From: Pseudomonadota bacterium
GTDB taxonomy: Bacteria; Pseudomonadota; Alphaproteobacteria; Rhodobacterales; Rhodobacteraceae
Reading direction: 5' to 3'
Assembly: GCA_039816075.1 (NCBI GenBank)
Contig: JBCBYE010000001.1
Span: forward strand, 1 to 44,603
Length of the DNA stretch: 44,603 nucleotides
Shown here: piece after piece, positions 1 through 44,603 of the stretch
Layout of the letters: every line of letters begins with the position of its first letter
How positions within the stretch are numbered: the first letter of the stretch is position 1
Notes under the pieces: model-generated
The model's input: only the letters and a program-made list of their open reading frames with translations
Database searches by the model: none
What the model was told of the DNA's origin: nothing
Made by a program: the position numbers and the translations under genes

Positions 1-203
1 CCGCTCAGCCCGTAGGCCCAGGAAAGCCAGGCGTTGCGCTCGACGATGCCGGGGTCGGAGAGGACCGCCAGGAACGGCATCACCGACGCGACGCCGAGCA
101 TGTTCGCCAGGCCCATGACGACCAGAAGCACCATCAGCAGCCAGAAGCGGCGGCGCTCTCGGGCGTCCAGAAGGTCCATCAGCTTGCGGTAGGCATCAAG
201 CAT
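1..203 (-). CDS. ABC transporter (PglK/WlaB-like), 5' part only; paralog of 41923..43719, runs off the window
   Basis: ATG at 203 reads MLDAYRKLMDLLDARERRRFWLLMVLLVVMGLANMLGVASVMPFLAVLSDPG; aligns to 43517..43719 with 10 substitutions in 203 nt. Confidence 0.85.
   Translation of the reverse strand, partial: MLDAYRKLMDLLDARERRRFWLLMVLLVVMGLANMLGVASVMPFLAVLSDPGIVERNAWLSWAYGLS
1..203. repeat. Direct repeat A, copy 1 (copy 2 at 43517..43719)
   Basis: 1..105 identical to 43517..43621; mismatches at 106,117,119,120,126,129,159,171,195,198. Confidence 0.95.
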
Positions 204-300
204 CCGAGGTTTTCCTGAGGATCGCTGCGCTCCTGGTCGCGGCGCAGGGAGGATCGGCGGCAGAGTGCGGCGGTGGGGTGAACAAAACCTTTCCCCTCCC

Positions 301-504
301 TCAGTCGCTGCCGTAGCCATAGCCGTAGTAGCGCCTGGGCATGAAGGCGCTCTTGTTCAGGACCACGCCGAGATCCGAGGTCAGGGAGGTCAGCTGGCGG
401 GCGCAGAGGTCGATTTCGGCGAGGGGGGTCTCGCCGGCGGCGGCGACCAGGAGGCCGCCGTCCACATGCTCCAGAAACGCCGAGGCGTCGTCGGAGGCCA
501 GCAG
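301..504. repeat. Direct repeat B, copy 1 (copy 2 at 44400..44603)
   Basis: 204 nt with a single synonymous mismatch (379 vs 44478). Confidence 0.95.
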
Positions 505-1086
505 GGGCGGCAGGTCGTAGATCACCAGATCGGGGGCCAGGGCATGCTCCAGCGCGACGAGGGCCTCGAGCGAGCCCTCGTCCTGCAAAAGCTCCGTCGA
601 GTGGCGCAGGGGGCCGGCGGCGAGGCCCGCGGCGAGGTTGGGGGCGAGGCGGGCGAAGCTGCGCTCCACCGGCTCCTCGCCCAACAGGTAGCGCGACACG
701 CAGACCGGCGGGCGCAGGCCCAGCAGGGAGGCCAGGCGCGGGCGGCGCAGGTCGAAATCCAAGATCAGCACGCGCAGGCGCCGCTGCCGCGCCACCGAAA
801 ACGCCAGATTCAGCGAGGTCAGCGTCTTGCCGCAGCCCGGCGCCGGCGAGGTCAGCGCCAGGCGGCGCCAGCCCTCGGACCGGAAGCGCTGCAGGATGCG
901 CGTGCGCAGCATGTCGTAGGCCATGTGCGCGGGATCGTTCTTTTCCAGCGTCACGATGCGGTTGCGGCGCAGGCGGGCGGGCTTGAGCGGCGCCTCGGGC
1001 AGGACGCCCCAGAGCGCCTCGGTCGCCTCGGTGCGGCGCGGGGGCGGGCGCAGCGGGGCCTGGGGCGGGGGCGTGTCCATATTCAT
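301..1086 (-). CDS. CpsD/CapB-family bacterial tyrosine kinase (cytoplasmic half of a split Wzc)
   Basis: Walker A SPAPGCGKT, A' ILDFDLRRP, Walker B VIYDLPP, GVVLNK, C-terminal tyrosine cluster YYGYGYG. Confidence 0.92.
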   Translation of the reverse strand: MNMDTPPPQAPLRPPPRRTEATEALWGVLPEAPLKPARLRRNRIVTLEKNDPAHMAYDMLRTRILQRFRSEGWRRLALTSPAPGCGKTLTSLNLAFSVARQRRLRVLILDFDLRRPRLASLLGLRPPVCVSRYLLGEEPVERSFARLAPNLAAGLAAGPLRHSTELLQDEGSLEALVALEHALAPDLVIYDLPPLLASDDASAFLEHVDGGLLVAAAGETPLAEIDLCARQLTSLTSDLGVVLNKSAFMPRRYYGYGYGSD

Positions 1087-1099
1087 CGCGCTCCCTCCC

Positions 1100-2761
1100 T
1101 CAGCCGCCGAACCGGCGCTGGATCATCTCGATCAGGCCCGGCAGAGGGGTGCGGTCGATCACCTTCTCCATCACCGTTTCGAGCGGCAGGTAATAGGCGT
1201 GCACCGCCCAGAGCGCGGCGGCGCCGCCGCCCACGATGACGGTCAGGCCCAGCAGGCGCAGGGCCCAGGTCCAGCGCCGCTCGCCCGCCGTGGCGATGTA
1301 GGGGATCACGGCGGCGGGTTCGCGCCCGATGCGGGCCAGATCCTCGGGGCGGCGCACCACGCCGCTGAGCATCTCCAGCAGGACCAGCAGGCCGAAGCCG
1401 CCCGCCAGGCCCCCCGCGGCGCCGGCGGCGGCGTAGAGGCGGCGGTTGGGGGCGATGGGCTGTTCGGGCACCGTGGCCTGCTCGATCACCTCGAAGCGCT
1501 CGCCCTGCTGGCGGTCTTCGAGCTGCTCGCCCGCCTCGGCCTGGGCGAGGTTGACGCGGGCGCGCTCGTAGCGGCCCTCGAGGGTCTCGTAGGTGCGTTC
1601 CAGGGCGCCCAGCTCGATCTCCACGTTGGGGGTCTGCAGCAGGGCGGTTTCGAGGGCGTCGCGCTGGATCTCGAGCTCGGCGACGAGGTCGTCGAGATAG
1701 CGGCCGCGGGCCTCGGCCAGGGCGGCCTGGCGGCGCAGCTCGCGGATCGCGGGATCGACGGTCGGGGCGCCGGGGACGCCCGCGGCGAGGGCCTCGGCGG
1801 CCTCGGCGGCCTCCTGCTCGGCCAGGGGTTCGAGGGCGCCGATGCGGGCCTGCAGGCTGCGGATCTCGGGATGCGAGGGCGACAGGATCGCGCTGCGCTG
1901 GCGCAGGGTGCGGCGCAGCTCCTCCAGCTCCTGCTCCAGATCGGTGAGGACGGGGCCGAGGACGCCGGCATCGCCGCCGCCGCCGTCGAGCGCCAGGACC
2001 AGGGCCTGGCTCTGCTGTTCGAGCTCGATGCGCTCGAGCTCGAAGCGCTGCAGGCGCTCGGCGATGAGATCCAGCTGGCTGCGGCGGTAATCCAGGCTTT
2101 CGGGCAGGGCGCTTTCGTTCTCCTGCTTGAAGGCGACGATGCGCGCCTCCTGGCGGGCGAGCTCGGCGGCGAGCTCGTCCGTCTCGCGGCGGAAATAGTC
2201 GGCGGTGGCGCCGGCGGATTGGCGGCGCAGCTCCGCCGACTGGCGCAGGACGCGGGTCACCAGCTCGTTGGCGACGGCGGCGGTCTTGCGCGCCTCGCCG
2301 CCGCGCACGGCGATGGTGAAGGAGGTGGCCACGGTGCCGCCGCGGCGGGCGTCGCCGAGGATGCGCTGTTCGAAGTAGATGGCGCCGCGCAGCGCCGCGA
2401 CGCGCTGCGTGGGCGACATCTGGGCGTCGGCGGGCAGCATGCCGAAGCGCTCGTCGATCTCCAGCAGCGTCTCGCGCGTGCGCAGGCGCTGCTTGATGAC
2501 CTCGATCTGCTCGAGCGCCGTGGCGCTGACGGTGGAGCGCACCAGGTCGGTGGGGATGCGCTGGCTTTCCACCAGCATCACCGCGCGCGCCTCGTAGGTG
2601 GGGGGCAGCACGATGGCGATGCCCAGACCCGCGCCGCCGAGGATCCCCGCCACGAGGGCGAAGACCCAGAAGCGCCGGCGAAAGACCCACCACCAGTAAC
2701 GCAGATCGAGCGACATGCCGCCGCCCGTCCCGCGCTCCGCCGGAAGATCTTCGAAGGCCAT
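1100..2761 (-). CDS. Polysaccharide chain-length determinant / co-polymerase (Wzz/GumC family)
   Basis: N-terminal DLRYWW..RR plus TM and LPPTYEARA; long coiled coil with HPEIRSL; FEVIEQATVPEQPIAPNR then a second TM; adjacent to the tyrosine kinase. Alternative start 2716 (MSLDLRY). Confidence 0.9.
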   Translation of the reverse strand: MAFEDLPAERGTGGGMSLDLRYWWWVFRRRFWVFALVAGILGGAGLGIAIVLPPTYEARAVMLVESQRIPTDLVRSTVSATALEQIEVIKQRLRTRETLLEIDERFGMLPADAQMSPTQRVAALRGAIYFEQRILGDARRGGTVATSFTIAVRGGEARKTAAVANELVTRVLRQSAELRRQSAGATADYFRRETDELAAELARQEARIVAFKQENESALPESLDYRRSQLDLIAERLQRFELERIELEQQSQALVLALDGGGGDAGVLGPVLTDLEQELEELRRTLRQRSAILSPSHPEIRSLQARIGALEPLAEQEAAEAAEALAAGVPGAPTVDPAIRELRRQAALAEARGRYLDDLVAELEIQRDALETALLQTPNVEIELGALERTYETLEGRYERARVNLAQAEAGEQLEDRQQGERFEVIEQATVPEQPIAPNRRLYAAAGAAGGLAGGFGLLVLLEMLSGVVRRPEDLARIGREPAAVIPYIATAGERRWTWALRLLGLTVIVGGGAAALWAVHAYYLPLETVMEKVIDRTPLPGLIEMIQRRFGG

Positions 2762-2857
2762 GGGCCGCGTCTCTCCATCTTTCGGGTCCGCCCGCGCCGG
2801 CTTCGCGGGCGGCGGGGCGCGTCGTCATAGCATCTTCGGGCGCGGGGCGCCCTGCGG

Positions 2858-5464
2858 TCAGCCGTCTTGGGCGGCGGGGGCCGCTTCGGCGGCGGCGTCG
2901 GCGTCGAGCCGGGCCTGCATGCGCGCCAGGGTCTCCTCGGCTTCGGCGCGGGCGGGCAGGAGCGCGCCGGCCTCGGCCAGCTCCAGCGCCCGGGCCAGCC
3001 GCTCGCGCGCCGGGGCCGCCTGGCCGATGGCGGCGTAGGCCATCCCCAGATGGAACTGCGCGATCGCGTTGTTCGGCAGCCGCGGCGCCGACTCGCGCAG
3101 CACCGCCACGGCCTGCGAGGTCTCCCCCGTCAGATAGAGCGTCCAGCCGTAGGTGTCCTGGAACGCCGCGATCGGCGAGCCGCGCAGGCGCCGCGCCACC
3201 TGGGCGGCGCGCGCCAGGCTTTCGGCGTCGTCGCGGTGGTCCGACAGCATCGCCGCCAGGTTGTTGGCCACCACGATGTTGTCGGGATCCTCGTCGTAGA
3301 GCCGCTCGTAAAGGGCGATGGCCCGCTCCGCCTCGCCCAGCGTCTCCAGCCGCAGGGCCTTGTCGAAGCGCAGGCCGGGATCCTCGGGCGCGGCCTCCAG
3401 CCCCGCCTCCAGCACCGCCGCGGCGTCCTCGAAGCGCCCCTGCGAGCTCAGCAGCTCCGACAGGAGGCGGCTGAGCTGCGAGGCCTCCGGCCGCCGCGCG
3501 AGCCCGTCGCGCAGGGTCGCCTCGGCCCCGGCCACGTCGCCGCCGCCGGCCTGCAGCTGCGCCAGCAGGCCCAGGGCCGCCAGGTTGCCCGCATCCTCCG
3601 CCAGCGCCGCGTCGAGCGCCGCGCGCGCCTCCTCGCCGCGGCCCGAGGCGGCCATGGCGCGCACCATCGCCTCCAGATCCGCCGGGGTGCCGCGGTCGCG
3701 CCAGTTGGCGCGCAGCATCTCCAGCGTCTCCTCCACCCGCCCTTCGCCGAAAAGCGCGGCGGCGCGCAGCAGATCCGAGGAGAACGCCTGGGGCAGGGCC
3801 GCGGCCGGGCCCTCGGCGTCCAGCCGCTCGATGGCCCGGGTCACCTCCAGCACGCCGTCCCAGTCCTGCCGGCGCAGGCGCAGCTCGGCCAGGGCCGTCA
3901 GCAGGGCGCGGTCCTCGGCGCCGGCGCGCAGGGCGTCGATCAGCACCGCCTCGGCGCTGTCGAGCCGGCCCATGCGCGCCAGCTGCTCGGCATAGCGCAG
4001 CGAGGGGCCGGGCGCGGCGCCGGTGGCCTGCACCGCGACGGCGCGCTGCTCGGCTGCCAGGGCGTCGTCGCCCTCGCGTTCGTGCGCGCGGGCCAGCAGC
4101 TCCAGCAGGGCCGGGCGGCGCGGCGCGGCGTCGAGCGCGGCGCGCAGGTCCAGGATCGCGTCCGAGGGACGGTCCTCCATCAGCGCCAGCTCCGCGCGCA
4201 GGGCCAGCGCCTCCACGTTGCCGCCGTCGCGCTCCAGCACCTCTTCGATCAGGGCGGCGCGGCGCGCGGGCGTGCCGGGGTCCTGCGGGTCGAGCGCGCG
4301 GGCCAGCATCAGGCGCGCGGCGTCGCCCGCCTCGCCGCCTTCGTCGGTCTCGGCCATGGCCTCCAGCCGCGCCAGCGCCGCCTCGCGCTCGCCCAGGGCC
4401 AGCTCCACCCGCGCCAGGGCGCGGCCGTAGAGGCCGGCCTCGGCGGCGCCCTCGGCCTCGCTTTCGGCCCCGGCGATCAGCGCCTCCAGCTCCTCGCGCG
4501 CGGCCTGCACGCTGCGGGCCTGGGCCAGGAAATCCACCACCCGCAGGCGGGCGTTCGGCGCGCCCGAGGCGTCGGCCAGGGCGCGCAGCTCCGCCTCCGC
4601 CGCGTCGAGATCGGGCGGGTCGGCCTGCATGTGCCAGCGCACCAGCGCCAGGCGCAGGCCTTCGTCGGCGGGCAGCGCCTCGGCCAGGCGCAGCAGCGCC
4701 GCGCCGACGCCCTGCCGGTCGCCCATGCGTTCGAGGATCTGGATGCGCACGAGCTCGAAGCCCATGTCGGAACCCGTATCGGGGCCCGCGCCGGGACCCG
4801 CGCCGGAACCCGTATCGGGGGCGGCGTCGAGCAGGGCCAGCGCCGCCTCGGGCTCGCCGGCGCGCAGACGCTCGGCCACGGCCACCAGGCGCGCCAGGGG
4901 CTGCGCGGGATCCAGCTCCAGCGCCCGGGCGGCGCGGGCGCGGGCGGCGTCCACGTCGCCCTGCAGCAGCACCGCGCCGGCGAAGAGGGCCAGGGCGCGC
5001 GGATCGTCGCCGTCGCGCGCCAGCGCCGCCTCGGCGTGGCGCAGCACGCCTTCGGGCTCGCGCAGTTCCAGAAACGCTTCGGCCAGATCGAGCTGCGCCT
5101 CGACGTTCTCCGGCTCCGCCTCCGCCACGCGCAGCAGATGCGGCACGGCGGCGCCGTGGCGGCCTTCGCGCATGTGCAGGCGGCCGAGCGCGGCATGGGC
5201 GGGCAGGAAGCCGTCGTCGATGCGCACGGCGTTGGTGAATTCCAGGAAGGCCTTCTGCGCCTCGCCCTGCTCCATCAGCGCCAGGCCGCTGTCGAGATGG
5301 CTCTGCTTGCGCTCCTCGGCGCTGTCGCAGGCGGCCAGCAGCAGCGCGGCGCCCAGCACGGCGGCGCCGGCGGCCCGGCGCATCGGCGAGCGCGGCGCGG
5401 CGCGGCGCGAGGTCTGGAAGGCGGCGCGCGGGCCTGGCGCGCGGTCGATCGTCGGACGGACCAT
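2858..5464 (-). CDS. Large TPR-repeat lipoprotein (PrsT-like, exosortase/EPS-associated)
   Basis: GAGGA RBS before ATG 5464; lipobox LLLAAC; many TPR-like helical repeats; ANNLA..L and DTYGW motifs near the C-terminus. Confidence 0.85.
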   Translation of the reverse strand: MVRPTIDRAPGPRAAFQTSRRAAPRSPMRRAAGAAVLGAALLLAACDSAEERKQSHLDSGLALMEQGEAQKAFLEFTNAVRIDDGFLPAHAALGRLHMREGRHGAAVPHLLRVAEAEPENVEAQLDLAEAFLELREPEGVLRHAEAALARDGDDPRALALFAGAVLLQGDVDAARARAARALELDPAQPLARLVAVAERLRAGEPEAALALLDAAPDTGSGAGPGAGPDTGSDMGFELVRIQILERMGDRQGVGAALLRLAEALPADEGLRLALVRWHMQADPPDLDAAEAELRALADASGAPNARLRVVDFLAQARSVQAAREELEALIAGAESEAEGAAEAGLYGRALARVELALGEREAALARLEAMAETDEGGEAGDAARLMLARALDPQDPGTPARRAALIEEVLERDGGNVEALALRAELALMEDRPSDAILDLRAALDAAPRRPALLELLARAHEREGDDALAAEQRAVAVQATGAAPGPSLRYAEQLARMGRLDSAEAVLIDALRAGAEDRALLTALAELRLRRQDWDGVLEVTRAIERLDAEGPAAALPQAFSSDLLRAAALFGEGRVEETLEMLRANWRDRGTPADLEAMVRAMAASGRGEEARAALDAALAEDAGNLAALGLLAQLQAGGGDVAGAEATLRDGLARRPEASQLSRLLSELLSSQGRFEDAAAVLEAGLEAAPEDPGLRFDKALRLETLGEAERAIALYERLYDEDPDNIVVANNLAAMLSDHRDDAESLARAAQVARRLRGSPIAAFQDTYGWTLYLTGETSQAVAVLRESAPRLPNNAIAQFHLGMAYAAIGQAAPARERLARALELAEAGALLPARAEAEETLARMQARLDADAAAEAAPAAQDG

Positions 5465-5631
5465 CAATGAGTCCTCTTTCCCCAGCGGACATCCCAAAGC
5501 GTCCGACGTCGTAGCGCCGGCGGATTTATTATGCATAAACACCCATCACGCGTCCGCTTCCGGCGCGTCGCGTCGTCCCTTGCGGGTCCCCTGTATCAAT
5601 ACGGGGCTTCGGGGGGTGGGAGTCAAGCGCG

Positions 5632-5769
5632 TTCATTTTGATTTCAGGTTTCTTGACGAGGCGCGGCGGGGGCGCGGCAGGGGCGTGGCCCCGGCGCCGC
5701 CGCGGCGATCGAAGAGGGGCGGCCGAGGCCTCGCCATGGTTAAATTTCATTGAATGAACCTTCTATTCA
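5632..5769. promoter_or_regulatory. Cluster of CtrA-like boxes in the divergent TPR / RTX promoter region
   Basis: TTCA-N7-TTCA 5632..5646; TTAA-N7-TGAA 5740..5754 (includes TTAACCAT on the minus strand, 5736..5743); TGAA-N7-TTCA 5755..5769. Confidence 0.5.
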
Positions 5770-6043
5770 TGAGACTGACGGACCCTGCGGGCAAGGGAAT
5801 CGCGAAGGAGAGGCGAGGGTGTCCAGACGGGTCGGAACGCGGTCGGCGTTCGCAACGGCCGCGTCGGAGGGGACGGCGGAGCGGGTCGATCGCTTGGATC
5901 GCCCCGGGATCGGATCCGCATCCCCCGGTCGTTTTGCAGGGATCGGCCGTCTGCGCCGATCGGCGGCCGCAGCCCTGGCGTTCTTAGGCGCGGTTCTGGC
6001 GTTTCCGCCCGCAGGCGTATCCGAGAATGAAGGCGTATCTTTC

Positions 6044-8866
6044 ATGACCTCCGCAGAGCTGCTCGCAGCCGCCGACCGCGCCGACGGTCTGGCCGACCCC
6101 TCCGTCGCGATCAATCTATCCGGCTTGGCGGATTGGTCGACGCAAATGCCTTTCATCGACGTCGCCAAGATGATGCGCCCGTTCTTTGGCCACCAACCAG
6201 GTCAGTGGGGCGGCATGTCACATGACGAACTCGTCAGCGGCGGCTGGATGGACGAAAACGGCTGGCCCACGGCAATCCCCGAAGGCGTGGAAAAGATCGG
6301 TACGATCTGGGCTTGGGGCAATGGTTCTCATGGAGCTTCGCAGGGTCGAGAAGGCGTTTACGTCCTGAATTATGAGGGCGAAGGCGAGATTGAACTTTCG
6401 TTGAACGCACGAGTTATAAGCGAAGAGCCTGGGAAAATTATATTTGAGAATAATAATGGTGGCGAAATGGCCATGAATATAGTTAAAACTGATCCAAATA
6501 ACAATGGAGACTACATCAGAAATATTTCAGTTATTCATGAAGACCACATTGATTTATACGACGCAGGTGCGGTCTTCAATCCCGAATGGACTGAGAAGAT
6601 AGAAGATTTTAGGCAGATCCGATTTATGGATTGGATGCAGACCAATGGTTCCGATCAATCGGAGTGGCAGGATAGACCAAAAATTGATGATGCAACATGG
6701 AGCGCCAAAGGCATTCCAGTTGAAATAATGGTACAGCTCTCGAATGAAATTGGCGTAGATCCATGGTTCAACATACCCCATAATGCAACTCACGAATATA
6801 TTCGTGAGTTTGCTGAATACGTATACGACAATCTAGACAGCAATCTTAGAGTCAGCGTCGAATTTTCAAATGAAGTCTGGCACTGGGCATTCCAGCAAGC
6901 CCATGATGTTGACGCAAAAAGATTGGAAGACTGGGGTGGAGGCTGGCCCCAAGAATATTACGTAAAACTTGCAACCGAGATGGCGCTAATATTTGATGAT
7001 GTATTTGGTAGTGATTCCAATCAGAGATTGGAAAAAGTCCTAGCGGGCCATACGCCAAATAGTTGGGCAACTGGAATAATGATGGATAGTACTGCCTGGT
7101 TCAATTATGAACCAGAAAACGCAATCAAACCATCTGAAGTTTTTGACTCATTTGCAATAACTACATATTTTGGAAGCAAAGTTGTTACAGATGATGTTGA
7201 GCGCGAAAACCTGATTTCTGCAATCGAGGATCCAGATGTCAATGAGTTTGAATACCTTTACAATAGATTGATAGATTCAGAATTTGATTCATCTATTCCG
7301 GCTACTTTTGAACAGATACGAGCTCAGAAAGAGATTTTGGAAGAAAATGGTCTTAATCTTATAGCTTACGAAGGCGGCCAACACGTCCACCATAACTTTT
7401 CTACGGATGGAAAAGGAGAGAAACTCAGCGATTTCATGCATGACTTTGTCAATAGCTCTTGGATGGCTGATCTTTATACCGAGTCGATTTCTAAGTGGAA
7501 CGAAATTGGTGATGGCCCCTACATGCAGTTTGGTGATGTGGGGACTTCAAGCGTCTGGGGATCTTGGGCGCTTTGGGAACACCTCTACGATGAGGCGACG
7601 CCGAGAACCGATGCGGTGCTTCAGGCAAACGCCGCACCCGCCGCTTGGGAGACTCGCGGGGGAGATCACTTTCAGCAGGGCAAGACGGAACTCGGCGATG
7701 AACAGAGCAATGTGCTTGTCGGTACGTCGCAGGAGGACTGGCTGCTGGGTGACGACGGCGACGATCTGCTCGTCGGAGGCGCCGGCAATGATGGCCTTCA
7801 TGGCGGGAGAGGACATGATGTAGCTTTGGTGTCCGGACGGCGAGAGGATTACTCGATCGAAGTCGAAGACGGCGGCATTCGACTTTCAGGCCCAGATGGG
7901 TCAGACCGTTTGGTGCACGTCGAAATCCTGCGGTTCGAAGCCGGCGGCGAGATCGACCTGAAAGCAATGCATCCGGAACTTTTCGCAGAGCGCGAACCTC
8001 TGCCGGCGCCATCGACCTCTGAAACTTCAGGGGATCAAGCACCTGCGCCGGGTCCGGCGCCTTCTCCAAAAATTGAGTCGCGTGAGACCGCTTTAGTCGA
8101 TGGCGCCCAAGAATTTACAGTATATGATCCTGAATCATACGGCATGATAATTGAATCTGGATACCGCTGGTCAAGCATAGGTGTTGAATTAGGAGTCTCC
8201 TTGGAGCGCCCAGTATACTTCGTTTACCAGCAAGGTATTTCAGCTGATTTCAATGGTGAGGTTGTCGGCGTTTCGTATTGGTCTCTGAATGAGAACGTAG
8301 CGTTTCAGGATGGTCCGAAAATTTCTGGAAGCGCCCTGGAAACGGCGCTGGCATTCGGCGACGTGCTTATGGATGTGGGTCTGGTGTTCGGAACTCCGCA
8401 GGACGACCTGTTCCGGGGCGGAGAGTCGGACGATCGCTTTTCGGGCGCAGACGGGAACGATCGGCTTCTAGGAGCTCAAGGAGCCGACCTGCTCGACGGC
8501 GCCGGCGGGAACGACGTCCTCGAAGGCGGCGAGGGCGACGATCGGCTCGACGGCGGCGAGGGGGACGACATCCTCGACGGGGGCGCGGGGTTCGACACCG
8601 CGCTCTTTTCGGGGAGCGCCTCGCACTACGCCTTCGCCGCCGGCGCCGACGGCATCCGCATCAGCGGGCCGGACGGCGATGATCTGCTGATCGACGTGGA
8701 GCGGATGGAGTTCGCGGACGGCTCCTGGATCGAGGCCTCGATCAACGCCCCGGCGGCGCCCACGCAGGCGGCGGCGCGCTCAGCGGCGGGCGCGACGCCG
8801 CCGTCACCTCGGACGTGCCGGCGCTCTCCTTCGCCTTCGGCGGCTGGGGCGCGGCCACGCCGGTGA
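6044..8866 (+). CDS. Secreted RTX (hemolysin-type Ca-binding) protein, N-terminal part with a glycoside-hydrolase-like / 'cellulose-binding' domain; frameshifted near 8745-8810
   Basis: Motifs [31 protein letters not shown]; GGxGxDxL nonapeptide repeats near 7690-7820 and 8400-8600; last ~35 codons look out of frame; start uncertain (ATG 6044 chosen). Confidence 0.75.
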
Positions 8867-10914
8867 TCTCGGCCGGCGAGACCGGCATCGACATCTACGT
8901 GACCAGCTATTCGGGCGCGCATCTGATCGGCAACGCCCTCGACAACACGCTCATCGGCGGCGACGGCGACGACACGCTCGAAGGGCGCGCCGGCGACGAC
9001 ACCCTCGAAGGCGGGGCCGGCGCCGACGTCTTCGCGCGCAAGGGCCTCGACGCGGGCGACGACCGCATCCTCGACTTCGCCGCCGGCGAAGACCGGCTGG
9101 CCCTCGACTGGACCGGCGCGCCGGTCCTCGCCGCCGACGGCGACGCCCTGGTGCTGAACGACGCGGCCGGCGAGCTGCGCCTCGAAGGCGCGGCGCAGAC
9201 GTTCGACCTGACCCGCGACGCCCTCTTCGACATGGGCCAGCTGGGCCGCGCCGTGATCGGCGCCGGCGAGGACGGCGTCGACATCGCGCTCGACCGCGCC
9301 TTCGACGATCCCGTCGCCTTCGCCTTCCGCCTGACCGGCGACGGCCCCGAGGCGGCGGCGGTGCAGGTGGAGGCGGCGGGCGACGCGCTCTCGCTCTCGC
9401 TGCTCGACCCGATGCAGGGCGGCTTGGGGGCCGGCGCCTGGGCCGATGCCGGCCACGGCGCGCAGGAGATCGCCTGGGCGGTCTTCGAGGCCGGAACCTG
9501 GGAGCTGGAGAGCGGCGCCCGCGTCAAGATCGGCGAGACCTGGGTCGACCCGAGCCAGGGCGGCCCGCGCGACGGCGCCCCGGCCGCCTTCCACGCCGAC
9601 ATGTTCGACGCGGCGCCCGCCGTGCTGACCCAGCTGCAGGGCGAGACCGGCGCCTGGACCGCCGTGCGCCGCGACGCCGGCGACGCGGACGGCGTCGAGC
9701 TGATCCTGCAGGGGACCGAGGCCGCGCCCCAGGCCCAGGCCGGCAGCGTCGGCTGGTTCGCCATCGAACAGGGCGCCGGCGACTGGGACGGCGTCGCCTA
9801 CGAGGCCGTCGCCGCGCAGGAGGCCGGCGACGACGCCGCGCGCACCGATTTTTCGGCCGGGTTCGACGCGGCGCCGGCGCTGCTCGCCTCGATCTCCACG
9901 ATGGCCGGGCCCAACCCGGCCCTGGCCCATGCGCCGGGCGTGGACGCCGGCGGCGTGCTGCTGGCGGCGGCGGAGGAGCGCAGCCTCGACGCCGAGACCG
10001 AGCATGCCCAAGAGGGCTTCGACCTCTTCGCCTTCGAGGGCGAGGGCATGCTGAGCGCGCGCCACGTGCCCCAGACCCGCCAGGCGGTGGCCGAGGTGGG
10101 CGAGGCGCGCCTGAACCATGACGGGCTCGACATCACGCTCAGCCATGCCTTCGAGAACCCCGTGGCCTTCGCCCTGGCGCCGACCCTGAACGGCGGCCAT
10201 CCCACGACCGTGGAGATCGTGGAGGTCGAGGGCGACGCGCTGCGCCTGCGCCTGCGCGAGCCGGAGGCCTATGACGGCTGGCACGTCATGGAGACGGCGA
10301 CCTGGATGGTGGTCGAGGCGGGAACCTGGCGCCTGGCCGACGGCAGCCTGCTGCAGGCGGGCGTGTCGGACGCGGCGGGCTGGGCCGAGGACGGCTTCGC
10401 GCGCGTGGAGTTCTCGGACGGGTTCGAGGCGACGCCCACGGTGCTGAGCCAGGTGCAGAGCCTGGACCAGGACGTCTGGGCGGTGTCGCGCCAGCGGGGC
10501 GCCGACGCCGACGGGGTCGACGTGGCGCTGCAGCGGCAGGAGGCCGATGCGGGCGGCCCCGCGCCGGACGCGGCGCTGGGCTGGCTGGCGTTCGAGCAGG
10601 GGACCGGCGCGGCGGACGGGCTGGCCTGGGAGGCGACGTCGACCGACGCGCGCTTCGACCACACGGCCGACCGGCTGGACTTCGACCAGGATTTCGACGC
10701 GGCGCCCCTGGTTCTGGCCTCGCTGTCCAGCTTCAACGGCGGCGATCCGGCGGCCCTGCGCCAGGCGGATCTGGACGCCCGGGGCGTGGCCCTGCAGGTG
10801 ATGGAGGAGCGCAGCCTCGACGAGGAAACCGGCCATGTGGCCGAGCAGGTCGACGTGCTGGCCTTCGACGGGGCCGGGCTGCTCTATGCGCAGGCATGGG
10901 ACGCGCTGGCCTGA
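8815..10914 (+). CDS. C-terminal part of the same RTX protein: more RTX repeats, then about six lectin-like (H-type lectin-like) repeats
   Basis: [24 protein letters not shown]; [13 protein letters not shown]; repeated F..aP.VL..lqs and EERSLD.ET.H..E motifs in two triplets; frame is open upstream of 8815 and no clear RBS. Confidence 0.75.
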
Positions 10915-10999
10915 GGCCGGCGACGTCCATGTCCTCGACGCCGCCGCGGTCGCCGACCATGCCGTCCTGCGCCCCGATCCGGGCCGTGCCGCCCAAGGC

Positions 11000-11069
11000 C
11001 CCCATCACGGGGGCCCTCTTGAGGCGCGCCCCCGTGATGGGGACCCTCTTGAGGCGCGCCCCCGTGATG
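11000..11069. repeat. 15-bp perfect hairpin overlapping a 30-bp tandem duplication (possible terminator)
   Basis: CCCCATCACGGGGGC 11000..11014 pairs with GCCCCCGTGATGGGG 11028..11042; 11010..11039 repeated at 11040..11069 with one mismatch. Confidence 0.7.
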
Positions 11070-11464
11070 CGGCCGCCTTTCCGGCCGAAACCGTCGCCGA
11101 CGCGGGATTTCGGGGCCGCCGGCGCCGGGCCTTCGGGGCCGGATCGGGCGCCTTTTCCGCAGGCGCCCGGGGCGATCCGCCTGCCGGTTAGGCAGGCCTG
11201 CGCAAAGTCCGGGCGTCAACGACGATTTCCCGCCCAGCGACCGAGTTTTCTGACGAATCGCCTTCCTTTCCAGTCATGTTGCTTTAATATTCATAGTCAT
11301 GAGTTGAGTCCGCGTGATTGCAATGCGGGGAGATCCCGCGGCGTCGACCTGACGATCTTCAGCGTGCGTTCCAAGGCGTCGATCTCCGACGCGCCGTCCC
11401 GGTGCAGTCCGCGTGGGGCGGAGGAGGTCGTGGAAGCTTGCGCGCCAGACACGGGGGATTTCGA

Positions 11465-12271
11465 ATGATGACGGGGTTTTCCTTTCCCGCCGGCGGCGCG
11501 CTGCGTCTGTCGATCTTCTCGGGCGGCTGGGCCGCCTTCATGCACGACATGGAACGCCGCCTGGCCGGATCCGAAGGCTTCGCCGTGGCGACGGTCAATC
11601 TCGACCATCTGGAAAAGCTGCGCCGGTCCGAGCGGTTCCGCGCCGCCTATGCGGCGCACAGCCATGTGGTCGCCGACGGCAATCCCATCGTCTGGGCCTC
11701 GCGCCTGGCGGGGCGGCCGGTGCGGCTGATCCCCGGCTCGGACCTGGTGAACCCCATGGCCGCCATCGCCGCGCGTCAGGGCGCGGGCGTGGCGCTGGTC
11801 GGCGCGACCGAGGAGACGCTGGCCCGCGCGGCCGAGCGTCTGACCGCGCGCCATCCGGGCCTGCGCATCGTGCTGCGGCACGCGCCCAAGATGGGCTTCG
11901 ATCCCGAGGGGCCCGAGGCCGACGCGGCGATCGAGGCCCTGCGCGCCTCCGGCGCCCGCCTGACCTTCCTGGCCCTGGGCGCCCCCAAGCAGGAGATCTT
12001 CGCCGACCGCGCGCGCGCGGCGCTGCCGGATCTGGGCCTGCTGTCCGTCGGCGCGGGCCTCGACTTCATCGCCGGCGCGCAGCGGCGCGCCCCGCGCTGG
12101 ATGCGCGACCTGGCCCTCGAATGGCTCTGGCGCGCCGCCTCCGATCCCGGCCGCCTGGCCCAGCGCTACATCCGCTGCGCCCTGATGTTCCCCGGCCTCG
12201 CCCTCGACGCCCTCCGCCAGCGCCGCGCCGAGCCCCCGACCCTGACCGCCGCCCAGACCGCGGCGGAATAG
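11465..12271 (+). CDS. WecB/TagA/CpsF family glycosyltransferase (GT26)
   Basis: ATVNLDH, VVADGNPIVW, IPGSDL, LALGAPKQE, VGAGLDF, RRAP..M....LEWLWR motifs. Confidence 0.92.
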   Translation: MMTGFSFPAGGALRLSIFSGGWAAFMHDMERRLAGSEGFAVATVNLDHLEKLRRSERFRAAYAAHSHVVADGNPIVWASRLAGRPVRLIPGSDLVNPMAAIAARQGAGVALVGATEETLARAAERLTARHPGLRIVLRHAPKMGFDPEGPEADAAIEALRASGARLTFLALGAPKQEIFADRARAALPDLGLLSVGAGLDFIAGAQRRAPRWMRDLALEWLWRAASDPGRLAQRYIRCALMFPGLALDALRQRRAEPPTLTAAQTAAE

Positions 12272-12430
12272 GGCGGCCGGCGCGGGGCCGAAGGCGCCCG
12301 CCCGCGGCGTCGGTCCTTGCGGTGGGCGCCCGGCATCGACGAAACCTTCGCGATTGCGCGTTAGAGAGCGCCTGCAAGACCCGGGGCGTCCGCCCCGCCG
12401 GCGAAGAATCTCGAAGGCTTGGCCCAGGGC

Positions 12431-13267
12431 ATGAAGCTCAGCGTCATCATCCCCGCCCATGACGAGGCGGCCTGGATCGGGCCCTGCCTCGACGCGCTCT
12501 TCGCCCAGACCGGCGCGCCGAGCCCGCGCGAGATCGTCGTCGTCGCCAACGGCTGCGCCGACGACACCGCCGCGCTCGCGCGCGCCCGCACCGAGGAGGC
12601 CGCCGCCGCCGGATGGCGCCTTTCGGTGCTGGAGCTGTCCGAGGGCGGCAAGCCCGGCGCGCTGAACGCCGGCGACGCGGCGGCCGCCGCCCCGATCCGC
12701 GCCTATCTCGACGCCGACGTGACCTGCAGCCCGCCCCTGATGGGCCAGCTCCACGCCGCCCTCGACACGCCCGAGCCGCGCTACGCCTCCGGCCGCCTGC
12801 AGGTCGCGCCCGCAAAAACCTGGACGACGCACCGCTACGCCGATCTGTGGACGCGGCTCCCCTTCATGACCGAGGGCGTGCCCGGCGCCGGCCTTTTCGC
12901 CGTCAACGCCGCCGGCCGCGCCCGCTGGGACGCGTGGCCGCAGATCATCTCCGACGACACTTTCGCCCGCGTGCAATTCGCCCCCGAGGAGCGGATCGGC
13001 GTCGAGGCCGACTACCTCTGGCCCATGGTCGAGGGCTGGCGGAACCTGGTGCGCGTGCGCGCCCGCCAGAACGCCGGCGTGCGCGAGATCGCCGAACGCT
13101 GGCCGGAATTGATGGCGAACGAGGGCAAGGCCGGAATGGGCCTCTCCGGCGCCGCGAGCCTGCTGACCCGAACGCCCGCCAGCTTCGCCGTCTACGCCGC
13201 GATCAGCGCCGCGGTCGCCGTCGCCGAACGCCTGCGCGGAGGCCGAGCCTGGACGCGCGGGCGCTGA
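12431..13267 (+). CDS. Glycosyltransferase family 2
   Basis: MKLSVIIPAHDE, VVANGCADDT, GKPGALNAG, YLDAD. Confidence 0.9.
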   Translation: MKLSVIIPAHDEAAWIGPCLDALFAQTGAPSPREIVVVANGCADDTAALARARTEEAAAAGWRLSVLELSEGGKPGALNAGDAAAAAPIRAYLDADVTCSPPLMGQLHAALDTPEPRYASGRLQVAPAKTWTTHRYADLWTRLPFMTEGVPGAGLFAVNAAGRARWDAWPQIISDDTFARVQFAPEERIGVEADYLWPMVEGWRNLVRVRARQNAGVREIAERWPELMANEGKAGMGLSGAASLLTRTPASFAVYAAISAAVAVAERLRGGRAWTRGR

Positions 13268-13389
13268 GATCGGGATTCAAAACTCGTCGCGACGAATTTT
13301 ACCTGACGTTGGAGAGATATCAAAAATTCAATTTAAAACTCGGAGATTATATAATCTCAATCAATAAAGAGGAAAAGATTATGATATAC

Positions 13390-14123
13390 CTATAATAATC
13401 TAAATAAAAGTCTGTATATAACAAGTTGTGAGCCAAAGTTTTTCTCACGAACACTTTCGATTAACTCCACCTGCCGATTGAACGGCGAGCGATCCAGCAG
13501 GACGCCAGAACCGAAGTTCGATCGTGTCCCAACCGATGCATGGGGCAGATCCTCATTGGGCTCCGAGTTACGTGTTCCATCGAAAACATCTTCAGCAATA
13601 ATGATGCAGCGCGCCCCTGAAGCTTCCAAATTCAAAAGCGCTGCTTCGATCTGTTGGTTCGTCAGATGTTGCAGCACCTGACGCACGAAAATGAGATCGG
13701 CGTAGGGGGGCGAGCCTCAATCAGATCGAATGTTTCAAAACACACAGTCTTCATACTCGCAAACAGCTTGCGATTACGCTCGACGATCACCTTCGAGACG
13801 TCGAGGCCTAGATAGGATTCGACATGCGGCGCCAGACGGCGTCCTACGTTGAAGTCGCCGCAACCTATATCCGCAACACTGTTCCAACCATGTTCGTGAA
13901 CCAGCTTGAGGATCGCCTCCACGAAGGCGTCAGCCCAGATGCCGTAGCTGCCATGTCCTGAGGGACGCGTTGAATCCCCCCACCAGCCGTTGCGATAGAT
14001 CAAGTCAAAAGCTTCCGAAGGCGGCAGGCCTGCGATCCGTCGATTTGCCTTTTCTGCACGGCGTCGCCGGAACCACTGAAGCGTTGAGGTTGGAAGCAAC
14101 CCTTTTATCATTTCCTTTAGCAT
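13390..14123 (-). pseudogene. Class I SAM-dependent methyltransferase split by a 1-nt frameshift
   Basis: FDLIY...WG, SGHGS, VADIGCGDF in 13662..14123; continuation ADLIFVRQVLQHL in another frame; one extra base in the G6 run 13705..13710 restores one ORF. Confidence 0.8.
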
Positions 14124-14142
14124 ACTGAATTCCTGATCCCGT

Positions 14143-15096
14143 TCAGTTGCCGATCTTGCCGAAACTCAAGCTTCGCAGCAGACCTTTTATCCGTTGATCT
14201 CGCTCGAAGTCCTCCAGATTATACTCTTGATACATCTTTGTCTCAGTGTCGGCTTCGAAATTCTGCCCGCTGTAACCGATGATTCCACACTCGAATGCCT
14301 CAAGAGCCCACCACTTCGAACGCCCGCTCAGGTGTACGCATTTCGTGCGCGCTATTGGTTCCAGCCTCAGCAATTGCTTGCCCGGCACCCCAACGGCATC
14401 CGCAAGACGCTTGAGGTAGCCGCGCTCCCAGCAGAACCATGCGGTCGGGTCGAGGTATCCTCCGCCGAGCCGCATCGCGAGCGCCGACCAGACGATGGCC
14501 TCGATATGCATGAAGCTCTCGAATTCCTCGAAAGGCTGGCGCTCCAGGATCTCCTCCAACACGTCCATGTCCAGCGCCTCGCGGCGATGCTGGGCGACGC
14601 CGATATCGACATGATCGGCGAAGCGCAGGCCCGCATCGAAGCCCGCTTGCACGGCGTCCGGCGGAAAGAGGCAGTTGGGTCCCTGGCGCATCAACAGGAT
14701 GCCGGTCTCGGGCGCAGGCTCGAAACGGAATGGATTGGGAAAGAAGAGGTCGGGGTCGAGTATCACCACCTCCTGGCCCGGCTCGGAGACCAGCCAGGGA
14801 TCGGTGATCTTCAACCAGCAGGGATGGCCCTGGCGAAAGCGCAGGATGCGCGGCCGGTCGACGAAGGCCTCGGCGGCCATCGCGTCGGTCTCGGTCTTGA
14901 TCAGGATGCGGATATCCTCGGCCGGCAGCTGCGCCTCCGCGACGAAATCGGCAAGGCGGACGCGATCCTCCTCATCATCGGTGATCAGGGTCAGCCGGAA
15001 CCGGTCCAGCCGGCTGCGGAACAGGCTTCGCAGGCACAAGCTGGAATAGGGCAGCGTCTTGGACGACAGAACCATGCAGACCGACAGATGTCTCAT
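14143..15096 (-). CDS. Hypothetical protein, probable GT-A-fold (DxD) transferase
   Basis: ATGA overlap with upstream GT4 stop; LTLITDD, WLKITD, VVILDPDLFF, HLSG motifs; family not recognised. Confidence 0.6.
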   Translation of the reverse strand: MRHLSVCMVLSSKTLPYSSLCLRSLFRSRLDRFRLTLITDDEEDRVRLADFVAEAQLPAEDIRILIKTETDAMAAEAFVDRPRILRFRQGHPCWLKITDPWLVSEPGQEVVILDPDLFFPNPFRFEPAPETGILLMRQGPNCLFPPDAVQAGFDAGLRFADHVDIGVAQHRREALDMDVLEEILERQPFEEFESFMHIEAIVWSALAMRLGGGYLDPTAWFCWERGYLKRLADAVGVPGKQLLRLEPIARTKCVHLSGRSKWWALEAFECGIIGYSGQNFEADTETKMYQEYNLEDFERDQRIKGLLRSLSFGKIGN

Positions 15097-16295
15097 GCGG
15101 CGGTTTTCCTCTCGTCCCCCATCGGTTCCGCCCATGCCGCGGCGGCGGCGGACCAGCGGAACCTTCGCTCGGCATCCATCCTGGCCGCGACGCTCAGCGC
15201 GTCGGCCCGTTCCGGATCTTCGGCAAGTCTCGTCATCGCATCGGCCAAAGCCGCGACGACCTCCTCATGACCGGTCGGCTCGACGAAGATCGCCTCGTCC
15301 GGCCCCGCCAGCCGCGCCGGCCCGCCCCAGTTCAGCGCGATCACCGGCACGCCGGCGGCCATCGCCTCCTGCATGACGATGCCGTTGGCCTCGGCCAGCG
15401 TGGGAAAAACGAAGCCGCGATAGGCGCCCAGACGCTGCGCCAGGCCGGCATTGTCGAGCCATCCCGCGAAACGCACCCGCGTCTCCAATCCCAGGCGACG
15501 AACCAATGCCTCCAGTCGCGGACGCTCCGCCCCGTCGCCGAAGATGTCGAGGGTGATCGTCTCGGGCGTGCGGGCGAGCGCCTCGATGGCCAAGTCGAAG
15601 CCCTTGTAGTCCACGAAGCGCCCCAGGGCGACGAAGCGGCCGTTGACGCCCTCGTGCCGGACGCGGGGCCCGAAGAACCGCTCCGACACGCCGGAATCGA
15701 CCGCATGCACGATGCGTTCGGGCCGCGCGCCGGCACGGAGCGCCGAAGCTTCGGTCTCGGGCCCGCCCGAGACCAGGACGGCGCGCGCCCGACGCTTCTC
15801 GCCCGTCAACAGGCCGAGCAGCCGCTGCAAAGGGCCGGCCACGACCCGTTCCAGCGCCGCGCGCCGACCCTCGCGATCGCGGAAGGCGGGCGGGTAGGCG
15901 ACGGCGCCGTTCAGCGGGCCGAGCACGTAGTCGTAGCCTCGCGGCGGAAAGCGCAGGGCCACGGGCGAGATCGGGCACAGGTAGTGGATCAGCACGTCGT
16001 CAGGCGCGAAGCGGCGGCGGATCTCGCGCGCCGCAGCCAGGTGGAACACCATGTCCACGCCCCGGGCCAGAACTCGCGACCGCCACAGCAGCCGCTGGGC
16101 CGGACCATCCTCGATCAGGATCACCTTCGGCGAATCGGCGAGGGCGCCCAGGCGGGGGCGGGACCGGACATGGGCGATCAGCACCGCCTCGGCGCCGGTC
16201 TCCAGCAGATGGCTGAAGTGCTGGAAGGCCTTGATGGCCTCTCCCCCCATGCCCTCGCCGGAATTGGGGGCCACGATGATCCGGGTGCGAGCCAT
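15093..16295 (-). CDS. Glycosyltransferase family 4
   Basis: GRFVDYKG, IFGDG.ER, FVFPTLAEANGIVMQEAMAAGVPVI. Confidence 0.9.
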   Translation of the reverse strand: MARTRIIVAPNSGEGMGGEAIKAFQHFSHLLETGAEAVLIAHVRSRPRLGALADSPKVILIEDGPAQRLLWRSRVLARGVDMVFHLAAAREIRRRFAPDDVLIHYLCPISPVALRFPPRGYDYVLGPLNGAVAYPPAFRDREGRRAALERVVAGPLQRLLGLLTGEKRRARAVLVSGGPETEASALRAGARPERIVHAVDSGVSERFFGPRVRHEGVNGRFVALGRFVDYKGFDLAIEALARTPETITLDIFGDGAERPRLEALVRRLGLETRVRFAGWLDNAGLAQRLGAYRGFVFPTLAEANGIVMQEAMAAGVPVIALNWGGPARLAGPDEAIFVEPTGHEEVVAALADAMTRLAEDPERADALSVAARMDAERRFRWSAAAAAWAEPMGDERKTAA

Positions 16296-16302
16296 CCGCG
16301 CC

Positions 16303-17277
16303 TCACGCCGCCTTGTATTCGATGATCCGAGGCCGTCGGCCGCTCAACCGCCCGGCCAGAAAGCCCAGAGCGCCCTGCGCCTCGGCGAACTTGCCCGCCG
16401 CCGACAGTGCGGCGGCGACCCTGTCGCCGTCCGGGCGCAGCGTCAGCCGCAGAACCTGCACCGGCCAGACCAGCGCCCCCGCCCACGCCCAGGGCGACCA
16501 GATCAGCGCGGCAAGGATGATCGCCGCCGGCAGAAGCGCCCCCCAGACCAGCGCGCGGATCGTCTCGCGGACCCAGTGCCGCTCCGGCGCGCGCCCGTGC
16601 AGCCAGGCCCCTTCGGCATAGGCGTGCCCCGCCCGCACCGACCGCCGCCACCATTGCGAGAACCGCGTCATCGCCGCGTCGTGCCAGGTCATCTCCAGGT
16701 CCAGCCGCTCCACCCCCCAGCCGGCGGCGCGCAGACGCACGCAAAGCTCCGGCTCCTCGCCGGCGATCAGGCCGTCGCGCCAGCCGCCGACGGCCGAGAG
16801 CGCCTCGACCCGCATCAGCGAGTCGCCGCCGCAATGCAGCGCCGGGCCCGCGGGCGTGTCCCATTCCAGATCGCACAGCCGGTTCCAGAGCGAGGCCTGG
16901 GGAAAGCGCTCCCGCCGCCGGCCGCAGACCACGGCCAGATCCGGGCGGGCGCGCAGCGCCTCCGCCGCCGCCGCGATCCAGCCCTCGCGCAGCTCGCAAT
17001 CGCCGTCGACGAACTGCACGAAATCCAGCTCCGGCGCCCGCGCCAGAAGCGCCCGAAACCCCGCGTTGCGGGCGCGCGCGGCGGTGAAGGGGATCGCCAG
17101 GTCCAGCTCCACGACCTCCGCGCCGAGGGCCCGCGCCGCCTCGGCGCTGCCGTCGGAGGAGCCGCTGTCCACATAGACCACGTCCCGGCAATCGCGCAGG
17201 GCCGAGCGCAAGCAGGCGATCAGCCGCGCGCCCTCGTTGCGCCCGATCGCCACCACGCCGACCTCCGCCACGCCCAT
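16303..17277 (-). CDS. Glycosyltransferase family 2
   Basis: VVAIGRNEG, YVDSGSSDGS, ARARNAG, FVDGDC, GEEPEL. Confidence 0.9.
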   Translation of the reverse strand: MGVAEVGVVAIGRNEGARLIACLRSALRDCRDVVYVDSGSSDGSAEAARALGAEVVELDLAIPFTAARARNAGFRALLARAPELDFVQFVDGDCELREGWIAAAAEALRARPDLAVVCGRRRERFPQASLWNRLCDLEWDTPAGPALHCGGDSLMRVEALSAVGGWRDGLIAGEEPELCVRLRAAGWGVERLDLEMTWHDAAMTRFSQWWRRSVRAGHAYAEGAWLHGRAPERHWVRETIRALVWGALLPAAIILAALIWSPWAWAGALVWPVQVLRLTLRPDGDRVAAALSAAGKFAEAQGALGFLAGRLSGRRPRIIEYKAA

Positions 17278-17303
17278 CGCCTCGCTCCCATCCGCGAAAT
17301 CGC

Positions 17304-17318
17304 TTCAGCCTGCGTTCA
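17304..17318. promoter_or_regulatory. CtrA-like box in the divergent GT2 / GT4 promoter
   Basis: TTCA-GCCTGCG-TTCA (minus strand GTGAACGCAGGCTGAA). Confidence 0.4.
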
Positions 17319-17399
17319 CGCGCGGGTATACCCCAAGGACATAAACGCAAGCTACACCACGCTCGATCTTTCCGCGTCTCCCTCCGGACCCGCCCGCGC

Positions 17400-18620
17400 A
17401 TGCGTCTCGCCTATCTGGTCAACCAGTATCCCAAGGTCAGCCACAGCTTCATCCGCCGCGAGATCGAGGCGGTGGAGGCGATGGGCTGCGAGGTGCTGCG
17501 CTTTTCCCTGCGCCGCACCGATCCGGCGGGGCTCGCCGATCCGGCGGACCGGGCGGAGGCGGGGCGCACCGCAGCGGTGCTGGGCGCCGGCGCGGCGGGC
17601 CTGCTGGGGGCCCTCGCGGCCGAGGTTCGGCGCGCCCCCGGCGCCGTCGCCGCGCAGGCCCGCCTCGCCTGGCGCCTGGGCGGGCGCGGCGAACGCGGGC
17701 GGCGGGTGCACCTGATCTATCTGGCCGAGGCCTGCTGGCTCGCCCGCCGCCTGCGCGGCGGCGGCGTGCAGCACCTGCACGCGCATTTCGGCACCAACTC
17801 GGCCACGGTCGCCATGCTGGCCGCCGCGCTCGCCGACATCCCGTGGAGCTTCACGGTCCACGGGCCCGAGGAATTCGACAAGCCCCAGGCCATCGCGCTC
17901 GGCGAGAAGATCGCCCGCGCCCGGGCCGCCTTCGCCATCAGCAGCTACGGGCGCAGCCAGCTCTACCGCTGGGCGCGGGCCGAGGACTGGCCCAAGATCG
18001 AGGTGGTGCGCTGCGGCCTGCCCGCCGCCCTGCTGGAGGACGCGGGCGCGCCGATCCCCGATGCGCCGCATCTGGTCTGCGTGGGCCGCCTGGCGGAGCA
18101 GAAGGGCCAGCTTCTGCTGCTGGAGGCGGCGGCGGAAGCCAGGCGCCACATCCCCGATCTGCGCCTGACCCTGGTGGGCGACGGCGAGATGCGCGCGGCG
18201 GTGGAGGCGCGCATCGCCGCGCTGGGGCTGCAGGAGGCCGTCGCGATCACCGGCTGGGCCTCGGAGGCGGAGGTGCGCGCGCATATCCTGTCGGCGCGCG
18301 CCCTGGTGCTGGGCAGCTTCGCCGAGGGCCTGCCGGTGGTGATCATGGAGGCGCTGGCCCTGGGCCGGCCGGCGATCTCGACCTATATAGCCGGCATTCC
18401 CGAGCTGGTGGACGAGGGCTGCGGCCGTCTGGTTCCCGCCGGCGACGTCGCGGAGCTGAGCCAGGCCATGCGCGATCTCCTCGGCGCCTCGCCCGAGCAT
18501 CTGGCGGCCCTGGGCGCCGAGGGCCGCGCCCGCGTCGCCGCCCGCCACGACCAGCGGCGCGAGGCCGCGCGCCTCCTGTCCCGGCTGCGCCCGACGCCCG
18601 AGGCCGGCGTCGATGCCTAA
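17400..18620 (+). CDS. Glycosyltransferase family 4 (WcaL-like)
   Basis: YLVNQYPKVSHSFIRREI, HLHAHFG, SFTVHG, VGRLAEQKG, SFAEGLPVVIMEALA. Confidence 0.92.
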   Translation: MRLAYLVNQYPKVSHSFIRREIEAVEAMGCEVLRFSLRRTDPAGLADPADRAEAGRTAAVLGAGAAGLLGALAAEVRRAPGAVAAQARLAWRLGGRGERGRRVHLIYLAEACWLARRLRGGGVQHLHAHFGTNSATVAMLAAALADIPWSFTVHGPEEFDKPQAIALGEKIARARAAFAISSYGRSQLYRWARAEDWPKIEVVRCGLPAALLEDAGAPIPDAPHLVCVGRLAEQKGQLLLLEAAAEARRHIPDLRLTLVGDGEMRAAVEARIAALGLQEAVAITGWASEAEVRAHILSARALVLGSFAEGLPVVIMEALALGRPAISTYIAGIPELVDEGCGRLVPAGDVAELSQAMRDLLGASPEHLAALGAEGRARVAARHDQRREAARLLSRLRPTPEAGVDA

Positions 18621-19977
18621 CGCGATCGCCTACCTCGCCCTCTTCGCCTGGCCCCTGGTCGGCGCGCTTCTGTTCCACAAACTGCCGACCCACAAGGCGA
18701 TCATCTGGACCATCCTGGGCGGGTATCTGGTGTTGCCGGAGCGTGTGGGCATCGACCTGCCGCTGCTGCCGGCCTTCGACAAGACCTTCATTCCCGCGGC
18801 GACGGCGTTGTTCTTCTGCCTTCCACGCCTTGGCAGCCTTTGGGAATTGCTGCCTCAAGATCGAGTGGCGAGCGTCTTGGCGCTGACATTCATGTTGAGC
18901 CCATTCGGCACGGCCTTCACCAACGGCGACCCGCAGATCTTCGGTCCTACATACCTGCCCGGCTTGCGTCCTTACGATGCATTTTCGTTTGGGCTGAGCC
19001 ATGCCGTGCATCTCGTGCCATTCCTCCTTGCACAACGCTTCATTCGCAACGAAGCCGCGCTGCGCGATCTTCTGGCCTCGATCGCAATCGCAGGGCTGAT
19101 CTACTCACTGCCAGCGCTCTTCGAAGTTCGAATGAGCCCACAGTTGCATACTTGGATATATGGCTTTTTTCCACACTCATTTATACAGCAAGTCCGCTTT
19201 GGGGGCTTCAGGCCCGTTGTTTTTCTTGGTCACGGACTTCTTGTTGGCCTTCTGATTTCAATGTCTACATTGGCGTCTCTGGCGCTTGCGCGGGGCCACC
19301 AGGGACCGGCGCGCGCCCTCTGGATCGCCGCGTCAATCTGGCTGGCGATCACGCTGCTGCTGAGCAAAACGGTTTCCGCATGGGTCTACGCAGTCGCTCT
19401 GTTCCCAGTTCTGCTCTTGTTTGGAAATCGCCTAAAACGTATGGCGCTCCTCTTTGTCGGCAGCATCGTTCTGCTTTACCCTGCCTTGAGAGGAATGGAT
19501 CTCATTCCAACGGCTCGCATCGAAGCATTGGCTGCATTGATCAACGAAGCTCGTTTTCAATCGCTGCAGTACCGCTTCCAGAACGAAGACATTCTGCTTC
19601 AGCGGGCCAATGAACGCCCGTTTTTCGGTTGGGGCGGCTGGGGTCGCAATGAGGTTCATGACAACATAACCGGAGATGTCATCAGCGTGACCGATGGCGC
19701 CTGGATCGCTTTCGCTGGCCCATACGGATGGATTGGCTACATCGCTGGATTTGGTCTGCTGGTCAGGCCGCTCATTATGATTGGCTTGGGCCGCAAAGCG
19801 TCCTTCACAACGCTCGCGTTAGCGGTGGTTCTAATGGCAAACTTGATAGATCTCATTCCTAACTCCGGCCTTCGCCCAATAACGTGGCTGGTATCAGGCA
19901 GTATAATTGGATTCATATGTTTAGAATATAGAGATAAGGCGCTGCGAAAGCCTGCCTACGCCAAAATAAGGGCTTAG
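18613..19977 (+). CDS. Polytopic membrane protein, O-antigen ligase / Wzy polymerase-like
   Basis: About 10-12 hydrophobic segments; RPVVFLGHGL; periplasmic-loop motif SLQYRFQNE...ERPFFGWGGWGR..TDG.W. Confidence 0.75.
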   Translation: MPNAIAYLALFAWPLVGALLFHKLPTHKAIIWTILGGYLVLPERVGIDLPLLPAFDKTFIPAATALFFCLPRLGSLWELLPQDRVASVLALTFMLSPFGTAFTNGDPQIFGPTYLPGLRPYDAFSFGLSHAVHLVPFLLAQRFIRNEAALRDLLASIAIAGLIYSLPALFEVRMSPQLHTWIYGFFPHSFIQQVRFGGFRPVVFLGHGLLVGLLISMSTLASLALARGHQGPARALWIAASIWLAITLLLSKTVSAWVYAVALFPVLLLFGNRLKRMALLFVGSIVLLYPALRGMDLIPTARIEALAALINEARFQSLQYRFQNEDILLQRANERPFFGWGGWGRNEVHDNITGDVISVTDGAWIAFAGPYGWIGYIAGFGLLVRPLIMIGLGRKASFTTLALAVVLMANLIDLIPNSGLRPITWLVSGSIIGFICLEYRDKALRKPAYAKIRA

Positions 19978-19984
19978 TCGATCA

Positions 19985-20908
19985 ATGGTTCCAGTATTTA
20001 TATTCGGCTCTCTACGCTCTGGAACAACGCTTCTTAGGTTGATTATAAACAGTCATCCAGATTTATCAAACCCAGGCGAAGCAGATTTTCTGTTTGACGG
20101 CCTAGATCTCAACTGCTCTCCCCCTTGCTACAATAAGAATCAACTCCAACGAGACTGGATATTTTCTGCACAACAACTGAGCCTTAGACCAGATCTGGAT
20201 GGCATCGAGTTGTTGCATGACATGCTGGCGCAGCTATCAGAAGACTTCCCTGGCCGTACGTCGGTAAATATCCATCGTCATTCGGACAAACTCGCAAAGA
20301 CCCTGCCTGAGGCAAAAGTCGTGCACTTGGTGCGCGACCCACGAGATGTTGCACGGTCCAGCATAGGAATGGGCTGGGCAGGCACGACCTATCATGGAGT
20401 GGATCATTGGATTGAAACTGAAAGGACCTGGACCGATGCTGCGCAGAAATTCCATGAAAACCATGTTCTAAATCTTAGATATGAGTCCCTTCTTAAGAAT
20501 CCGAAAAATGAGCTGTTGAAGCTATGTAAATTTCTTGAAGTCGAATGGAATGCGGAAATGTTGGAGTTTCACAATAACTCAAGTTACTCACCCATTGATG
20601 CAAAACTTGCATACCAATGGCGCAGCACCGCCTCTCCCAATGAAGTCCGGTATGTCGAAGCGAAGGCAGGCGCGTTGATGAAGCAGCGTGGCTATCACCT
20701 GACCCAAGATAGAGCAAAGCCCATAAGAAACGTTGAAAAGATTATACTTTCTTTCAAAAATAGGATATCAATCTGGAATTTTGGCGTGAAACGCTATGGA
20801 TTTCGCTTATATATTTTAGAAAAAATTACGAGATACTTTAGACTAACCCATTGGAATTCAGCTTTACATGATAAAATACAGATTATTAATAGTAAAGCTG
20901 CAAAATGA
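19985..20908 (+). CDS. PAPS-dependent sulfotransferase
   Basis: 5'-PSB GSLRSGTTLL; 3'-PB HLVRDPRDVARS; LRYESL. Confidence 0.92.
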   Translation: MVPVFIFGSLRSGTTLLRLIINSHPDLSNPGEADFLFDGLDLNCSPPCYNKNQLQRDWIFSAQQLSLRPDLDGIELLHDMLAQLSEDFPGRTSVNIHRHSDKLAKTLPEAKVVHLVRDPRDVARSSIGMGWAGTTYHGVDHWIETERTWTDAAQKFHENHVLNLRYESLLKNPKNELLKLCKFLEVEWNAEMLEFHNNSSYSPIDAKLAYQWRSTASPNEVRYVEAKAGALMKQRGYHLTQDRAKPIRNVEKIILSFKNRISIWNFGVKRYGFRLYILEKITRYFRLTHWNSALHDKIQIINSKAAK

Positions 20909-20912
20909 ATTT

Positions 20913-21899
20913 TTATTCATAATTTTTCCCGCCAAAGATCGTATGCGCTGCAAGTGCGGCCTGGAAACCTTCCGGAAGATCATAATTTCGACCACGAACA
21001 TATCTTTGTAGTATGCCCAGATTTATGCCAGCTAGCTTGAATATAGCAGCACTCAATAGATATGAACGTCCATGGTTCTTTTCGTAGTATCGCCTCCATG
21101 ACTTGAACCAGTAATCTGGCATCGGCCCTTCTCGCGGCTTGCCCGCCTGCATGCCTGTCGCAGTTCCCTCATCATGAAGTACCGTTGCCTTTGGAGCGTT
21201 CCAAGCTTGCCAATTTTTTCTTTTTGCACAGTACATTAAGTCAACCTCTTCGAAGTAGAGAAAATACTTCTCATCCATGCCAGACAATTCATTTATAGTT
21301 GCCCAGCGTGCCAACAATGCGGCGCCGGTTACCCAATCGACCTGCGTGGGCGTTTCGCAGACCGGCAAAACCACCGGCCATCTTCGTATCAGGGCGGATA
21401 GCCCCGTGCCGGCCGAAAACTCCGACATGATCGTGGGAAAGCGGAAGGCTCCCGACCAGATGGTTCCATCGGCCCGCTCCAGCCGCGGGCCCACGAACCC
21501 CGCCTTAGGCCGCTCCGCCATCACCGTCAGCATCTCGCGCAGGGCGCCGGGGCGCGGCTCCGCATCGGGGTTGAGCATCAGGACCGCGTCCGGCGTCCAG
21601 TCCAGCCCGCGGATCGCGGCGAAGGCCAGGTTGTTGCCGGCCGCGAAGCCGCCGTTGCGCTCGGAGGCGATCAGCCGGATCTCGGGATCCGGTCCGCCCC
21701 CGGGCCCGCTCGTCGCCAGATGCTCGGCCAGCCGCGCCGCATCGTCGCCGGGCGAGGCGTTGTCGACGATGAAGACGACGCGCCGCGGCAACGGCGCCAG
21801 CTCGCGCCGCAGCGCCGGCAGCGCTTCGATCACCATCTCGGCCGTGCCGTAGTTCACGATGGCCACGGCCACCGACATCGCATCCGGGTCCTGGCCCAT
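20913..21899 (-). CDS. Glycosyltransferase family 2 (WbbL-like)
   Basis: GGAGG RBS before ATG 21899; AIVNYG, VDNAS, NGGFAAGNN, LNPDA, DWVTGA, MDEKYFLYFEEVD. Confidence 0.9.
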   Translation of the reverse strand: MGQDPDAMSVAVAIVNYGTAEMVIEALPALRRELAPLPRRVVFIVDNASPGDDAARLAEHLATSGPGGGPDPEIRLIASERNGGFAAGNNLAFAAIRGLDWTPDAVLMLNPDAEPRPGALREMLTVMAERPKAGFVGPRLERADGTIWSGAFRFPTIMSEFSAGTGLSALIRRWPVVLPVCETPTQVDWVTGAALLARWATINELSGMDEKYFLYFEEVDLMYCAKRKNWQAWNAPKATVLHDEGTATGMQAGKPREGPMPDYWFKSWRRYYEKNHGRSYLLSAAIFKLAGINLGILQRYVRGRNYDLPEGFQAALAAHTIFGGKNYE

Positions 21900-22056
21900 G
21901 CGTTCCGATCCTCCGCCAAACCGGCCCGCGCCCCCTGCCCCGTCGCGCCGCCGAAGATCGCGCGTCTTATGCCCCAGCGCGCTCCGCATCGCCACCGACA
22001 CGGCGCCGCGCCGACGCGTTCGCCCCCGCCCCGTGGCCGGGCGGCGACGCCTCGGC

Positions 22057-22075
22057 TTGATCGCACTGCCATCAA
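22057..22075. promoter_or_regulatory. Probable TA autoregulatory operator
   Basis: Imperfect palindrome TTGATCGCA-C-TGCCATCAA about 35 nt upstream of the antitoxin; half-sites resemble the FitAB operator half-site TGATAGCA. Confidence 0.5.
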
Positions 22076-22109
22076 TGCCTACACATCCCTCCATCCGACG
22101 GAGGCGCCC

Positions 22110-22349
22110 TTGGCCAGCATCACCATCCGCAATCTCGACGACGACGTGAAAAAGCGCCTGCGCCTGCGCGCCGCCGAGCATGGCCGGTCCATGGAGGAGG
22201 AGGCGCGCCATATCCTCCGCCGCGCCGTGGGCGAGGCGCCGCGCCGCGATCTCGCCCGCGCCATCCGCGCGCGCATCGCCCCCCTGGGCGGGGTGGAGCT
22301 CGACCTGCCCCCGCGCGATCCCCTGCGCGCACCGCCCGGCTTCGACTGA
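22110..22349 (+). CDS. fitA: FitA-like ribbon-helix-helix antitoxin
   Basis: GGAGG RBS, TTG start; ASITIRNLDDDVKKRLRLRAAEHGRSMEEEARHIL; directly upstream of a PIN toxin. Confidence 0.88.
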   Translation: MASITIRNLDDDVKKRLRLRAAEHGRSMEEEARHILRRAVGEAPRRDLARAIRARIAPLGGVELDLPPRDPLRAPPGFD

Positions 22350-22370
22350 CGCGGGCCCCGGATCCCGGCC

Positions 22371-22796
22371 ATGATCCTCCTCGACACCAACGTGATCTCG
22401 GAACTGCTGCGCCCTGCGCCGGAGCCGCGCGTGGAGGCCTGGCTCGCCGCCCAGGACGGCGCCGGCGTCTTCCTCAGCGCCGTCTCCGCGGCCGAGCTGC
22501 GCTTCGGCGCGGCGCTCCTGCCCTCGGGACGCCGGCGCGAGGCCCTCATGGCCGCGCTCCACGCCATCCCGCGCGAAGACTTCGCCGGCCGCCTCCTGCC
22601 CTTCGACGACGCGGCGGCCGAGGCCTATGCCGAGATCGCCGCCGCGCGCCGGGCCGCCGGACGCCCCATCAGCGCCTTCGACGCCCAGATCGCGGCCATC
22701 GCCCGCGCGCAGGGCGCCGCCGTGGCGACGCGCAACGCGCGGGATTTCGAGGGATGCGGGATCGAGGTGATCGACCCCTGGATGCTTCGACCCTGA
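22371..22796 (+). CDS. vapC: VapC/FitB PIN-domain toxin
   Basis: MILLDTNVISE, AELRFG, FDAQIAAIA, VATRNARDF. Confidence 0.93.
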   Translation: MILLDTNVISELLRPAPEPRVEAWLAAQDGAGVFLSAVSAAELRFGAALLPSGRRREALMAALHAIPREDFAGRLLPFDDAAAEAYAEIAAARRAAGRPISAFDAQIAAIARAQGAAVATRNARDFEGCGIEVIDPWMLRP

Positions 22797-22869
22797 TTTC
22801 GTCGCGCCCCGAACCGGGCTGCTGCCGTCCGATAGCCGATCCCCCGCCGGACGCCGCGCGCCGCCGACC

Positions 22870-22955
22870 GGCGCCCCCCTGCCGACGGTCTCGCGCCCGT
22901 CTCACATAGATGGTACGCAAGGAATCTCGCCAAGCCCCCCTTATCCGGACGCTTC
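22870..22955. other. Probable res site of the resolvase
   Basis: Lower-GC non-coding stretch immediately upstream of the serine recombinase, the usual res position; subsites not resolved. Confidence 0.3.
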
Positions 22956-22959
22956 GCCC

Positions 22960-23562
22960 ATGGCCGCCCCCGCAACCGCTCCCGCAACCGCCCCCTCGCT
23001 GAAGATCGGCTACGCCCGCTGCTCCACCGAGGCCCAGGACCTCGAAGCCCAACGCGCCGCGCTCGCCGCCCTGGGCGTCGCGGCGGAGCGCATCTACACC
23101 GATCACGGCCTCACCGGCCGCACCCGCGCCCGCCCCGGCCTCGACCAGGCGCTGGCCGCCGCCCGCGCCGGCGACACGCTGGTGGTGCCCAAGCTCGACC
23201 GGCTCGCCCGCTCCGTCCCCGACGCGCGCGAGATCGCCGACGGCCTCGCCGCCCGCGGCGTGCGCCTGGCCCTGGGCGAGACCGTCTACGACCCGGCCGA
23301 TCCCATGGGAAAGATGTTCTTCAACATCCTCGCCACCTTCGCCGAGTTCGAGGCCGACCTGATCCGCCTGCGCACCCGCGAGGGCATGGCCATCGCCCGC
23401 GCCAAGGGCCGCCTGAAGGGCCGCGCGCCCAAGCTCTCCCTGCGCCAGCGCCGAGAGCTGCGCCGCCTGCACGGCGAAGGCGCCCACTCCATCTCCGACC
23501 TCGCCGAGATTTTTGGCGTGTCCCGCCCGACGGTCTATCGGGTGCTTGCGCGGGAGGAGTAG
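22960..23562 (+). CDS. Serine recombinase (resolvase/invertase family) with C-terminal HTH
   Basis: IGYARCST (catalytic Ser), RPGL, GDTLVVPKLDRLARS, AEFEADLIRLRTREG, GVSRPTVYR. Confidence 0.95.
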   Translation: MAAPATAPATAPSLKIGYARCSTEAQDLEAQRAALAALGVAAERIYTDHGLTGRTRARPGLDQALAAARAGDTLVVPKLDRLARSVPDAREIADGLAARGVRLALGETVYDPADPMGKMFFNILATFAEFEADLIRLRTREGMAIARAKGRLKGRAPKLSLRQRRELRRLHGEGAHSISDLAEIFGVSRPTVYRVLAREE

Positions 23563-23730
23563 GGCCCGGCGCCCATGTCCCGGCGGCCTCCGAGATCCCG
23601 TCTTAAGCGCATCAGTGCGAAAATACCGGACATCGAGCGGGCGCGGTCGCAGGCTCATGTCGTTGAAGAAAAAAGATTTAAAGGCGTTCAGGCGGGGGTG
23701 AAGCTCCGCGGAAAAAGCGAACTCCGGTCG

Positions 23731-23791
23731 TTTTCCGCAGGTTTCGGGGGACGTTTTCGCGGGTTTTCGCCGCTTTCCGCCGGTTTTCCGC
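23731..23791. repeat. Six helically phased T-tracts (consensus GTTTTCCGC)
   Basis: T-tract starts at 23731, 23742, 23754, 23764, 23774, 23784. Confidence 0.65.
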
Positions 23792-24294
23792 GAGAAGCCG
23801 CAGGTGTCCGGCGCGTTCCGGGCGAAGATCGTCTCGCGCAGCGTGCGGGCGCCTCCCAGTCCCGCGAGACCCTGCGGCGCAGGGTCCGGGACGTCGCCCG
23901 CCTCGTCAGGGAGGACGGTCGGCATTCCGTGGTCATGCCGATCCAGACCCGCGATGCGGCGGACGTCGATGTCTACGATGCGCTCCGCCCTGCCCCGCCC
24001 TGCTCGACCGCCGCCGCTGAGCGGGGGGCGCCGCCCGTCGGCAGGTTTTCACCGCAAGCCCGGTCCAAGCCTTGGATTCGGTGCGCAGGGTTCAGGCGGT
24101 CCCTGTCCCCTGCATCAGGGTCGCGTTCTTCTTCCGGCGTCGACTCTCTCAGCTCTTCGTCTGCAAGCCCGCGCCATTCTCCGGTCGTCAGGCCCGCAAT
24201 CCTGCGCAGGGTGTTTTTCAGGGTTAGGATTCAGGGTTACGCTCCCCGCGCCGCCCTGCATCCCTCTGACCTCAAACATCTTCCCAATCGTCTC

Positions 24295-24444
24295 GGTGGG
24301 CGAAAGCACGAAAAAAAGCGGATGAAAGCACGAAGATTGGTGGGCGAAAGCACGAAATCCATGCCCGTTATGCTGCATCGCAGCAAGCCCCTGCCTCGCC
24401 GCCGAAAACCCGAATCACCTTGACCGGGGTGGCTGAAAGCACGA
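24295..24444. repeat. Iterons of the putative replication origin
   Basis: GAAAGCACGA at 24302, 24324, 24346 (22-bp period) and 24435; GGTGGGCGAAAGCACGAAA twice; immediately upstream of rep. Confidence 0.75.
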
Positions 24445-24453
24445 GCCTTCGCC

Positions 24454-25689
24454 ATGGCCTCGACCCGCGCGACAGCCCGCCGGCGCCGCTCCGCGCCGTC
24501 CTCCGCCGAAGCGCCGCGCGCCGCGGCCGCGAAGGCCTCCGGACCCGCCGAGGAAGCGGCCCGAGCGGCGGTCGACGTCCTGGCCGCGGACCCCGCCATC
24601 GAAAGCCCGCAGGGCGACCTCGCCGGCCGCCTTCCCGCCCGCCGGGGACAGGCCCCCGCTCCCCGCTCGCCGCTCCTGCCGGACCGCCGCCAACAGGCCG
24701 ACTTCTTCGTCTGCGACATCTTCGATGCCGCGCCCAAGGGCGACATGGCCTCGATGGAGCACCCGGTCTTCTCGCTTTCCACCAAGCCCGACCTCGACGT
24801 GCGCCGCTACGAGAACGGCCCGAACTTCGTGGAGATCACCCCTTCGGTGAAAGGCCTCGCCACTGTCCATGACCGCGACGTGCTGATCTTCTGCATCTCC
24901 CAGGTGATCGCCGCGCTCAACGAGGGCCGGCGCGTCGACCGCCGCGTGCGCTTCAAGGCCTACGATCTGCTGAAGGCCACCAATCGCGGCGCCGACGGCC
25001 GCGGCTATCAGCAGCTGCGCGCCGCGCTGGAGCGTCTGCAGGGCACCGTCATCACCACCAACGTGACCACCGGCGACGAGGAGATCTTCGACGGCTTCGG
25101 CCTCATCGACCGGTTCCGCATCGTGCGCGAAACCCGCGACGGCCGCATGCAGGACATCGAGATCACGCTCTCCGACTGGGTCTTCAACGCGCTGGAGGCG
25201 CGCGAGGTGCTGACCCTGCACCGCGACTATTTCCGGCTGCGCAAACCCCTCGAACGCCGCCTCTACGAGCTGGCGCGCAAGCATTGCGGCGCCCAGTCGG
25301 AATGGCGCATCGGTCTGGAAAAGCTGCGGATGAAATGCGGGTCGACGAGTTCCCCGAAGGAATTCCGCCGCATGGTGCGCCGCGTGGCGGAAGAAGACGC
25401 CGCCCACGCCCACATGCCCGATTACGCGATGGAGCTGGCCTCGCGCGACGTGGTCATCTTCCGCTCCCGCGGCACGGTCCCGGTTCCCCTGACCGACGAG
25501 CTCTACGAGGGCCCCCTCCCCCCCGACGCCCATGCCGAGGCCCGCCAGGCCGCCCCCGGCTGGGACGTCCACGCGCTGGAGCAGGAATGGCGCAGGTGGT
25601 GCGGCAAGGAAGAGATCGAGCCCAAGCGGCCGGGCAGGCACTTCGTGAAGTTCTGCGCCAGCTGGGCGGAGCGGCGGGGGGCGGGGTGA
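24454..25689 (+). CDS. repA: Plasmid replication initiator protein A (RPA family, Rhodobacterales RepA type)
   Basis: QADFFVCDIFDAAPKGDMASMEHPVFSLSTKPD, GLATVHDRDVLIFCISQ, RDYFRLRKPLERRLYELARKHCG; exact start uncertain. Confidence 0.9.
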   Translation: MASTRATARRRRSAPSSAEAPRAAAAKASGPAEEAARAAVDVLAADPAIESPQGDLAGRLPARRGQAPAPRSPLLPDRRQQADFFVCDIFDAAPKGDMASMEHPVFSLSTKPDLDVRRYENGPNFVEITPSVKGLATVHDRDVLIFCISQVIAALNEGRRVDRRVRFKAYDLLKATNRGADGRGYQQLRAALERLQGTVITTNVTTGDEEIFDGFGLIDRFRIVRETRDGRMQDIEITLSDWVFNALEAREVLTLHRDYFRLRKPLERRLYELARKHCGAQSEWRIGLEKLRMKCGSTSSPKEFRRMVRRVAEEDAAHAHMPDYAMELASRDVVIFRSRGTVPVPLTDELYEGPLPPDAHAEARQAAPGWDVHALEQEWRRWCGKEEIEPKRPGRHFVKFCASWAERRGAG

Positions 25690-25822
25690 CCCCCGCCTCG
25701 GGTCCTTCTGCCGAACCCTGACCCGGGGGTGGTTCGGGCCCCGTCGCGCGTGGCGAACCCGAGCCCGACGCGGGTTGGGGTTGGGGTTGAGGTTGTTGTT
25801 TCAGGCCGAGCCGCAGGCGGAG

Positions 25823-25840
25823 ATTTCCCCGCGGGGAAAT
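25823..25840. promoter_or_regulatory. parS-like palindrome upstream of parA
   Basis: ATTTCCCCGCGGGGAAAT, same as the palindromes in the parA 3' region. Confidence 0.65.
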
Positions 25841-25923
25841 CCCCGTCGGCCCGCTTTCGGCCGACGGGCCCTCGGCCTAAGCTGCGGCGGACCCGGCCCG
25901 CGGCTCAGGAGACCTCCCGCCTC

Positions 25924-27759
25924 ATGCCCGATCATCGCGATCTCGCCGCGCTGCAGGCGCGGTCGCTCAGGCTGCAGGAGCGGGTGCGGCAGCAGACCTA
26001 CTCGCCCGACAACGAAAAGGCGCTGCGCCGGTTCTCGGCCTGGGAGACGGCGGAGTTCGTGCTGCGGCTCTCCCCCGCCGATCTGCGCCGGGCGCTGGCC
26101 GAGGATCCGGCGCTTCCCCGCGGGGACGTGGCGCCGGGGGGGCAGCGCTGGTTCCGGGCGGAGGAGGTGGAGGCGCTGCGCCGGGCGCTCGCCCCCGGGC
26201 GGGGGCCGGGGCGGCCGCAGGGGCGGCGGGCCATCCGGGCGGCCGTGGCCAACTTCAAGGGCGGCGCCGGCAAGTCGACCGTGGCGCTGCATCTGGCCCA
26301 TGGGGCGGCGCTCGACGGGTGGCGGGTGCTGCTGGTGGATTGCGATCCGCAGGCCACCCTCAGCCACGCCATGGGCATCACGGACGCCCAGGAGGATGCC
26401 ACGGTCTGGGGCATCATGGCGCGGGATCTGGCGCGGGCCACGCGGGCGCTGAACGCCTCGCCGCCGGCGGCGGCCTCGGGGCGGCGCCCTGCCCTGCGGC
26501 GGGTGCCCGAGGCGATCGAGGCGCTGGGCCTCGAAACCCGCGATCCGGCGGACTTCATCCGCCCCACCGCCTGGCCGTCGATCGACATGATCCCGTCCTG
26601 CGCCAACGCCGCCTTCGTGGAATTCGCCACGGCGCAGTACCGGCATCTCAACCCCGACTGGGCGTTCTTCGCGGCGCTCTCGCGGTATCTCGACGGGCTG
26701 ACGGACGAGGCCTTCGACCTGATCCTGTTCGATTGCCCGCCGGCCATCGGCTACCAGTCGATCAACGCGGTCTTCGCCGCCGACATGCTGCTGATCCCCA
26801 CGGGGCCGGGCTATTGGGAATACGATTCCACCACCTCCTTCATCGGTCAGCTGGCCGAGGCGCTGGAGGATCTGGCGGCCGGGGCGGAGCAGGGCGCGCC
26901 GCTGCCCACGGGCCGGGTGACCCTGCCCAAAAGCTTCGCGGCGATGCGGGTTCTGCTGACCCGGATGGAGCCGGGCAACGCCCTGCACGAGGCCATGCGC
27001 GGGGCCTATGCCCAGGTCTTCGGCGCGACGCTGTGCGCGGCGGAGGTGGAGCATACGCGGGCGGTGGAGCAGTCCGGCCGCTTCCTCTGCTCGGTCTACG
27101 AAATGGATTATCGGGACATGACGCGGGAGACCTGGAAGCGGGCGCGGCGCAGCTTCGACGCGGTCTGGGACGAGGTCCGGGGCGTGCTGGAGGAGGCCTG
27201 GGAGGCGGTTCCCCGGTCCGATTTCCCCGCGGGGAAATCGGGGGCGGCGCCGGCGGGGACGGCCGAGGACGCCGCGGAGGATGTCCCCGCGGGGAAAGAG
27301 GGTCGACGGGATTTCCCCGCGGGGAAATCCCCGTCCGTGGCGCCGGGAGCTCAGGCCGGGGAAACCGCGACGGATGTCCCCGCGGGGAAAGGCGGGGGAA
27401 AGGATCAGTCCGGCGGATCGGGGAGCCGGGCCGAGGCCTGGGCGCCGCGCTCGGACAAGATCTCGGAGGAGTTCCCCGCGGGGAAAGACGGTCGAAAGGA
27501 TTTCCCCGCGGGGAAATCCCCGGGGACCGATGGTTGCGGGGATATCCGGGCGCCGGGCGCCTCCGCTGCGGCCCCGGGGACACGGCCGCCGGAAACGCGC
27601 GAGGATTTCCCCGCGGGGAAACCTGACGCTAAGCTTTTCCCCGCGGGGAACTCCGTGTGGATATCGGCGGGGAATACCGCGGGGGCCTCGGCGGGGAATG
27701 CCCCGGGGGCATCGGCGGGCAGTTCCCCGGGGACCCCGAGGACGGAGGACGAGACATGA
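25924..27759 (+). CDS. parA: ParA (type Ia) partition ATPase with a long repeat-encoded C-terminal extension
   Basis: N-terminal HTH-like region; ANFKGGAGKST, LVDCDPQATL, ILFDCPP; stop overlaps parB ATG (ATGA). Confidence 0.9.
   Translation: MPDHRDLAALQARSLRLQERVRQQTYSPDNEKALRRFSAWETAEFVLRLSPADLRRALAEDPALPRGDVAPGGQRWFRAEEVEALRRALAPGRGPGRPQGRRAIRAAVANFKGGAGKSTVALHLAHGAALDGWRVLLVDCDPQATLSHAMGITDAQEDATVWGIMARDLARATRALNASPPAAASGRRPALRRVPEAIEALGLETRDPADFIRPTAWPSIDMIPSCANAAFVEFATAQYRHLNPDWAFFAALSRYLDGLTDEAFDLILFDCPPAIGYQSINAVFAADMLLIPTGPGYWEYDSTTSFIGQLAEALEDLAAGAEQGAPLPTGRVTLPKSFAAMRVLLTRMEPGNALHEAMRGAYAQVFGATLCAAEVEHTRAVEQSGRFLCSVYEMDYRDMTRETWKRARRSFDAVWDEVRGVLEEAWEAVPRSDFPAGKSGAAPAGTAEDAAEDVPAGKEGRRDFPAGKSPSVAPGAQAGETATDVPAGKGGGKDQSGGSGSRAEAWAPRSDKISEEFPAGKDGRKDFPAGKSPGTDGCGDIRAPGASAAAPGTRPPETREDFPAGKPDAKLFPAGNSVWISAGNTAGASAGNAPGASAGSSPGTPRTEDET
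27221..27650. repeat. Array of eight parS-like palindromes (T/G)TCCCCGCGGGGAA within parA
   Basis: CCCCGCGGGG cores at 27225, 27285, 27315, 27378, 27474, 27504, 27609, 27639; extra copies at 25827, 26116, 29103. Confidence 0.85.
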
Positions 27760-29036
27760 GCCGGCGCAAGCTGTTCGAGATCGATCTGCCGCCCGACCCC
27801 GAGGTGGACGAGACGGCGACGGACGAGACGGCGGCGGAGGCGGGCGGGCGCCCTGCCCCCGGGCTCGAAACCAAATCCGCAGGCTTCGGCGACGGCCGCG
27901 ACGCATCGACCCCCGACCGCGGAGCGTCCCCATCGACCCCCGGCCGCGGAGCGTCCATATCCGGGCCCGGCCGCGGGCCGTCCATATCAGGGCCCGGCCG
28001 CGGGCCCATGGCCTCCGCCGTGCGCGAAACCCTGCGCGCGCGCCTGACCCGCGCCGAGGACGAGGCCGCCGTCGCCGCGGAGAACCACGCCCTCGCCGAA
28101 GAGCTGCTGCGCCTGAAGGCCGAGGGCCTTTTCGCCGAACGCGTGCCCCTGGACCTGATCGACGAGACCCGCCTGACCCGCGACCGCCGCGCCCAGGCCG
28201 CGCCGGACGTGGAGGACCTCAAGACCTCGATCCGCGAGACGGGCCTGTCCAACCCCATCCGGGTGGAGCGGGCCGGCGCCCGATACGAGCTGATCCAGGG
28301 CTGGCGGCGCCTGCGCGCCTTCCGCGCCCTGCTGGCCGACACCGGCGCGGCGCAATGGGCGACGATCCCGGCCGCCGTGGAGCCCGAGGGCGGCGACCTG
28401 GAGCTCGCCTATCGCCGCATGGTCGACGAGAACCTGGTGCGCGAGGACATCTCCTTCGCCGAAATGGCCGAGCTGGCGCGCGCCTATGCCGATGATCCGC
28501 GCACCGGCGCCGACACGGCGGCCGAGGCGACGGGCGCGCTCTATCGCTCCGCCGGCGCGCAGAAGCGCAGCTACATCCGCGCCTTCGCCGAGCTGCTGGA
28601 GATGCTGGACGGCGCCCTGGCGCATCCGCAGGCCCTGCCCCGCAGCCTGGGCCTGGACCTGCGCCGCGTGCTGGCCGCCACGGGCCCCCAGGGCGCCGCG
28701 ACCCTGCGCCGGGGCCTGGAGAAGCGGCCCGAGCGCGACGCGGCCGAGGAGACGGCGTTCCTGCGCCGCTTCGTGACCACGGCGCTGGAGACCGTGGCGG
28801 ACATCGCCCGGCGCGGCGGCGCCGAGGACCCGTCGCGGATCGAGCCGCCGGCGGTTCCGCGCCTGGGCCGCCCCCCGGCGCCGGCGCTGGAGGTGCGGCT
28901 GGAGGGGTCGGGCCTGCGCGCGGTGCTCAAGGCCGGGCGGCTGGAGATGAGCGGGCTGGGCGCGGCGGCGGAGGACCTGGACGAGGCGCGCCTGCGCGCC
29001 GCGCTGGAGGCGTTCGAGAGAGCGCTGCGGGGCTAG
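27756..29036 (+). CDS. parB: ParB/RepB/Spo0J partition protein
   Basis: GGAGG RBS; LKTSIRETGLSNPIRV, YELIQGWRRLRA, MVDENLVREDISFAE. Confidence 0.9.
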   Translation: MSRRKLFEIDLPPDPEVDETATDETAAEAGGRPAPGLETKSAGFGDGRDASTPDRGASPSTPGRGASISGPGRGPSISGPGRGPMASAVRETLRARLTRAEDEAAVAAENHALAEELLRLKAEGLFAERVPLDLIDETRLTRDRRAQAAPDVEDLKTSIRETGLSNPIRVERAGARYELIQGWRRLRAFRALLADTGAAQWATIPAAVEPEGGDLELAYRRMVDENLVREDISFAEMAELARAYADDPRTGADTAAEATGALYRSAGAQKRSYIRAFAELLEMLDGALAHPQALPRSLGLDLRRVLAATGPQGAATLRRGLEKRPERDAAEETAFLRRFVTTALETVADIARRGGAEDPSRIEPPAVPRLGRPPAPALEVRLEGSGLRAVLKAGRLEMSGLGAAAEDLDEARLRAALEAFERALRG

Positions 29037-29201
29037 GGCCGGGGGGGTGGGGCCGGCGGGGGCGCCTGGCCTGAAACGCCCGGCGCCGGATCCCTGCCGG
29101 TTCCCCGCGGGGACCCGGCGCCGGGCAGGGCGGTCGGGCCCCCCTCGGCCCCCGCCCGTTCGGTCCGGTTCCGTCCGGTCCTGTTCCGTGGGGGGGGCGC
29201 C

Positions 29202-29924
29202 TCAGGCGGCGCGGCGGCGCCTGACCCAGCCGGCCAGGGCGAAGGCGCTCGCCGTCAGCACGATCCCCGCGGGGACGGGCATGGCATGGACCGAGACCAG
29301 ATCCTGCGCGTCCGGATCGTTGGCCTGGCCGTTCCACAGCGTGAGCTGGAACCGCTTGGGACCCGCATAGGCGGCGGCGTCGGCGAGATACCGGTTGGCC
29401 AGGGTCGAGACCTGCGCGCGGCCGGAGGTCATCTTGAAGAAGTCCGTGCCCGAGCCGGTCGTCACGTCGCCGTCGGTGTCGTAGACCGAGTCCCAGATCG
29501 CCGCCTGGAAGGCCGCCGATGCGTCGTGGTTCACCCCGGTTTCGAAGACAGCCGTGTCGTAGACCGCGTCGAACAGGGATTGCAGCCGCGCCAGCGCCGC
29601 GGTCGGGATCGGCGAGGGCGACGTCGCGTAGTCGATCGGGTTGGTCACCGGGGGCGTGCCGCCGGAGATGTAGTCGAACAGATCGATGCACCAGGCGACG
29701 AAGCTGTCGGTCGTGCCGTGATGGGACATGGTGAAGGCGCCGGCGCTGGCCCCGCCCGAGGCGCTTTCCCCCGGGGCCGGCCAGCCGGCGGCCGCCGACC
29801 AGCCGATGTTGCGGCGGCCATGGTCCTGCCCGTCGAAATCGAGCTGCACGGTGGTCGCGGCGGCGGCCGAGGCCGCCAGGCCCGCCGCGGCGAGCGCGGC
29901 GGCGAAGATGGATGCGTGTCGCAT
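29202..29924 (-). CDS. VPLPA-CTERM exosortase substrate with a thioester-domain-like core
   Basis: Ala-rich signal peptide; SFVAWCIDL, AAFQAAIWD, AQDLV; C-terminal MPVPAG + TM + RRRR. Confidence 0.85.
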   Translation of the reverse strand: MRHASIFAAALAAAGLAASAAAATTVQLDFDGQDHGRRNIGWSAAAGWPAPGESASGGASAGAFTMSHHGTTDSFVAWCIDLFDYISGGTPPVTNPIDYATSPSPIPTAALARLQSLFDAVYDTAVFETGVNHDASAAFQAAIWDSVYDTDGDVTTGSGTDFFKMTSGRAQVSTLANRYLADAAAYAGPKRFQLTLWNGQANDPDAQDLVSVHAMPVPAGIVLTASAFALAGWVRRRRAA

Positions 29925-29985
29925 GGAGCCTCCCCAAGCTCTTGAAGACTGCGGAGCGCCCGACGCGACACGGCGCGATTCGAAA

Positions 29986-30011
29986 TGAAATTCGTGTGAA
30001 GCTTACATGAA
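29986..30011. promoter_or_regulatory. Three TGAA half-sites at 11-bp period upstream of the first VPLPA-CTERM gene
   Basis: TGAA at 29986, 29997, 30008. Confidence 0.45.
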
Positions 30012-30233
30012 AATCGGGCGAAAATCCGGCCGAGGACGGGGCAGGGCGCGGGGCGGCGCCTTAAGCCATGAAATAATTGATTTTTTTGATATGTTGCAGC
30101 GCAGTATTCGCGGCGCGGTCCGGCCGTGGGGACTTGGCGGTCTTGCGAGGGCGTCTTGCGGGGCCGTCAGGTCTGCTCGAGCGCCGGGTCGCGAGGACTT
30201 CAGGCTTGCCGCGTGGCGGCGTTTCCTTATGCG

Positions 30234-30255
30234 CCCCGACGGCGGGGTTTTTTTT
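30234..30255 (+). terminator. Intrinsic terminator-like hairpin with U-tail on the + strand
   Basis: CCCCG-ACGG-CGGGG followed by T8; orientation opposite to both flanking genes. Confidence 0.4.
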
Positions 30256-31006
30256 ATGCGCCGCCCCGACGGCGGCGACGCACCAGCGCCGCCAGGCCGA
30301 AGCCGCCCAGCAACAGCATCGCGCCCGCGGGCAGGGGCATGGAGATCGCCACCAGGCTCTGCGTGTTGGAGGCGCGGCCGTCGTATTCCACCAGCTTCAC
30401 CGTGGGCGTCGGGCCGGCGAAGTCGCGCGCCAGGGCCAGATAGGCGTTGGCCTGCTTGCGCACCGCCCAGTGGTTCTGGGACTGCCAGCCGTCGCGGATC
30501 TTGAAGTAATCCGGCTCGGACGGGTCCGACACCTTCTTCCAGTGGAAGTCGCCCGCATCCCAGTCGTCGTCGTAGATCGCGTCCCAGATCGCCACCTGGA
30601 AGGCGGCGGTCTTGACCTGGCTGGCGAGCACCGCGTCCTCGTCGTAGGCGGCGGCGAAGAGCCGTTCGAGATCGCCGCGCTGTTCGGTCGTGAGCACGTT
30701 CTGCCGCACATAGGTGCGCGACGTCCCTTCCTGGTGCAGCGACGTGGCGATGTCGATGCACCAGGCGATGAAGGATTTGCCCGGATTGGTGCCGGTCACG
30801 CTGAAGGTGCCGGCATAGGCGTGGAAGTTCTGCGCCTCGCCCCCGGCGCGGGCCTGCACGCGCACGACGCGCGACCCCGCCTCGAACCCGTCGAAGGTGA
30901 GGTCGGTCGTCGTCGTGGCCAGAGCGGACCCGGCGCTCAGCGCCAGGGTCGTGCCGGCGGTCAGCGCCAGGGCGGCCGCGGCGGTCCATCGCGTAAGGGC
31001 GTGCAT
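30254..31006 (-). CDS. VPLPA-CTERM exosortase substrate with a thioester-domain-like core (paralog of 29202..29924)
   Basis: Signal peptide; SFIAWCIDI, AAFQVAIWD, TQSLV; C-terminal MPLPAG + TM + RRRRR; alternative start 31036. Confidence 0.87.
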   Translation of the reverse strand: MHALTRWTAAAALALTAGTTLALSAGSALATTTTDLTFDGFEAGSRVVRVQARAGGEAQNFHAYAGTFSVTGTNPGKSFIAWCIDIATSLHQEGTSRTYVRQNVLTTEQRGDLERLFAAAYDEDAVLASQVKTAAFQVAIWDAIYDDDWDAGDFHWKKVSDPSEPDYFKIRDGWQSQNHWAVRKQANAYLALARDFAGPTPTVKLVEYDGRASNTQSLVAISMPLPAGAMLLLGGFGLAALVRRRRRGGA

Positions 31007-31100
31007 GCTCGGATTTCCCCCATCCGTGCCTGACATCGAAAGCTACGCGACGATTCGAATACGCTGTAATCTCTTCTAGCGTGTATCAGGCGCGCGGGGG

Positions 31101-31193
31101 TGAATGAAAGCTGAATCTTGGTTGACGTTCAAAGGGCCGTCACATTCCGAAAGCGGTTGTTCGAATCGCCGGCTGCCGTTAAGAGAGCATTAA
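31101..31193. promoter_or_regulatory. CtrA consensus box plus a TGAA array between divergent VPLPA-CTERM genes
   Basis: GTTAA-GAGAGCA-TTAA 31178..31193 equals TTAA-N7-TTAAC on the minus strand; TGAA/TGAA/TGAC at 31101, 31112, 31123. Confidence 0.65.
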
Positions 31194-31284
31194 GATTTGA
31201 TGTGAGGGTCGCGTATTTCGCCCGCCGCATGTTTCCGGGGTCGCGTCGGTTGACCTCTTGAACGTTGCCCTTGGGGGTGCAGCC

Positions 31285-31914
31285 ATGAAATTCGCGACTT
31301 GGGCCGCTGCCGCGGTCCTTTCCATCGCCCCGTTCGCCGCGCAGGCGGTGACGACGACCGAGGTCGGCGACCTCGACTACACGACGAACGGTCACGCCCT
31401 GCAGCTGTGGGAGATGACCGACGGCACGGACACGGCGACCGCGTCCGGCACCGTGACGACGGACGGGATCACCTTCGATCCGTTCGTGCAGGTTCTGAAC
31501 GATCTCTCCAACGGATCTCTTCTGACGGGCGAGCTCATCACGGGTCCGGCCTCCACCACCGCCGGTTCGGTCAAGTTCAAGTTCCAGGCCGTGGGCTCGG
31601 GCCTGGTGGCGACCAACTTCTCGACCGAAAGCCCGCTGGCGGCGTGGACCGGTCTTGAGATCTCGTGGCTGGATTCGAGCATGAACGTGCTGAGCACGCT
31701 CGACTCGAACTTCAACAGCACGACGCTCTTCACCACCTTCGCCGAGGGCGACGAGCAGTTCCTCGTGGCCTCGTGGGACGGCTACACGAACAACGGCAGC
31801 AACCTGGATTTCCGGGTCGAAGCCGCCATCCCCGTGCCCGCCGGCGTCCTGCTGATCGGCACCGCGTTCCTCGCCGCCGGCGCCGCGCGCCGCTTCGGCC
31901 GCAAGGCGGCCTGA
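31285..31914 (+). CDS. VPLPA-CTERM exosortase substrate, Ser/Thr-rich, Cys-free
   Basis: Signal peptide ending AQA; C-terminal IPVPAG + TM + RRFGRK. Confidence 0.85.
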   Translation: MKFATWAAAAVLSIAPFAAQAVTTTEVGDLDYTTNGHALQLWEMTDGTDTATASGTVTTDGITFDPFVQVLNDLSNGSLLTGELITGPASTTAGSVKFKFQAVGSGLVATNFSTESPLAAWTGLEISWLDSSMNVLSTLDSNFNSTTLFTTFAEGDEQFLVASWDGYTNNGSNLDFRVEAAIPVPAGVLLIGTAFLAAGAARRFGRKAA

Positions 31915-31953
31915 GCGACGGCGGACGGCCTCGCCCGTGCGGTAAACCATGAA

Positions 31954-31983
31954 AAGGGGCCGTTCCGCGGCCCCTTCGCTTTG
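31954..31983 (+). terminator. Intrinsic terminator
   Basis: AAGGGGCCG-TTCCG-CGGCCCCTT stem-loop 40 nt after the stop, weak U-tail. Confidence 0.6.
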
Positions 31984-32010
31984 CGAGGCTTGCCGCAACG
32001 GCTCAAATAT

Positions 32011-32027
32011 ATGAACATTTGGTTCAT
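32011..32027. promoter_or_regulatory. Palindromic ATGAA-N7-TTCAT box upstream of the priming transferase
   Basis: ATGAACATTTGGTTCAT; same pattern as 5754..5770. Confidence 0.45.
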
Positions 32028-32103
32028 GTTTTAGAGATTCGGACCCGCAGGGCGGGGCCTGCGCTCCGAAACGCCGCCGCGATCATCTGCAGGGGGATGC
32101 AGC

Positions 32104-32790
32104 ATGAACCGACAGGGCTTCGCCGAGACCTTGGACCTCGCCGCGCCGGCGCCCGCCGAGCGCGCCGAGCGCGATCTGGCCGCCGGCCTCTACGCCCGCC
32201 GCGGCAAGCGCGCGCTCGACACCGTCCTGATCCTGCTCGCCGCGCCCTTCGTGCTGCCGGTCGTCGCCCTGCTGGCGCTGCTGGTGGCGCTGGACGGCGG
32301 GCCGGCCTTCTACGGGCAGACGCGCCTGGGCAAGGGCGGCCGGCCCTTCACCTGCTGGAAGCTGCGCTCCATGGCCGTGGACGCCGACGCGCGCCTCGCC
32401 GCGCTGCTGGCCGAGGATCCCGCCGCCGCCGCCGAATGGGCCCGCAGCCAGAAGCTGAGCCGCGATCCGCGCATCACGCCCCTGGGCCGCCGGCTGCGCG
32501 CGGTCAGCTTCGACGAGCTGCCGCAGCTGTGGAACGTGCTGCGCGGCGAGATGGCCCTGGTGGGCCCGCGCCCCATGACGCCCGAGCAGGCGCCGATCTA
32601 TCCCGGCCGCGCCTATTTCGCGGTGCGCCCGGGGCTGACCGGGCCCTGGCAGGTCTCCGAACGTCACGAGAGCGCCTTCGCCGGCCGCGCCGGCTACGAC
32701 GCCGCCTATGTGCGCGACCTGTCCCTGGCCTCCGACATCCGCCTGCTGGCCCGCACCGTCGGCGTGGTCCTGCGCGGGCAGGGGGCCTGA
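32104..32790 (+). CDS. Priming sugar transferase (ExoY/WcaJ-type phosphoglycosyltransferase)
   Basis: KRALD, one TM, FTCWKLRSM, DPRITPLG, DELPQLWNVLRGEMALVGPRP, RPGLTGPWQV. Confidence 0.95.
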   Translation: MNRQGFAETLDLAAPAPAERAERDLAAGLYARRGKRALDTVLILLAAPFVLPVVALLALLVALDGGPAFYGQTRLGKGGRPFTCWKLRSMAVDADARLAALLAEDPAAAAEWARSQKLSRDPRITPLGRRLRAVSFDELPQLWNVLRGEMALVGPRPMTPEQAPIYPGRAYFAVRPGLTGPWQVSERHESAFAGRAGYDAAYVRDLSLASDIRLLARTVGVVLRGQGA

Positions 32791-33114
32791 GCGGGGGGGC
32801 GTCGGGCGTTCAAAACCCCAAGGCTTGCATGTGAACACCGCACCTTTACAGCGAGGCTATCCGAAATCGGTCAAAACGACTGGCCAAGGCTCCGGCTCGC
32901 TATGATCCGGGTCGGAAAGGCCGTCGAGACACGCTCGATCCGTAGATCCTCGCTCAGATAACTGGGTTCTTGCGGGTGTCCAGCTCATGTGGACCCACAA
33001 CAGAGCGTAGGCTATTGATATGTGCTGAATTCAAAATAATAACAATATCTTGTTGATCAGTATTATAGGAATCCACCCACATAATGAATGCTGCATTTTT
33101 CACTTTGAAATAAA

Positions 33115-34773
33115 CTAAAAATCTCTCAAGTATAATATCCAGTAAATGCCCCCCCTATAATATGAGAAATTCGTATCAATATAGGCCTCATACATTTCGA
33201 AAGTTGCCTCGCCACCCCTTGGGATCATCAAGAATCCTACGCCCTGAAACATTGCCCCTGGTTCTATGTATTGGGACTGGGTGAACGAGCGTCCCTCGTG
33301 CAGCCAGATCGGGGTTCCCGGCGGGGAGGGCTGGTTCAGCAGCATCGGGAAGGGATTGGCGAAGGCCAGCGTCGCCACGCGGCCGGCCCCCGGGTCTTGG
33401 GCGCCCGCGGCCCGCAACGCCTCGAGGCCGGCGAGAACGCCGGCGCGTCCGTCGGGAACCGAGTTCAGCAGGCCGGTCGGCTGCTCGATCAGATAGGGCT
33501 CGAATCTCAGATCGGCGTAAGGCGTTCCGGCGAAGGCAGGATCCGGACCGTTCAGACGATATTGCAGCCGCTGTCCGACATGCATGCCGATGTCGACGAT
33601 CGGATAGAAAGAAACGAACATGACGGCGCCCGAGACCAGAACGCGCGCCCGAGCATCGAAGGCGCGGTCGTTCGCCGCCGGGCCGCGCAGTCGGTTCGTC
33701 CATTCCAGCGCGACGAGCGGAACCAGCGGATAGACGGCCGCCTCGAACGCGTAGTGGTTCTGCATCAGGATCGCGCAGCCCGCGCCGGCCAGCAGCGACA
33801 TGAACGCGATCGGTCGTAGAAACTCCGCGGCCTCCGCCAGCCGCAGGGGCCGGGATGGAAAGCGCTCGACGGTCGCGAGATAGGCGATGGCCCCGATGAT
33901 GCCATAGAGCGCCATTTCGCCGAACTGCGCGAACAGCTTTCTCAGCCGCAATCCGTTCGCGGGCATCTGCGCGGTCGTGGCGAGATCCTTGAAATAGGCC
34001 GACACCTGCCCCGTGCCGGCCTCGAAAACGCCGAGGGTGGCGATGAACGCGACTATGATGAACAGGCTGTCGCGCCGGGACTCGGAGATCAACACGAAGC
34101 GTGCGCCTGCCAAGCCCAGCGCCGCAGCGCCGTACGTGACCTTGAGCATGAGCAAAAGCGCTATGGCGAGGCCCAAGACCAGATCGGCCCAGGGATCGCG
34201 GCGATGGGGAAGAACCAGCCGCAGCGCGACGGGGATGAAAAGCGCCCAGGCCCAGCGGTTGTAGGGCGCGAGGAAATGCATGGCCGCGTCGCTCAGCACT
34301 TCGCCGTTGCCGCGCCCGGACACGGCGACGGTCGCCACCGAGAGCAGAACGATGGAGAGCCCCAGCAGGCTCATCTGCCGTCGGAGCATGATCACGGTGA
34401 GCAGGAGCGCCAGAAGCCCGGCGAGGGCGCCGGCATGCATGACGGTCGAGGCCGTCGGCGTGCTGTCGAGCGCCGCCGCCAAGCCGTAGACATGGTAATA
34501 GACCGGCCCGATCGGACTGAAGAAGTCCACGCTTGAAAGCAGACCATGCCGGGCCTTGTTCAGAGCCTCCGTGGCGGTCCAGAAATCTCCGAAGTAACCA
34601 TCGTGGTTGAAATAAATGCCCTCGGCGAGCCCGGCCAGGCAGAGCGCTGCCGCGGCTCCGACAAGATTGAGCGCCGCCATGTTGGCGAAGTACCGACCTG
34701 GCGTCGAAAACGTTATGAAGGCTGCGGCAATGATGAACGCCGTGGCCGTCAGATAGACGGCGAGCATCATCAT
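33115..34773 (-). CDS. Polytopic membrane protein, probable GT-C (lipid-phosphate-sugar-dependent) glycosyltransferase
   Basis: About 11 or more hydrophobic segments; first loop GD...G...VDFFSPIGP resembles GT-C loop 1; last gene of an operon starting with GtrA and a DPM-like GT2. Confidence 0.55.
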   Translation of the reverse strand: MMMLAVYLTATAFIIAAAFITFSTPGRYFANMAALNLVGAAAALCLAGLAEGIYFNHDGYFGDFWTATEALNKARHGLLSSVDFFSPIGPVYYHVYGLAAALDSTPTASTVMHAGALAGLLALLLTVIMLRRQMSLLGLSIVLLSVATVAVSGRGNGEVLSDAAMHFLAPYNRWAWALFIPVALRLVLPHRRDPWADLVLGLAIALLLMLKVTYGAAALGLAGARFVLISESRRDSLFIIVAFIATLGVFEAGTGQVSAYFKDLATTAQMPANGLRLRKLFAQFGEMALYGIIGAIAYLATVERFPSRPLRLAEAAEFLRPIAFMSLLAGAGCAILMQNHYAFEAAVYPLVPLVALEWTNRLRGPAANDRAFDARARVLVSGAVMFVSFYPIVDIGMHVGQRLQYRLNGPDPAFAGTPYADLRFEPYLIEQPTGLLNSVPDGRAGVLAGLEALRAAGAQDPGAGRVATLAFANPFPMLLNQPSPPGTPIWLHEGRSFTQSQYIEPGAMFQGVGFLMIPRGGEATFEMYEAYIDTNFSYYRGGIYWILYLRDF

Positions 34774-35537
34774 GGGGGATATCCCAAGGCGAGGCGGCGC
34801 GCAGCCTCGGGAGGATCGGCGATGAACGCATCGACCTGATCCGGCGTGCCCAGCATGCCTACATCGTCCAGCCGCACCTGGGAGATGCGGACCGTCGCGC
34901 CGTCGGCGATCAGCTGGTTGTAGAGCGGGGCCACGTAGCGCTCTCCCTTTTCCTCGCGGCCGGCCACGCCGTAATAGGCGTGATAGGCCTCCACGTAGCG
35001 GCGGGCGCTGTCGAACCAGTAAAGCCCGACCGTCGCATGATCCGAAATCCGGCGCTTTTCGCGCAGTTCGACGACGTCGCCGCGCGCGTCGAGCCGGGCG
35101 AAGGACCAGCCGTCGCCTGGGGCCGGAAAGCAGGGAATCCAGCCGGCGCAGTCCTGGGGAGAGGGCGGCGCCATCGCCCGCGGGGCGACGAAGGTGTCGA
35201 TGTTGTAGATCGCGAACGGCGCGTCCTGCGGCGCGGACCGGGCCAGCAGAAGCGCGGTCGTCGCCTGCCCGTCGGTCATCTCCTCGATCGTCGCGACCTC
35301 GGCCTCGGCGATGCCGAGCGCGCCGAGCCGCGTGGGGATGTAGTCCGTCGCCCCAAGCTCGCCCCGCACGGCGAAGGCGAAGCGCCAGCCGGCGGCGCGG
35401 AACGCCTCGAGGCTCAGCATCGACCAGTCGAACAGCGGCCTGCCGAGCGCGTCGACCTCGTATTTCGGCCTGTCGTATCCGGCCTTGGCGAAACGGCTGC
35501 CGAGGCCGGCCATGGTGATCGCGAGCGTGCCGCTCAT
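34770..35537 (-). CDS. Nucleotidyltransferase-like protein (BcbE/BcbG/Kfo-type capsule gene)
   Basis: ITMAGLGSRF..AGY..PK, TDGQATT, IYNIDT, EKRRIS.HATVGLYWF, LGTP; ATGA overlap with upstream gene. Confidence 0.8.
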   Translation of the reverse strand: MSGTLAITMAGLGSRFAKAGYDRPKYEVDALGRPLFDWSMLSLEAFRAAGWRFAFAVRGELGATDYIPTRLGALGIAEAEVATIEEMTDGQATTALLLARSAPQDAPFAIYNIDTFVAPRAMAPPSPQDCAGWIPCFPAPGDGWSFARLDARGDVVELREKRRISDHATVGLYWFDSARRYVEAYHAYYGVAGREEKGERYVAPLYNQLIADGATVRISQVRLDDVGMLGTPDQVDAFIADPPEAARRLALGYPP

Positions 35538-35971
35538 GGACGATCGTCCTCGCGCTTGCGGCCGGTCTCGGCCGTCTTGGCCAGGCGGTCGCGTTCGACC
35601 AAGGCGTTCAGCGCGTCGAAATCGAGCTCCACGAACTCCCGAGGCCGCACGGCGCGGTCGTCGATGTAGAAGCCCTGACGGCCCGGCCAGGGCTTGGCCA
35701 GATGAAGCTCGTCGAACGGAACGTCGTGCTCCGCGAGCCATCGCAGCATGTCCGGCGCGACATGCTTGCCGATCCGCCCGACATTGCCCTCGTTGCTGCG
35801 CATGCCGCGGGCCGAGTGGAGAATGATCCGCCAGCCTTCGGCGTGCAGCGCGCGCAGCTTGGCGAGCATCCGCGGTTCGGGCGGCATGTCGGCATAGCGC
35901 TCGCCCGGCCGTTTGATCGGGCACAGCGTGCCGTCGACGTCGACGACGAGGGCCTTCTCTTCTTCAATCAT
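35534..35971 (-). CDS. HAD-IIIC phosphatase, EcbF/BcbF capsule-biosynthesis family
   Basis: VVDVDGTLC, ILHSARGM, VPFDELHLAKPW, FYIDDRAVRP. Confidence 0.88.
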   Translation of the reverse strand: MIEEEKALVVDVDGTLCPIKRPGERYADMPPEPRMLAKLRALHAEGWRIILHSARGMRSNEGNVGRIGKHVAPDMLRWLAEHDVPFDELHLAKPWPGRQGFYIDDRAVRPREFVELDFDALNALVERDRLAKTAETGRKREDDRP

Positions 35972-37430
35972 CGATCCCCTCCAGCTCTTCGATGATGTCC
36001 CGCGCGATGAGGGCGAAGCCCAGCAGCTTTCCCTGATGGTCCAGATGCAGCGGCAGCATGGACAGGAACAGCGACGCCTCCACGGCGCGGACATGGCGAT
36101 AGCGCCAGCCCTCCGCCTCGAGGCGGTCGCGGAACCTGCGCTTCATCCAGTCGGGCGCTCCGCCCCGATGGAGCCGCGCCTCGAGCGCGAGGTCGGCGTC
36201 GACTTCGATGGAGAACAAGCCGTTGTTCACGAAGTCGTAGCCGCCGCAGATGGAGTGCGAGAACTTGGCGATGTCGTAGAGCGGATGCATCAGCCCCTCC
36301 TCCCGCCGCGTCGCCCCGCGGGGGTCGATGAGGCGCATGAGGCCGATCCGCCGGTCGAAGAGAATGTTCGAAAGGCAGGGATCGCCGTGGCTGAAGGCCA
36401 GATGATCGGCGCCGTGATCGGCGAGGGCCCTGTCGATCAGCGGCGCCGCGCGGCGCCTGAGGCCGGCCAGCCCTTCGTCGATGGCCCCGGCCGCCAGATA
36501 GGCGTCGACGCGCCGCCCGACCTCGGCGTCCGCGAAGCGCTCCAGACGATCGTTCATCTTCCGCAGGATCTGTTCGCGACCGCGCTCCAGCACGGCCGGG
36601 GCGTCGAGCGGTTCGCGCGCGCGCGTCGCGGCGTAGGCGAAGAACTGGTCGAGCAGCTGATCGAAATGCGCCTCCGAGAAGGCGCCTAGCACGAACTGAA
36701 GCGCGGCGTCGGGAACCCTCAGGTTCTCCATCCTGTAGGACGCGTCGTCCGGGCCTTCCTCGTAGCCGAAGGTCGGCAGAAGGAACCGGCGCATCGCCGG
36801 AGGCGCCAGCTCGAAGAAGTCATGCTCGGCACGCATCTTGGCGATGTCGGTCGAGCTTTTGACGAAGACGTCGCCATCCGCCGAGAGGCTGTTGAAGGCC
36901 CGCGTTTCCGTCGCGCCCGCCAGAAAGCGTCGAAGCGATCCGGCCTGACGCAGATCGACGAATTCCAGCTGATGGGACGTGCGGGCCGCTTCGCCGGCGA
37001 GCTGCAGCATGAAGGAGCGCTTGTCCCTGGCCGAGCGCATCGACAGCAGCGCGGCGGCATCGGCCGGGAACAGCACGGTCGGCGCCTCGTCCTCGAAGAC
37101 CGGTCCGAGGAGCATCGGCCGCAGCGCGTAGCGCATCTTGCGGATCAGGAAGCCGAGCTGCTCCATGTCGAGCGGCGCCGCGACCACGGGAAGCCGAAGC
37201 CAAAGGGTGTCGCCGCGCGCCGCTTCCATCCGCGCGACGACATGGTCCGCATCCTGGTCGGTGCGCAGCACCATGGTTTCGTCGGCGCCGGCGGCCGCGG
37301 CGAGCAGTTCGTCGAGATAGCGGCGCCGGCGGCGAAGCAGGTCGCCGAAATGGACGTCGCCGATCAAGCGTTCGAGCTCCGCCGGAGGCGGTTCCCGATC
37401 GTCGATGACGGCGAACAGCTGGGGTCTCAT
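35964..37430 (-). CDS. APH/choline-kinase-fold phosphotransferase (capsular biosynthesis kinase)
   Basis: TRAFNSL, K..AE, Brenner motif HGDPCLSNIL, LIDPRG, YDIAKFSHS, LFLSMLPLH; ATGA-coupled. Confidence 0.8.
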   Translation of the reverse strand: MRPQLFAVIDDREPPPAELERLIGDVHFGDLLRRRRRYLDELLAAAAGADETMVLRTDQDADHVVARMEAARGDTLWLRLPVVAAPLDMEQLGFLIRKMRYALRPMLLGPVFEDEAPTVLFPADAAALLSMRSARDKRSFMLQLAGEAARTSHQLEFVDLRQAGSLRRFLAGATETRAFNSLSADGDVFVKSSTDIAKMRAEHDFFELAPPAMRRFLLPTFGYEEGPDDASYRMENLRVPDAALQFVLGAFSEAHFDQLLDQFFAYAATRAREPLDAPAVLERGREQILRKMNDRLERFADAEVGRRVDAYLAAGAIDEGLAGLRRRAAPLIDRALADHGADHLAFSHGDPCLSNILFDRRIGLMRLIDPRGATRREEGLMHPLYDIAKFSHSICGGYDFVNNGLFSIEVDADLALEARLHRGGAPDWMKRRFRDRLEAEGWRYRHVRAVEASLFLSMLPLHLDHQGKLLGFALIARDIIEELEGIDD

Positions 37431-38401
37431 GAGGCGACCGAGCGCATCGCATGCGCCGTTGCGGGAACGCGCCGCGGCTCGTGGCGACGCCGCGCCAGAT
37501 AGACCATCGCCACGACCGGCCATGGCAGCATCACCACGACGGTGGACACCGCCAGCGCGGCGCGCAGCAGCGGGTCGTCGCCCATGTTCCACCAGGATGC
37601 GGACAGGCGGGACCCGAGCAGATCGAACGCCTCGGCCATTTCGGCGAACACGCCCGCCGCCGTGCCGTTCACCAGCATCAGGCAGGCCAGAAGCTCGCAC
37701 GACCACACCAGAAACGAGATGACGCACAATTCAGGGGCCCGCTTGCCGGCCACATGGGCGGCGTGCGTGACGACCACGCGGACGGCATCGATGTGGCGCA
37801 AGACCTCCAGGACGCGCGGATTGTTGTGCGTGGCGACGATGTAGTGCTGCAGCTCCGTGAGAATGCGCGGACCGACGACGACGATGGTCAGGGGCACGAC
37901 CGCGGCGAACAGGGTGAACGCCGCCAGCATGGCGGGCGCGCTGTCCAGCGACAGCAGGATCACAAGCAGCGGCACGAGAAAGATCGCATCGAACATGCGG
38001 TCGATGAGCAGCATGGCCGCCGCGTAGACCGCCGCGCCGCTCAGTCTCCAAAGCTCGTGAAGCCGCAGCAGTTCGCCGGACTTGAACGGCAGAACCAGCG
38101 CGATCGGCGCCGTGGCCAGATGCATCAGCGCGGCGGTGCGGCCGGACACGCCCAGCAGATCGATGGACAGCAGCGCCAGGCGGACGGCGCGCAGACCATG
38201 GCTCGTCAAGTACAGAAGGCCGGCCGACAGGATCGCGATCCACGGCAGATCCTGCAGGAACGGGCGCAGAAGGGCGAAGACCAGGCCGGTCGCCGCGAGA
38301 AGCAGCGCGAAGGCTGCTGCACGCGCCCAGGACGCGCGCGCCCGTCGCCGCAGGTCGGAGCCGACGGCCTGCGCCGCGCCCGAAGGCCGCCTGGCCGTCA
38401 T
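37427..38401 (-). CDS. Lysylphosphatidylglycerol-synthase TM domain / flippase-like membrane protein
   Basis: LRAVRL, LPFKSGELLR, LIDRMFD motifs; multiple TMs; ATGA-coupled to upstream GT2. Confidence 0.7.
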   Translation of the reverse strand: MTARRPSGAAQAVGSDLRRRARASWARAAAFALLLAATGLVFALLRPFLQDLPWIAILSAGLLYLTSHGLRAVRLALLSIDLLGVSGRTAALMHLATAPIALVLPFKSGELLRLHELWRLSGAAVYAAAMLLIDRMFDAIFLVPLLVILLSLDSAPAMLAAFTLFAAVVPLTIVVVGPRILTELQHYIVATHNNPRVLEVLRHIDAVRVVVTHAAHVAGKRAPELCVISFLVWSCELLACLMLVNGTAAGVFAEMAEAFDLLGSRLSASWWNMGDDPLLRAALAVSTVVVMLPWPVVAMVYLARRRHEPRRVPATAHAMRSVAS

Positions 38402-39192
38402 GGGTCCCATCGCGCAATCACGGTCGACGGGTAGGCCGTGCGCGGCGTCGCGCGGTGATCTTCCTCGAAGAAGCGCCGCTGGTTCGCGATCCGCCTCCAG
38501 AGCAGCCGCAAAAGCTGAAAGCCCATGCGCCCCAGCTTGGCGTTGGAGATCTGGTCTTCTTCACGCCATGTGAGCGGAAAAAACTTCAAAGAGGCGTTCC
38601 GGGCGGCAACAGCCAATATCAGATAGTAGTTGAAGGTGAGATCATCAGAAAATTTACGGTGAAACCCGTCGTTGAATGCTGATACCCTGAACATGTTCAA
38701 ACCTGATCCAAGGTCGTAAAGGCGCTTTTTTGATATTGCAGAAAAAATGACGTTGAACACTCTGTTCGCCATCGTCCTGACAAAAGAATATCCTTTCAGC
38801 TTCGACCCCTTCATGAAACGGGCGCCCATCAAGAAGTCAAACTTTTCATGATCGCCCGCTTCGATCCGCGGCAGCAGGTCTTCGATCGATCCCTGGTCGT
38901 CGCCATGCAGGACGACGAGATGGTCGAAGCCTGCATCGCGGGCGAAGTCTATCGCCACCTTGTGAGACCCGCCCAATCCGTAATTGTCATCGTTCCTGAG
39001 AAGCGCTCGGACGGGAATCCGCACCGATGGAAGGGACGCGCGCGCCGCATCGCGCGTGGCATCCGTCGAGCCGTTGTCGATGCATATGATGCCGTCGAAG
39101 AAACGCGCGATATCCGCATCTTCGAAACTTCGAAGAACCCGGACGATCTGCGTTTCACAGTTATACATCGGAATGAAAACCAATATCGACAT
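38398..39192 (-). CDS. GT2, polyprenol-phosphate glycosyltransferase-like (GtrB/DPM1-like)
   Basis: FIPMYN, IDNGSTDAT, NYGLGG, LHGDDQ, GARF, YDLGSG. Confidence 0.85.
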   Translation of the reverse strand: MSILVFIPMYNCETQIVRVLRSFEDADIARFFDGIICIDNGSTDATRDAARASLPSVRIPVRALLRNDDNYGLGGSHKVAIDFARDAGFDHLVVLHGDDQGSIEDLLPRIEAGDHEKFDFLMGARFMKGSKLKGYSFVRTMANRVFNVIFSAISKKRLYDLGSGLNMFRVSAFNDGFHRKFSDDLTFNYYLILAVAARNASLKFFPLTWREEDQISNAKLGRMGFQLLRLLWRRIANQRRFFEEDHRATPRTAYPSTVIARWDP

Positions 39193-39200
39193 TCTGAACC

Positions 39201-39668
39201 TTACCTCGCCTCATTTCGAGTCTTGGGCGGCATCGCCGCCAAACCTTTCATGAAGAAAAAATTGGCGATGAGGCTGATCGGCGCGATCAGAAGCTTCGCG
39301 ACGGCGACCGCCATGGATCTCACCTCCGCCGCCGCGATGTCGAGCAGGTCGGCGACCGCGGAAAACACGGCGACCCGTCCTTCGGTCATCATGCGGGAGA
39401 GGAACGCAACCGCTGCTGCGGCGACCAGAATGGAAAACACCTGCCAGATCAGATATTTTAAATAATTACCTGCATATTTTGCGTACTGACTGTCGCTGAA
39501 TATAAAATACGACATGAAGTATACGAATGTCACGCCTGTCAACGATCCCATCCAGCTTGCGGCGAAGAAACCTGCGCCCAGATAGGCCGCAGCGGCCGAA
39601 GCCGATACATCCAGAAGCAAGCCCAGCCCCGATATGGCGGCGAACCTTATGAATTTTTCGGACACCAT
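39201..39668 (-). CDS. GtrA-family small flippase
   Basis: KFIRFAAISGLGLLLD, four TMs, AKLL....ANFF. Confidence 0.8.
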   Translation of the reverse strand: MVSEKFIRFAAISGLGLLLDVSASAAAAYLGAGFFAASWMGSLTGVTFVYFMSYFIFSDSQYAKYAGNYLKYLIWQVFSILVAAAAVAFLSRMMTEGRVAVFSAVADLLDIAAAEVRSMAVAVAKLLIAPISLIANFFFMKGLAAMPPKTRNEAR

Positions 39669-39835
39669 TCTATATCTTCACGAAATGACATCCGACATCC
39701 GCCGGGTCGTCCCGCGGCGTTCGATACGTTCGGCGTCGAGCGTGCGGCTTGCCATGACGCATTCCACCATTCTGCATAGTGAGACTCGCTGGCCGGCACC
39801 CTGCGCTTTCCCATACGCCATCAAGGATGTTTTTG

Positions 39836-39850
39836 TGAACTTGCGCTGAA
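39836..39850. promoter_or_regulatory. CtrA-like box in the divergent gtrA / exosortase promoter
   Basis: TGAA-CTTGCGC-TGAA. Confidence 0.4.
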
Positions 39851-40034
39851 AGAACCCCGCCTGCGACACCGCTTTCTTCGCCTTGCGCGTCCGTTGCGAC
39901 ACGTTCGGCAGGCAGGCATGGCCGCCGCGGAGGGCGCGGCGGGACATAGCTTCGTGAACGGGCCGGATGGCGCTTGATCGGCGGTTCCGGCTTGCAGTAT
40001 TCGTTCAGCATAGATTCTTGGGGGAAGCTTTCCG

Positions 40035-41630
40035 ATGACACAGCGCACGATGCCTATGCCCTTCGCCGCCGGCCTCGCCGGGCTCGGCTGGGGGCCCGCG
40101 CTGCTGATCGCGGCGGCGCTCGCCGCGGTCGGGCTGTTCCATGACGGCGCCGCGGCGCTGCTCGCCGCCTGGGCGACGCCGGAATACACCCATGGGCCCG
40201 TCATCCCGCTGCTCTCGGCCTATCTCTTCGCCCATCAGCTCAAGGCCTGGCCGCCGCGGCCCGGGCCCGTGGCGGATCGCTGGCCGGGGGTCGCGGTCGT
40301 CGGGCTGTCGCTGCTCTTCGCCGTCGCGGGCACCTGGACGGGCGTGCCGGACATCATCGCCTACGGGCTGATCGTCTGGATCGCCGGCGTGATCCTGATC
40401 AGCTTCGGCTGGGAGCGGGGGCGCCATTTCTGGCCCGCCGTGGTGCATCTGGTGTTCATGCTGCCCCTGCCGGGCTTCATCCACTACCACGTGACGTCCG
40501 AGCTGCAGCTGTTCAGCTCCTGGGTGGGGGTCGAGATGATCCGCATGGCCGGGGTGCCGGTGCTGCTTGACGGCAACATCATCGATCTGGGCGCGTTCAA
40601 GCTGGCCGTGGCGGAGGCGTGCTCGGGCCTGCGCTATCTCTTCCCGATCATGTCCTTCTCCTACGTCTTCGCCACGCTCTACAAGGGGCCGAACTGGCAG
40701 AAGGCGGTGCTGCTGCTGTCCGCGGCGCCGATCACCGTGGCCATGAACACCGTGCGCATCGCCATCATCGGCGTGATGGTGGACCGCTTCGGGATCTCCC
40801 ACGCGGAGGGGCTGAGCCACTTCCTCGAAGGCTGGGTGATCTTTCTGACCTGCGTGATCCTGCTGTTCCTTCTGGCCTGGGCGATGCTGAAGCTGCAGCG
40901 TTCGCCCATGAGCCTGGCCGAGGCGATGGACATGGACCTGTCGGGCCTGGGCCCGCAGGCGGCGCGCCTGAAGCTGGTGCGGCCCTCGGGCGCGCTGGCG
41001 GCGGGCACGGTCGCGACGGCGGTCGCCGCGCTGTTCCTGGCAGCGGCGCCGGAGCGGGCGGTGATCAAGCCCGAGCGCGAGCCCCTGGCCCTGTTCCCGC
41101 GGGTGATCGACGACTGGCGCGGCGGGCTGCCGGAGATCCTGGAGCCGGCGGTGCAGCGGTCGCTGGGCGCCTACGACTACCTGCTGACCGACTTCGCGTC
41201 GGCCGAGGAGGCGGCGTCGGTGAACCTGCTGGTGGTCTATTACGAGGACCAGAAGGACGGCACGTTCCATTCGCCCGAGGTCTGCATTCCGGCGGGCGGC
41301 TGGGAGATCGCCAAGATCGAGACCGTGGACATGGCCGGGACCCTGGGCCTGGAGGGCGCGTTCACGGTCAACCGGGCGGTGATTCAGAAAGGCGTAAGCC
41401 GTCAGCTGGTGTACTTCTGGTTCGACGCGTCCGGGGTGCGGACGGCGTCGGGCATGGAGGCCAAGGCGTGGATGACCTGGCAGCGCATGACGATCGGCCG
41501 TCCCGACGGCGCGCTGGTGCGCCTGGTGACGCCGATCCTGCCGGACGAGGGCGAGGCCGGCGCCGAGGCGCGCCTGCAGCGCAAGCTGGCCGGCGTGGCG
41601 GGGGTTCTGCCGCGGTTCGTGCCGGAGTGA
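40035..41630 (+). CDS. xrtD: Exosortase D (VPLPA-CTERM-specific) with C-terminal EpsI domain
   Basis: PEYTHG, DGNIIDLG, VAEACSGLRY (catalytic Cys), N.VR, HFLEGW; EpsI motifs HSPEVC and RPDGALVR; VPLPA-CTERM genes nearby. Confidence 0.93.
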   Translation: MTQRTMPMPFAAGLAGLGWGPALLIAAALAAVGLFHDGAAALLAAWATPEYTHGPVIPLLSAYLFAHQLKAWPPRPGPVADRWPGVAVVGLSLLFAVAGTWTGVPDIIAYGLIVWIAGVILISFGWERGRHFWPAVVHLVFMLPLPGFIHYHVTSELQLFSSWVGVEMIRMAGVPVLLDGNIIDLGAFKLAVAEACSGLRYLFPIMSFSYVFATLYKGPNWQKAVLLLSAAPITVAMNTVRIAIIGVMVDRFGISHAEGLSHFLEGWVIFLTCVILLFLLAWAMLKLQRSPMSLAEAMDMDLSGLGPQAARLKLVRPSGALAAGTVATAVAALFLAAAPERAVIKPEREPLALFPRVIDDWRGGLPEILEPAVQRSLGAYDYLLTDFASAEEAASVNLLVVYYEDQKDGTFHSPEVCIPAGGWEIAKIETVDMAGTLGLEGAFTVNRAVIQKGVSRQLVYFWFDASGVRTASGMEAKAWMTWQRMTIGRPDGALVRLVTPILPDEGEAGAEARLQRKLAGVAGVLPRFVPE

Positions 41631-41922
41631 GGGGGCGGGGCGGCTGAGCCGTCCGACGCGCCCAAGGCGGCCCCTTGATCTTCGGAGCGGCGCGGGCGTG
41701 CCGCTGAAACCGCTCCGACGATCTGCGCGCGGCCGCTGAAAATCGTCGCGCAGGTTTTGCAGGCGCTGCAATCCAAGTCCTCCGACCGGTCCGCACCGAG
41801 CCGCCTTGACGACAAGAGGCGGCCCGGATGCGCGTCGAGGCCAAACGATGCATCCGAACGCGGCGATGCGGCGGACGAAGCGGCTTGATCTGGATCCGCG
41901 GTCGAGCGGTGCGACGCCCGGC

Positions 41923-43719
41923 CTAGGCCGCCTTGCCCTGCACCATGCGCTGGAAGACGTCGCTGCGCTCCAGCAGCTCGGCATAGGTTCCGCGGGCCGA
42001 GACCTGGCCGTTCTCCAGCACGAAGATCTCGTCGCAGCCTTCCACGGTGGTGAGCCGGTGGGCGATCATGATCACCGTCTTGTCGCCGCCGAGGCGGTTG
42101 ACCGCCTCCATCACCGCGCGCTCGGTGACGTTGTCGAGGGCGGAAGTCGCCTCGTCGAAGACCAGCACGTCGGGATCGCGGTAGAGCGCCCGGGCGATGC
42201 CGATGCGCTGGCGCTGGCCGCCGGACAGGCGCACGCCGCGGTCGCCCACATAGGTGTCGTAGCCGTCGGGCAGCTCCTCGGCGACGAAGCGGTGAAGCTC
42301 GGCCATGCGGGCGGCGCGCTCGACCGCCTTCATGTCGATCTCGTCCTTGGGCAGGCCGAAGGCGATGTTGGCGGCGACGCTGTCGTCGGCGAGGAAGATC
42401 TGCTGCGGCACGTAGCCGATGGAGCGGCGCCAGGCGCTGCGCTCCTCCTCGGTGAGGATCGGGCGGCCATCGACGACGAGGGCGCCCTGCTGCGGCTCCA
42501 GCAGGCCCATGAGGACGTCGATGGCGGTGGTCTTGCCGGCGCCGGTGCCGCCGACGATGCCGATGGAGGCGCGGGCGGGGATCTCGAGGCTTAGGCCGTT
42601 CAGGGCGGGGCGCTCGGCGGCCGGATAGCCATAGACGACGGCGTCGAGGGCGAGGCGGGACTGCAGGCCCAGGGGCGGGCCAGGCGGAAGCGGAGCGGGC
42701 GGAGCCGAGGTCACGTCGGCATGGAGCGCTTCGAGGGCGGGGCGGCCGAAGCGCATCTCGGCGAGGGCGCGGTAGACCTCCTGCAGGGCCGGGGCGAGGC
42801 GCGAGCCGGCGAGCGCGTAGACGCCGGCGATGGGGAGAATGCTGCCGAGCGCGCCGTCGTTGAGGACGGCGAGCGCCAGCACCACCGCCATCATGCCGCC
42901 GAAGGCCAGCGCCTCGAGCAGATGCTTGGGAACCTGGCTGATGACGGCGTTCATGGCGCTGGCCTCCGCCACCCGCAGGGCCGGATCGGCGAAGCGGCGC
43001 GACATGCCGTCTTCGAGGCCCAGCACCTTGACCTCCTTGATGCCGCCGAGACCTTCCTGCGCGGTCTGGTAACGATCCCGATCAGCCCTCGCTCGGGCGC
43101 CGCCGAGTTCGGCCAGCGCGCGGCGCACGCCCAGGAAGACGAGCGCGTAACCTCCGCCGAGAACCAGAGCCGACAGCAGCGCGATGACCGGATCGATCAC
43201 GATCAAAAGCGCGACGAGGAAGAGGACTAAGACGCCGTTGGATAGCGCACCCAGCAGGGGCGTGAGCACGGTATTCACCGTCTGCGCCACCTCATTAAGC
43301 ACGTTCTTGGACAGATCGGCGCTGTGGCGGTTCAGGAACCAGGCATAGGGTTGAGCCAGGTAGCCGTCGAAGACCTTCCGCGCCAGCGAGGCGTGGCGCA
43401 TCTGGGCGAAGCGCAAAAGGGCGTAGGTGGCGCCGGCCTTGAAAGCCAGTCCGCCCACATAGGCGATCACGGCGAAGACGCCCAGAAGGAGCAGGAATCC
43501 GAGCGGGGTCTCGGATCCGCTCAGCCCGTAGGCCCAGGAAAGCCAGGCGTTGCGCTCGACGATGCCGGGGTCGGAGAGGACCGCCAGGAACGGCATCACC
43601 GACGCGACGCCGAGCATGTTCACCAGGCCCATCAGCACCAGCAGGACCATCAGCAGCCAGAAGCGGCGGCGCTCGCGGGCGTCCAGCAGGTCCATCAGCT
43701 TGCGGTAGGCGTCCAGCAT
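41923..43719 (-). CDS. ABC exporter (TMD+NBD), PglK/WlaB-like glycan flippase
   Basis: TM domain; Walker A GGTGAGKT, YVPQ, LSGGQRQRIGIARA, VFDEATSALD, IAHR; no adjacent membrane-fusion protein. Confidence 0.85.
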   Translation of the reverse strand: MLDAYRKLMDLLDARERRRFWLLMVLLVLMGLVNMLGVASVMPFLAVLSDPGIVERNAWLSWAYGLSGSETPLGFLLLLGVFAVIAYVGGLAFKAGATYALLRFAQMRHASLARKVFDGYLAQPYAWFLNRHSADLSKNVLNEVAQTVNTVLTPLLGALSNGVLVLFLVALLIVIDPVIALLSALVLGGGYALVFLGVRRALAELGGARARADRDRYQTAQEGLGGIKEVKVLGLEDGMSRRFADPALRVAEASAMNAVISQVPKHLLEALAFGGMMAVVLALAVLNDGALGSILPIAGVYALAGSRLAPALQEVYRALAEMRFGRPALEALHADVTSAPPAPLPPGPPLGLQSRLALDAVVYGYPAAERPALNGLSLEIPARASIGIVGGTGAGKTTAIDVLMGLLEPQQGALVVDGRPILTEEERSAWRRSIGYVPQQIFLADDSVAANIAFGLPKDEIDMKAVERAARMAELHRFVAEELPDGYDTYVGDRGVRLSGGQRQRIGIARALYRDPDVLVFDEATSALDNVTERAVMEAVNRLGGDKTVIMIAHRLTTVEGCDEIFVLENGQVSARGTYAELLERSDVFQRMVQGKAA

Positions 43720-43837
43720 CACGGGCGTTCCTGCGCAGGGCCGCGGTGCGGCGGCGTCGCGTCTGGGTCTAGGCCCGAGGCGTAAAGGTCGGATTGCCGG
43801 GCCGCATCGCCGCGGGCCGGCGCCGACGTGGAGCCGG

Positions 43838-44419
43838 TCATGCGCGGTCCGCCCGGGCGGCGGCGTCCGGCAGCTCGACCAGGGCGGGCGAGGGGGCGGC
43901 GATGTCCGTCGCGCGCGGGGCGGCGATCACCGCATGCTCGGGCGCGTCGCGGGTCAGCACTGCATTGGCGCCGATCATGGCGTGAGCCCCGACCTCGACC
44001 GGGCCCAGGACCCTTGCGCCGGCGCCGATGTCCACGTGGCCGCCGATCCTCGGCGCGCCCTGGCGGTTGCGGGTCGTGCCGATCGTGACCTGCTGGAAGA
44101 TCAGGCAGTTGGGGCCGATCTCCGCCGCGGGGTGGATCACCACGCCGTTGGGGTGGGGGAGGAGGAGGCCTCCGCCGATGCGGGCGTTGGTGGGGATGTC
44201 GGCCTGGGTCACCACGCTCCAGAACCGGTGCTGCAGCGTCCACCAGCGGCGCATCAGCGGGGCCCAGGGGCGCGGCGAGGCGTTCCACGCCTGCCAGCGG
44301 CGGATGCTGCGCAGCAGGCGGCGCGACGGGTCCCACCCGCGGCGGGGAACCTCCCGCGACCAGTCGGGCACGGTCGCGGAGATCTGCGGGGCCCCGCCCT
44401 CAGTCGCTGCCGTAGCCAT
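43838..44419 (-). CDS. Hexapeptide-repeat O-acetyltransferase (CysE/WcaB-like)
   Basis: IGGGLLLPHPNGVVIHP..IGPNC.IFQQVTIG, PRIGGHVDIGAGARVLG, IGANAV. Confidence 0.9.
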   Translation of the reverse strand: MATAATEGGAPQISATVPDWSREVPRRGWDPSRRLLRSIRRWQAWNASPRPWAPLMRRWWTLQHRFWSVVTQADIPTNARIGGGLLLPHPNGVVIHPAAEIGPNCLIFQQVTIGTTRNRQGAPRIGGHVDIGAGARVLGPVEVGAHAMIGANAVLTRDAPEHAVIAAPRATDIAAPSPALVELPDAAARADRA

Positions 44420-44603
44420 AGCCGTAGTAGCGCCTGGGCATGAAGGCGCTCTTGTTCAGGACCACGCCGAGATCCGACGTCAGGGAGGTCAGCTGGCGGG
44501 CGCAGAGGTCGATTTCGGCGAGGGGGGTCTCGCCGGCGGCGGCGACCAGGAGGCCGCCGTCCACATGCTCCAGAAACGCCGAGGCGTCGTCGGAGGCCAG
44601 CAG
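44400..44603 (-). CDS. Second copy of the CpsD/CapB tyrosine kinase, 3' end only (runs off the window)
   Basis: 203/204 nt identical to 301..504. Confidence 0.9.
   Translation of the reverse strand: MLASDDASAFLEHVDGGLLVAAAGETPLAEIDLCARQLTSLTSDLGVVLNKSAFMPRRYYGYGYGSD

Follow-up and report, generated by a model that had tools for sequence, protein, structure and literature searches.

The closest described relatives of the partition locus presented here are the parAB modules of the DnaA-like replicons of Rhodobacterales, a replicon type that reportedly goes back to Petersen et al. in 2011. The ParA core of such modules (P. aminovorans pAMV3, NZ_LN832562, and R. pomeroyi NC_006569) is 62–66% identical to that of our locus, and they share with it a 4-nt overlap between parA and parB and the same 14-bp palindrome at parAB, mostly located inside the genes. 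The window, as we call the whole stretch of 44,603 nucleotides that was analysed, differs from them in its RPA-type replicase, in having 12 sites compared to a median of two, and in a ParA tail of 182 aa compared to 4 aa. As far as the excerpted texts go, these replicons, which include essential Paracoccus chromids (PMC6209633, PMC3925955), and their PAR region have been described without parS (PMC6209633, PMC3925955, PMC6052148, PMC9025767, PMC5030684, PMC3832669).

Partition sites inside coding sequence are known from other systems, according to the parts of the papers covered here. The parSm of the T. thermophilus HB27 megaplasmid is, like ours, a 14-bp palindrome inside the coding sequence of the par operon and binds its cognate ParB by EMSA, although it is one site in parB, of unrelated sequence, with no array and no protein extension in the text covered (PMC4409726). 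The parS of alphaproteobacterial repABC plasmids are also 14-bp palindromes, with multiplied sites and sites within ORFs (PMC9040568, PMC11107812), found among other places at the 5' end of repB, and positive selection has been proposed for them even within coding sequence (PMC9040568). Their par family, however, is not the same, the multi-site 3parS locus lies in non-coding DNA, and a tail built from sites is not reported in the excerpts of these papers. The sopC of plasmid F (twelve 43-bp repeats, PMC9178275) is likewise a many-site tandem-repeat centromere of a type Ia system, but regularly spaced, downstream of sopB and outside genes, whereas the array in the window is irregular and lies inside parA. 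Closer analogues of sopC are two of the relatives compared below (L114 and L115), which carry non-coding arrays of 4–5 copies after parB with a regular spacing of 63 bp. In Caulobacter, sites reportedly occur inside essential genes (10.1101/172932), and an Azospirillum preprint (10.64898/2026.09.14.751567) is part of the same comparison literature. In the partial texts covered by our literature search we found no description of the palindrome or of a ParA tail built from parS; the founding Petersen papers of 2011 and 2013 were outside its scope and may describe the palindrome. Searching the literature by the exact 14-mer and by FPAGK gave unrelated matches only (maize, for the 14-mer). In-gene parS being already known, what appears to be new here is the size of the array (eight in-frame sites, adding 182 residues), the graded series leading to it and the repeated origins of sites in the tail.

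The window is a 44.6-kb contig, the longest among the 872 contigs (N50 6.7 kb) of a genome, G000, that is 93% complete. It carries rep (24454–25689), parA (25924–27759) and parB (27756–29036), all on the plus strand. The rep product is a replication initiator of the RPA family (PF10134, Pfam E 2.5e-88) with 60–70% identity to plasmid "replication initiator protein A", and is not a DnaA-like replicase. Upstream, sequence reading revealed four direct repeats GAAAGCACGA on the plus strand (starts 24302, 24324, 24346 and 24435; span 24302–24444; 22 bp spacing among the first three), which are likely the iterons of rep, so that the region resembles an RPA (PF10134) iteron replicon, with the replicase preceded by direct repeats. 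Two DnaA-like replicase queries gave no tblastn match in G000 (93% complete), for which reason the replicon of the window does not seem to be a DnaA-like one. Its parAB, in contrast, is of the type found beside DnaA-like replicases (167 of 193 scanned sequences have such a replicase), and the region 24302–29036 looks like a module swap in which such a parAB was joined to an RPA replicase and iteron-like repeats. No terminal repeat was found on the contig, and a promoter and terminator scan of 25600–29300 gave no match. The cargo (1100–22562 and 29202–43722) contains many polysaccharide genes (glycosyltransferases, Wzz, O-antigen ligase, sulfotransferase, ABC transporter), together with an RTX-repeat protein (5750–8866), a PIN protein (22371) and a resolvase (22960). 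Two cargo proteins (29202–29924 and 30254–31036) end in a VP/LP-AG + hydrophobic + RRRR motif, presumably PEP-CTERM-like. Elsewhere in the genome (G000:C592:6408-9953) there is another RPA rep, accompanied by a parAB that is divergent and distantly related.

The parA ORF runs from an ATG at 25924, the M1 being almost invariant among orthologs, to a TGA at 27757–27759 and encodes 611 aa. Its core (aa 1–429, 25924–27210, plus strand) consists of an N-terminal extension of ~100 aa, with model helices at 39–46 and 51–60 and no HTH match in Pfam, and a Walker-A ATPase (AAA_31, E 7e-25) with the deviant motif KGGAGKS at 112–118, invariant in 40 sequences. The 426-aa ParB (27756–29036, plus strand), encoded after parA, is Spo0J-type, with a GWRR box and HTH (ParB_N E 8.8e-8; alignment to Spo0J 1vz0 over 124–285, GxRR box included). 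Its N-terminus has a 27-bp x3 repeat of its own (27912–28003) and lacks the site found at codon ~20 in relatives. The deviant Walker A motif, the large ParB with its ParB_N (CTP-binding) domain and HTH, and a palindromic site repeated at the par locus are features of a type Ia ParABS system, and the parAB of the window probably works like one.

The last 182 codons of the 611-codon parA (27211–27756, plus strand) contain eight in-frame palindromes, (T/G)TCCCCGCGGGGAA, likely parS (27223–27650; here and below, palindromes have no strand assigned). The 14-mers start at 27223, 27283, 27313, 27376, 27472, 27502, 27607 and 27637, six being perfect and those at 27283 and 27376 having G in place of the first T. 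Their spacings of 60, 30, 63, 96, 30, 105 and 30 bp all keep the parA frame, and the pairs 2–3, 5–6 and 7–8 are copies of one ~59-bp unit. Three 24-bp repeats with degenerate half sites (SAGN, about 27661–27732, plus strand) follow, and the gene closes with the ancestral parA end (27744–27759, plus strand), namely GGAGGA as the parB ribosome-binding site (27744–27749, 6 nt before the parB ATG), the EDET codons and an ATGA in which the parA stop overlaps the parB ATG at 27756. Outside the array there is a perfect palindrome ~100 bp upstream of the parA ATG (25825–25838) and a copy with one mismatch ~65 bp after parB (29101–29114), both at typical positions for the family, another with one mismatch in parA core codon 64, in frame +1 (26114–26127), and one with two mismatches overlapping the VPAGI motif of a minus-strand gene (29263–29276), which may be incidental, giving 12 sites in total. 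The first-pass annotation had already described the eight in-frame palindromes with these spacings, the stop/start overlap, the degenerate SAGN copies and the copies upstream of parA and just after parB, all of which our sequence scan bears out; only the copy at 26114 had been missed.

Such an accumulation is far from chance, as the 13-mer has 18 strand matches in the window where 0.01 would be expected, a number that none of 100 shuffles reaches. The open frame of the tail is by itself weak evidence, because 18% of 2000 dinucleotide shuffles are stop-free and two of the five other frames are open as well. The spacings are stronger evidence, the five distinct values within the array all being multiples of 3, compared to 4 of the 16 spacings that separate non-coding copies in relatives. 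Helical phasing of the copies (5.7, 2.9, 6.0, 9.1, 2.9, 10.0 and 2.9 turns apart) is suggestive at most.

Contigs covering the array were available from runs X1–X4, all from one study, X1 being perhaps the source sample; three further runs (X5, X6 and X7), with small shares and the tail uncovered, were left out. A single contig of X1 spans the array (25700–27915) with two differences, one of X4 does so (26242–27732) without gaps, and X2 and X3 cover it piecewise. None of the X1–X4 contigs has an early stop in the tail, including around 27210, where a stop, as the first-pass annotation had pointed out, would make the array intergenic; the array is coding. X3 has a 30-bp insertion behind 27219 that constitutes a ninth copy. 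It combines the palindrome with the linker that elsewhere separates copies 5 and 6, so the repeats appear to have recombined with each other. X2 may carry an in-frame duplication of 72 bp, but at a depth of 4 this signal is too faint to be counted. In the X2 and X3 contigs 13 tail codons are altered (11 non-synonymous, 2 synonymous, 0 stops), some of these tail variants coming from short contigs and so possibly reflecting mis-laid repeats, and the long X2 and X3 pieces have no changes in the adjoining parA core; for X4 the differences given here are a lower bound. Only one population is known to carry the 8-copy form. Elsewhere in the locus, the parB 27-bp repeat is shorter by one unit (27 bp) in X4 and shows a net loss of 21 bp in X3, both in frame, and the parA 5' region of X4 is strongly diverged (25962–26112; 40 changes in 233 nt) with the remainder near-identical, which suggests recombination of the N-terminal domain.

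To place the array in its family we used 80 genome loci, 80 metagenome loci, 29 family loci, two named plasmid regions and 198 proteins, with near-identical loci counted unmerged; L081 (the window itself) and 5 loci with partial ParA were dropped before any counts, and 26 more without a complete parB before the 160-locus counts below. The usual parA tail has 4 residues (136 of the 187 loci whose ParA core is complete; 109 of 198 proteins), and parA and parB overlap by 4 nt in 146 of the 173 loci with a called parB start. Over these 146 loci the consensus ahead of the parB ATG is GGAGGATGAGGCATG, hence the last ParA codons (EDxA) are at the same time the parB ribosome-binding site. Orthologs end alike, in EDxA or EDET plus the ATGA overlap, and the window ends in EDET (EDEA in two strains). 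As the window keeps this ancestral end motif, the array must have been inserted upstream of the old stop and not created by read-through into an intergenic region. The alignment of orthologs that the first-pass annotation had called for agrees with this, sisters with 0, 1 and 3 copies ending in the same overlap motif. A graded series is seen within one clade (SH-aLRT 99), from one copy (P0003, P0004 and L001, 41-aa tail) through three (P0002, 53-aa tail, with which the window groups first) to the eight of the window. The sister rows P0005, L002 and P0007 have tails of 11–26 aa and no site, and most end in xDAA/ESAA-type motifs, like the EDET of the window.

The trees were built from 120 and then 56 of 213 rows, the first with all long-tail rows and the second with all tail-site rows, the rest being sub-sampled. 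Tail-embedded sites require four changes on the tree, at least three of them forced by well-supported branches, and a single clade of tail-site rows is rejected (p-AU 6e-5, L169 having been put into the group after the tree was viewed). The groups are the clade of the window, an LSADK clade with TTATCCGCGGATAA, and P0021; sites in the tail arose about three times. One genome of the same genus has two parAB copies with near-identical one-site tails, L198 (G161:C224) and L199 (G161:C188, the same contig as L001), both on short contigs with no rep found on either, and with extra parA 5' fragments at L199:316 and 1871.

Across the 160 loci with complete parB (window excluded), we scanned from 400 bp ahead of parA to 500 bp beyond parB with eight family 12-mers, a list picked after seeing an earlier palindrome tally. 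A perfect family palindrome occurs in 124 loci and is absent from the scanned region in 36 (many of them Ruegeria). Sites lie inside the parA or parB coding sequence in 96 of 160 loci, specifically in parB (74 loci), in the parA core (60) or in the parA tail (6), and outside the genes they are located after parB (81), before parA (46) or in the parA–parB gap (4, L054, L100, L165 and L169). The parA core site at codon ~328 is in the FPAG frame in 61 of 62 cases; for this position we prefer the DNA counts, the protein-motif count (146 of 198) resting on a loose motif. The median number of sites per locus is 2 and the maximum 9 (L183, which also has a non-coding array after parB), compared to 12 in the window. 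The notion that parS is normally non-coding therefore fails in this family, with in-gene sites in 96 of 160 loci, and in-gene parS has been published for other systems (PMC4409726, PMC9040568). The proposal that the frame is kept to preserve parA–parB coupling is plausible given the overlap in 146 of 173 loci, but coupling cannot be a strict requirement, given the 4 gap-type loci among the 160. The clade of the window lacks both the codon-328 site in parA and the codon-20 site in parB, which suggests that sites shift from one tolerant stretch to another. The window is an extreme, strain-variable form of a family habit, most relatives carrying single copies in the same two genes.

The palindrome is very probably the parS of this ParB family. 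That it is parS-like, as had been proposed, is consistent with its confinement to parAB and with the ParB helix residues it tracks. Only three copies occur on the complete 740-kb P. aminovorans replicon, in a stretch of about 1.1 kb at parB, and the three copies of genome G143 are no more than 3.4 kb away from its parA start. The other three genomes in the same scan have none, at least two of them using other site variants, and seven genomes of the same genus without a match to this ParA also have none. Replicases in relatives are DnaA-like and that of the window is RPA, with the site unchanged, which indicates that the site travels with parAB and not with rep. In 121 distinct ParBs the class of site tracks residues 267, 269 and 300, with L at position 300 in 70 of the 72 CC-class proteins and V in all 41 of the AC class; the ParB of the window has the CC-class residues G267, Q269 and L300. 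Positions 267–269 fall in the stretch aligned to the HTH of Spo0J, and all three in or after the aligned helix, which we take to be the recognition helix. This co-variation is not independent evidence, because it is confounded by kinship (the four classes are related) and the classes are tracked about as well by columns outside the HTH.

There are, in addition, nine perfect copies on eight other G000 contigs (C6:2397, C22:4370, C336:1454, C400:12195, C450:3208, C482:5778, C482:5796, C692:1983 and C718:221), compared to about 0.01–0.02 expected, several in core-gene contexts such as the rpl/rpoB cluster or queA; the copy between rplA and rplJ is common to G161. Genome G157 (87% complete) has four scattered copies, this ParB not being found there, and G006 has three with longer AT-rich arms. 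The scattered copies of G000 and G157 are not accounted for by a plasmid centromere; they possibly reflect binding to the host genome by a plasmid-type ParB.

As a protein, the tail is A/G/P/S/D-rich (19% Ala, 17% Gly, 12% Pro) and hypervariable among strains. AlphaFold gave a confident ParA core and predicted disorder for 434–611, with pLDDT <50, about 30 on average (block means about 26–38), and no secondary structure, the alignment being shallow in this part. GC3 is 0.79 in the tail versus 0.92 in the core, and the mRNA of the tail folds with z = -7. Beyond the FPAGK imposed by the DNA, its amino acids are not conserved, and the predominance of non-synonymous changes (11 of 13 altered codons) fits neutrality at the protein level. 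Codon changes, conservation and the structure model gave no evidence for a tail function. Of the two fates the first-pass annotation had left side by side for a disordered tail, functional or tolerated, the disorder is predicted and toleration looks the better description.

In our opinion the type Ia partition system is probably an ordinary one, with a centromere that expanded in tandem inside the end of parA, selection acting on the sites and the frame, and the tail tolerated. The likely parS of the adjoining ParB would have multiplied by tandem duplication within the last parA codons, upstream of the ancestral stop and the parB ribosome-binding site, producing an eight-site centromere whose predicted translation product is a disordered and probably neutral tail. 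ParB dimers would load on the array and spread, and ParA would then move the plasmid as in any ordinary type Ia system. Changes of length would persist only in multiples of 3, because a frameshift would shift the parA stop off the parB start, with the presumable loss of translational coupling and an untranslated, strongly folded stretch left behind. Selection would thus be on DNA sites and frame, not on amino acids, and the tail sites appear to replace the usual ones at parA codon ~328 and parB codon ~20 that were lost in this clade.

Several other readings have to be weighed against this tandem expansion. An assembly artefact, which repeats near the k-mer length might cause in a metagenome bin as fragmented as this one (872 contigs, N50 6.7 kb), deserves hardly any credence when single X1 and X4 contigs span the array, X2 and X3 cover it piecewise, and P0002 carries three copies. 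An intergenic parS array swallowed after loss of the parA stop, the frame and overlap being coincidental, seems very unlikely and is already largely refuted. An open frame is easily obtained at such GC content (18% of shuffles) and gap-located sites do occur in 4 of 160 loci, but the window ends in the ancestral EDxx and ATGA like its sisters with 0, 1 and 3 copies, its spacings are in frame (5/5 versus 4/16 in non-coding arrays), and the gap of L165 and L169 can still be read in frame as far as the overlap, as would be expected if a stop had been gained rather than lost.

It is also quite unlikely that the palindrome is the site of another protein (the HTH of ParA or a host regulator), an RNA hairpin or a self-spreading mutational hot-spot. 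The nine scattered copies, including the one between rplA and rplJ common to G161, and the four of G157, where this ParB was not found, would fit such a reading, yet all copies are at parAB on the complete replicon and in G143, the seven same-genus genomes without a match to this ParA have none, and the repABC palindromes published for Rhodobacterales have a similar 14-bp TT...AA form (PMC11107812). We further consider unlikely a selected feedback device in which ParB on the junction array blocks or pauses RNA polymerase before parB, copy number tunes ParA:ParB and the tail is perhaps a flexible linker. Such a device would agree with about three origins of junction sites, with sites held at the parB 5' end or in parA in most relatives, with copy numbers that differ between strains, with the role as regulators proposed for repABC sites in the repA/repB region (PMC9040568, in the part covered here), and with the fold of the tail mRNA (z = -7), although palindromes alone would cause such folding; against it stand the lack of amino acid conservation beyond FPAGK and an 8-copy form coming from one population. 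A bolder version, a translated, tunable centromere, appears doubtful to us: junction copies would expand (0, 1, 3, 8, 9) under frame-keeping, ParB loading would throttle its own synthesis, repeat number would be a heritable ParA:ParB dial, and the same ParB may bind the nine host-genome sites.

With tandem expansion in an ordinary type Ia system as the preferred reading, the array does not imply a new partition mechanism. It does put forward a specific site that can be tested as the parS of the parAB module in DnaA-like replicons, in a family whose candidate centromere sites are mostly encoded in the par genes and seem to shift between tolerant stretches. As a natural extreme, the window would lend itself to asking how many sites are needed for a partition complex, and whether ParB loading within the operon that encodes it is put to use or just tolerated. 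A neutral tail would be a clear case of selection at the DNA level making 182 residues of new protein sequence.

Follow-up and report, generated by a model that had tools for sequence, protein, structure and literature searches.

What sugar would be activated by the seven genes running from position 39668 down to 33115 of the window (the whole 44,603-nucleotide stretch analyzed, from a marine member of the Rhodobacteraceae), and by what route would it reach the cell surface? All seven ORFs were found intact on the minus strand, with an 8-nt gap at the first junction followed by overlaps of 4, 4, 8, 4, and 4 nt. This confirmed the co-oriented, mostly overlapping arrangement (five of six junctions) given in a preliminary description of this DNA, as well as its divergence from an exosortase D gene next to the first cassette gene (TIGR04152, 593 bits, cut-off of 400). 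A single contig from sequencing run X1, possibly the source of this DNA, covers positions 32510-42214 with zero differences from the window, and a contig from X3 matches positions 32520-36550 without gaps, at 35 substitutions; therefore, the cassette does not look misassembled. Moreover, cores of five or six genes in the same order were found again in loci L001-L006 and in dozens of others. The grouping is not due to chance, since its order recurs across loci. A promoter and terminator scan of the cassette returned nothing above chance level.

Pfam gave no match for the window's own GtrA, PF03706, kinase, nucleotidyltransferase, or GT-C candidate proteins; the window's own Pfam and TIGR matches being weak, the identities given below rest on homologs, atlas comparison, PDB searches, and folding. 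As the preliminary description had suspected, no account of this gene combination was found in the literature searched (mostly open-access, as text outside picture-format structure figures and tables such as those in the supplement of PMC7685785). The same texts yielded no lipid-linked ketose, no bacterial NDP-fructose route, and no activated fructose donor for bacterial capsules or O antigens. The cassette is a variant of three-component glycosylation not previously described in that literature.

The kinase, phosphatase, and nucleotidyltransferase

The sugar kinase (488 aa, 35964..37430, minus strand, as are all genes below) belongs, judging by its motifs, to the APH/choline kinase fold. The ATP-binding lysine (K191), the helix-C glutamate (E202), the HGDxxxxN motif (H348-G349-D350, N355), and the second aspartate (D369) are invariant in 50 homologs, and the atlas neighbors are APH and NTP_transferase families; PDB sequence and profile searches returned nothing significant (weak, E 0.28). 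Residues 156-484 are homologous to the C-terminal domain of KfoE (26% identity to the C-terminal piece of K4 kfoE, E 4e-21). The likeness is limited to that domain: residues 1-150 have no recognized fold, and hhalign gave them a probability of 0.4% (local) or 0.03% (global) against KfoE-type N-termini, which match a nucleotidyltransferase family at 85%.

The kinase is followed by an EcbF/BcbF/KfoI-like HAD phosphatase (145 aa, 35534..35971), which matched TIGR01689 (EcbF-BcbF) at E 1e-35 and 122 bits, below the curated cut-off of 162, and is 35% identical to the K4 HAD. Next to it lies a KfoH-like sugar-phosphate nucleotidyltransferase (255 aa, 34770..35537), 32% identical to its K4 homolog (E 4e-45) and matching PDB 4EVW, deposited as a nucleoside-diphosphate-sugar pyrophosphorylase (E 3e-39). 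The active-site residues D11, D13, K93, D104, and D105 of the HAD and R15, K25, and D114 of the nucleotidyltransferase are kept in both kinase clades described below.

The trio is homologous to the fructosylation genes of E. coli K4 (locus L013, identified through its chondroitin synthase, PDB 2Z86) and to the trio of the O92 (fructan) locus, with 26-35% identity. The K4 HAD and nucleotidyltransferase genes are presumably those named kfoI and kfoH. KfoD, KfoE, and KfoI had been put forward as the counterparts; KfoE and KfoI held, the third match is KfoH, and KfoD falls outside the trio. The likeness to Bcb rests on the HAD model (TIGR01689) and the K4 genes, and no Pasteurella-named sequence appears among the 120 matches listed. 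In an O92-family locus (L126) the trio is accompanied by WavE, and the O92 antigen is called a fructan in the title of a cited paper. Fructose is lost upon deletion of kfoE, according to the parts of the reviews consulted, and in bcbE and bcbG mutants of Pasteurella (PMC13552107). Speaking against fructose, E. coli O78 and O20/O137 carry the trio as well, yet nowhere does the main text of the O-antigen review mention this sugar.

The proposed lipid module and terminal transferase

The first gene encodes a GtrA-like small membrane protein (155 aa, 39201..39668), a predicted flippase or accessory protein recognized through its homologs: it is 33-36% identical to the first gene product of L002-L005, and PF04138 (GtrA_DPMS_TM) was matched in 22 of 23 homologs scanned, 21 of them exceeding the gathering score. 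The second encodes a GT2 of the polyprenyl-phosphate glycosyltransferase type (264 aa, 38398..39192; PF00535, E 1e-13), with Dol-P-Man synthase 5MLZ and ArnC as top PDB matches. Across 43 homologs, R125, R139, and N143 never vary and R210 almost never does; these four align with R117, R131, S135, and R202 of PfDPMS (R210 placed by eye, beyond the printed alignment), named as dolichol-phosphate and donor contacts (PMC12690121). Sequence features alone thus assign it a GT-A fold type with acceptor-phosphate residues for charging polyprenyl phosphate. Counting against this reading, the DxD motif, described as conserved throughout the family (PMC12690121), is replaced by H96-G97-D98, also invariant across the 43 homologs, so that an invariant histidine stands where ArnC has the aspartate proposed as base. 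The sequence also stops after the GT-A domain, with no hydrophobic C-terminal helices and hence no transmembrane anchor of its own. The GT2 likely works as GtrB, DPMS, and ArnC do but forms a separate subfamily.

The third gene product (324 aa, 37427..38401) was assigned to PF03706 (LPG_synthase_TM, MprF/AglD flippase-like) by the atlas (feature score 0.96, TM 0.64/0.79 to PF03706 clusters) and by its homologs, 10 of 15 of which matched the family; a PDB sequence search returned nothing significant. Its gene lies directly upstream of the kinase gene in 36/36 loci, and the two proteins are fused in P0096, P0108, and P0115. It is a predicted flippase and a predicted membrane anchor of the kinase. 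Candidate flippases in the unit are therefore the GtrA-family protein, recognized through homologs, and the PF03706 protein. The GtrA partner named in the preliminary description is present, but the PF03706 protein is the more constant membrane partner (36/37 loci vs 27/37).

The last gene, overlapping the preceding one by 4 nt, encodes a GT-C-fold glycosyltransferase from a family without a Pfam model (552 aa, 33115..34773). AlphaFold, given a 150-row alignment, produced a model with a pLDDT of 96.7 and a pTM of 0.95 (folding from the single sequence reached a pLDDT of only 39 and was unusable). Foldseek ranks 1-20 were all GT-C, the best matches being ArnT, AftA, and AglB, and VIA-align superposed the model on ArnT with a Z of 10.2 and an rmsd of 5.4 across 379 residues. 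D63, kept in 148 of 150 homologs just after the second predicted helix, is a candidate catalytic acid in the first outer loop. The family profile matches 1466 clusters at 50% identity, many distant members aligning only from position 24-60 on. In L127 a member immediately follows HAD-UbiA, FAD-oxidase, and SDR genes, a set composed like a pathway for a lipid-linked pentofuranose donor; three of four members examined that lack the trio have no clear adjacent donor genes. The large membrane gene of the cassettes varies in family, position, and strand. The window's family is the only one folded, and most of the 18 others have no Pfam match. Profile comparison showed no match between them and the window's family and, among nine large-membrane-protein families, a single link (f7-f8), a result that leaves a GT-C fold open to the others.

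With a last gene of GT-C fold, a GT2 closest to Dol-P-Man synthase and ArnC that keeps the acceptor residues, and a trio homologous to the kfo genes with its active sites retained, the overall interpretation offered in the preliminary description was supported.

Two kinase clades and the identity of the sugar

The kinase tree contains two clades, the Kfo clade and that of the window, which forms a separate long branch. Among 37 loci of the window's clade with long flanks, PF03706 was present in 36, GT2 in 35, and GtrA in 27 (absent from 10); a large non-transporter membrane protein lay at most 4.5 kb away in 35, and the HAD was absent from 3. In the Kfo clade (n = 17), PF03706, GT2, and GtrA were each found in 0/17. 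The reverse was observed for a KfoD/WavE-like gene, which is absent at the window locus and present in 1/37 loci of its clade vs 12/17 of the Kfo clade (7/12 without seed loci). As the loci are related, these counts are not independent, and the tree requires only two partner changes. Nevertheless, the KfoD/WavE-like gene and the lipid module follow an either/or pattern across loci, and KfoD is the gene whose place the lipid route takes. In L109, a kinase domain of the window's clade is accompanied by two KfoD-like genes and the lipid module is absent. Gene order, folds, catalytic motifs, trio homology to K4 and O92, and this pattern were observed directly.

From here on we infer the sugar, the lipid, and the acceptor. 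The best reading is one nucleotide-activated ketofuranose, which the capsule loci would use directly and the window's clade by way of a polyprenyl-phosphate carrier. In the heptose route, HddA, GmhB, and HddC act as anomeric kinase, HAD phosphatase, and nucleotidyltransferase, and AmgK and MtnK are APH-fold anomeric kinases. By analogy, the kinase would phosphorylate the anomeric C2, converting fructose 6-phosphate into the 2,6-bisphosphate, the HAD would remove the 6-phosphate, and the nucleotidyltransferase, before or after the HAD step, would form NDP-fructofuranose. The GT2 would then load the ketofuranose onto undecaprenyl phosphate, flipping would fall to the PF03706 and GtrA proteins, and the GT-C-fold enzyme would transfer the sugar in the periplasm to a surface polymer. 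The actual transferase of capsule and O-antigen loci would be a KfoD/WavE-like protein; the wav genes of Vibrio cholerae are reportedly linked to core fructose. A lipid-linked three-component architecture is very likely and a ketofuranose donor likely, fructose specifically being only mildly favored; the complete route, with a ketofuranose that is likely fructose, is considered probable. The broadest form of the proposal is tentative: that an APH-fold kinase of bacteria makes fructose 2,6-bisphosphate for biosynthesis, as a precursor of NDP-fructofuranose and an undecaprenyl-phosphate ketose in a widespread clade, moved by many unrelated GT-C families, with KfoE as a kinase and KfoD/WavE as the missing ketosyltransferases.

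The same lipid-linked architecture might carry another sugar (xylulose, ribulose, sorbose, or a non-ketose furanose), which is rather unlikely. The sugar of the window's clade may differ because of the 26-35% identity (26% for the kinase), the separate long branch, and the clade-specific kinase sites (20 in the window's clade, 9 in the Kfo clade), to which the different N-terminal domain, the pentofuranose set of L127, and the xylulose of E. coli O95 and O97, whose donor genes are not known in the parts of the sources consulted, can be added. By contrast, the window's clade retains all 32 sites at which Kfo-type nucleotidyltransferases are at least 90% conserved, leaving 0 Kfo-specific. HADs appear to have moved between clades, those of L032 and L035 resembling the Kfo type more (median 55-57% vs 47%), and in the loci read by eye neither an epimerase nor a dehydrogenase is a constant cassette member.

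It is improbable that the existing labels are right, KfoE-like proteins being fructosyltransferases and KfoH-like proteins GT2 enzymes, with phosphorylation acting at the membrane on sugar already bound to a lipid or glycan and therefore no new nucleotide sugar. The reviews, in the parts consulted, do call KfoE a fructosyltransferase, but on the basis of a knockout phenotype, and its kinase motifs are intact. RefSeq names KfoH homologs "glycosyltransferase family 2," and the second acidic metal ligand that nucleotidyltransferases usually carry near the C-terminus is not evident in the KfoH-like protein; the family nevertheless keeps the pyrophosphorylase N-terminal Arg and Lys, and its solved member was deposited as a pyrophosphorylase. 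The kinase is indeed tied, sometimes fused, to a membrane protein, yet KfoD/WavE-like genes occur exactly where the lipid module is absent. Least probable is a free glycolipid or compatible solute made by GpgS/GpgP-like chemistry with the GT-C as an unrelated passenger, for although the GT2 weakly matches glucosyl-3-phosphoglycerate synthase, PF03706 flips modified phospholipids in MprF, and the large membrane gene is inconstant, the GT2 scores polyprenyl-phosphate enzymes above GpgS, GtrA and a nearby large membrane protein recur at the frequencies given above, the window's GT-C gene overlaps its neighbor, and in Gtr systems, too, the GT2 stays fixed while the GT-C varies.

Acceptor, significance, and comparison with known systems

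Regarding the acceptor of the proposed lipid-linked ketofuranose, the neighborhood survey did not find the exosortase D link conserved: of 116 stretches searched, just the window and L032 carry xrtD, which makes 2/37 loci with long flanks. A conserved association with exosortase D was thus not borne out, and glycosylation of VPLPA-CTERM proteins was dismissed as a general function. The exopolysaccharide encoded on the same contig is the likeliest acceptor, a choice made with some hesitation, followed by LPS and then VPLPA-CTERM proteins.

A lipid-carried ketose would be an undescribed route for placing a ketose sugar on the cell surface, and a predicted new donor class for three-component systems, those known from the passages of PMC11127046 consulted being glucose, galactose, and pentofuranoses. 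The cassettes also point to candidate GT-C enzymes in as many as 19 families. Furthermore, the cassette and its neighbor pattern suggest a concrete three-enzyme donor route with reassigned roles (KfoE as kinase, KfoH as nucleotidyltransferase, KfoD/WavE as transferase) for the K4 capsule, an industrial source of chondroitin whose fructose has to be removed. Ketose branches are acid-labile and could have escaped the glycan structures of these organisms.

The HddA/GmhB/HddC and AmgK/MurU pathways share the anomeric kinase/HAD/nucleotidyltransferase logic with other substrates; HddA has a GHMP fold, and neither pathway supplies a lipid carrier. A single-gene fructose route of C. jejuni HS1.08, judged by its description, was weighed and set aside. 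The closest trios are K4 kfoE/kfoI/kfoH and Pasteurella multocida bcbE/F/G (PMC13552107), the K4 proteins having active-site residues in common with the window's and the identities given above (26% for the kinase domain, 35% for the HAD, and 32% for the nucleotidyltransferase). Unlike the window's cassette, those capsule loci pair the trio with a KfoD/WavE-like gene and lack the lipid module, and the nucleotidyltransferase-like N-terminal domain of KfoE is unlike that of the window's kinase.

On the lipid side, Haloferax AglD, in the parts of PMC5898192 consulted, likewise joins a polyprenyl-phosphate GT2 to a PF03706 domain, a predicted flippase; there the two are fused, whereas in the window they are separate genes, and its relatives' fusions are of PF03706 with the kinase. 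The GT136 pentofuranose pathway of Citrobacter youngae O1/O2 also builds a lipid-linked furanose in the cytoplasm, flips it, and uses a GT-C with a conserved first-outer-loop Asp, and similar donor genes adjoin the GT-C family member in L127. Its starting point is PRPP, and it relies on a UbiA-type synthase and a MATE flippase, in contrast to the kinase, HAD, nucleotidyltransferase, and GT2 of the window; the passages of PMC11127046 consulted for it do not contain "fructo," "xylulose," or "ketose." The same passages describe GtrABC of Salmonella and Shigella O-antigen glucosylation, which shares with the cassette a polyprenyl-phosphate GT2, a GtrA-family protein, and a variable GT-C, the GT2 being conserved and the terminal transferase interchangeable. 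Whereas GtrABC uses UDP-glucose, the cassette brings its own three-enzyme donor route, a GT2 with HGD for DxD and no transmembrane anchor, and an extra PF03706 protein more constant than GtrA.

Organization of the cassette and of its contig

Seven intact ORFs on the minus strand, from 39668 down to 33115, make up the cassette. An 8-nt gap at the first junction is followed by overlaps of 4, 4, 8, 4 and 4 nt, so five of six junctions overlap, as described in the preliminary description of seven co-oriented, mostly overlapping genes. Since the G+C content of the cassette is 65% (72% in the genome), with 55% in its first two genes, it looks acquired and mosaic. Because the contig ends overlap (293-504 equals 44392-44603 at 99%, and 1-217 resembles 43517-43733 at 94%), the contig itself likely represents a circular plasmid whose junction is imperfect. 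A RepA-type initiator (24454-25689) and a ParB domain (27657-29036) are encoded, and the window, a complete 44.6-kb contig, is probably a plasmid bearing an exopolysaccharide cluster. A short repeat, present in many copies around the partition genes (~26700-27700) and translating as SPRG or FPRGE, likely represents parS sites or iterons. The cassette locus was also present in marine metagenomes, all from one study, whose contigs cross it unbroken.

Kinase matches of either clade (window type or Kfo type) were detected in 8, 10 and 16 of 401 genomes sampled from the class, order and phylum, respectively, own genome included; besides the own genome, full-length window-type kinases were found in 1, 3 and 2 of the sampled genomes. 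Among the named carriers are Roseivivax, Roseovarius, Yoonia, Roseibium, Asaia, Komagataeibacter and Euzebya; the cultured, harmless strain Roseivivax jejudonensis CECT 8625 harbours locus L004, and the G+C content of the loci ranges from 22 to 71%. The cassette is patchy and mobile. In locus L035, a tRNA-like stretch recognized by reading of the sequence (~6256-6564) lies directly ahead of the cassette start and is a possible integration site.

The kinase, phosphatase and nucleotidyltransferase trio and its partners

The K4 homologs of the HAD phosphatase and the nucleotidyltransferase are the genes named kfoI and kfoH. Locus L013 was identified as the E. coli K4 region by its chondroitin synthase, and its kinase gene is broken by an IS element in the strain compared. 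Identity to its genes was 26% (kinase domain), 35% (HAD) and 32% (nucleotidyltransferase), which upholds the proposed kinship with kfo genes; judged by sequence, the trio and the genes for capsule fructosylation are homologous. Pasteurella bcbE/F/G are presumably equivalent to the trio, one basis being a TIGR01689 match below its cut-off. PMC13552107 describes bcbE and bcbG mutants without fructose and a bcbF mutant as unobtainable, and reviews report the loss of fructose on kfoE deletion and term KfoE a fructosyltransferase. Moreover, an O92-family locus carries the trio plus WavE, and the O92 antigen is a fructan according to the title of a reference in PMC7685785. The trio is also found in O78 (L014, 5798-11728, also with WavE) and O20/O137 (L015, 8854-11566), which weakens a simple fructose rule, because fructose is not mentioned in the main text of the O-antigen review. 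A ketose branch labile to acid may have escaped notice in these structures; the O20 structure is said, in the same review, not to fit its locus.

The kinase motifs are intact in the cassette, and its nucleotidyltransferase matches PDB 4EVW (E 3e-39). All 32 nucleotidyltransferase sites conserved to at least 90% in 19 Kfo-type sequences are also kept among 55 window-type ones, whereas in the kinase 32 conserved sites are common and 9 Kfo-specific sites differ. In the atlas, a cluster of 547 NTP_transferase + APH proteins (72% viral) was feature-similar to the cassette kinase; a related enzyme for sugar activation may occur in phages.

The neighbourhoods were compared in 116 stretches (L001-L015, L025-L124 and the window; L016-L024, shorter copies, were omitted). 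After removal of three weak kinase matches, the rest were sorted into types by their kinase profile score, reduced to clusters at 90% identity and filtered for sufficient flank. The window type (score of at least 290) comprised 93 loci in 68 clusters, 37 of them with 4.5 kb on each side; the Kfo type comprised 20 loci in 19 clusters, 17 with 2 kb. Under these unequal flank limits, and with partner profiles that were grown from window proteins and could miss distant forms, the lipid module was confined to the window type: PF03706 protein 36/37 versus 0/17, cassette GT2 family 35/37 versus 0/17, GtrA 27/37 versus 0/17. KfoD/WavE-like proteins showed the reverse (1/37 versus 12/17, or 7/12 Kfo-type loci without the five seed loci), and both types kept the HAD (34/37 and 16/17) and the nucleotidyltransferase (37/37 and 17/17). 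The neighbourhoods show an either/or partner pattern, KfoD/WavE-like protein or lipid module. Since the two types are two clades in a quick tree, this contrast counts as roughly two events rather than 54; in addition, window-type sequences were the seed of the metagenome scan. Between KfoD-like and WavE proteins, both putative transferases, the profile link is only weak (hhalign 77%). A nucleotidyltransferase and a KfoD-like domain are joined in a single polypeptide (669-803 aa) in L111, L114 and L115, as would fit donor synthesis that feeds a transferase.

Three exceptions connect both routes with a single donor class. The L109 kinase domain is nested in the window clade on a long branch, lacks the N-terminal domain, and accompanies two KfoD-like genes with the lipid module absent. 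L032 and L035 combine the lipid module with a convergent HAD nearer the Kfo type, a placement with weak support in the tree. Locus L127 has a gene of the window's GT-C family directly behind HAD-UbiA, FAD-oxidase and SDR genes, the gene set of the lipid-linked pentofuranose route; genes of these types do not directly adjoin the family members in L128-L130. A HAD-UbiA fusion, the mark of that route, also lies near the window-type cassette of L080 (13137-14567).

The lipid module and the last gene

The first gene (155 aa) is GtrA-like through its homologs, 22/23 of which match PF04138, and the 324-aa gene belongs to PF03706, as anticipated for GtrA and a flippase-like protein. PF03706 proteins are predicted flippases, joined to a GT2 in AglD (PMC5898192). 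Their gene directly precedes the kinase gene in 36/36 loci, and the two are fused in three proteins. The closest solved relatives of the cassette GT2 are Dol-P-Man synthase and ArnC. Its R125, R139 and N143, invariant in 43 homologs, align with R117, R131 and S135 of PfDPMS, named as dolichol-phosphate contacts in PMC12690121. The enzyme is thus predicted to be of the DPM-like, polyprenyl-phosphate type previously suggested. It departs from canonical members in having HGD in place of DxD, and no membrane anchor was found in its sequence.

A large non-transporter membrane protein was found in 35/37 window-type loci; the large membrane proteins in 6/17 Kfo-type loci are Wzx and Wzy in annotated E. 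coli loci. These proteins form 19 BLAST families. When 68 were scanned, a few matched GT87 (weakly), PMT_2, GtrII or YfhO, several were plain transporters or acyltransferases, and the majority had no match. Two cassettes encode a large membrane protein with a fused C-terminal GtrA domain (L034, 4543-7035; L053, 4560-7049).

The window's own family, present in 7/37 window-type loci, had no Pfam or NCBIfam match; a profile built from 34 homologs matched 1466 clusters. The structure model, from 150 alignment rows, reached a pLDDT of 96.7, and Foldseek ranks 1-20 were all GT-C enzymes (best E 2e-4). VIA-align gave Z 10.2 with ArnT (rmsd 5.4 across 379 residues), 9.9 with AftA and 9.5 with AglB, modest values for a helical protein, so the weight rests on agreement across the match list. 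D63 lies in the first outer loop and is present in 148/150 rows; PMC11127046 places the GT-C catalytic Asp in this loop. The model supports the assignment of the last gene to GT-C, as had been supposed.

Acceptor, proposed route and known systems

The exopolysaccharide cluster (301-22079 and 41923-44419) encodes a CpsD-like protein, several glycosyltransferases of the GT2 and GT4 families, a Wzy_C-domain protein, a sulfotransferase, a methyltransferase, a PglK/HepA-like ABC exporter and an EpsC-like acetyltransferase; a WbaP-like transferase lies at 32104-32790. Two RTX calcium-binding-repeat proteins are encoded at 5750-8866 (low G+C), which reads like a secreted glycan-active protein, and at 8815-10914 (weak H-type lectin match). 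Three VPLPA-CTERM-type proteins (29202-29924, 30254-31036 and 31258-31914; one with a weak thioester-domain match, E 0.007) are also present. Across the genome, 51 motif matches point to about 50 VPLPA-CTERM tails, and another contig (C818) encodes a second exosortase D. The exosortase D gene noted beforehand (xrtD) is the divergent neighbour of the cassette in the window, but among the stretches searched xrtD was otherwise near the cassette only in L032. In both, the cassette lies in an exopolysaccharide cluster with the window's GT-C family; in other loci it lies among housekeeping genes. Which acceptor is used probably depends on the GT-C family, and the exopolysaccharide is the favoured candidate in the window.

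Beyond the anatomy, folds, motifs, homology and either/or partner pattern, which are established, a route can be proposed in which a ketose phosphate would undergo anomeric phosphorylation, dephosphorylation and nucleotide activation. The activated ketose would be loaded on undecaprenyl phosphate, flipped across the membrane and transferred in the periplasm. If both of its transfers invert, this route would yield the anomer opposite to that from a single KfoD/WavE-catalysed step.

No description of this gene combination was found in the literature searched, largely outside subscription journals, in keeping with the initial impression that it was uncharacterised; within that scope, the cassette is a previously undescribed form of three-component glycosylation. 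It is not a GtrB system of the canonical kind, because its GT2 has neither DxD nor membrane anchor, and it is not a simple Kfo/Bcb trio either, because defining features of that trio were looked for and found lacking. The cassette nevertheless carries the sequence-level features of three-component systems and is predicted to work like one. As in Gtr systems, the GT2 of window-type loci stays constant while the terminal enzyme is exchanged.
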